Assembly: GCA_964474885.1 (NCBI GenBank)
Contig: CAYYWO010000010.1
Coordinates: 1-37,996 of the forward strand
DNA from: Candidatus Hadarchaeota archaeon
Lineage (GTDB): Archaea; Hadarchaeota; Hadarchaeia; Hadarchaeales; JAWBSP01
Direction of reading: 5' to 3'
DNA: 37,996 nt
The notes below the pieces were generated by a model that searched no databases, had not been told where the DNA came from, and was given only the letters and a program-made list of their open reading frames with translations. The translations under genes were made by a program, and so were the position numbers. Shown here piece by piece: positions 1-37,996 of this stretch; the stretch's first letter is position 1; each line of letters begins with the position of its first letter.

Positions 1-439
1 CAATTTGCCTGCCCTCGCTGTCCGTCAGGAGGTGCCTGATGCCAAGGCCCTGCCCCGAGCGCTCGTGCTTATGATGACACCCTTGGCCTTCCGGTGGAGC
101 TTTATCGGGATCTCCCGATTTCGAGAGTACAAGCCCCCCGTTCTCGAGTTGAAGTCAAACCGGTTGATAGTTGAGAGTCTTGAACCATTTCCCCTTGAAG
201 CGCAGCTTCCCGGCTTTTCTGCCTTTTTTCCTCAGTCTCGCGAGCCCGGAGGGTTGGAGCACAGCTAATAATTCACCATCTGCAAGACTTTCGAGTAACC
301 CTGCAGAGCTCCGGCTTCTTGTGCTTCTTCAAGCGAACGATCAGGGCTTGGGTGTCCGTTTGCTTGAGCCTTATCCCCCCCTCTCGCCCAAGTTCAGCTC
401 GGAGAGCAGGCGGTCGTACAGCCACCTGCAAAGTTCCAT
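1..439 (-). pseudogene. tnpB: Degraded IS200/IS605-family TnpB (RNA-guided endonuclease) remnant, truncated by the window edge
   Basis: Manual minus-strand translation across frameshifts gives MELCRWLYDRLLSELN / GIRLKQTDTQALIVRLKK..KPEL / YSKVLQMVNY* / GLARLRKKGRKAGKLRFKGKWFKTLNY / LVLSK..EIPIKLHR..KGVII / HERSG..LGIRHLLTDSEGRQI. These match, in order, TnpB N-terminal, REC/WED and RuvC-I motifs. Several frameshifts, a TAG at 265-267 and an internal deletion near 47-52 are present. Confidence 0.85.
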
Positions 440-443
440 GTGC

Positions 444-451
444 CATAAATT
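444..451 (+). promoter_or_regulatory. Possible TATA box (CATAAATT) for the radical SAM gene
   Basis: AT-rich box 25-32 nt upstream of the ATG at 476, the spacing expected for a leaderless archaeal transcript. Confidence 0.3.
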
Positions 452-475
452 CAGGGAGAGAGTTGAGTAGAAGTA

Positions 476-1579
476 ATGTTTTACCACCTGTGGCTGACAA
501 TGAACTGCAATCTGAGTTGCCTTTACTGCAAACGTGCGGCTGAGAAAGAGATAGGCTCGTTCCACCATGACTTTGACGTGGATTTGGTTCTTCCAAATGA
601 ATTTTTCCAGCTGACGGCTTTAAAGAAGTTTCTAGAGAAGGACCCCCAGCCCGTCCTGGTTTTTTACGGTGGAGAGCCTTTGCTTGCGGTCTCTAAGATT
701 CAGTGGATAATGGATCACGTGCGTGCGGAATTCATCCTCCAAACAAACGGAACACTCTTGGACCGCCTAAGTACGGATTATCTCTCCCGCTTAAGAATGC
801 TGATAGTTTCGCTGGACGGCAGGAGGGAGACAACGAATTTCTTCAGGGGGAGGGGTACTTTTGACAGAGTTGTGTTCAACCTGAAAAGGATAAGCGATGA
901 CGTGGACATCGAGCTAGTGGCCCGGATGACGGTTATGGAACCTGTGGACCTCTACGCCGAGGTTAAGTGGCTTTTTGGGAATCTACCGCTTGATGGAGTG
1001 CATTGGCAGTTAAACGCTGGTTTTTATGCCGATTTCAAGGAGAGGGCCCAGGCATTCGTACCATGGCTTAAAGGATCCTACCTACCTAGCCTGGAAAAGC
1101 TGATCGACTGGTGGATTAGAGAGATGGAAAAGGGAAGGGTCCTGAGGATCTACCCATTCCTCGGAATCGTGAACTCGCTGCTCAACAAGGAGAGGAACTG
1201 GTTGATGTGCGGGGCAGGCCACTCCAACTACTCAATCCAAACCGACGGTAAGATAATCCCCTGCCCCCAGATGATAGGTTTGAGAGACTTCTACTTGGGC
1301 TCCATCAGTGAGAGTGATCCTACCCAGCTACCAAAGGTCTTCCCTTCCGGGAGGTGCATGAACTGCGCTTTCGAGCCTCTGTGTGGGGGTAGGTGCCTCT
1401 ACAGCCTCGTGATGCAAAAGTGGGGGAAGGAGTATGAACTTGTGTGTGAGGCTTCGCGCTTCCTGATTCGGTCAATTCTTTCAAGGATGGGGAAGATCCG
1501 GCACTTGCTAAACTCCGGAGTTATATCCAAGCGCGACTTTGAGTACCCCAAGTACTGCACATTAGAGATAATTCCTTAG
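476..1579 (+). CDS. Radical SAM/SPASM-domain protein, resembles the archaeal putative peptide-modifying AF0577 (TIGR04084) family
   Basis: CNLSCLYC (CxxxCxxC), FYGGEPLL, QTNGTLL, SLDG, SPASM cysteines (CGAG, CP, CMNC, CGGRC) and a C-terminal EIIP. Confidence 0.85.
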   Translation: MFYHLWLTMNCNLSCLYCKRAAEKEIGSFHHDFDVDLVLPNEFFQLTALKKFLEKDPQPVLVFYGGEPLLAVSKIQWIMDHVRAEFILQTNGTLLDRLSTDYLSRLRMLIVSLDGRRETTNFFRGRGTFDRVVFNLKRISDDVDIELVARMTVMEPVDLYAEVKWLFGNLPLDGVHWQLNAGFYADFKERAQAFVPWLKGSYLPSLEKLIDWWIREMEKGRVLRIYPFLGIVNSLLNKERNWLMCGAGHSNYSIQTDGKIIPCPQMIGLRDFYLGSISESDPTQLPKVFPSGRCMNCAFEPLCGGRCLYSLVMQKWGKEYELVCEASRFLIRSILSRMGKIRHLLNSGVISKRDFEYPKYCTLEIIP

Positions 1580-1585
1580 GTTCTG

Positions 1586-2020
1586 ATGAGACCGATCGCC
1601 GAAATAATGGAGGAAATGCTCAAGGCTTTCAGAAGGGAGCCGAGGGGCTGGTGTATGCTAAAAACGACTGATTCTAAGGGATTGATCAGCCTGTTCTTCC
1701 AGGGCTCGGGCAAGCTCTGGGAGATCAAGGGTGAGATGAAGAGCCCCTTCGAGCTGATCGGTGGGGGGATGCGAATCGCGGACAGGATCGATGACAGGAT
1801 CGAGCAGGCCATGATGGGGAGCGAACCTCTCCCCTTTAGTCTCGTGAGTCTCCACCCCAAGAGGAAGGACACGTTGATAATCTCCGCAGGCGTAGGCAGG
1901 CAGAGTCACAGATTCCCCAGTGAAATGCTCTCCCCCAAGCAGAAGAAAATGGATCAGGAGCTGCGCCAAAGCCTAACGAGGCTAATGGAGAGGCTGGGTT
2001 TAGACTCGGAGTACGCCTAG
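1586..2020 (+). CDS. Hypothetical protein (144 aa)
   Basis: ATG 6 nt after the radical SAM stop, protein-like composition, tail-to-tail overlap with mpg. No catalytic motif recognised. Confidence 0.7.
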   Translation: MRPIAEIMEEMLKAFRREPRGWCMLKTTDSKGLISLFFQGSGKLWEIKGEMKSPFELIGGGMRIADRIDDRIEQAMMGSEPLPFSLVSLHPKRKDTLIISAGVGRQSHRFPSEMLSPKQKKMDQELRQSLTRLMERLGLDSEYA

Positions 2021-2598
2021 CCTTTTTTTGAAACGAATGGGTTGCCGCCTATGTAAAACCTGAGCTTCCTCATCAGGTCCTTCCTGACACCCACCCGGTA
2101 GGCACTGACGACCTTGAAGGGAGGATCGTTTTTGTTGCCCATTATCATGAGCTCCCCTGGCTTGGTTAGATCCACACCGTTCAAGTTGCTCGTTATCCTC
2201 AGGGCTGAAGTCAGCTTCCCCGGGCCCTTCGTCAGTGAGGTCAGATCACCTGTCCTCTTGCCCCTGGTCATCAGCTCTATCCCTTCAACGGGTTCTCCGG
2301 ACCTTATTAGCACGGCCCCCGGCCTCCCCTTCTTGTCGGCTGTTGTGTTAAAGAGCCAGTGGCCGTGGACCATGTAGATGAATGCAAGCCCTCCCCGCTC
2401 CCACATAGGCCAGTTTAGTTTCGTCTTCCTCTTGTATGCCCTAGAAGCTGGATCCCCCCTTCCGTAGTAGGCTTCCGTCTCGACGATCCTCACGACCATC
2501 CTCCCTTCCTTACATATTCTGACCAAGTACTTTCCAAGAAGCTCATGGGCCACGATGGCAGGATCTCTCTCGTAGAAGGCTCTGCTCAGGAGCCTCAT
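2017..2598 (-). CDS. mpg: DNA-3-methyladenine glycosylase (AAG/MPG family)
   Basis: IVETEAY, DPAS, IYMVHG, AVLIRSGEP, GPGKLTSAL, RVGV, LRFY...VS motifs. Confidence 0.93.
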   Translation of the reverse strand: MRLLSRAFYERDPAIVAHELLGKYLVRICKEGRMVVRIVETEAYYGRGDPASRAYKRKTKLNWPMWERGGLAFIYMVHGHWLFNTTADKKGRPGAVLIRSGEPVEGIELMTRGKRTGDLTSLTKGPGKLTSALRITSNLNGVDLTKPGELMIMGNKNDPPFKVVSAYRVGVRKDLMRKLRFYIGGNPFVSKKG

Positions 2599-3275
2599 CT
2601 TGCAGAAATCATTCCCTGAATTATATCCCTAATGGCTTCTCTCCTGCGCTCAGCCTTGACCACGTAGGAGGCGAGCAACACCCCTTCTGCTCCCAGCTCC
2701 AGAGCCAATCTCGCATCCTCCCCCGAAGAGATGCCGGCTCCGCATAGGACCCGAACCTCCGGGTTTTTGCGCTTTACCGCCTCAACCGAATCCTTCACGA
2801 TCTCAGGTTTTACCTTAGACACGGCCCTGCCCGTACCGATGAGCTCCGGGGGCTCTACGGCGATCACATCCGGTTTGTATTCCGCCAGTTTGACTGCAGT
2901 TTCTACATCCTTGGCACAGACCACACTCACCATGTTGAGCTCCCTAAGCCTTTTGATGACGGAGTTTACCTGATCCATTGGCAACTGGTGCTCTGAATGA
3001 TTCACCAAGCTACCGGCGGCCCCCGCTTCCTTCGCAGCTTCTGGCAGGAGCCACCCCGTGTGCGAGCCTGGCTTTATGGGATCTAAATGCTGAGCCAGAA
3101 CTGGTATGTTTACAGTTTTCGCAACCCACCTCAAGTCGAAGGGCTGGACGGCAACGGCCGCGGGGATTTTGTTCTTGCTCTCTTCCTCGAGGACCATCGC
3201 GAGCTTCACAGCGTTCTCTCCGGTTCCCTCCGAGTACGTCTTCAAGTTTACTATTAGCAATGGGAAATTAAGCAT
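2595..3275 (-). CDS. tpiA: Triosephosphate isomerase, archaeal type
   Basis: NLKTY, AQHLD, NHSEH, AVEPPELIGTG, CGAGI, GVLLAS. ATG at 3275 preferred over TTG at 3278. Confidence 0.96.
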   Translation of the reverse strand: MLNFPLLIVNLKTYSEGTGENAVKLAMVLEEESKNKIPAAVAVQPFDLRWVAKTVNIPVLAQHLDPIKPGSHTGWLLPEAAKEAGAAGSLVNHSEHQLPMDQVNSVIKRLRELNMVSVVCAKDVETAVKLAEYKPDVIAVEPPELIGTGRAVSKVKPEIVKDSVEAVKRKNPEVRVLCGAGISSGEDARLALELGAEGVLLASYVVKAERRREAIRDIIQGMISAR

Positions 3276-4458
3276 CAATCTTATCTTGTCCCCTAATAAA
3301 GCTGACGAACCTCTCCAACCTGTCCATGCCCTTCTTCAAGCTCTCTAGGGGGGCGGCATAGGATATCCTGACATATTCGTCATCCCCAAATGCCACGCCA
3401 GGAACCACAGCTACGGCCTCCCTCTCGAGCAGTTTTTGGGCAAAGGTCATGGAATCCCTGACTTCCTCTCCCCAGACCTGGGAAATCTTGGGGAAGACAT
3501 AGAAGGCACCAGGCGGGGGGGAGCACCTGATGCCCATCTGGTTCAGCCTTTGCACAACGAAGTCTCTTCTCTGCTTGAATATCCGGATCATAGCAGTTAC
3601 CTCCCCTTGGTCACCCGTGAGGGCCTCGAGGGCCGCGTACTGGCTGATTGAGGTTGGGTTGGAGGTGGTGTGATCTTGGATCTTTGAGACCGCTTGCATA
3701 ACCTCCTTTGGCCCCGCGGCATACCCGATCCTCCACCCGGTCATGCGATAGGTTTTGGAGACACCGTTCACCACTATGGTCAGCTCCCTCATCCCATGCA
3801 TGGTGGCAATGCTCACATGTCTCCCTTCGTAAATGAACTTGTCGTAAATCTCGTCCGAAATGCAATAAACCCCTTTCTCGACCAAAATCTCCGCAATGGC
3901 TCTCAGCTCTGACTCGGCGTAGACGGTCCCCGTAGGGTTGTTCGGGGAGTTCAAAATCAGGACTTTCGACCTGGGCGTGATGGCATCTCGCAGCTGCTCG
4001 GGAGTGATCTTGAATCCCCCTTCCTCAGTGGTTCTCAGGAACTTGGGCGTCCCTCCGGCCAGTTTCACCATTTCAGGATAGCTCACCCAGTACGGAGAAG
4101 GGATGAGGACTTCATCCCCCTCTTCCACCAGGGCCATCAGCACGTTGAAGATGGAGTGTTTCGCCCCGCAGGAGACCACGATCTCCTGTGGCGAGTAATC
4201 CAGTCCGAGCTCCTGCTTGAGTCTCTCAGCAATCGCCTTTTTGAGTTCAGGAATCCCCGAAGTCGGGGTGTATTTGGTGAAACCTCTGTCGATGGCCTCC
4301 TTTCCTTTCACCTTGATGTTTTCGGGCGTATCGAGGTCCGGCTGTCCAGCCCCCAGATCCACGACATCCACGCCCCTAGCACGCAACTCCTTGGCCCTCG
4401 CTGAGATCCCCAAGGTCAAGGAGGGGGAGACCGAGAGAACTCTCTTGGCGAGCTTCAT
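3268..4458 (-). CDS. aspC: PLP-dependent aminotransferase class I/II (aspartate aminotransferase-like)
   Basis: TKYTPTSG, NSPNNPTG, SDEIY, NGVSKTYRMTGWRIGY (PLP Lys), GAFY, RISYA. ATGA overlap with the purC stop. Confidence 0.9.
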   Translation of the reverse strand: MKLAKRVLSVSPSLTLGISARAKELRARGVDVVDLGAGQPDLDTPENIKVKGKEAIDRGFTKYTPTSGIPELKKAIAERLKQELGLDYSPQEIVVSCGAKHSIFNVLMALVEEGDEVLIPSPYWVSYPEMVKLAGGTPKFLRTTEEGGFKITPEQLRDAITPRSKVLILNSPNNPTGTVYAESELRAIAEILVEKGVYCISDEIYDKFIYEGRHVSIATMHGMRELTIVVNGVSKTYRMTGWRIGYAAGPKEVMQAVSKIQDHTTSNPTSISQYAALEALTGDQGEVTAMIRIFKQRRDFVVQRLNQMGIRCSPPPGAFYVFPKISQVWGEEVRDSMTFAQKLLEREAVAVVPGVAFGDDEYVRISYAAPLESLKKGMDRLERFVSFIRGQDKIDA

Positions 4459-5321
4459 GCGAGCAATCTGTCCATGATTTCTAGATACCTGCTGGAAGTC
4501 TCTTTAACTATCTCCGGCGGTAGCTCGGGAGCGGGCGGCTTTTTGTCCCATCCTATAGACTCTAGGTAATCCCTCACGAATTGCTTGTCCAAGCTCAGCT
4601 GCGGCTTGCCTGGTTCGTACGAGTCCGCCGGCCAGAACCGGGAGGAGTCTGGGGTCAGGAGCTCGTCTATCAAGACGAGTTCTCCATCCCTCCACCCAAA
4701 CTCGAGCTTGGTGTCAGCAATGATTATCCCTCTCCGCTCAGCATACTTTGCACACCTCTCGTAAATCCGCAGGCTGATCTCCTTCAGCGTCTCGAAGATG
4801 TCTCGTCCGAGCGTCTGGACGATCTCGTCTTCCGTCAAGGGCCTATCATGACCCTTCTCCTCCTTTGTTGTAGGGGTAAACACCGGCTCGGGGAGCTTGT
4901 CGGCGAGTTTGAGCCCTCGGGGCACTTCGATGCCCCAGAGACTGCCCGACCTCTGGTATTCCTTCCACGCTGAGCCGTAAAGGTACCCTCTAACAGTACA
5001 CTCAACTTTGATCGGTTCGGTTTTGGTTACGAGCATCCACCTGCTCTCGAGTTCTTTCAGTTGTGGGATTCCTAGTACATCTTCAGGCTTGGTTGTCAAG
5101 AGGTGATTTCTGGTGATATCCTCTGTGAACCTGAACCAAAATTCTGACAATTTGTTCAGAATCATGCCCTTCATGGGGATGGGAGTAGGCAGCACGACAT
5201 CGAAAGCCGAAATCCTATCGGTGGAAACGATGAGCAATCTATCCCCAAGGTCGTAGAGGTCCCTCACTTTACCCCTCTTGAAGAGGGGGAGGGGAAGGTT
5301 AGTCTCACGTATAGGTTCCAT
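4455..5321 (-). CDS. purC: Phosphoribosylaminoimidazole-succinocarboxamide (SAICAR) synthase
   Basis: GKVRDLY, TDRISAFD, RGYLYGS, FTPTTK, ADTKLEFG, DELLTPDSSRFW, DKQFVRD. Start set to ATG 5321 (MEPIRE), which is preceded by GAGGT. Confidence 0.96.
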   Translation of the reverse strand: MEPIRETNLPLPLFKRGKVRDLYDLGDRLLIVSTDRISAFDVVLPTPIPMKGMILNKLSEFWFRFTEDITRNHLLTTKPEDVLGIPQLKELESRWMLVTKTEPIKVECTVRGYLYGSAWKEYQRSGSLWGIEVPRGLKLADKLPEPVFTPTTKEEKGHDRPLTEDEIVQTLGRDIFETLKEISLRIYERCAKYAERRGIIIADTKLEFGWRDGELVLIDELLTPDSSRFWPADSYEPGKPQLSLDKQFVRDYLESIGWDKKPPAPELPPEIVKETSSRYLEIMDRLLA

Positions 5322-5339
5322 GGAAACCTCGTATGCGTG

Positions 5340-5347
5340 AAATTTAA
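5340..5347 (-). promoter_or_regulatory. Possible TATA box (TTAAATTT) upstream of the purC operon
   Basis: AT-rich box 19-26 nt upstream of the purC ATG, in the elp3-purC intergenic region. Confidence 0.3.
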
Positions 5348-5417
5348 CCCCTGTGTGGCCTGGTAACAGACACATTGAGATGCCTGGGTTTTGTGATCAC
5401 CAGCGATTCCGAAGCAT

Positions 5418-6824
5418 TCACAATTTTTTGGACATGTAGGGCCCTTCCCTCTCGAAACCCAGCCTCCGATAGTAATCCTTAACCCCCAATCCTGAGAGCA
5501 CCACCATCTTCTTGCACTCCTGCTCAAGGCAAATCTCTTCAGCTTTTCTCATGAGTGCGGTACCGATTCCTCGATGCTGCCATTGTAGCTCCGAGGGTTT
5601 TTGTCCGACCGGAACCATAGGACCGAAGACATGCAGTTGTCTCACGACCCCCGCATTCTGAACCTCCTTCCGGTGCGCGCGTTCTGAAGGTATTCGCAAC
5701 CTCAGCATGCCCACCAAAGCATCACCTTTCTCGATTGTGACGAAGTATTCCCTTCCAAGGTTCGCTTCGTACTCGTTGACCCGGAGTTCGAGATCGCCCT
5801 CGGGGATTTTTCCAGTTCTGTAGATCACATGCCCAATTTCTCTGCAGCGGATGCACTTGCACCTGAGTCCACGTTTCTCCATTTCCTTCCGCACAACATT
5901 CCGGAGATCCCCTCTTTCCACTCCGGCGACGGTCAGGTTTAGGGGGATGTCCCTCAGGATACGATGTATACGTACCCATTCTGGGACCATCTGCTTTATC
6001 CTGATAATGAGCTCGACGAGTGTCTCCTGGGGGTAAGGTGCGTATCTTCCGCTCTTCCACCACTCGTACAACTCAGTCCCGGGTAGCACCATCGTGGGGT
6101 ATATCTTTATACCGTCGGGGCGGAATTGCGGGTCCTCAAAGATCTTCCGGAACATCTCGAGATCCTTTTCCGGGGATGAACCCGGCAGGCCGAGCATCAT
6201 GTGGTAGGAGACCACGAAGCCGGCGTCTTTGGCTATTCTCGTCGCTTCAACGAGATCCCCAACGGTGTGCCCTCTTTTGATGATTCGGTAGATCTCATCG
6301 TCTGGGGCCTGTGCACCGATCTCAACCCTTGTTGTTCCCAGCTCCAGCAGGAGATCGACGTGCCGCTCCTTGCACCAGTCCGGCCTCGTCTCGAATACGA
6401 TGTTGCTCACACGTCTGGGGGCGCTTTCTGCTAGCAACTTTGCTTCTTCCAAATCTCTCGCGGTCTGCCCATTTAGGCAGTCCAGGCACCTCTTCATGAA
6501 CCACCTCAAGTAGTCTGGGTCGTATGCCGTCAGCGTCCCCCCAAAGACAATGAGCTCCACCTTGTCCACGTGATGCCCTATCGCTTCGAGTTGTCTCACC
6601 CTGGCCTTCACCTGCTCGAATGGGTCAAAATCGTGCTGAATAGCCCTCATGCAGGCAGGCTCTTTCCCGGTGTAACTCTGGGGAGTTCCAGAGGACGGTC
6701 CGCCCGGGCAATAAACGCATGGCTCGGGTTTGGGGCAGGGCCTGGGTTCCGCCATGACGGTTATCACGGAGACTCCAGAGATCGTCCGTACTGGCTTTAG
6801 AACTCGTGCTGCTCGACTCCTCAC
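5418..6824 (-). CDS. elp3: tRNA uridine(34) acetyltransferase Elp3 (radical SAM + GNAT)
   Basis: RTISGV, CPKPEPCVYCPGG, QSYTGKEPA, ETRPD, KIYPT, RILRDIP, CKCIRCRE, LHVFG, QHRGIG, GVKDYYRRLG. Confidence 0.96.
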   Translation of the reverse strand: MRSRAARVLKPVRTISGVSVITVMAEPRPCPKPEPCVYCPGGPSSGTPQSYTGKEPACMRAIQHDFDPFEQVKARVRQLEAIGHHVDKVELIVFGGTLTAYDPDYLRWFMKRCLDCLNGQTARDLEEAKLLAESAPRRVSNIVFETRPDWCKERHVDLLLELGTTRVEIGAQAPDDEIYRIIKRGHTVGDLVEATRIAKDAGFVVSYHMMLGLPGSSPEKDLEMFRKIFEDPQFRPDGIKIYPTMVLPGTELYEWWKSGRYAPYPQETLVELIIRIKQMVPEWVRIHRILRDIPLNLTVAGVERGDLRNVVRKEMEKRGLRCKCIRCREIGHVIYRTGKIPEGDLELRVNEYEANLGREYFVTIEKGDALVGMLRLRIPSERAHRKEVQNAGVVRQLHVFGPMVPVGQKPSELQWQHRGIGTALMRKAEEICLEQECKKMVVLSGLGVKDYYRRLGFEREGPYMSKKL

Positions 6825-6869
6825 TGAAAATTACTCCTGCGGGAATTACGCCCCTAATGCGAGGATAAG

Positions 6870-9032
6870 ATGAAGGTTGAGCAGCTGACCGAGTTTGGCC
6901 TGCCCCAAGAGGCCATAAGGGTGCTCGAGCGACACGGGATTAGAGAGCTTTATCCACCCCAGGCCGAGTGCGTCAGGAGGGGCCTGCTGGATGGGAAGAG
7001 CATGGTAGTCTCCATCCCCACTGCGGCCGGGAAGACCTTGGTCGCGGAGCTCTGTATGCTGAAGTCTATCCTGACCCGCGGGGGAAAATGCCTGTATGTG
7101 GTTCCTCTGCGCGCCCTAGCGAATGAGAAGTACGAGGAGTTCCAGGAGAAGTACAGGGATCTCGGAATAAAGGTAGGCATAAGCACCGGAGACTACGATT
7201 CGGCTGATCCGAGGCTCGCCAGGTATGACATCCTCATTGCTACTTCTGAGAGGGTGGATTCGCTGTTGAGGCACAGGGCAAAATGGCTGGCCGACCTCAC
7301 GACGGTTGCCGTGCTGGATGAGGTGCATCTTTTGGATGACCCCGAGCGGGGGCCGACCCTGGAGGTCCTGACGGCTAGACTCAGGCAAGTGAACCCCAGC
7401 CTCCAGCTTATTGCCCTAAGCGCCACCATCAGGAACTCCGAGGAAATCGCGGACTGGTTGGGAGCCGAGCTCGTGCAGAGCGACTGGAGACCCGTACCCT
7501 TGAAAAAAGGGGTTTACTGCGAGGGCAAGATAAGATTCGACGACGAGACCGTCAGAAACGTCCCCGCAAAAGGTGAGCCCCTTCTGTCCCTGGTGCTGGA
7601 GACCATAGAAGAAGGGGGACAGGTGCTCGTCTTTGTCAACACTAGGCGCTCCGCTCAGAGCCTGGCCTCTGTCTTGGCGGAGCGGCTGAGCCTCGTAGTT
7701 CCGCGCAGGAAAGAGCTGGAGGAGGTAGCGAGCAGGGTGGAATCGGCCCTGGACGAGCCCACGAGCACGTGCAGGCTCCTCGCCTCCTGCATCCGAAGAG
7801 GAACGGCTTTCCACCACGCAGGCCTGCATGCGGCGCAGCGGAGGGAGGTGGAGAGGGCCTTCAGGCAAGGTCTGATTTATGTCGTCTGCGCAACCCCCAC
7901 CCTGGCTATGGGGGTGAACATGCCCTCCAGGAGGGTTATAATCAGAGATTACCGGCGGTATGTGGTGCCGTACGGCATGGAATACATACCGGTTCTGGAG
8001 TTCCACCAGCTCTGCGGGAGGGCGGGGAGGCCGAAGTACGATGAGTATGGGGAGGCCGTTCTGATCGCGAGGAACGAGGAGGAGGCGGAGGTGCTCTTCG
8101 AGGAGTTCATCAGGGCACCGCCCGAGAGGATCTTCTCAAAGCTGGGGACCGAGCCCGCCCTGCGCTCCCACGTCCTGGCCGGCATAGCCTCCGGTTACTC
8201 AACGAGTTTCGAAGAGCTGCTGGAGTTCTTCTCCAAGACCTTCTTCGCCTACCAGAGGGGCCATGCAGAAATATCACCCCTGCTCGAGCGGATCATAGAT
8301 TTCTTGGAGCGGGAGAAGATGGTCCAGAGGCTGGACGGCAGGCTGAAGGCAACGGTTTTCGGGGAGAAGGTCTCTGCGCTCTACATCGATCCGCTCTCGG
8401 CCGTCATCCTGAGGGACGGATTGAGAAACATCACCTCTACTCCCAGCACCCTAGGGCTCCTGCACCTGGTCTGCCACACTCCTGACATGCCTCCACTCAA
8501 CCTAGGGCGGGATGTGGACGAGTACGAGAACACGGCCCATATCCACGCTGAAGATTTCCTGATCCCCTTCCCAGATCCCTACGATGAGCCCGAAAAATAC
8601 GAGTACTTCCTTAGGGAAGTGAAGACGGCCAGCATGCTCTTGGACTGGATCGAGGAGAGGGGGGAGGAAGAGATCCACCAGAAATATGGTATTGGGGCGG
8701 GGGACCTGAGGAGGTTTATCGAGACCGCTGAATGGCTGCTGTACAGTGCGCATGAGATCGCACGGTTGTTCAGGGTCAGGAAGGCCCTGACGCCCCTGCG
8801 CGAGCTCCAAACCAGGGTGAGGTATGGAGTGAAAGGGGAGCTCCTAGAGCTGGTCAGCCTTTCAGGGGTCGGCAGGGTCAGGGCTAGGCAACTCTATAAT
8901 GCCGGCTTTAGGAGGCTCTCGGACATTAGGAAGGCGACGGAGGCCCAGCTCCTGTCCATTCCAGGTATAGGGGCGAAGCTAGCTAGGGAGATCAAGCACC
9001 AAGCGGAGCTCCAGTTCCAAAAGGTAAGGTAA
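6870..9032 (+). CDS. hel308: ATP-dependent DNA helicase Hel308 (Ski2-like SF2)
   Basis: PTAAGKT, DEVH, SAT, FHHAGL, GRAGRP, and C-terminal HhH with RVRAR. Confidence 0.95.
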   Translation: MKVEQLTEFGLPQEAIRVLERHGIRELYPPQAECVRRGLLDGKSMVVSIPTAAGKTLVAELCMLKSILTRGGKCLYVVPLRALANEKYEEFQEKYRDLGIKVGISTGDYDSADPRLARYDILIATSERVDSLLRHRAKWLADLTTVAVLDEVHLLDDPERGPTLEVLTARLRQVNPSLQLIALSATIRNSEEIADWLGAELVQSDWRPVPLKKGVYCEGKIRFDDETVRNVPAKGEPLLSLVLETIEEGGQVLVFVNTRRSAQSLASVLAERLSLVVPRRKELEEVASRVESALDEPTSTCRLLASCIRRGTAFHHAGLHAAQRREVERAFRQGLIYVVCATPTLAMGVNMPSRRVIIRDYRRYVVPYGMEYIPVLEFHQLCGRAGRPKYDEYGEAVLIARNEEEAEVLFEEFIRAPPERIFSKLGTEPALRSHVLAGIASGYSTSFEELLEFFSKTFFAYQRGHAEISPLLERIIDFLEREKMVQRLDGRLKATVFGEKVSALYIDPLSAVILRDGLRNITSTPSTLGLLHLVCHTPDMPPLNLGRDVDEYENTAHIHAEDFLIPFPDPYDEPEKYEYFLREVKTASMLLDWIEERGEEEIHQKYGIGAGDLRRFIETAEWLLYSAHEIARLFRVRKALTPLRELQTRVRYGVKGELLELVSLSGVGRVRARQLYNAGFRRLSDIRKATEAQLLSIPGIGAKLAREIKHQAELQFQKVR

Positions 9033-9033
9033 T

Positions 9034-9777
9034 TCAGGAGAGGCTCACAACCCGGTACTCTCCCTTCTTGAGGTCGGCCAACGCCGCCGCCTTCTCCTCA
9101 GCATCCTTCAGGCTGCCGATCTCGTCGATTAGGCCCTTGTCGAGCGCATCTATCCCGAAGTACACCTCACCCTTCCGTAAGTTCTCGAGATCCAATATCC
9201 CCGGTCTGTTCATCAGTATCCTGTTCATAAGCTCGTCCATGTAAGCATCAACGAGCTCCTGCAGGTACTCGTTCTCCTCAGGTGTGGGTCCCCTGTATTC
9301 AGCACCTATATCCTTCATCTCCCCCGACTTCCACACGTACCATTTAATTCCTCGCTCCTTGTAATAGTTCTCATAGCTGACCCATATCGCTATCACACCA
9401 AGCCCTCCTGTAGCTGTGTAATCGTAGGCATATATGTAGCTGGAGGCGCTAGCCAGCAAGTAAGCTCCGGACGTTGCATACTGCCCAAGCGAGACCACCA
9501 CCGGTTTGTGCTGGTTGAGCTCCCTGAATGCTCTTTCGGTCTGGAAACACGCTTGGACGGTTCCACCTGGACTGTCGATGAAAAGGACCACTGCTTTGAT
9601 GGAGTCATCCTCTAGTGCTTTGTGGGCGAGATCGGTGTACTTGTAAAAGTTCTCGATTGCCCCCTCCACGCGGATGAGAGCAATTTTCGGCATGCTTGCA
9701 TGGTAGTAGTAGAAACACCCTCCTGCCACCGCAAATAGGGCCAAGATTAGAGCGTAAAGGGGCCTGAGTTCCATCAA
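9034..9777 (-). CDS. sppA: S49-family signal peptide peptidase (SppA, short form)
   Basis: N-terminal hydrophobic anchor, IDSPGG, ATSGAYLLAS (catalytic Ser), SGEMKD (catalytic Lys), GLIDEIG. Confidence 0.9.
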   Translation of the reverse strand: MMELRPLYALILALFAVAGGCFYYYHASMPKIALIRVEGAIENFYKYTDLAHKALEDDSIKAVVLFIDSPGGTVQACFQTERAFRELNQHKPVVVSLGQYATSGAYLLASASSYIYAYDYTATGGLGVIAIWVSYENYYKERGIKWYVWKSGEMKDIGAEYRGPTPEENEYLQELVDAYMDELMNRILMNRPGILDLENLRKGEVYFGIDALDKGLIDEIGSLKDAEEKAAALADLKKGEYRVVSLS

Positions 9778-9822
9778 AAACTTGGGGCCCTTGTATTAAT
9801 TGGGGACCCCCGATTAGATTGG

Positions 9823-11091
9823 ATGCTCATCTCGGAAGCGAAGAATGGGAAGCTGACTGAGGAGATGGTGCAGGTTGCGCGGGCAGAGGGCGTGGAACCG
9901 GAGCGCATAAGACGAGGCTTGGCTTCGGGACGCATTGTGATACCTCACGACGTGAAGAGGAGAATAGTTCTGAAGGGGATTGGGGAGGGCCTCTCCGTCA
10001 AGGTCAACGCGAATGTCGGCACCTCCTTCGACTATCAGAACGTAGACGAAGAAGTGCAGAAGGCAAGAGTGGCTGTCCAGTACGGGGCGGATACGGTAAT
10101 GGATCTGAGCACGGGCGGGAACCTAGATGCTGTGAGGAGACGCATCCTGGAGGAGGTGAATCTCCCCGTGGGCACGGTCCCGGTGTATCAGGCATTCATA
10201 GATCACGTGAAATCCTCATTTGCGGATGTCAGCTCGGATGACATCTTCAACACCATCAGAAGACATGCGCAGGACGGCGTGGATTTCGTTACCGTCCACT
10301 GCGGGGTCACGCAGGAGCTCGTCCAAAAGCTCAGGCAGAGGGACAGGATCTTGGGTATGGTCAGCCGTGGAGGCGGTTTTCTGGCGGCCTGGATCGTCGA
10401 AACCGGAAAGGAAAATCCCCTCTTCGCCGAGTTCGATTACCTGTTGGAGGTAGCCTCCGAGTTCGACCTCACGCTGAGCCTGGGCGACGGTTTCAGGCCA
10501 GGATGCCTGGCGGATGCAACGGACGAACTCCAGATAGGGGAGCTCCTGACGATGGGGAGACTCGTGAAGCGCGCCAGGCAGAAAAATGTGCAGGTCATTG
10601 TGGAGGGCCCTGGGCACGTCCCCCTAAGTCAGATAGAGGCGAACGTGAAGCTGGAGAAAGCCGTGTGCGATGGCGCCCCCTTCTACGTCTTGGGTCCCCT
10701 GCCCACGGACATAGCGGCCGGCTACGATCACATAGCGGCAGCCATAGGCGGTGCGCTCGCGGCCGCCGCAGGTGCGGATTTCCTCTGCTATGTCACACCT
10801 AGTGAGCACTTGGGCTTGCCGACGGTAGAGGATGTCAGGGAGGGTGTGATCGCCGCCAAGATAGCAGCCAGGGCGGCGGACCTCGCCCGCGGGATAGGCA
10901 CCGAGAGAGATCTCCAGATTTCCGTCGCGAGGAGGGATCTAGACTGGGAAAAGCAGATCGAGCTCTCGATCGACCCTCAGAGGGCACGCGAATACAGGAA
11001 GAAGAGGCCCCCCTTGGCGGATCCGAAAACCTGCAGCATGTGCTCCAAGTTCTGCGTCCTCAAGCTGTTGTTTAAGGTGCTGGGTCAATGA
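9823..11091 (+). CDS. thiC: Phosphomethylpyrimidine synthase ThiC (or close ThiC-family paralog)
   Basis: KVNANVGTS, DTVMDLSTGG, GTVPVYQ, VSRGG, SLGDGFRPG, EGPGH, YVTPSEHL, C-terminal CSMCSKFC. Confidence 0.92.
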   Translation: MLISEAKNGKLTEEMVQVARAEGVEPERIRRGLASGRIVIPHDVKRRIVLKGIGEGLSVKVNANVGTSFDYQNVDEEVQKARVAVQYGADTVMDLSTGGNLDAVRRRILEEVNLPVGTVPVYQAFIDHVKSSFADVSSDDIFNTIRRHAQDGVDFVTVHCGVTQELVQKLRQRDRILGMVSRGGGFLAAWIVETGKENPLFAEFDYLLEVASEFDLTLSLGDGFRPGCLADATDELQIGELLTMGRLVKRARQKNVQVIVEGPGHVPLSQIEANVKLEKAVCDGAPFYVLGPLPTDIAAGYDHIAAAIGGALAAAAGADFLCYVTPSEHLGLPTVEDVREGVIAAKIAARAADLARGIGTERDLQISVARRDLDWEKQIELSIDPQRAREYRKKRPPLADPKTCSMCSKFCVLKLLFKVLGQ

Positions 11092-12158
11092 AGCTCTTCA
11101 CGGCGGGACCTGTAGCCTGCAGGCCTGAGGTACTGAGGGAGATGTCCTCTCAGATGTTCAGCCACCGGAGCAAGGAGTACCAGCAGCTCCAGAAGGAGGT
11201 TGTGGAGCGGATGAAGTCCTTCCTGGAAACGAAGGCCCACGTCTTCCTCTTCCCCTCCTCCGGTTCCGGGGCCATGGAGGCCTCGATAAGGAACTGTGTT
11301 TTCAGAAAGGTTCTGTGCTGCATTTCGGGGGAATTCGGGGAGAGGTTCGCTAGGGTCGCGCAGACCAACGGGAGGGAAGTCGTCAAGCTGGAGGTCCCCT
11401 TGGGGAAGCCCATCCTCCCCGAGCAACTGGACGAAAAACTCAAACTCCATCCGGATGTGGAGGCCGTGACGATCACTCACAACGAAACGAGCGTGGGCCT
11501 GATCAACCCCCTCAGGGAGCTGGCGAAGGTCGCCAAGGAACACGAGAAGCTCGTGCTGGTGGATGCCGTCAGCTCCATGGGTGGCACGGAGATAAAGTTC
11601 GATGCCTGGGGACTTGACGTATGTTTCACAAGCTCCCAGAAGTGCTTCGGCCTGCCTCCGGGCTTGGCGATAGTGGCCGTCAGCGAGCAGGCCATGGAGT
11701 GCTCCGCAAGGATGCCTAACAAGGGATGGTACTTTGATTTTCAGCTGTTCGCTCAGGATCACGAGAAGAGACTCTCCACCCCCATGACCCCTTCTATCCC
11801 TCAGATTCTAGCTCTGAGGAAGGAGCTGGAGATCATCGAGAGGGAGGGAGGTAAGGAGAGGAGGTTCCAGCTGTACTCCGAGAGGATGGAGAGGATCAAA
11901 CGGGGTGTGGAGGAGTTAGAAATGACCCTCTTCCCTGAGGCAGGCTATGAGAGCCCCACCATAGCTTGTGTAAACGCACCAAAGGGATGGACGGGTGATG
12001 CGATCTACGAAGGCATGAGGCAGAGAGGATTCGAGCTCGCAAGGGGGTACGGCAGGCTGCGGGAGAGAACCTTCAGGATAGGGAACATGGGGTACATAAC
12101 CTTCCAGGACATCGATCAGATGCTTCACGCTCTAGGTTCCCTGCTGAAGGGATCCTAG
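11088..12158 (+). CDS. Class V PLP aminotransferase (alanine-glyoxylate/serine-pyruvate family)
   Basis: FTAGP, HRS, SGSGAMEA, HNETSVG, VDAVSS, SSQKCFGLPPG (PLP Lys), FRIGNMG. ATGA overlap with thiC. Confidence 0.9.
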   Translation: MKLFTAGPVACRPEVLREMSSQMFSHRSKEYQQLQKEVVERMKSFLETKAHVFLFPSSGSGAMEASIRNCVFRKVLCCISGEFGERFARVAQTNGREVVKLEVPLGKPILPEQLDEKLKLHPDVEAVTITHNETSVGLINPLRELAKVAKEHEKLVLVDAVSSMGGTEIKFDAWGLDVCFTSSQKCFGLPPGLAIVAVSEQAMECSARMPNKGWYFDFQLFAQDHEKRLSTPMTPSIPQILALRKELEIIEREGGKERRFQLYSERMERIKRGVEELEMTLFPEAGYESPTIACVNAPKGWTGDAIYEGMRQRGFELARGYGRLRERTFRIGNMGYITFQDIDQMLHALGSLLKGS

Positions 12159-12164
12159 CAATTC

Positions 12165-13088
12165 TTGGTTCTAATTTTGATGGAGCAGTTCGTTCTGAGG
12201 GCGGGAGGCTCGATTTTAGTCTTCGTCACATGTTTCATCCTTTTCTTCCACCTCCTTAGGAGGTACACCATCCGTGTTGGGCTGATGATCCTCGTTTCAG
12301 CCTCACTTTCCCTACCTTTCCTCTTTCTCCTCTACAGATTTGATGCCTCGTTCTACCGTTCGGAAACAAACAAACTCCTCGATCTCCTCCTCCAGGATCC
12401 CTTGGGACTGGGCATAGGTTTGCTCACTGCGGCATGCGTCTTGGGGGTAGGCTTTCTCCTGAGCAGAGAGGCGTGGCTGGGCAGATGGCTCTGGATCGCT
12501 CGGAGAATCTCCCCAGTCACGTACAGGTGCTTGAGGCAACTACTGATTGGAGCAGTTTTCCTTTACTTCACTTGGTTGAGCCTCGACCTCGCTTTCTTGG
12601 TTATGTGCCTATCGATGGCAAGTTTTGCTCTCATGGAGTACTCTAGGCTGAACCCCCTCCCGACCTTTCGTCCCATACTGAAGAGTATGGCAGACAGGTG
12701 GATAGGCTCTGCCACTATCTCGGAGGTCGAGACCAAGGTTTATTTGCCCTCCGTCTTCTTCCTCGGAGGAATCCTGATAAGCCTCCTTCTATTTCCCGAG
12801 TGCCCCCTCCCCTCCATCGCTATGGCGGCCCTGACGGATCCCCTCTCTGGCCTAATGGATCAGGTTGGAAAGCTCAAGCTGGTTTACAGCCCGCACAAAA
12901 CTATTGAAGGCTTTATCTGCTTTCTGGTTCTCGGTTGGATGGTTCTCTATCTCCTGCACATCCACCCAGCAGTAGCTCTGGCGACGTCTCTGATCGTTTG
13001 TTTCTTCGAGAGTATCTGCGTTCGAGGAGGGGACAATCTCTTGGTCCCAGTCATGACCGGCCTCACCCTGCAGTATTTCTCCGGCTAA
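12165..13088 (+). CDS. Multi-pass membrane protein with a C-terminal dolichol/phytol (polyprenol) kinase-like domain
   Basis: Many hydrophobic segments; SPHKTIEG and DNL-x-V-P motifs of the CTP-dependent polyprenol kinase family. The true start may be ATG 12180. Confidence 0.65.
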   Translation: MVLILMEQFVLRAGGSILVFVTCFILFFHLLRRYTIRVGLMILVSASLSLPFLFLLYRFDASFYRSETNKLLDLLLQDPLGLGIGLLTAACVLGVGFLLSREAWLGRWLWIARRISPVTYRCLRQLLIGAVFLYFTWLSLDLAFLVMCLSMASFALMEYSRLNPLPTFRPILKSMADRWIGSATISEVETKVYLPSVFFLGGILISLLLFPECPLPSIAMAALTDPLSGLMDQVGKLKLVYSPHKTIEGFICFLVLGWMVLYLLHIHPAVALATSLIVCFFESICVRGGDNLLVPVMTGLTLQYFSG

Positions 13089-13109
13089 TATCGCGGTGCG
13101 GAGAATCGG

Positions 13110-13859
13110 ATGAGAAGACCTGGCAGACGCGTGAGGATTCGGCCACGCAGGGCGAAGATCATAGGCTTCTTCTCCTGCAAGGGAGGGGTCGGTAAGACGA
13201 CCATGGTCTCTAACCTAGTCACCCTCCTGACGGACAGAGGAAAGAAGCTACTGGCCGTGGATGCGAATCTGGGTGCCCCGAATTTAGGCCTGCACTTCGG
13301 GGAGCTAACGCCCAAAATGACTATCCACGACGTGATCTCGGCTGAGCTCCCGATCCAGCGGGCCATCGTGGAGATTCAAGGGGTCAACCTCATCCTCGGG
13401 TCTATCGCCTTTGAGGAGGATATCAAACTCGTGGATTTGGGGGAGCTGCTTGAGCCGCTCCGGGCAAGCTACGATCTGATTTTCTTAGACACGGCACCGG
13501 GGGTTGGCAGCGAGGTAACCATGGCCCTGAAGGCATGTTCGGGCATGTTCATAGTGACAAACCCCTATGTCCCAACAATCGCCAGCACCCTCAAAACGTT
13601 CAGGGCAGCCGAAAAGTACAATGTCCCGATTCTGGGGGTGATCGTGAACAGGGTGGCAGGGGAACCCTACGAGCTCTCGTTAAAAGAAATCAGGAAGGCC
13701 ATGGGCTGGCCAGTGGTGGGGATCGTGCCTGAAGATAAGGCGGTCACCGAGTCAACTGCAGCGGGCATACCAGTAGTCAGGTACAGACCCACTTCTCCAG
13801 CAGCCAAGGAGATGAGAAAGATGGTGGGGAAGGTACTCGAGAGGATAAGGAGGATATGA
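13110..13859 (+). CDS. minD: MinD/ParA-family P-loop ATPase
   Basis: Deviant Walker A KGGVGKTT, VDANLGAPNL, LDTAPG, GVIVNRV, IVPED, GIPVV. Confidence 0.85.
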   Translation: MRRPGRRVRIRPRRAKIIGFFSCKGGVGKTTMVSNLVTLLTDRGKKLLAVDANLGAPNLGLHFGELTPKMTIHDVISAELPIQRAIVEIQGVNLILGSIAFEEDIKLVDLGELLEPLRASYDLIFLDTAPGVGSEVTMALKACSGMFIVTNPYVPTIASTLKTFRAAEKYNVPILGVIVNRVAGEPYELSLKEIRKAMGWPVVGIVPEDKAVTESTAAGIPVVRYRPTSPAAKEMRKMVGKVLERIRRI

Positions 13860-14470
13860 AGAAGGGGTACAGGGTGCTGAGGGAGATCCTGCACCAGTAC
13901 TTCACGAAGGGGGAGAGGTTCTTCGTTCAGCAGGAGCTGGCCCACGCATGCGGTATAAGTTTGGGCACGCTCAACCCTCTGATAAAAAAATTGGAGCGCA
14001 TGCGCATGATCGAGTGCAGGCCTTTTGGTCTAAGGTTGCTGGATCCGCGCCGCCTCCTAGTTTACTGGGCGGCGAGGAGGGACCTGTTCGAAGATATCGT
14101 ATATTCCACCCACTGCGTTCAGGAGGCCGATGAGGTAGAAAGAGCACTCGTTGAGGCAGGTTTTGTTCTGACCGCCCAGTCTGGGTACAAGCGCGTGTTC
14201 GGAAAAACCCCTCCCGATTACGACAAGGTCTTGGTTTACGGGCAGGCCGAAAAGATTAGGAGGATCTATGGACCGAGGGAACTCGAGCCCAACCTCATCG
14301 TGCTCGAACCGGATGAACATCTGTACAGACTTTCTGAGCATGGGGTGGCACCGCTCGTTCAGCTGTATGTCGACCTGTGGCAGCTGGGCAAATTGGGCGG
14401 AGAGCTGAAGGAGGACTTGGAGAGAAAGCTGGAAGAGGCACCCCTAAAGGCACTAGAGCGGGTTAGGTGA
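13856..14470 (+). CDS. Winged-HTH protein with AbiEi-antitoxin-like C-terminal region
   Basis: QQELAHACGISLGTLNPLIKKLE HTH, LLVYWA and PLVQLYVDLW motifs. ATGA overlap with minD. Confidence 0.7.
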   Translation: MKKGYRVLREILHQYFTKGERFFVQQELAHACGISLGTLNPLIKKLERMRMIECRPFGLRLLDPRRLLVYWAARRDLFEDIVYSTHCVQEADEVERALVEAGFVLTAQSGYKRVFGKTPPDYDKVLVYGQAEKIRRIYGPRELEPNLIVLEPDEHLYRLSEHGVAPLVQLYVDLWQLGKLGGELKEDLERKLEEAPLKALERVR

Positions 14471-15328
14471 TCACTTGGAGGACAGAAGTATTTTCAGGAT
14501 TCGCGACACAGCTCTCTCTATGACATTCAACCTTTGTTGCAGCTTCTTGAGTTCGGTTGAGTTCTTCCTCTCTAAGTTTCCTAGAGTCCTCGAGAATTCC
14601 TCTCTCAGCCCATCGATTACGCTCTTCTCCGCCGACACTTCCCTATGATAGTTTTTGATGTCCTCTGCTAGGGCCCGGAAGTGCTGAATCTCTCCGACCA
14701 GCTTGTCGAAATCCGCCCGACTGACGAGTCCTTTCATGGATACCTCCAGCTCCCCCACGGCTTTCTGCAGGGGTTTTATGGTATCCTCCAGCCGGGATAG
14801 TCTGACTTCCAGATTTGTAACTTCCTTGAACCTACGCTGGAACTCCATGAAGGCTGTCATCACTTTGTCGGCAGCCACTTCCACCTGGTCTCTGATTTGC
14901 TGGATCCTTAGAATGTTGCTCCTCGCCTCATCGGACATCCCAATGACGGTCTCGAGCCCCTTGAACTTCGCCAAGGTTTCCCGGTACTCCTTCATCTCCT
15001 TGCGCAGGGAGTTCACCATGTCCTCAAAGGTCGAGAGCCTTGTCTTTATGCCCTCTATCTCGGCATCCCTCCGCATTAGGTAAGACTTGAACTCGTCCGG
15101 TTTGATGCCTTCTAAGGATGTCAGAGCCTTTTCTGCTTTCACTTTAGCGTCAGCACTCTCCTTTGCTTGGGCGATGATCATGGATCTCAGTTCACCAATC
15201 TTTTCCGTGATTAAAGTGAACCTGGCATCGTATGCTTCCCTTAATCCCGCTAAGGCCGTCACTCTAGCCTCCAACTCCCCAAGTCTCCTTTCTAACCCTC
15301 CTAGCTTTCCCTTTTCTTCTTTCGGCAC
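14471..15328 (-). CDS. Long coiled-coil protein (285 aa), function unknown
   Basis: Heptad-rich and charged throughout, no TM segment. GTG start 2 nt after the giant gene's stop. Confidence 0.85.
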   Translation of the reverse strand: MPKEEKGKLGGLERRLGELEARVTALAGLREAYDARFTLITEKIGELRSMIIAQAKESADAKVKAEKALTSLEGIKPDEFKSYLMRRDAEIEGIKTRLSTFEDMVNSLRKEMKEYRETLAKFKGLETVIGMSDEARSNILRIQQIRDQVEVAADKVMTAFMEFQRRFKEVTNLEVRLSRLEDTIKPLQKAVGELEVSMKGLVSRADFDKLVGEIQHFRALAEDIKNYHREVSAEKSVIDGLREEFSRTLGNLERKNSTELKKLQQRLNVIERAVSRILKILLSSK

Positions 15329-15330
15329 CT

Positions 15331-18300
15331 CTACTTACTCCTCCTGCCTCTTTTTTTCAGTCCCTTAGCAGTCTTGGTCTTCTCTTCCTCCTCCTTCATC
15401 TTGGCAAACTCCGGGTGTAGCTCTTCCTTCAGGGGCCTCTCTACTTCTCCTCCCACCTCTACTGGCACCCCCAGTATCTCCCTGTAGGCTTGGATGATCT
15501 CGGGCGGCCTCTCTATTCTTTCCCTTTCCCTGAGTGCCGCCATCTGCGCCCTCCTGATTTCCTCCTCGGGGACCAGTTCGATCACACGCTTTATGCCCTT
15601 CAGCCCATGCTTGGCGCAAAGCTCGTCCACTCTAGGTTCTAGTGAGTCCAAGTATGCATTGACTAGGTCGAAGGAGGCCTCCTCTAGCTTGCGCACGGCT
15701 AGGCCGAGTTCGATGCGCAGGTCGAAGACGTCCACTCCCTTCTCCTCCAGCTTCTTGAGCTTATACTTGATGTTCTCGATCCTGTCGTCAGCCTCGTAGT
15801 ATTTGTCGAGCTCCTCTGGTGAAAGTCTGAAGGTCGAGTGCAGAATAGGCCTGAAGTTGACGTAGTAGGGCCTACCCCTGTTGTAGTCTGGATTAACGAC
15901 CATGGCGTGCCCGATGGAGGCTCTGGAGACCGAACGCACGTGCTCTTCGCCGTACTTCATGGCTATCCTCTTCAGCTCGTTCTCCTCCCTTGTCCAAAAC
16001 TGGATCTGGGTTCTGCAGTTGCTCTGGATGGTCTCCGAGAAGTCGGCAATGGTCTGGGAGACGAGCATGACGCCGATGCCCCACTTTCTGAACTCCCTAA
16101 CAGCCCTTTCGAGCTGGACGACCCCCGCCCCAGTACCTCCGTACTTGGGCAGGAGCCTATGCACCTCGTCGAAGACTAGGAGCGTCTTCAGGTGCGGGTA
16201 CTCCCTGGGCTGAGAGGCGAAGATGGACTGAATGACATTGGTGACGAACACGTCCAAGTCTCCCGGCTTCAGGCGCTCGATCACGAAAATGGTTATCTTG
16301 CCCCTGGCCTCCTCCCCGATCAGCTCCTTCATATCCAGCTTCTGTCTCGGGTTGGTGATGAGTTTGACCACACCCGGGAAGCTCCTGGCATCACTAGGTT
16401 TCATGCCGAACTTGGAATAATGGGAGAGCATGCGCTTGTCCGTGCACTTGCGCAGGAAGCCCGTCCACTGGGCTGTTGGGTCGAAGACTATCGCATTGCA
16501 GCCCTTGAGGAGGGCTTCCTCGACTATAACCATGGAGGAGATGGTCTTGCCTCCCCCCGTGGCACCAGCCGTTATCACGTGCATCCTCAGGTCATCCAGG
16601 TTGAGGAACGCGGGCTCGCCCGTTTCGGCCAGCTTACCGATCTTGACGGAGTTTGGTCCAGGTTTCGGTAGCTCTTCTCTGAACAGCGTCCCGAGGAACC
16701 TCTTCCTCATCTCCAGCCGCTTCTTGTATAGCCTGTATCCATAAACTCCGGAAACTACGGACGCTATCGCGGCCACGATTAAAGCTCCGAACATCCATGG
16801 AGACAGCCCGAAGACTTTCAGCCTAGCAGTAGGCTCACCCACTTTAACGGGTGTTGAACCTCTCACCACAAGGGACTCACCGTTGATCGGGTACTCGGCT
16901 ACGGCGAGGAAGGTATACTCTCCTTCGAGCAGATCCTTCGGGAGCTGGCAGGTGAAGTCGAGGGTTCTTGCGTCACCGGCAGGCACTCTGATAGCCTTCT
17001 GACCGATGAACACGTTCTCCCCAGTCGGGTAAACCAACCACAGTCCTACCGTGACATCGGAGTCCATAGCTCCCTTGTTGGTCAGCTGGACTTGGACAGT
17101 GGTGGTGGCACCCGGTACGAGCTGATTCGGAGCTATAACCACCACATCGAACATACCCCTAGCCATGGGCAGGACGTAGATCGTAACTGGTACCGTCTTC
17201 ACGGTGGTCCCCCCGACGGTACTGAATCTTATTTCACCCGTGTGCACTCCCAGCCTCTCGTGGGACGGTATGGAGAACCTGAAGGTGAGCTTCCTGCTTT
17301 CCTTGGCTCCTAGCTCGAACTCGTAGCTGTAGGGAGCAGGCAGGAAGTCCTGGATTTTGCCCAAGATGTCCACTCTTACCCTGATGGGCTGAAACATCTG
17401 ACTGGTGACCTCCAATATCGCATCCGCCGACTTCTCCTGGTGGATCTGAAGCACAATTTGAATTGGTTTGATGACGAACGCCTCTTTCGGGGTTATGTTC
17501 TCCTGGATCATCTTATAGGCGGCTATGAGCTTTTCGTAAACAGTCTCTAAGTCCTCCTTCATGGATAGCTGGTAGTTCTCAAGCTTGGACACGCGCTCAC
17601 CAAGCCCGCTCACCTCTTGGGTTATCTGATCTAAAAGACCTGCAAAGTCCGACTGTGCAGTCTGGATCTGCTGAATGGCGTAAATGATGTCCCCGATCGT
17701 TTCTAGAATGTAGTCTACTTCGTCTTGGAGAAGCGCAATAGCTTCGGTTGTATTCTCTTGGAGTTCCGCAAGCTGCTTTTGAAGTTTCATGAAGTTCTCC
17801 TGCAGTTCCATCATCTGCTGCTGGAGTTCGATGAGCGTTCTGATGTTCTCTTGGGTCGCGAGACCGGACACTATGTTTTCCAAGGTGGAGGTTATCTCCT
17901 TCATGTTCTCGACAGCCGACGTGGCCTCCTCAGCGGCCTGCTGGAGGTCCCCCGCAGCCTCCTGCATGGTCTGGACAGCCTCCTGGAACTGGAGGATGGT
18001 GGAGGCGAGCGGATCGTACTCAGCCAGCACGTAAGCTACCTCGAAGTCGAACTCCTGGGTCCACGTGTTGTCCCAGGCCTGGATGGTGTAGTTGGCTATG
18101 TCAACCTTCCCTCCCAGGTCGATGAAGTCACCCTCCTTGCTCCTGTTGTCGTAGGAGTAATTGTCGGTCCTGTAGACCCTAAGCTGGGTCACGTCTTGGA
18201 TCCAGTACATCTGCAGGTAGGGGTATATGTCGAAGGTTGCACTGATGTTCTCGAAGTTCTCATAGAGGATCGGGTTGAGGCGCAGGGCAACGGTAGTTTC

Positions 18301-21300
18301 GGTCATTTTCGTCCCGGGGACGGCGAGGAAGGCGGAGGGCGGCAGATCCACCTGGACTAGGTTCTCGATGACTGAGTACGGTTCTAGCTTAGTTGTGTCG
18401 AAGTTAGTGAACTTGATCCAAACCCAGGCGTTCTCTCTGTTCCTGAATTGCAGAACTAGGTCAAACACTCCAGCGAAGACACTCTTTTCGTAGTAACCCT
18501 CCCCATCCGTAACGATCCGGAAGACCTCCTTTCCAGCTTCGTAGAAGATGAAAGAGGCATTTTCGATCGGATAACCGTCGACGGTGGCAAGCCTTCCTTT
18601 GATGGTTATGGGGGTACCCGCTATCATGGTCATCGAGTTCTCGCCCCTGATGCCCTCTGGGTTGACTATCCGAACCTCCACGTTGTACAGCCCGCGCTTC
18701 GGGAAAGTGTAGATTATCTGGTAATTGCCATCTAGCTGGGTCAGGTTTTCAGCTTTCTTCTCCCCCTCGACGAAGAACTCGACCTTCGTGCCAGATACAG
18801 GCATGTTGTCGGGTAGGAGGATGGCTTTACCCGAGAAGGTGAAGGGCTTGTTCTCAGGGGCGACATTCCCCTCCGGGATCAGGGAGATGTGGATGGTCTT
18901 CACGGAGAGCGAGGCGGAGTTCTCTTGGCAGAGGCCGTGGCTCTCGGTCATCTGCACTGTCACCACGTAGTCGCCGATCTCACTCGGGGCGGTCAGGGGC
19001 TTGGAGTAGAACCCGTTCTCGTCGGTCTGGATCACACACGACTCGTTCTCGAGTGTCAGCTGCACCTCCTCCCCACCCACGGGCTCTCTGTCGGGCAGGA
19101 GTTTGGCCCAGCCGTAGACAGTGAAGTTGTCTCCCGGGTTGACGATGTTGTCGTCCAGATATATGGAGAGCTCTACAGCCCTCACCTTGAGCGGCACGGA
19201 GCCGACGCCCGATCCGCTTATACCGTTGGCCGAGGTACCCATCACCTCCACCGGGTACGAGTAGTCTCCCAGCTCTAGGGGGGCCTGAGAAGCCGTCGGG
19301 TACCTCCACCAAGCATCCCTGACGTAGATTAACGGGTATGTGTCACCCTGGAAGGTCATGCGGAGCGGATCCTCGGTCACGGTCTTGGTCACCGGTATGA
19401 GCTCCTCCCCGTTATTCTCGAAGATCTGCACGCTTGGGTAGAAGTTCTCGCCTGGGTTGACGATCCCGTCGAACTGGTTGTGGAAGTCCAGCGGCATGAA
19501 CTGCAGGAGGACGAGCTCCCTCGCCTCGACGTATCCAACGTTCTCCCCTGTTATGCCTTCTGGATCCACCAAGCTCGCACTTATGCTGAACTTGCGCGGG
19601 GAGGTCGAGTCAAAGGTGTACAGGTACGAGTAACATCCGTTCTCGTCCGTTGTGACGGTCTCCAGCGGTGCGCCCTCCTCTTTCAGCTGGACCTCCTCGT
19701 TGGGCACGGGTACGTTGTCTGGCAGGAGGATCGCCCTGCCGTAGATCGTGAAGTCCTGGGTCAGCATGACGATGTTGTCGTCGAACAGCAGGGACAACCA
19801 CACGGTCTTGACGTAAAGGTCCACCTGGGTAGCCGCCGAGTAAATGCCCTTGTACTTGGAGATGCTGACCACCACTCTGTAGTCACCGATCTTGGAGGGA
19901 CTGGTGAAGGGTACCGAGTAGTAGCCGTCCTCATCCGTCCTGCCGCCGGCGACGGAGACCGTGTTCCCCTCGTTGTCCAGCACGAGCAGGCTGACGTCAA
20001 AGTTTTCCACAGGCTCCACATTCTCCGGGCTGCACAGGAGGATCCTCCCGTAAGCCCTATTGCGCTGGCCTGGGTTCACTATGTTGTCGTCCAGGTTCAC
20101 CTCCAAGTCCACGTACTTCACCGTCAGCTTTTGCTGGTTCTCGCCCTTTATGTATTCCTCAGGCTCCAGGATGGTGGCCCTGTAGGTGTAGGTGCCTGCG
20201 CTCGAGGGCGTGTAGAAGTAGATGCTGTAGCAGCCGTCCCAGTCGGTCTCCGCAACGCCCAGTAGGTTCTCCTCGCAGTACAGCTTGACGTTTTCCAGAG
20301 CCACCGGTTCGTTGTCCGGCACCAGCATGGCCTTCCCTGAGGCCATGAGCCTCTCCGACTTGTTGGCCTCGGTCCTCGGGTTCCCTGAGGGATCTGTTAT
20401 GTTGAGCGAGATCAGGATGGCCTTGATCATGAAATCTACGCTGTCGCTTCCTCTGATCCCATCTGCGTTCACGGCGGTTACTTGCAGGGTGTGGGAGCCC
20501 ACCTCGTCCAGGGTGTAGCTCAGGGTGTAGGACCAGGAGTACTGTCCATCGGTAGAGGAGGAGCTGCCCACGAGCTCCCCGTCTAGGTAGAAGTACAGGG
20601 TTGCGTTCTCAGGCACCCCCTCGGGCTGCAGAGTGACCCTGCCGCTCGCGGTTATCTTCTGGTCGATGTTCACTACCAAATCGTCTAGGCTAACCGTGAC
20701 ATCCAGCCTCCTTATGATAACGGTTGTGGAGTTCTCCTCCGTGACACCCTCCGGGTCCGTTACTTCCACCCTCACTACGTGCTCACCCAGGACAGAGGAA
20801 GCGTAGGTGGTCGAGTACCTCCCCTCACTGTCCGTGCTGGGGGTCCTCACGAGGCTCCCGTCGAAGTAAACCCTGACTTGGACACCCGAGATGCTGAGGT
20901 TGTCCGGCTGCCAGCTCACCCTGCCGTAAATGGTGAAGCTCTCCCTTGGGTTCACGATGTTGTCCGAGAGGGAGAGGGAGATGGTCAGATCCAGCACGCG
21001 GAACTTGAAGACGGGGCCCCAGTCTCCCGCATTTCCTGCCCGGTCCACCGCCCTCACCCTCCAGTAGTAGGTGCCGATGGGCAGGGAGTTCTCGGCGGGC
21101 AGGGTGAAGCTGTTCTCCCGCACGTTGTCGAAGGTGATGGGACCGGAGAAGTCAGGCGACTCGTCGATCTGGAGCACGTAGTGGTCCACCCCGCTCACCT
21201 CGGTTGTTGCGTCGGTGTTGTCCACCACGTTCTCCCACTCGAAGTACGGGGTGTTATCGGAGGTTATCTTCCCGTTCTCCGGCAGGTACAGGGAGGGGGT

Positions 21301-24300
21301 GAGCGGCTTGACCCTGTCAATCACGAGCTCGTAGACCTCCGACCACTCCCCGGGCTCGGTTGGCGCAGCTCTGTCGTAGGCCCTGACCCTCCAGTAGTAC
21401 CTCCCGTCCCATGGGTAGAACACGGTCACCTGGGCCTCCTTGAGGTTGTCGGGTGTGGAGGGGGAGAAGTACTCTGCCCCGAGCAGGGAGGTGAAGCCCG
21501 GATCGGTAGCTACCTGGATCTCGTAGTGGTCGATGCCGGATGCATCTTTGACGTTCTCCCATACGTGAGTGACGACCACGTAGTCTCCTTGCACGTTGTT
21601 CTCGGCCGCATCGTTTTCGGGCTGGTACAGCGCAGGGCCGTAGGGCCTCGTCAGGTCCACTACGAAGTTCCAGACGGTTGCCGACTCCCAGTCCACGGTG
21701 TTCCCAGCAACGTCCCAGGCCCTCACCCTGAAGTAGTAGTTGTCCTCCTCGAAACCGGCAGACGGGTAGCCTGAATCACCGAGCCCCCAGTAGTTGTCGG
21801 TGCTCGTGCCGCTGTAATCGATGGAGGAGAAGTCCGGGTCGTTGTCCACCTGGATCTCATAGTAGTCCACCCCCGATACCTCCCCCGTCGCCGAGCCCGA
21901 GCGGTCGGGCACGGAATTCCAGGACAGAGTGAGGGTGGCTGTCCCGTAAATGTGTCCGTGCTGCGGGGAGTTCTCGGGCACCTCCGGTGGCACGGTGTCG
22001 ATCAGTAGCGTCCAGACTTGGGAGAATGGACCGGCCTTCGGCGTCCCTCCTAGGACGCCGTCCCATGCCCTCACGCGCCAGTGGTAGTTCTCATCACCCA
22101 GCCCCATGAGCGGTACCCTGTAGTTCTCGCTGAGGTTCTCCAGAATCTCCGGGGAGCTGAAGTCCGCATCATTGTCCACCCATAGCTCGTACTTCACCCC
22201 CGTCACGTCATAAACGCTCGTCCACTCGAACCTGGGTGTGTTGTCGTTGGTTATGGTCTCATCGCTTGGGGAGACGAGCGAGGGTGCGGGTGGCGGATTG
22301 TTGTCCACGATGAAGCTCCAGACGTTCTCGAAGTCGCTCGCATTCCCTGCGACGTCCCAGGCCCTAACCTTCCAGTAGTACACGTTGTCCGGGAGAGTTG
22401 TCGTGTAGGAGGAAGTGGTGACGTCCACGTGGACGACTAGGTTGGTGAAACCCTCATCGGTGGAGACAAAGAGCTCGTAGTGGTCCAGGCCGGAGACGTC
22501 CCCGGAGGGAGACCTGGATCGGTCCACAACGTCTCCCCAAGCGAACGTGACCTCGGAGGAATTGAGCACGGATCCGTTCTCCGGCATGATCATGGGTGGG
22601 ACGTCCGGCGGGAGGGTGTCCAGGAGGACATTCCACACCTCGGACCAGTCGCTCCAGTTCCCTGCATTGTCTCTGACCTTGACATGCCAGTACCTGCACT
22701 CATCCTGCGGTTCGCCGTCTGCGTAGAAGAAGAACGTCCGCTCGGACACATCCACCGTAGCGGAGATGTGGTAGTCCGATGAGGGGTCAAAGGCGGGCGA
22801 GTTGTCTATCTCGATGATGTAGGCTCCGGAGCTCGGGATGCCCCACTCATCTGTTGCGTCGGCCCAGTCGAACCTGATCTTACCCGTCGAGTCATTTGTC
22901 ACGGCTTGGTTCTCGGGGGAGAGGAGAGCCGGTGGGTCAGGTGGCGTCAGGTCCACCACGACCGTCCAAGCATCCTCCACGTCGCTTGCATTGCCCGCCC
23001 AATCCCATGCCCTAACGGTCCACCTCCACTCTCCCTCCGGGACATCTGCATCGTAGGTAGTTCCGGCCACGTTGTCGGAGATGACATATCCGGTAGTTAC
23101 ATTCTCGATCCTTATCTCGTAGCACTTCACACCCGCGTTCTCACCTGTGGGCGAGTTGGAGGAGTCAGTGGAGGCGTTCCAGGAGAAGGTCAGGCTGGAG
23201 GAGTTCGTCACCACCCTGTTGTCGGGGTCATCCACCCCCGTGTCCGGTACCACGGTAGCCTTCAGCGGGACGGTTGGAGGAACGGTGTCGATGAGCACCG
23301 TGAAGACATCCGACCAGGCGCTCGCATTCCCTGCAACGTCCCAAGCCCTTACGCGCCAGTGGTAGTTCTCATCGGACAGTTCGACTACCCGGCTGGTTGA
23401 GTCCAAGTTCTCTTGGAGCACGGGGGAGCTGAAGTCAGCATCGTTGTCTACCCAGAGCTCGTAGCACTTGACGCCAGAGTTCTCCAGAGTGGGCGACCAA
23501 GACCTGTCCACGACCTCGGACCAGCTGAACTCAGGCGTGTTATCGTTCGTTTTCGTTCCATCGGCAGGCGACTTCAGGGTGGGGACATCCGGTGGTCTTG
23601 TATCGACCAGCAGGGTCCTCGTCTCGGAAGTGCTGTAGTTGCCCGCATTGTCCCAGACCCTAACCCTCCAGCTCCAGTTCTCATCGGGGAGTTCAACCGT
23701 TACTTGGTTGTCTGTGTAGTTCTCCAGCCAGAAGGGAGAGCTGAAATCGTTGTCATTGTCGATCCACAGCTCGTACGCCACCACCCCTGCCTTTTCGCCT
23801 GTGGGCGAGTTCGACAGGTCTTGCACGAAGCTCCAGCTGAAGGTCTGCAAGTTGTCGTTGGTTATGAGACCATCTTCGGGTGTTCCCAAGCTCGTCACTT
23901 CCGGAGCGACAGTATCCAGCAGGAAGTTGAAGGTGACGGAGTTTTCGCTAACGTTCCCGGCGGCATCCTTCGCCTTTACCCTCCAGTAGTACCTCTCATC
24001 GCTCAGCGTCACCACCTTGTAGTTGACGGTGGTCAGGTAGGAGGAGGCCGAGCTGAAGTCAGGGTCGTTGTCGATGTAGAGCGTGTATGAGTCGATGCCT
24101 GAGAGGTCCTCGGGCTCCGTCCAGCGGAAGGTAACCTCAGCCGTGTTGATCATGTCCGAGTTTTCGGGCAGGAGGGGTGTGGGCGGAGCCGGAGGCGTGG
24201 TGTCCACGATGAACCACCAGGTGCTGGACCAGGCCCCGGCGTTCCCTGCCCAGTCCCAGGCCCTGACCCTGTAGTACCATTTGGCATCCGGGAACCCTGT

Positions 24301-27300
24301 TTCGGGATAGTTCTCATCCACGCCGGACTCAAAGGCAGTATCCGGGCTGAACTGGATGACGAAGGGCGAGCTGAAGTCTGAGTCGTTGTCTATCCAGAGC
24401 TCGTATACCTTCACCCCGGAGGCCTCACCCGTGGGTGAGTAGGAGCTGTCGGTGGTCGAGTCCCAATTCAAGGTAGGATTGACTTGATTGGTGATCAGGC
24501 CATGGGTGGCGGAGCTGGCGGGTGTTCCAGGTGGCTTCGTGTCGATCATCAGCACGAAGAGCTCGGACCACTCGCCCCAGTGGCCCAGGACATCCCTCGC
24601 TCTGACCCTCCAGTAGTAGTTCTCATCGGAAAGCTGGGTACCCAGCTCGTGCACGTTCTCGGATGAGAAGTTCTCGTACTCGGGGGAGCTGAAGTCCGCA
24701 TCATTATCCACCCACACCTCATAGAGATCCACTCCGGCTAGGTCATAGGGCGTCTGCCACTTGAGCAAGGGTGTGTTGTCATTCGTGGAACTCAGGTTCT
24801 CCGGCTCCAGCAGGACCGGTGGTTCTGGCGGTGTGGTGTCCACGATGAACCACCAGGAGGCCTCAAAGTCCCCAGCGTTCCCTGCCCAGTCCCAGGCCCT
24901 GACCCTCCAGTAGTACTTCTCATCCGAGAAGATCGTGCTCCAGCTGTTGTCCGGGTGCGTTATGTTCTCTAGGTTCTCGGGGGAGCTGAAGTCGGGGTCG
25001 TTGTCTACCCAAATCTCGTAGCATTTTACTCCTGCAGCTTCTCCAGTGGGTGAGTCCGAAGTATCAGAGGCATGGTACCACTCAAATCTTATCTGTGTAT
25101 TGTCTGTCACGTGTTCATTGGGAGGAGCGTACTTGGAGGGTACTGAGGGTGCGACGGTGTCCCTCAGGAAGGAGAAGACACCTGACCAGTCGCTTTCGTT
25201 TCCTGCTTTGTCGATCGCTCTCACCCTCCAGAAGTAGTTCTCATCCGATCCTATCTTCAGCAGGATTTCCGAGGAGCTCGGGAACTCCTCTATCTCGGGC
25301 GTGCTGAAGTCTGGGTCGTTATCGACCTGGATGTGGTAGTGGTCGACACCCGAGTAATCGTCGGTGGAGTCCGTCCAGTCAAACTTGATGTACGTCAAAT
25401 TGGTCTTCGCTCCATTCTCCGGCGAAACTGGTTGTGGTGTAGAAGGACCTTCGATGTCGATGATGAAGGTCCAAGGCTCCTCGTTCTCGCTGACATTCCC
25501 TGCCTCATCCCAAGCCCTGACGATCCACTTGTAGATGCCGGGATCGAGTGTGATGGTCTTGATCGTGTCCGTGATGGTATTATCGTAGTGTGAGTAGGGT
25601 GGCACGAACCCGTCATTGTCGACTATGAGCTCATAATGTGCGACTCCGGCGTTTTCACCCGTCGGTGAGTATGAGTTGTCGTAAGAGGTTCCCCAGTCTA
25701 GTGTTACACTCAAGTTTGTTGTTATGTATCCATCGGACGGACCTACCTTTGGTGGTACGCTGGGCGACATGGTGTCCACCAGGAAGCTCCAGATCTGAGA
25801 CCAGTCGCTTACGTTCCCCGCATTGTCCCAGACCCTGACCTTGTAGGAGTAGTTTTCGTCCCCGAGCTCAAAGTCGAAAGTATAGGAATTCTCGGTGAAA
25901 TTCTCCTGAAGCACAGGTGAGCCGAAGTCGGGATCGTTATCCACCCAAAGCTCGTAGTACTTCACGCCGGAGGCCTCACCGGTTGGCGAGTTCGAGTAGT
26001 CCGGAACAGATGACCAGGTCAAGGTTGGTGTATTGTCGTTGGTCTTCATTCCATCCTGCGGGGAGCTGGGCGGGATGGCTGGTGGAACTGTATCGATCAG
26101 TAGCCTCCTGACCTCTGAGTCCGCCCAGTTATAAACCTCGTCCCAAGTTCTGACTTTCCAGTAGTAATATTCATCCGGTAGCTGCAGGGTCTTGGAGGTG
26201 GAGGTGAGGTTCTCCTGCCAGTAGGGTGAGCTGAAGTCAGCATCATTGTCAATCCAAAGTTCATAGCAGAGTAGTCCGGCATTCTCTCCAGTCAGCGATT
26301 CTGAGACGTCCTGGACCTCCTCCCAGCTGAAGGTAATGGTGTTCTCGCAGGTCTCCAGCTGGTCTGCGGGCGAGATCAGGGTAGTTGCGGGGACCGTGGT
26401 GTCAACCAGCAGGGTCCAGACCTCGGAGGATGCAGGGTGCCCGTAGACCCAGATCCTCACCTTCCAGTGCCAGTTCTCGTCGGGCAATTCGACAGTGGCT
26501 TGGTTTTCGGTGTAGTTCTCAAGCCAGTAGGGAGAGCTGAAGTCCGCGTCGTTGTCGATCCAGAGCTCATAGTTGTCGGTCAGTGGCCTGCTCGTCCACT
26601 CGAAGACCACAACATTGTCGTTCGTCCTCGTTCCATCTGCCGGTGAGATCAATTCGGGCGGAGCGGGTGTTTGGGCTCCGCATGTCCAAGCTTCAACCCG
26701 CATCCAAGCCACAGGTGTGTTAACAGATGCTGCCCACTCCTCGTTCTTCAGCCACTCAGCCACGGTAAGCACATGAGCTCCCCAACTTTCCAGCAAGAGC
26801 CATCTTGCTCCAAACACGAGGGTCCCGTCGAAAGTTTCAAGGGATCTCCATTGAGCTTTAGTTTCCACGGCCTCACTCCATGACTCGAGCTGCCTCCACT
26901 TCCCAATGATGTACAGCCGGGCAACCGACCATTCCCCGATGTTCCCTGCCGTATCCCTCGCCCTGACCCTCCAGTAGTAGTGGTCGGCTTTGGGCAGGGT
27001 TACCGTGTGGTAGTTCTCCAGGATGTTGTCGTTATCGTACTCCGGGGAGCTGAAGTCCTCATCGTTGTCTATCTGGAGCTGGTAGATGACCCCAGAGTTG
27101 TCGACAACCGAGCACCAGCGGAAAGTAACGGTCAGGTTGTCCGAGCATGAGGCATTTTCGGGCGACAGGAGCTGGACCTGTGCTGGAGGCACGGTGTCCA
27201 CCCTGAACCAGAAGGTTTCAGAATTGTCCCCTATGTTACCGGCGTTGTCCTTGGCGCAGACCCTCCAGTAGTACACGTTGTCGGGCAGGGCTGGTGTCAC

Positions 27301-30300
27301 CTCCCACCAGTTCTCAGCCCTCCAGCCGTTCTCCCTCACCACATTGGTGAAGTCGGGATCTGTTGCTACCCAGACGTAGAACAGGACTGGCTGGGACACA
27401 TCCCAGACGTTCTCCCAGCTCAGGAGTGGCGTCGTATCGTTCGTGTTCTCTCTATTCTCGGGCTGGTAGAGCTGGGGCGGGGCTGGCGGCTGAGTCTCCA
27501 CCCTGAACCACCAGGTGGCAGTCTCGAACACGTTCCCAGCGTTGTCTTTAGCGAGGACCCTCCACTCGTAGTCGTTGTCGGGTAGGGATGGTGTTACGAC
27601 CCAGTTGTCGTCCGTTATCCATCCCGAGTCCCTGTAGTTCTCCGTCACGCCCTTCCTGTTTATCAACACCCGGTAGAGGACGGGCAAGCTGTTGTCGACC
27701 GCTGGGTTCCAGTCCAGATTCGGCTGAGCTCCAACTCCAGCAATCCTCCCGTTTTCCGGCCAGATCAGGAAGACATTTTCGGGTGGTAGAGTGTCCACCC
27801 TGAATTTCCTCACCTCCGAGTTCTCCCCTATGTTACCGGCGTTGTCCTTGGCGCAGACCCTCCAGTAGTACACGTTGTCGGGCAGGGCTGGTGTCACCTC
27901 CCAAGCATTCTCGGAGATCCAGCCGGAGTCCCTCACTATGTTCTCAAACAGGTTGTCAGTCGCCACCCACACCCTGTAAACCACGGGTGGTGATACCTCA
28001 GGGGTCCCCCCTACCTGCGTGCTCACCTCCTCCCAGCGCAGGAGGGTGGTGTTGTCGTTCACGTTCTCCCCATCGATGGGTGAGATTAGCACGGGTGGGA
28101 GCGGGGGCTTGGTGTCCACCCTGAACCAGATGTACCCCGTGTTCTCCCCGACATTTCCGGCATCGTCGCGCGGCACGACCAGCCAGTAGTACTCACCATC
28201 GCTGAGCTCGATCGGGCACTGCCAGTTTTCAGATTCAATCCAGTCAGTGGTTTGTGTCAGCAGGGTGTAGTCCTCGTCGTACACGTACACCTTATAGGTA
28301 AGCGGGAGGGAGTTCTCAGGCGGGGCCTCCCACTGGAACAGGGGCGTATTGTCGTTTATCTTAGCCGTAGGCCAGATGGGGGTGGGTGCACTGGGAGGCA
28401 CCGTGTCCACCCTGAACCTCCAAACCTCTGAATTCTCACCAATGTGCCCCAGCTCGTCCTTCCCGCACACCTTCCAGTAGTACAGGTTGTCCGGCAGGGC
28501 GGGAGTGGCCTCCCACGAGGTTGAGGACAGCCAGTCGGACTCCCTCACGACGTTCTCGAAGAGGTTGTCCGTTGAGATGAAGACCTTGTAAACGACATCC
28601 GTCAGGTCCTCGGACGGGTTCCAGGATAGGACTGGCGTGTTGTCGTTCAGGTTGTCCATATCCGGTGGGGAGGAGAGTGTTGGTGGGGTCGGCGGCGTGG
28701 TATCCACGATGAAGTACCTGACCTCGGACCACGGACCTACGTTCCCCGCATTGTCCTTCGCCCTGACCCTCCAGTACCAGACCCCATCTGCCAGGGCGGG
28801 GGTTACCTCCCACTGGTTGTCTAGGATCCACCCGGAATTCTCGTTCTCGTAGGGGAAGTTCTCGTTGTCGCTTATGGCGACATAATAGGCTACGGGCAGC
28901 GCCTCCTCTGGGTAACCATCAGTTTGGGTGGTCACATTCTCCCACTGCAAGAGCGGCGTGTTGTCTGCCGTCTTCAGCCCGTTCTCGGTGAGCAGGACAG
29001 GGGCGGCTGGGGGTGTTACGTCTATTCTGAACCATCGGATCTCAGACCACGGACCTACGTTCCCGGCGTTGTCCTTTGCCCTTACCCTCCAGTACAACAC
29101 TCTGCCTCTGGTGAAGGTTATGCTCACCCCGGTGTTGTCGATCCAGCCTGAGGAGTAGTTCTCGTACGGGAACTCTTTATTGTCGCTTATCGAGAGGTAG
29201 TAAAGGACCGGCAGGGAGTTCTCGGTCACGGAGCTCCACTCGAAGTGCACAGTGTTCTCGTAGGTTGCCCAGCCGTTCTCGGGGGAAACTAGGGATGGGG
29301 CCGCAGGCGGAAGGGTGTCGACCCTGAACTTCCAGAGGTCACTGTAGACACTCGCGTTACCCGCATTGTCTAGGGCCTTGATCTTCCAGTAGTAAATTCC
29401 GTCCGCCAGCTCCACGGTGCACTCCCACCAGTTCTCCCCCACGACGATGGTATCCGCCACCAGGTTTAGGTCCTTGTCGTAGACCTTCACGTAGTAGCTC
29501 ACGGGTATAGAGTTCTCCGGTACGTTCTCCCAAGTGAACAGGGGCGTGTTGTCCCTGACGTTCTCCCCGTTGTACGGGTGATATCTGTCGGGCACTTTGG
29601 GCGGGGTGTTGTCGTACGCGAAGTACCTGTTCTCAGACCATGCCCCCCAGATGCCCTCCACGTAGGCTCTGACCCTCCACCAGTACTTGGAGTCGATAGC
29701 GGGCGGCTCGAAAACGTACTGGTTCTCCAGCACCCCCGAGTTGTCCACGATGGGGGAGCTGAAGTCGTTGTCGTTGTCGATTTGCACCCAGTAGTTCTCG
29801 GCAAGCCTGACGGACTCCCAGGTCAGGGTGATCGGTGGAGTATTGAAGCCTTCTCCATTCTTTGGTGAGATGAGCAGGGGCGGCGGCACGGGGGCGCTCA
29901 CGTTGTCCGTCCACCCCTCTACTAGCCTCCACGCCACGAAGGCCTTACCTCCGCAGCTCCACGTTTCTACCCGTAGCCATCCGCTCAGGGGGCCTTTCAG
30001 GCCGGCGCCCCAGCTCTCGACCGCCACCCACCTGCCTATGTAGAACTTCCAGTTCTCCGACCAGTCCCCGGCATGCCCCACCGCATCCACGGCCCTCACC
30101 CTCCAGAAGAAGAGCCCGTAGCCCGTAGCCTGCCAGTGGTAGACGTTTTCGGCAGTGGTGTCCTCGTGCAGAATTTCGGTGAAGTCTTGGTTCGCCGAGA
30201 TCTGTATCACGTAGTGGTCCACACCCGAGCTCCAGAGATCGTTCGGGTTGTCGTAGTCATCGTAGGCCCTCACCCACTCGAACCTGACGCTCAGGTTGTC

Positions 30301-33300
30301 CCTCACATGGTTGTCGGGTGGGGAGTAGAGGCCCGGAGTGGAGGGAGGTTTGACGTCCAGCCTGAAGCTCCAGACCTCCGACCAGTCACCCACGTTCCCT
30401 GCATTGTCCCTCGTCCTGACCCTCCAGTAGTACCTGTCCTCGGTGGTGAGCGGCGGGCTGATGCTCCACTTGTCCTCATGGATCCAGCCTGAGTCCCTCA
30501 GGATGGCAGAGAAGTCTGAGTAGGCGGAGACCTGCACCTGGTACATGACGGGCAGAGAGTTCTCCTCCACGGGCTCCCAGTCCAGGGAGGCGTTTTCGTT
30601 CACCCAGCTGTCATCCGCGGGGGAGGTGAGGGCGGGCGCGGCAGGCGGCAGCGTGTCGATGCGGAAGCTCAATTCGGCATTTTCCCCGATGTTCCCAGCA
30701 TTGTCCACGGCCCTCACCCTCAGGTAGTAGACACCGTCCGGCAGTTCCACCGGAACCGTGTAGGTGTTCTCCGTCAGCCCGCTCACGCTCACCTCCGGGG
30801 AGGAGAAGTCCGGGTCGTTGTCTATCCAGAGGTCGTAGGTCAGCGGGAATGAGTTCTCCTCAGGCGGGATCCACTCAATGGTGGGGGTATTGTCATTCGT
30901 GTTCTCCCCGGCTACAGGTTTCGTGATGGTGGGTGGGGAGGGTGCGAGGGTGTCTATCCTGACGGTCCAGACCTCGGACCAGGGGGAGTAGGCGTTCGTC
31001 CTCGCCTGTCTCACTCTCCAGTAGTAAAGCCCGTCGGTCAGCCCTGCAACGTACGTGTACTCGCTACCGATGAGGTCCGGCCTGTCTATTACGAGATCCG
31101 TGAACTGGTTGTCCGTGGCCACTTGCAGGTGGAAGTTATCGGCTGGTAGCAGGTTTTCCCAGTCGAAGGTCGGGGTCGGATTGTTGATGTTCTCCCCGTT
31201 TCTGGGGCTGATCAGCACGGGTGCGGGCACGGGCGCGGAAACGTTCTCGTTGGCCCACACCTCGATTGACCACCAGCTGGCCAGGGTCCGGACAGCACAG
31301 CTCCAGCCCTCCACCTGCCTCCATTCCGAGTAACCAACCGAGCCCGCCGCCCAAACCTCTACCTGCCTCCACCTGGCAAGTGCGGTGGTGCCCGACGCCC
31401 ATTTCTCGACCTGCATCCATCCAAGCACCAGGGTCCGGACGGTGCATCCCCAGCCCTCCACATGCCTCCACCCAGCCAGTGCAGTCGTGCCTGACGTCCA
31501 TCCCTCGACCTGCATCCATCCAAGCACTAGAGTCTGGACGGCACAGCTCCAGCCCTCCACGTATCTCCACTCAGAGTAACCAACCGAGGTAACCGTCCAG
31601 CCCTCTACCTGCGTCCACCTGGCTAGTGCGGTGATGCTTGACGTCCATTCCTCGACCAGTAGCCATCCTGCCGAGGTTCGGACCAGGCCTTTTAAGTTCT
31701 CCACTAGGAACCAGCCACCAACAGGGCCGTTGATCCCAGCAGTCCAGCCCTCGAGCAGGATCCAGTGCCCGACGTACAGTGCGAAGTTATCCGACCAGTC
31801 CCCAGCCCATCCCACGGCGTCTATCGCCCTCACCCTCCAGTAGTAAAGGCCGAACTCCGAGAAGGTGTAGGTGTGGTAGTTCTCGCTTGCCGGGATGTTG
31901 TCGTTCTCGTATACTATGTTAGAGAAGCCCGGATCGGTGGAGACCTGCAGGTGGTACCTGTCCACCCCTGAGAGCTCATCGCTCGCATCGTACCACCTGA
32001 AGGTAACGGTCAGGTTGTCCAGCGTGACGTTGTTTTCTGGCTTGTAAAGCGTCACCTTGCTGGGCGGGGTCCGGTCCACCTTGAACTGGTACCCCGTATC
32101 CCCGCCCGCCCACGGGCCTACGTTTCCGGCGTTGTCCACCGCGCAAACCCTCCAGTAGTACACGTCCTCCGTGGTTAGCGAGATTTGGAGGTTATCATCG
32201 TAGGTCCATTCGTCGATCGTGGGGCTCCCGAAGGAGGCTGCCTGGTTCCTGACCTGCACGTGGTACCTGACGGGCAGGGAGTTCTCCTGCACCGGCTCCC
32301 AGTCCAGGTTCACCTCCCCGTTGGTCCAAACCCCGCCCGTCGGGTAGACGACGCTGGGGGCTGCGGGAGGCAGGGTGTCCACCCTGAAGCTCCCCGCCGA
32401 CCAGCTCCCCGCATTCCCAGCATTGTCCCACCCCCTCACCCTCCAGTAATAAACGTTATCAGGTAACTCGACCGTCACCTGGCAGTTGTCGTTCTCCAGC
32501 CTGTTCTCGTGGAAGATTATGTTGGAGAAATCCGAGAGGTTCGAGACCTCCACCTCGTAGAGGACGGGCAGGGAGTTCTCTGGGCTCCCATCCTTCTCCT
32601 GGGTTACAGGCTCCCAGTCCAGGAAGGGGGTGTTGTCGTTCAGATTCTCCCCCTCGGCCGGGGAGACGAGCGTGGGCGCAGCTGGCCCTGTCGTGTCCAC
32701 CCTCACCCTCCAGACCTCCGACCAGGGTCCCTCAGCATCCCCCCGCTTCATCTTCACCCTCCAGTAGTACAGGGCATCTGCCAGGCTCCCTAGAGGTGTG
32801 TAGGACTTGGCCTCGATCCAGCCTGGCTCTATCTCCGGGGAGCTGAAGTCGGGGTCGTTGTCTACCTGCAACCAGTAGGCATCCGCCGGGAGGAGGTTCT
32901 CCCACTCGAAGGTCGGGCGGTTGTTGTTCGTGTTCAGGTTATCGGGTGGGGAGACGAGCACGGGTGCGGGCACGGGCGCGGAAATGTTCTCGTTGGCCCA
33001 CACCTCGATTGACCACCAGCCAGCGGTGGTCCTGACTCTACCGGGGCACTGTTCGATGGACCTCCAGCTCGCGAAAGCGGCAACGATTCCGGACCAAAGC
33101 TGAAGGAGGAGCCAAGCGGCAGCCGAGGAGGTGGAGCCCGACCAGTCTTCAAGCAGAAGCCAAGCGGCAGGGGCACTCACACCCCCGGATAGGCCCTCTA
33201 CACCCTCCCACCTAGCTGGAGCGAAGACGGATGCGGTTGTGCTCTCGACGGGTACCCATCCCGAGATGATCGTTCCAACCGATCCCGTCCAGGCTTGGAG

Positions 33301-36300
33301 TAGTAGCCAGCCCATCAGGATGGTCCCACTCCTGCAGTCCCAGCCTTCGACCCGCAGCCATCCGGTGATGATGGTGCCCAGGCCCCCGCTCCACGTGCTG
33401 AGACCGAGCCATCCGAGCAAGACCGTCCCGACTATGGCATCCCACCCATCTATTAGCTGCCAGGAGGCAATGGTGTTAAGACTAGCCAGCCACTGCTCCA
33501 GGAAGATCCAGTGTCCAACATATAACACAAAGTTATCCGACCAGTCCCCAGCCCATCCCACGGCGTCTATCGCCCTCACCCTCCAGTAGTAAAGGCCGAA
33601 CTCCGAGAAGGTGTAGGTGTGGTAGTTCTCGCTTGCCGGGATGTTGTCGTTCTCGTATACTATGTTAGAGAAGCCCGGATCGGTGGAGACCTGCAGGTGG
33701 TACCTGTCCACCCCTGAGAGCTCATCGCTCGCATCGTACCACCTGAAGGTAACGGTCAGGTTGTCCAGCGTGACGTTGTTTTCTGGCTTGTAAAGCGTCA
33801 CCTTGCTGGGCGGGGTCCGGTCCACCTTGAACTGGTACCCCGTATCCCCGCCCGCCCACGGGCCTACGTTTCCGGCGTTGTCCACCGCGCAAACCCTCCA
33901 GTAGTACACGTCCTCCGTGGTTAGCGAGATTTGGAGGTTATCATCGTAGGTCCATTCGTCGATCGTGGGGCTCCCGAAGGAGGCTGCCTGGTTCCTGACC
34001 TGCACGTGGTACCTGACGGGCAGGGAGTTCTCCTGCACCGGCTCCCAGTCCAGGTTCACCTCCCCGTTGGTCCAAACCCCGCCCGTCGGGTAGACGACGC
34101 TGGGGGCTGCGGGAGGCAGGGTGTCCACCCTGAAGCTCCCCGCCGACCAGCTCCCCGCATTCCCAGCATTGTCCCACCCCCTCACCCTCCAGTAATAAAC
34201 GTTATCAGGTAACTCGACCGTCACCTGGCAGTTGTCGTTCTCCAGCCTGTTCTCGTGGAAGATTATGTTGGAGAAATCCGAGAGGTTCGAGACCTCCACC
34301 TCGTAGAGGACGGGCAGGGAGTTCTCTGGGCTCCCATCCTTCTCCTGGGTTACAGGCTCCCAGTCCAGGAAGGGGGTGTTGTCGTTCAGATTCTCCCCCT
34401 CGGCCGGGGAGACGAGCGTGGGCGCCGCCGGCGGGGTCACGTCAATTCTGAACTGCCTAACTTCGGACCAAGCGGATTCTGCTTCCGTCCTTTTCATCTT
34501 AACCCTCCAGTAGTAAACCCCCTCATCCAAGGAGCCCAAGGGTGTGTAGCTCTTTGAGGTTATCCAGCCCGTGTCTATCACGAGTGAATTGAAATCCGGA
34601 CTCTCGTTGTCCACCTGTAAGTAGTAGTAGTCCGCCGGCTGGAGGTTGTCCCAGCTGAAGGTCGGCGTCTGGTCGTTCGTGTTCTCGTGATTCAAGGGCG
34701 TGAGCAAAATGGGGGCGGGGACGGGTGCCGAGACATTTTCATTCTCGAAGTTGTCGAGCAGGAGCCAGCTGGCAGAGGTTTGGCAGGAGCATGACCATGT
34801 CTCCAGGAGCCCCCAGCCCAGGACCGAAAAGCTCCCGCAGCTCCAAGACTCTAGCTGGAACCAGAGCCTGAGGTAGAAGCAGCGGTTCTCCGACCAGCTC
34901 TGGTTTCCGACCGCATCGATGGCCAGCACCCTCCAATAGTACAGCCCGATTTCCGAGGCGCTGAAGTCGTAGCTTTCTTGGGTCGGGGGTAGGAGCTCGT
35001 CCACCAGCGTCCCGTTGAGGAAGTTATCATCATTGTCGATCTGCAGCCGGTAGTTTTCAAGCCCCGATCCGCCGTCGTAGTCATGCCATTGCAGGGTAAC
35101 GCTCAGGCCCGTTATCTCCGCCTGGTTGTCCGGGCTCAGCAGGGTTGGCGCGGGGACCTCGTTATCCACCACGAAGGACTCCCTGACGCTGAACTCAGAC
35201 TCGTTCGGTGCAGGGTTGTTCACGTTATCCCTGGCCTTGACCCTCCAGTAGTAGGTCCTGCCGTTCTCGAAGGCCTGGTCGGCGACGAAGTAGTTCTCGG
35301 TTATCCATCCCGAGCTGTAGACATTGGTCAGGAAGTCCGGATCGGTCGAGTACTCCACGTAGTAGTAAACCGGGGTGGAGAGCTCTTCATCGCCATCGTT
35401 CTCCAGAGTGACCGAGGACCAGCGGAGGGTTGGGGTGGCCTGGGTGAACTGCCCGCCTGTGGGCGAGACAGGCTCCGGGATCTGGGGTGGTGTCGTGTCT
35501 ATCCTGAATGATCTGTATGCGGAGTAGTCCCCGACGTTCCCGGCATTGTCCTGGGCCCTCACCTTCCAGTAGTAAGTGTTGTCGGGCAGCTCCGGAGTTG
35601 TTACGTTGTCGTTCTCTATCCACCCGGAATCGAAGACGACATTTGTGAATCCGGAGTCCGTGGCCACCAGGACCTTGTAGAGGAGGGGCAAGGAGTTCTC
35701 GGGGGTGCCGTCGGTCTCCGTGGTTGGAGGATCCCAGTCGAGCAGGGGCGTGTTGTCGCTGAGCACCTCCCCGTCCTCGGGAGAGACGAGGGTCGGGACG
35801 GAGGGGGGCGTTAGGTCCACGTGGAAGACCCAGGGCTCCGTCCAGGCCCCCGGTGTGCCGGCGTACCACCTCCTGACTCTCCAGTAGTAGAAGCCCTCGG
35901 GCAGGGAGTTTTCTGGGGGAATCGTTATGGTGTTTTCAGTAGTGTTGTTCTCGTACTCGGGGGAGCTGAAGTCGGCATCGTTGTCCACCTGTATGTCGTA
36001 GTTGTCTGCCGGGATGCTCGTCCACCTGAAAGTTGGCGTATTGTCCTGCGTATTTGCACCGTTCTCTGGCTCAAGTAGGGTCGGTCCGGGTGGGCACCAG
36101 GTTATCTTCACCCAGTCCACGAGCGGTCCGTCTGCTCCCGAGAGCAGCTCGTTGTCCTCGGTTGCGAACTTGATCCTGTACTGGAAGTACCTGTTCTCGT
36201 TCCCCAGGGGTATGCGGGAGTTGTTTTCTATCCAAGTGTTTGTCGCCGAGTTGTCGTCGAACCACGTGTTGGACGTGTTGTCCGGTCCCTTCCAGGGGGA

Positions 36301-37996: not shown

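Follow-up and report, generated by a model that had tools for sequence, protein, structure and literature searches.

Acid-preceded asparagine in exported proteins of Hadarchaeales and a possible switch of the N-glycosylation acceptor motif

Exported proteins of the archaeal order Hadarchaeales contain a strong, 2- to 4-fold excess of asparagine directly preceded by glutamate or aspartate (EN or DN, together [E/D]N), and the AglB/STT3 oligosaccharyltransferase of the order lacks the motif that reads the N-X-S/T sequon. Together, these two features suggest that the rules of glycosylation may have been rewritten in this lineage and, judging from the sequences, we consider it probable that N-glycosylation has switched to [E/D]-N acceptor sites throughout the order. 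The window that we analysed is a 37,996-nt stretch of DNA from the 92% complete genome bin (G000) of an uncultured hot-spring archaeon of this order. A preliminary description of the window had proposed that [E/D]-N sites are modified through altered oligosaccharyltransferase specificity or by another extracellular modification; the computational checks named in that description all favour the proposal, and it is from them that we infer a modification.

A giant surface protein rich in EN and DN

The window encodes a giant surface protein of 7,554 residues (15,331–37,995, reverse strand), the N terminus and signal peptide of which are missing because the gene runs off the contig end, leaving its 5′ end open. 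The translation comprises an extracellular part (residues 1–7,061; 16,813–37,995, reverse strand), a single transmembrane (TM) helix located by a hydrophobicity scan (residues 7,062–7,087; 16,735–16,812, reverse strand) and a 467-residue cytoplasmic tail with a HerA/DUF87-type P-loop ATPase domain (15,334–16,734, reverse strand; PF01935, 1.2e-08; PF05872, 1.3e-08). Pfam also identified Ig_Rha78A_N and Big_13 Ig-like repeats. Repeats abound in the protein, parts of which are internally duplicated almost without change.

In the extracellular part, 313 of the 478 Asn residues follow Glu or Asp. EN occurred 170 times against 34.9 expected (observed/expected, O/E, 4.88) and DN 143 times against 36.1 (O/E 3.96), with N-x-S/T at expectation (74 versus 70.7). 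Shuffling the extracellular part 2,000 times yielded 71.4 ± 7.7 [E/D]N with a maximum of 101, and shuffling it in 50-residue blocks yielded 74.8 ± 7.6, so the bias goes beyond composition, which had been named at the outset as a possible refutation. The [E/D]N share was 53–76% in each 500-residue bin, compared with 12–18% expected. The reversed pair NE was not enriched (O/E 0.78–0.85), and neither was ND. Asn without a preceding acid made up 2.3% of the residues of the giant protein, approximately the cytoplasmic level, indicating that Asn density is raised by [E/D]N alone. Recurring loop motifs accounted for part of the DN pairs (DNAG 16, DNTP 15 and DND[PA] 13), N-G and N-S were not avoided, and Pro at position +1 was found after 1 of 315 [E/D]N sites of the whole giant protein versus 16 of its 175 other Asn. 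At the DNA level, GAGAAC was counted 122, 0 and 0 times in the three frames of the giant gene and once antisense; this confinement of EN/DN hexamers to the reading frame points to a protein-level signal and not to a DNA motif. Together with the expected codon use of the gene, it rules out a DNA-level motif or codon-pair cause.

Single segments of the window gave the same picture. Among the first 76 translated residues (37,768–37,995, reverse strand), 8 of 10 Asn had been described as EN, a count that holds for [E/D]N but not for EN alone (EN 6, DN 2). Recounting reproduced the other local figures. All 7 Asn are EN, and 2 of them also N-x-S/T, in a non-repetitive helical stretch preceding the membrane anchor (17,485–18,015, reverse strand), which we read by eye as coiled-coil-like from its heptad-like sequence; in the cytoplasmic tail, which serves as an internal control, EN accounts for 2 of 12 Asn and DN for none. 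The signal-peptide peptidase SppA (Peptidase_S49 in Pfam; 9,034–9,777, reverse strand, thus outside the interval first described), which has an N-terminal hydrophobic segment, likewise carries EN at 4 of its 7 Asn and has no N-x-S/T. The remaining ORFs of the window (171–15,328), tabulated one by one, provided a local control: the 12 without a hydrophobic segment hold 72 Asn, with EN 2 and DN 0.

Bias across the genome and the order

Genes were called and localised by crude ORF and hydrophobicity heuristics. Across the whole bin, EN and DN reached O/E values of 2.83 and 2.13 in secreted or anchored ORFs versus 1.05 and 0.74 in cytoplasmic ORFs. On the high-GC (Hadarchaeal) contigs, the values were 3.44 and 2.79 for secreted or anchored ORFs, 2.84 and 2.40 for non-cytoplasmic ORFs (those with TM or signal segments, a class that includes some cytoplasmic enzymes such as ThiC) and 1.06 and 0.74 for cytoplasmic ORFs; N-X-S/T was unenriched in the non-cytoplasmic ORFs of these contigs (O/E 1.07). 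When all 400 dipeptides were ranked, EN (z 22.9) and DN (z 11.8) were the two most over-represented in TM/signal ORFs, with no such enrichment in cytoplasmic ORFs, extending the bias noticed in the window to the proteome. Among the 685 ORFs that have five Asn or more, 23 exceeded expectation in [E/D]N at p<1e-3; all 23 have TM or signal segments, and the 480 cytoplasmic ORFs contributed none. Removal of 27 proteins homologous to the large surface proteins left an EN O/E of 2.46 in 60 secreted or anchored ORFs, versus 1.05. The enriched proteins have Ig-like, CBM96, PA14, LamG, pilin, MMPL and phosphoesterase folds, and the bias appears in helices as well as in beta-rich domains, upholding the earlier view that it spans unrelated folds and does not stem from repeat copying.

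In families of known topology, the [E/D]N sites occupy the external domains, with counts of 7 of 11 for the C-terminal domain of AglB and 8 of 12 for the two large loops of MMPL. For inside and outside loops of multi-TM proteins, as predicted by the positive-inside rule, the EN O/E values were 2.11/2.47, 1.35/2.51, 1.0/4.16 and 2.72/2.32, the direction shifting with the TM parameters, and in single-TM proteins, where start codons and signal anchors are uncertain, the inside and outside shares were 0.272 and 0.346 (p 0.18). Pro was again rare at +1 in the other non-cytoplasmic ORFs of the genome (23 of 775 [E/D]N sites versus 161 of 1,922 other Asn; odds ratio 0.33). Two residues before the Asn of [E/D]N sites (−2), enrichment was seen for Pro and Tyr but not for acids.

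We scanned all 20 residues at positions −3 to +3 around Asn, comparing non-cytoplasmic with cytoplasmic ORFs. Glu at −1 ranked first in the non-cytoplasmic ORFs of all six Hadarchaeales genomes sampled (z 25.0 in G000, 12.4 in G002, 7.4 in G003, 6.0 in G011, 8.2 in G018 and 4.3 in G009) and never in the cytoplasmic sets; on the high-GC contigs of G000 the scan revealed no preference for Ser or Thr at +2. The same scan of a Hydrothermarchaeota control (G066) placed Thr (z 13.7) and Ser (z 10.1) at +2 on top, as it did Thr at +2 (z 13.5) in 33 low-GC contigs of the G000 bin, which are probably foreign. Sequon O/E was 2.26 and 2.28 in these two controls, compared with values near 1 (0.92–1.19) in the non-cytoplasmic ORFs of G002, G003, G011 and G018.

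Sampling of relatives, another check on the original idea, located the bias in four families of Hadarchaeales. In G031, the sole genome of the phylum from outside the order, EN O/E was 1.19 in non-cytoplasmic versus 0.90 in cytoplasmic ORFs, and the sequon was not in excess either (0.91). Nor did the other archaea sampled, subsurface and hydrothermal lineages among them, show the EN bias, with the exception of a small Aenigmarchaeota control (19 ORFs, EN 1.82). Among Hadarchaeales genomes that all have the variant AglB motif described below, the strength of the bias differs; for G018 it was 1.58 versus 1.24 in the first 180 kb and 1.95 versus 1.19 with 380 kb. In the pooled data from the other Hadarchaeales, Pro was not significantly avoided at +1 (28 of 563 versus 138 of 2,139, p 0.24).

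The sites are also conserved within the order. In non-cytoplasmic orthologues pooled over G002, G003, G011 and G018, acid-preceded Asn was retained at 41 of 69 positions versus 144 of 329 for other Asn (p 0.024), and where Asn was retained, so was the acid in 37 of 41 cases, against a baseline of 490 of 734 (p 0.0009). Cytoplasmic orthologues lacked such conservation of the acid (50 of 64 versus 2,945 of 4,058, p 0.40). Against G031, only 3 of 22 acid-preceded sites were retained.

The AglB/STT3 oligosaccharyltransferase

G000 encodes a single AglB/STT3 homologue (contig C1, 98,397–100,637). Its AF2 model (pLDDT 89.5, pTM 0.87) predicts a GT-C fold in which a membrane domain of many helices is joined to a globular domain at the C terminus. 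Foldseek ranks 1–19 were all N-oligosaccharyltransferases (PglB/STT3/AglB; E 5.5e-17 to 1.4e-11), and the other GT-C enzymes DPY19, ArnT, ALG and Emb scored 3.9e-07 or worse. The protein matched Pfam STT3 (PF02516) neither in the genome search nor when run through hmmscan by itself with E≤1; among 31 genomes, G000 and 30 relatives, 27 passed the Pfam STT3 cut-off. A profile of 31 Hadarchaeal sequences matched human STT3A at 7.8e-24 and aligned ieWSyGH with sWWDYGY.

The WWDxG motif, to which the preliminary description had drawn attention, is indeed altered: WWDYG is replaced by [E/Q/P]WS[Y/F]GH, with the first Trp and the Asp gone. All 30 Hadarchaeales loci carried the form xWS[YF]GH, as did 88 of 92 database homologues, and in the alignments it stands opposite WWDYG of STT3A and STT3B. 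Outside this clade, WWD or YWD was present in 93 of the 93 motif-covering matches from 150 library representatives, and AglB of the outgroup G031 keeps WWDYG. The catalytic acidic motifs of oligosaccharyltransferases are two of DXD type and TIXE/SVSE. Residues D39, D153 and E293 are invariant in the 31 Hadarchaeal sequences and E155 is nearly so (at least 90%); FDrE (D153/E155) stands opposite YDNE of STT3A, while the alignment does not reach the first DXD-type motif and is ambiguous at the EL5 motif. To our knowledge, the +2 Ser/Thr is bound in all characterised oligosaccharyltransferases by a pocket of WWDYG and DK/MI motifs. That these two motifs make up the Ser/Thr pocket is stated in PMC8342417. 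In the Hadarchaeal enzyme, a D-x-x-R-x-x-x-M stretch reminiscent of DK/MI can be seen by eye downstream of the altered motif, outside any alignment to a solved enzyme.

The neighbourhood of the AglB gene contained only housekeeping genes (GatA/B, HisRS, MoaA/MoeA and others) and no glycosylation cluster. Elsewhere in the bin, the glycan-building genes found were two GT2, and a search of this 92% complete genome did not find an AglH-type gene. The first residue of the motif (E, Q or P) followed no clear pattern with the strength of the bias in six genomes. In the search for an independent lineage with an altered motif, the library representatives included six AglB-like clusters with other motifs (HWELGY, DWEIGY, HWEMGY, PWPVGY, DWYLGY and PFGIGH), and a metagenome scan yielded nine loci, two of them (~18 kb each, too short for scanning a secretome) from the AglB-like clade. 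Beside an altered-motif AglB-like locus lies a gene for an exported protein of 1,374 residues that has 25 EN and 14 DN among 113 Asn.

Explanations and known systems

We suggest that Hadarchaeales as an order modify Asn outside the cytoplasm, with [E/D]-N as the acceptor motif, and that the excess of this pair is the trace left in their genomes. The modification would most probably be N-glycosylation by the single AglB/STT3, which may choose its Asn by the acidic residue at −1; the new Ser hydroxyl of AglB could pair with the substrate carboxylate, a mirror image of the canonical contact between Asp of the enzyme and the Thr hydroxyl. The change of the AglB motif and the bias fall on the same single branch; they thus amount to one unreplicated evolutionary event, in which related genomes are not independent witnesses. 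We give roughly even chances to the fuller picture drawn from these comparisons, in which the otherwise universal N-X-S/T code was replaced by [E/D]-N, the secretome was re-coded and AglB carries [E/Q]-W-S, perhaps with a swap of hydroxyl and carboxylate. The motifs of the sister AglB-like clade (HWELGY, DWEIGY, PFGIGH) hint at a possible diversification of acceptor codes on more than one occasion.

An artefact of composition, of repeat copying in giant proteins, of a DNA-level motif or of gene-calling errors is very improbable. The near-identical duplications of the giant protein and the crude gene calls invite such a reading, yet both kinds of shuffle fell far short of the observed count, the bias outlived the removal of large-surface-protein homologues, and the pipeline that found nothing in cytoplasmic ORFs recovered the textbook sequon in the controls. 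It is unlikely, too, that no modification occurs and that [E/D]-N is a physicochemical adaptation serving, for example, solubility, metal binding or the stability of extracellular Asn at high temperature. The frequent placement of DN in recurring, possibly metal-binding loop motifs of the giant protein would fit this idea; against it stand the strict direction of the bias, its occurrence in both helices and beta-rich domains of unrelated folds, its absence from the other archaea sampled and from the outgroup of the same phylum, and the rise of Asn density through [E/D]N only. The rate of deamidation is set mainly by the residue that follows Asn, and the tolerance of N-G and N-S argues against a role in Asn stability.

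Quite unlikely, in our estimate, is an extracytoplasmic modification or processing of Asn or of the preceding acid by an enzyme other than AglB, for example another glycosyltransferase, hydroxylation, cross-linking or protection from an Asn-specific protease, with the AglB change loosely linked or unrelated. A dipeptide alone does not name the enzyme that reads it, the bias is uneven among genomes with the same variant AglB motif, and few genes for glycan assembly were found, all of which would suit such an enzyme. AglB is favoured instead by the coincidence of its change with the bias on one branch, by the absence of the canonical sequon signature exactly where EN appears and by the avoidance of Pro at +1, as in oligosaccharyltransferase substrates.

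If the switch to [E/D]-N by AglB is real, an archaeal order with an acid-at-−1 code would provide the first example of a sequon re-coded in nature and display the co-evolution of an enzyme with its substrate proteome. The extracellular part of the giant protein would then carry as many as about 300 glycans, glycosite prediction in uncultured archaea would change, and an oligosaccharyltransferase of orthogonal specificity would become available for glyco-engineering. Since the controls yielded the textbook sequon, the positional scan could read the acceptor codes of any genome without culture. Within the literature searched, which includes few subscription journals, we found neither an acid-at-−1 sequon nor an altered WWD motif described, and no account of the oligosaccharyltransferase of Hadarchaeales.

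The proposed system resembles archaeal AglB and eukaryotic STT3 in its lone GT-C enzyme, which shares the oligosaccharyltransferase fold and ends in a globular domain, in its exported targets and in disfavouring Pro at +1. It differs in carrying [E/Q/P]WS[Y/F]GH and not WWDYG, and in a secretome that shows no sequon excess and has an acid at −1 instead. In Campylobacter PglB, a specific Arg reads an acid upstream of the acceptor. The extended sequon D/E-X1-N-X2-S/T (PMC4894442) makes that acid part of the acceptor site, a likeness to Hadarchaeales; however, PglB has its acid at −2, requires Ser/Thr at +2 and keeps WWDYG, whereas Hadarchaeales place the acid at −1 and show no +2 preference. Trypanosoma brucei STT3A favours sequons in acidic peptide contexts (PMC3311286, PMC2722254) and is thus another case in which acidic flanks shape the preference, here of an oligosaccharyltransferase paralogue. 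Its context preference is added on top of N-X-S/T, whereas in Hadarchaeales a position-specific acid would replace the sequon itself.

Asparagine context in the giant surface protein

The window, contig C10 of a Hadarchaeales bin, G000 (1.18 Mb, 60 contigs, 92% complete), carries the gene for a giant surface protein at 15331..37995 on the minus strand (7554 codons, open at the contig end). Ig-like repeats matching the Pfam families Ig_Rha78A_N and Big_13, together with Trp-rich blocks, make up its N-terminal ~7060 residues, after which come a non-repetitive helical stretch, a single transmembrane helix (residues 7062-7087) and a 467-residue cytoplasmic tail with a P-loop ATPase domain of the HerA/DUF87 type, FtsK/TraD-like (15334-16734, minus strand). 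Because the ATPase domain of the tail needs ATP, we take the long N-terminal part to lie outside the cell. Such a joining of an adhesin-like fibre to a cytoplasmic HerA/DUF87 ATPase is an unusual fusion. At about 29000-33000 (minus strand), a block of ~330 residues (from '...APTLVSPAEGENLNDNTPFLDWEPVTQEKDG...' onward) appears twice in the translation in almost the same form, with Trp-rich repeat blocks in between; this may reflect recent duplication within the gene or mark a risk of assembly collapse. Immediately downstream of the giant gene, a 285-aa coiled-coil protein without a hydrophobic segment (14471-15328, minus strand) has weak Pfam matches alone (BLOC1_2, DUF7310), and none of its 7 Asn is preceded by Glu (EN).

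Among the 478 Asn of the giant extracellular part, Glu precedes 170 (34.9 expected) and Asp 143 (DN; 36.1 expected). The resulting 313 [E/D]N compare with 71.4 ± 7.7 in 2000 shuffles and with 74.8 ± 7.6 when shuffling is confined to 50-residue blocks, and the [E/D]N share is 53-76% in each 500-residue bin; N-X-S/T sequons number 74, with 70.7 expected. GAGAAC and its synonyms were found in the reading frame only and codon usage is ordinary: the signal resides in the protein, not in the DNA. Recounting reproduced the figures of the preliminary description for the coiled-coil stretch (EN at 7 of 7 Asn), the cytoplasmic tail (2 of 12) and SppA (9034-9777, Peptidase_S49; 4 of 7). The 8 of 10 EN that it gave for the first 76 residues are 6 EN and 2 DN, a count that stands for [E/D]N but not for EN.

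The bias in exported proteins

ORFs of G000 were called crudely (longest non-overlapping, at least 90 aa, n = 1113) and classified by a hydrophobicity scan. In ORFs with transmembrane or signal-like segments, the giant excluded, EN and DN were the top two over-represented of 400 dipeptides, with observed/expected ratios (O/E) of 2.52 (z 22.9) and 1.99 (z 11.8); cytoplasmic ORFs gave 1.05 and 0.74. Glu and Asp at -1 were the strongest position-specific signal around Asn in non-cytoplasmic ORFs and were absent as a signal in cytoplasmic ones. Among the 685 ORFs that contain 5 or more Asn, [E/D]N is in excess (p<1e-3) in 23, every one of them with transmembrane or signal segments; the 480 cytoplasmic ORFs include no such case. 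The reverse pairs NE and ND showed no enrichment in G000 ORFs, and the bias is therefore directional. It had been argued from the window that repeat copying is not the cause and that unrelated folds are affected, and both points hold genome-wide: without 27 homologues of large surface proteins, EN O/E stays at 2.46 in 60 secreted or anchored ORFs and at 2.49 in 92 multi-transmembrane ORFs, versus 1.05 in cytoplasmic ORFs, and the enriched set contains Ig-like, CBM96, PA14, LamG, pilin-N, MMPL and metallophosphoesterase proteins, together with several lacking any Pfam match. The proposed proteome-wide comparison of EN, DN and N-X-S/T in secreted and cytoplasmic proteins shows EN and DN raised in exported ORFs only. 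It is the secretome as a whole, and not the giant gene alone, that carries the bias.

The bin comprises two contig sets of sharply distinct GC and tetranucleotide composition: 27 contigs (1.02 Mb, GC 0.47 or higher, window included; core GC 0.47-0.65, mostly 0.52-0.64) and 33 contigs (161 kb, GC 0.33-0.47; C13, C16-C18, C24, C26-C29, C32, C34-C49 and others). Non-cytoplasmic ORFs of the high-GC contigs gave O/E of 2.84 for EN, 2.40 for DN and 1.07 for the sequon, and a scan of 20 residues at -3 to +3 was led by E(-1), with z 25.0, followed by D(-1), with z 14.4. Exported proteins of the low-GC contigs gave 1.25, 0.72 and 2.28, with T(+2) (z 13.5) at the top of the scan; two large ones have N-X-S/T at 59 of 174 Asn with 25 [E/D]N (C18:1992-8027) and at 40 of 109 Asn with 9 [E/D]N (C29:70-4698). 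The low-GC contigs are probably from another organism, or foreign DNA, and since they carry a canonical sequon excess, the small residual N-X-S/T signal first seen in G000 stems from these probably foreign contigs. The same pipeline recovers the textbook sequon where it is present.

The preliminary description had also pointed to relatives. Regions of 98-380 kb from five other Hadarchaeales genomes (four families) all had higher EN O/E in non-cytoplasmic than in cytoplasmic ORFs (G002, 4.12 versus 1.23; G003, 2.33 versus 1.27; G011, 2.06 versus 1.12; G018, 1.95 versus 1.19, or 1.58 versus 1.24 in its first 180 kb alone; G009, 1.89 versus 1.01). E(-1) ranked top of an unbiased scan in each, and sequon O/E was 0.92-1.19 in the first four and 0.94 in G009. 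G031 (388 kb), the one genome from the same phylum that does not belong to the order, gave EN O/E of 1.19 versus 0.90, and its scan lacked the E(-1) signal around Asn. In the Hydrothermarchaeota control, O/E was 0.98 for EN and 2.26 for the sequon, and T(+2) and S(+2) led the scan; an Asgard sample gave 1.32 and 1.59, and pooled bacterial loci 1.34 versus 1.11 for EN. Geoglobus (1.47) and Aenigmarchaeota (1.82) are small samples with wide intervals.

Conservation, the residue at +1 and domain placement add hints that the site is functional. Conservation was assessed on reciprocal-best orthologues within the order. Across four relatives, which are not independent and yield small counts, non-cytoplasmic orthologues kept 41 of 69 acid-preceded Asn versus 144 of 329 other Asn (p 0.024), and the acid at -1 was retained with 37 of 41 kept Asn versus 490 of 734 acids overall (p 0.0009); cytoplasmic orthologues showed neither effect. 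Against G031, acid-preceded sites were seldom kept (3 of 22 versus 38 of 103). Pro at +1 follows 1 of 315 [E/D]N versus 16 of 175 other Asn in the giant protein, and 23 of 775 versus 161 of 1922 in other non-cytoplasmic G000 ORFs, much as Pro is excluded from the canonical sequon; in the pooled relatives the avoidance was not significant. In AglB and one MMPL transporter, [E/D]N sites fall in domains that lie outside the membrane in these families, and sidedness tests on predicted topology gave no stable answer.

An altered oligosaccharyltransferase

The single AglB of G000 (746 aa, G000:C1:98397-100637) was located by tblastn with a congener's protein. The Pfam STT3 model has no match in the genome; AglB itself goes unmatched even at E<=1 despite a clear fold and profile match, and automatic annotation would list G000 as lacking an oligosaccharyltransferase. 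Structural matches to its AF2 model (pLDDT 89.5) at ranks 1-19 are all N-oligosaccharyltransferases, with E values of 5.5e-17 to 1.4e-11 against 4e-7 or worse for other GT-C enzymes, and a profile of 31 Hadarchaeal sequences matches human STT3A at 7.8e-24, pairing sWWDYGY with ieWSyGH. Inspection of the WWDxG motif, as had been suggested, found it altered in Hadarchaeales: [EQ]WS[YF]GH occurs in 30 of 30 loci and 88 of 92 database homologues, and the G018 motif is PWSYGH. Among 150 library representatives, xW[S/A]xGx is present in 42 of the clade and WWD or YWD in all 93 more distant matches covering the motif; WWDYG is kept in G031 and all control archaea. PMC8342417 describes WWDYG and the DK/MI motif as the Ser/Thr-binding pocket for the sequon. 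The WWDYG change and the [E/D]N bias coincide on one branch only.

About half of the Hadarchaeales AglB homologues are 1070-1190 aa long, with C-terminal Ig-like domains (PF25788, PF19077) that the G000 protein lacks. Housekeeping genes surround AglB in G000, where glycan-assembly genes are few (two GT2, C8:37125-37589 and C2:65134-65484) and no Glycos_transf_4 (AglH/Alg7-type) gene was found in the whole genome (bin 92% complete); the glycan, if made, may be small and begun on dolichyl phosphate. A sister clade of AglB-like proteins (P0125, P0126, P0131, P0134, P0135, P0139; loci L257, L258) replaces WWD with HWELGY, DWEIGY, HWEMGY, PWPVGY, DWYLGY or PFGIGH, and two of these paralogues may share one 250-kb metagenome contig. 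An exported protein of 1374 aa is encoded beside the L258 copy; of its 113 Asn, 25 are EN and 14 DN.

Possible origins of the bias and known systems

An artefact was ruled out by the shuffles, the removal of homologues and the controls. On balance we lean towards [E/D]-N being an N-glycosylation acceptor motif. Another modifying enzyme could also account for the excess, as could a purely physicochemical adaptation, although the latter fits poorly with a bias that is directional, independent of fold and absent in the other archaea sampled. No description of an [E/D]-N acceptor motif in Hadarchaeales was found in the literature searched. Among the closest known systems, AglB/STT3 with N-X-S/T differs from what is seen in Hadarchaeales in both the WWDYG motif and the sequon, and PglB, whose acceptor site combines D/E at -2 with N-X-S/T, differs at the -2 and +2 positions.

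Follow-up and report, generated by a model that had tools for sequence, protein, structure and literature searches.

What structure do blocks of tandem tryptophan-rich repeats form in a giant archaeal surface protein, and what might they do there? The question is raised by a contig of 37,996 nucleotides, the whole of which was analysed (the window), and which comes from an uncultured member of the Hadarchaeota and encodes a giant protein of its cell surface. The repeat is a real, undescribed 16-residue Trp repeat common to many Hadarchaeota surface proteins, and the blocks are proposed to form stiff β-strand segments clamping several protein chains together. The relevant features, in window coordinates, are as follows.

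13110..13859, (+) strand: MinD-like ATPase gene (TIGR01969, 169 bits, below the cut-off of 202)
14471..15328, (-) strand: gene for a coiled-coil protein, immediately 3' of the giant gene and kept downstream of its orthologues (L014, L020, L027)
15331..37995, (-) strand: giant surface protein, 7,554 aa; single open frame, 5' end open at the contig end
15850..16647, (-) strand: cytoplasmic HerA/FtsK-superfamily ATPase domain, Walker A and B intact (Pfam DUF87, HerA_C)
16735..16797, (-) strand: one membrane helix, aa about 7067-7087, then basic residues (sequence reading)
17491..18018, (-) strand: extracellular heptad-repeat (coiled-coil) segment, aa about 6660-6835 (sequence reading; approximate boundaries)
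18436..20985, (-) strand: more Ig-like domains, Big_1 and CarboxypepD_reg type (Pfam; approximate boundaries)
20986..36090, (-) strand: array of 44 FN3/Ig-like domains, aa 636-5670 (own-profile hmmsearch; Pfam Ig_Rha78A_N and Big_13)
26659..26898, (-) strand: block 5, 5 units, aa 3700-3779, after FN3 26
29884..30030, (-) strand: block 4, 3 units, aa 2656-2704, after FN3 16
31228..31764, (-) strand: block 3, 11 units, aa 2078-2256, after FN3 12
32971..33510, (-) strand: block 2, 11 units, aa 1496-1675, after FN3 8
34720..34863, (-) strand: block 1, 3 units, aa 1045-1092, after FN3 4
31750-32935 and 33496-34684, (-) strand: two internally duplicated copies of the FN3 stretch in the super-repeat of four FN3 domains plus block (92% identity, 1,195 bp)

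Comparison with a 7,944-residue orthologue in genome G003 suggests that about 900 residues are missing from the N-terminal part of the host protein. The internal duplication is recent. Orthologues carry segments similar to the coiled coil of the host protein; a trimer motif seen in the window protein is absent from them, and was discarded as not conserved. The ATPase tail matches DUF87 at 31.9 bits (cut-off 23.2) and HerA_C at 27.6 bits (cut-off 22), and the domain is present in 12 of 66 Hadarchaeota genomes (E<=1e-40). It is no named HerA or CedD orthologue, and its NCBIfam matches are far below their cut-offs.

An earlier note on this DNA had counted 33 units, grouped into five blocks (3, 11, 11, 3 and 5), and all were confirmed in one open frame; the positions it gave among the FN3 domains were matched exactly by a profile made from the host protein's own FN3 domains, on which the count of 44 rests. 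The strict motif W-x-x-[VLI]-E-x-W occurs in 22 of the 33 units and nowhere else in the host protein (1,000 shuffles: mean 0.2, maximum 2). The blocks occupy inter-domain linkers, outside the membrane anchor, and each follows immediately on the final strand of an FN3 domain, without an intervening linker. The proposed entry sequence, [YI][VI]G[HRK]W, holds for blocks 2-5, four of the five, and the proposed exit, N[VI]SAPVP, for blocks 1-4, although the latter belongs to the last unit, as its positions 10-16, and is no separate linker. Relative to the whole FN3 region, blocks included, the blocks are low in Pro (2.7% vs 7.4%) and Asp (1.3% vs 8.1%) and rich in Trp (11.7% vs 5.6%), with Glu equally common (7.6% vs 7.0%). 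The scarcity of Pro and Asp that had been noted is thus true of the window protein, but Pro is not scarce in the family, where it stands at position 14 in 34% of 1,381 units. Contigs from public runs, one of them possibly the source sample, span all five blocks with zero differing letters in the pieces listed.

The family consensus is W-x-x-[VLI]-E-[STG]-W-[TS]-G-T-[VI]-x-[AT]-P-A-x, with a period of 16 in 1,916 of 2,426 spacings. The repeat was found in 34 of 66 Hadarchaeota genomes, five further genes of the same genome carry it (six in total), and a sister repeat of Thermoplasmata type exists. Copy number is free: blocks contain 2-55 units, most commonly two or three, and one G003 protein has at least 120. 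Regular spacing along an FN3 fibre, as the earlier note supposed, describes the host protein and an orthologue (blocks after FN3 4, 8 and 12) but not the family, since 46 of 117 carriers are without FN3 domains of the host-protein type. Some carriers have subtilase, papain or sulfatase domains, and two paralogues in this genome combine the repeat with a PGF-pre-PGF domain (TIGR04213) above cut-off. A minimal architecture is that of a protein of 152 residues comprising a signal, six units, an anchor and nothing else. Among the carriers examined, the repeat was never found behind the membrane anchor.

The impression that the family was unrecognised is borne out by the blocks searched, for which Pfam, NCBIfam, PHROGs, PDB sequences and the ESM Atlas gave no match. 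All five window blocks returned no Pfam family at E<=1, and no family matched more than 4 of 98 aligned members; five archaeal repeat queries gave no PHROGs match, the best PDB sequence (E 0.02) was not credible and the best Atlas scores were 0.81 and 0.82. Pattern scans of genome contigs with a window block and of viral contigs with a regular repeat were likewise negative, and no RNA dataset with the repeat was among the matches listed. No description of the repeat was found in a search of mainly freely accessible literature; the main texts of two Hadarchaeota culture papers and of an archaeal domain survey held no matching passage, and nothing on Hadarchaeota surface proteins was found in print. 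Enrichment cultures of the phylum are themselves recent.

Could the blocks simply be unstructured monomeric linkers? Low AlphaFold2 confidence would be in keeping with this. However, in the 1,381 units Trp occupies position 1 in 99% and an acid position 5 in 98%, the spacing between W1 and W7 is fixed, positions 4, 7 and 11 are hydrophobic, and there are compensating changes; an unstructured linker is therefore very unlikely. Positions 1, 4, 7 and 11 are hydrophobic and position 9 is Gly, and where W7 is lost Leu replaces Val or Ile at position 4 (90 of 154 units, vs 274 of 1,227; volume z -5.1). Opposite charges at positions 3 and 6 within a unit are in excess (24 vs 5.7 +/- 2.3 expected), and side chains are coupled at i,i+3 within positions 1-7. 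N-glycosylation sequons occur at positions 6, 8, 10, 12 and 13 but are enriched over background only at 13 (49/89 vs 102/991), so that the others do not prove exposure. We infer that positions 1, 4, 7, 9 and 11 point inward, as position 15 probably does; the first five look buried. The inward side chains total about 520-600 cubic angstrom per unit.

Buried tryptophans also bear on the suggestion of the earlier note that the blocks are membrane- or surface-binding patches, for which no positive support was obtained. Exposed Trp patches binding membranes, oil, other hydrophobic surfaces or glycans would agree with the high Trp content and the extracellular position, and some Hadarchaeota grow on long-chain alkanes, according to PMC10811742 and PMC11297162. 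However, the in/out pattern and the size compensation at positions 4-7 point to buried Trp, and blocks lie up to 6,000 residues away from the anchor. Moreover, the alpha subunit of MCR/ACR occurs in 5 of 66 genomes, as against 34 of 66 for the repeat; one of those five is without a repeat match, and no MCR/ACR alpha match was found in genome G000. A link to alkane metabolism was rejected on this distribution, and surface-binding patches are regarded as improbable.

If the core is buried, it may be completed within one chain or between chains. A self-sufficient β-solenoid with a Trp core, in which each unit would be one coil and add about 0.5 nm to a rigid monomeric spacer, is a possibility to be taken seriously, if a doubtful one. 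In its geometry G9 would face W1, and W7 would lie beside L4. The period is strictly one unit, with an identity of 0.45 at lags 1-5 and no odd/even alternation, which also led to rejection of an antiparallel meander; a surplus of odd block sizes (133 vs 80) was not trusted because relatives are not independent. Constant-period tandem repetition with alternating inward residues, Leu compensation for W7 and the core volume all fit a solenoid, and coils of 16 residues are known in ice nucleation proteins (PMC10727499). Against it, AlphaFold2 monomer runs on window block 3 (98-row alignment) and on a regular 8-unit homologue (125 rows) gave pLDDT values of 36.5 and 33.9, too low to be usable, although with alignments so small the failure may be technical. 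In the second model, unreliable as it is, the units are stacked in parallel and contribute one strand each, as expected of a solenoid; it had no Foldseek match at E<=0.001, and the best VIA fold match, at Z 4.1, was not significant. The region IV fold of MpIBP (3p4g) was absent from the fold matches listed, which counts neither way.

Stacked coils would also place the almost invariant acid on itself; no charge coupling was detected at i,i+16, and same-position charges in neighbouring units are uncoupled (like pairs at position 2: 142 vs 145 expected). Mean-field DCA on 1,712 three-unit rows reflected shared ancestry only (lag 16 equal to lag 32). Within 110-114 blocks of at least six units, near-duplicate and very uniform blocks having been dropped, only local pairs stood out; large z values at positions 7 and 11 were sparse-count artefacts at rarely charged positions. 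A further difficulty for the solenoid is its ends. In 141 blocks, first, middle and last units conform to one profile (W1 99/99/97%, E5 86/81/86%, W7 92/90/88%), with no capped or altered terminal units, and isolated blocks include 26 of two units and 27 of three, some being remnants of longer degenerate blocks.

The absence of caps, the blocks of two or three units and the failed monomer predictions are the reasons, all of them indirect, for favouring a β structure completed between chains, which is preferred to the single-chain solenoid and held tentatively, at a little short of even confidence. Two or three uncapped units presumably cannot alone bury two Trp each, hence the proposal that chains share or stack their blocks. 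Coiled coils and HerA-like ATPases are normally oligomeric, and monomer prediction usually fails for obligate intertwined fibres. By comparison, PMC10192328 gives a ColabFold pLDDT of 83 +/- 9 for true single-chain curlin solenoids, and reports that uncapped solenoids polymerise.

In the preferred inter-chain structure the blocks would fold as β strands with a tryptophan core completed between several chains. Within a unit, positions 7-12 would be a regular strand, 13-14 a loop accepting insertions, Pro or an N-glycan, and 15-2 a second short strand, with arcs or bulges at 2-3 and 5-6. Equivalent blocks of at least two chains could be intertwined, in the manner of a triple β-helix, or stack coil on coil. 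In the outer part of surface proteins they would then act as stalks and clamps, stiff and adjustable in length. In the host protein, chains would be tied at intervals of four FN3 domains close to the distal end, while the coiled coil and ATPase tail would keep the same chains together at the base. Several observations count against completion between chains: the second model resembles a single-chain solenoid, the core volume fits one single-chain coil as well as a multi-chain share, most carriers are without any other oligomer signal, and the trimer motif in the window protein's coiled coil is lost in the orthologues. No result here shows an oligomer, and neither units nor chains proved to be coupled to one another, in a test that may be too weak.

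The independence of the units is also what would be expected of an array of docking strands, unfolded alone and completing a partner by strand addition (tandem β-zipper or donor strand). Within the FN3 profile the unit best matches the last strand plus linker (7.6 bits, vs 5.5 for the next segment), but 8 of 200 column shuffles reach 7.6. Its i,i+3 spacing is reminiscent of thrombospondin repeats, in which a rippled WxxWxxW strand needs another strand beside it (PMC2173040). However, hhalign gave unit against FN3 a probability of 0.09, no candidate partner gene was identified, and in the ten frames of genome G000 that match the FN3 profile no FN3 domain lacks its last strand, one cut by a contig end excepted. 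Such docking arrays are accordingly thought a poor prospect.

A wider role was also considered. For 19 of the 33 repeat-bearing frames with room to check, a MinD-like homologue is encoded no more than 2.5 kb downstream. It is conceivable, if rather unlikely, that the repeat is a shared assembly code of the Hadarchaeal surface by which blocks of different proteins co-assemble into a mixed Trp-cored β scaffold, placed on the cell by the neighbouring MinD-like ATPases. If so, its partners would include enzymes, lectins, giant ATPase-tailed fibres and the 152-residue protein, and the scaffold would have a fold not yet in the PDB. In any case, the repeat is among the commonest unannotated surface modules of Hadarchaeota and, having no Pfam or PDB match and no confident AlphaFold2 model, a compact target for a possibly new β-fibre fold. 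Protein design, too, would gain from a Trp-cored rod or clamp of programmable length taken from hydrothermal archaea.

How, then, does the repeat compare with known systems? The choline/cell-wall-binding Trp repeat is a hairpin of about 20 residues with the pattern W-x5-G-x-W-Y-Y; it was rejected, as the Hadarchaeal period is 16, with no WYY motif and no Pfam match. The triple β-helices of phage T4 gp5 and VgrG, with sides of 8 residues, and the adenovirus triple β-spiral are obligate multi-chain β fibres whose monomers do not fold alone. One 16-residue unit could equal two 8-residue sides; however, there is no sequence or structure match and no VxG octapeptide, and the core is Trp-rich.

In the accessible parts of PMC10192328 and PMC10727499, curlin CsgA and the ice nucleation protein coils appear, like the present repeat, as free-copy tandem β repeats with alternating inward residues. 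The ice nucleation coil (PMC10727499) has the same period of 16, curlin (PMC10192328) is likewise without caps, and the T-x-T-like motif at positions 8-10 is shared with both, as far as those texts are available. There is no sequence match, however: the Hadarchaeal unit has two Trp and an acid instead of small residues and Asn/Gln ladders, and its blocks, for which no confident prediction exists, are set between folded domains of membrane-anchored proteins. Strand A of the thrombospondin type 1 repeat and the WSXWS motif (PMC2173040) resemble the unit in their hydrophobic residues at i, i+3 and i+6 followed by Ser/Thr or an acid, and in tolerating Pro two residues after the first Trp. The Hadarchaeal repeat differs in having no Arg layers or conserved Cys, an aliphatic middle residue, and no counterpart of the other two strands; identity with the thrombospondin repeat was rejected, as only W-x-x-[VLI]-x-x-W is held in common, Cys pairing is not above chance and there is no Pfam match.

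At the level of whole proteins, archaeal surface glycoproteins with PGF-pre-PGF (TIGR04213) have a single C-terminal anchor, as do the repeat-bearing paralogues, whereas in the window protein the C-terminal part consists of a coiled coil, then a membrane helix and finally a HerA-like ATPase. The giant Omnitrophota proteins, which have membrane segments and a SecA-like ATPase (bioRxiv 10.1101/2023.11.21.568195, the main text of which mentions neither Hadarchaeota nor HerA), differ in ATPase family and in repeats, but they too combine a giant surface protein with an internal ATPase and unannotated β regions.

The window comprises contig C10 of genome G000 in full, and the 16-residue Trp repeat lies in the following frame of it:

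15331-37995 (-): giant surface protein, a single frame of 7,554 aa with an open 5' end

The earlier note had claimed 33 Trp units in five blocks, placed after FN3 domains 4, 8, 12, 16 and 26, and this count proved exact in an array of 44 FN3 domains in total. The strict motif W-x-x-[VLI]-E-x-W is present in 22 of the 33 units, versus 0.2 in shuffles. In contigs from public hydrothermal-vent runs, one of which may be the source, every block is covered and the listed pieces do not differ from it; because each block is covered in this way the blocks are not an assembly artefact.

The blocks sit within FN3-FN3 linkers, starting directly after the last strand of the preceding domain, and a block's last unit leads into the Pro-rich beginning of the domain that follows. 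The unit also resembles the last FN3 strand plus linker, a weak hint given that 8 of 200 shuffles were equally good, and might accordingly belong to an array of docking strands. This reading is improbable, as an hhalign comparison of the unit with FN3 was not significant and no partner was found.

C-terminal to the FN3 array follow more Ig-like domains and a heptad segment; a single membrane helix and a HerA/FtsK-like ATPase with intact Walker motifs form the protein end (window:15850-16797). Close homologues of this ATPase tail occur in 12 of 66 Hadarchaeota genomes, carried by open frames 329-7,944 aa long. The longest, the orthologue in the related genome G003, has 40 FN3 domains, of which numbers 4, 8 and 12 are followed by blocks of 3, 9 and 7 units; thus block position is kept between the two proteins and unit copy number is not. 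In G003, a stretch of less than 60 kb (L013-L016; G003:C1:78227-137002) contains three giant repeat-bearing genes, of 3,170, 7,944 and 5,638 aa. N-terminal to the FN3 array of the giant are ~630 beta-rich residues (window:36100-37995), which gave no NCBIfam match and no best stretch in Pfam, and which are possibly carbohydrate-binding domains. Beside the giant (window:13110-15328) lie a MinD-like gene, a small gene with a helix-turn-helix look by eye and no NCBIfam match, and a coiled-coil gene. MinD homologues are found downstream of 19 of 33 repeat-bearing frames.

Five further surface-protein frames of the same genome (G000) carry the repeat:

C1:3-5786: surface-protein frame
C4:27859-36384: surface-protein frame
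C22:1934-5590: surface-protein frame
C25:2-5488: surface-protein frame, with a run of ~50 Trp units
C31:964-4410: surface-protein frame

Contigs C13, C16, C17 and many short ones of this bin have a GC content of 0.33-0.44, versus 0.52-0.59 in the main contigs, and are possibly foreign DNA.

The repeat was found in 25 of 41 relatives with a window block as query, and in 34 of 66 phylum genomes, many of them incomplete, with a regular homologue. A profile built from 98 blocks matched only 328 proteins (E<=0.001) among 1.84 billion representatives; those named are Hadesarchaea or Hadarchaeales, plus one Zixiibacteriota label. Among the 150 matches listed, many of them fragments, 117 contain blocks by our own scoring. 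Blocks of the family hold 2 to 55 units. No FN3 of the giant's type is present in 46 of these 117 carriers; a membrane helix follows the last block in 68, and no block lies beyond the last membrane helix in any. Other domains on carriers include subtilase, papain, sulfatase, LamG and beta-helix, and P0147 consists of a signal, six Trp units and an anchor, with nothing else.

The family had been called unrecognised, and indeed Pfam, NCBIfam, PHROGs, PDB sequences and the ESM Atlas all lack a match. No description was found in a literature search covering main texts, nor any mention in the main text of the Hadarchaeota culture papers (PMC10811742, PMC11297162), an archaeal domain survey and a giant-gene preprint (bioRxiv 10.1101/2023.11.21.568195). 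The Trp repeat is therefore a real, undescribed, lineage-restricted family of unsolved fold.

The remaining profile matches include a sister repeat, linked by name to Thermoplasmata, and a phage-type 16-mer. In the former, W-N-x-V-x-D-W-N-G-S-L-Y, positions 8 and 13 are Asn; it is present in P0040, in P0099 and in about nine proteins like them. P0040 itself is labelled Actinobacteria, two of its cluster members are named Thermoplasmata, and P0099 has matches in 30 of 65 Hadarchaeal genomes. The latter (W-A-E-L-E-V-P-x-A-P-R-x-A-Q-V-S; L078:596-1462, P0081, P0092, P0095, P0096, P0103) is C-terminal in proteins without anchors, and on a viral contig one such gene adjoins genes that by eye look terminase-like and portal-like. 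The 16-mer has A-x-V-S-W-x-x-L-E in common with the archaeal unit, a score equalled by 45 of 1,000 shuffles, so that kinship appears doubtful.

Unit statistics were taken from 1,381 units of 114 de-duplicated blocks, numbered from the first Trp. Position 1 is aromatic in 99% and position 5 acidic in 98%; positions 4, 7 and 11 are hydrophobic in 87%, 97% and 79%; Gly occupies position 9 in 60% and Pro position 14 in 34%. Such conservation is at odds with a disordered linker, which is very improbable. Of 2,426 unit spacings, 1,916 measure 16 residues and 372 measure 17, the length varying around positions 14-16. Ser/Thr follows Asn13 far above chance (49/89 versus 102/991), so that glycosylation and exposure of the position-13 loop are likely; positions 6, 8, 10 and 12 gave a negative result in this test. 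The couplings found are all local, namely opposite charges between positions 3 and 6 (24 versus 5.7), Leu4 in 58% where Trp7 is lost versus 22%, and position 16 with position 2 of the next unit (52 versus 38). Adjacent units resemble each other no more than distant pairs do, and no same-position charge coupling was seen between neighbours. This pattern suggests one strand at 7-12 and, after a loop, a second, short one at 15-2, with positions 2-3 and 5-6 forming arcs or bulges.

Two geometries, a single-chain coil or a share of a multi-chain core, are compatible with the in/out pattern and with the 520-600 cubic angstrom of core that each unit would fill. With small alignments, AlphaFold2 gave pLDDT 36.5 and pTM 0.15 for window block 3 (11 units), and pLDDT 33.9 and pTM 0.22 for a very regular 8-unit homologue. 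The low-confidence model of the latter is a parallel stack with a single strand per unit (positions 5-12), and structure searches with it returned no significant match. Curlin solenoids score 83 +/- 9 with ColabFold (PMC10192328), and the 16-residue coils of ice nucleation proteins are solenoids by prediction too (PMC10727499); a plain single-chain solenoid, one coil per unit, would therefore be expected to score better, although the alignments used here were small, and is a possible but somewhat less likely reading. First and last units match middle units in profile. These uncapped ends, the many 2-3-unit blocks, the low confidence of both monomer models and the presumably oligomeric base of the giant lead us to favour, tentatively, a core built by several chains. 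Binding of the blocks to surfaces is unlikely and finds no support: MCR/ACR has no match in G000, and 5 of 66 genomes have one.

With a multi-chain core, the blocks would tie parallel chains together at every fourth FN3 across the giant's distal half; on other carriers they may serve as stalks beneath different heads. Less probably, the repeat could be a module of new fold through which different surface proteins co-assemble. The unit pattern is like the i,i+3 rippled strand described for thrombospondin repeats (PMC2173040), and the Trp repeat would count as a further type of beta-repeat stalk, a class already known on surface proteins.
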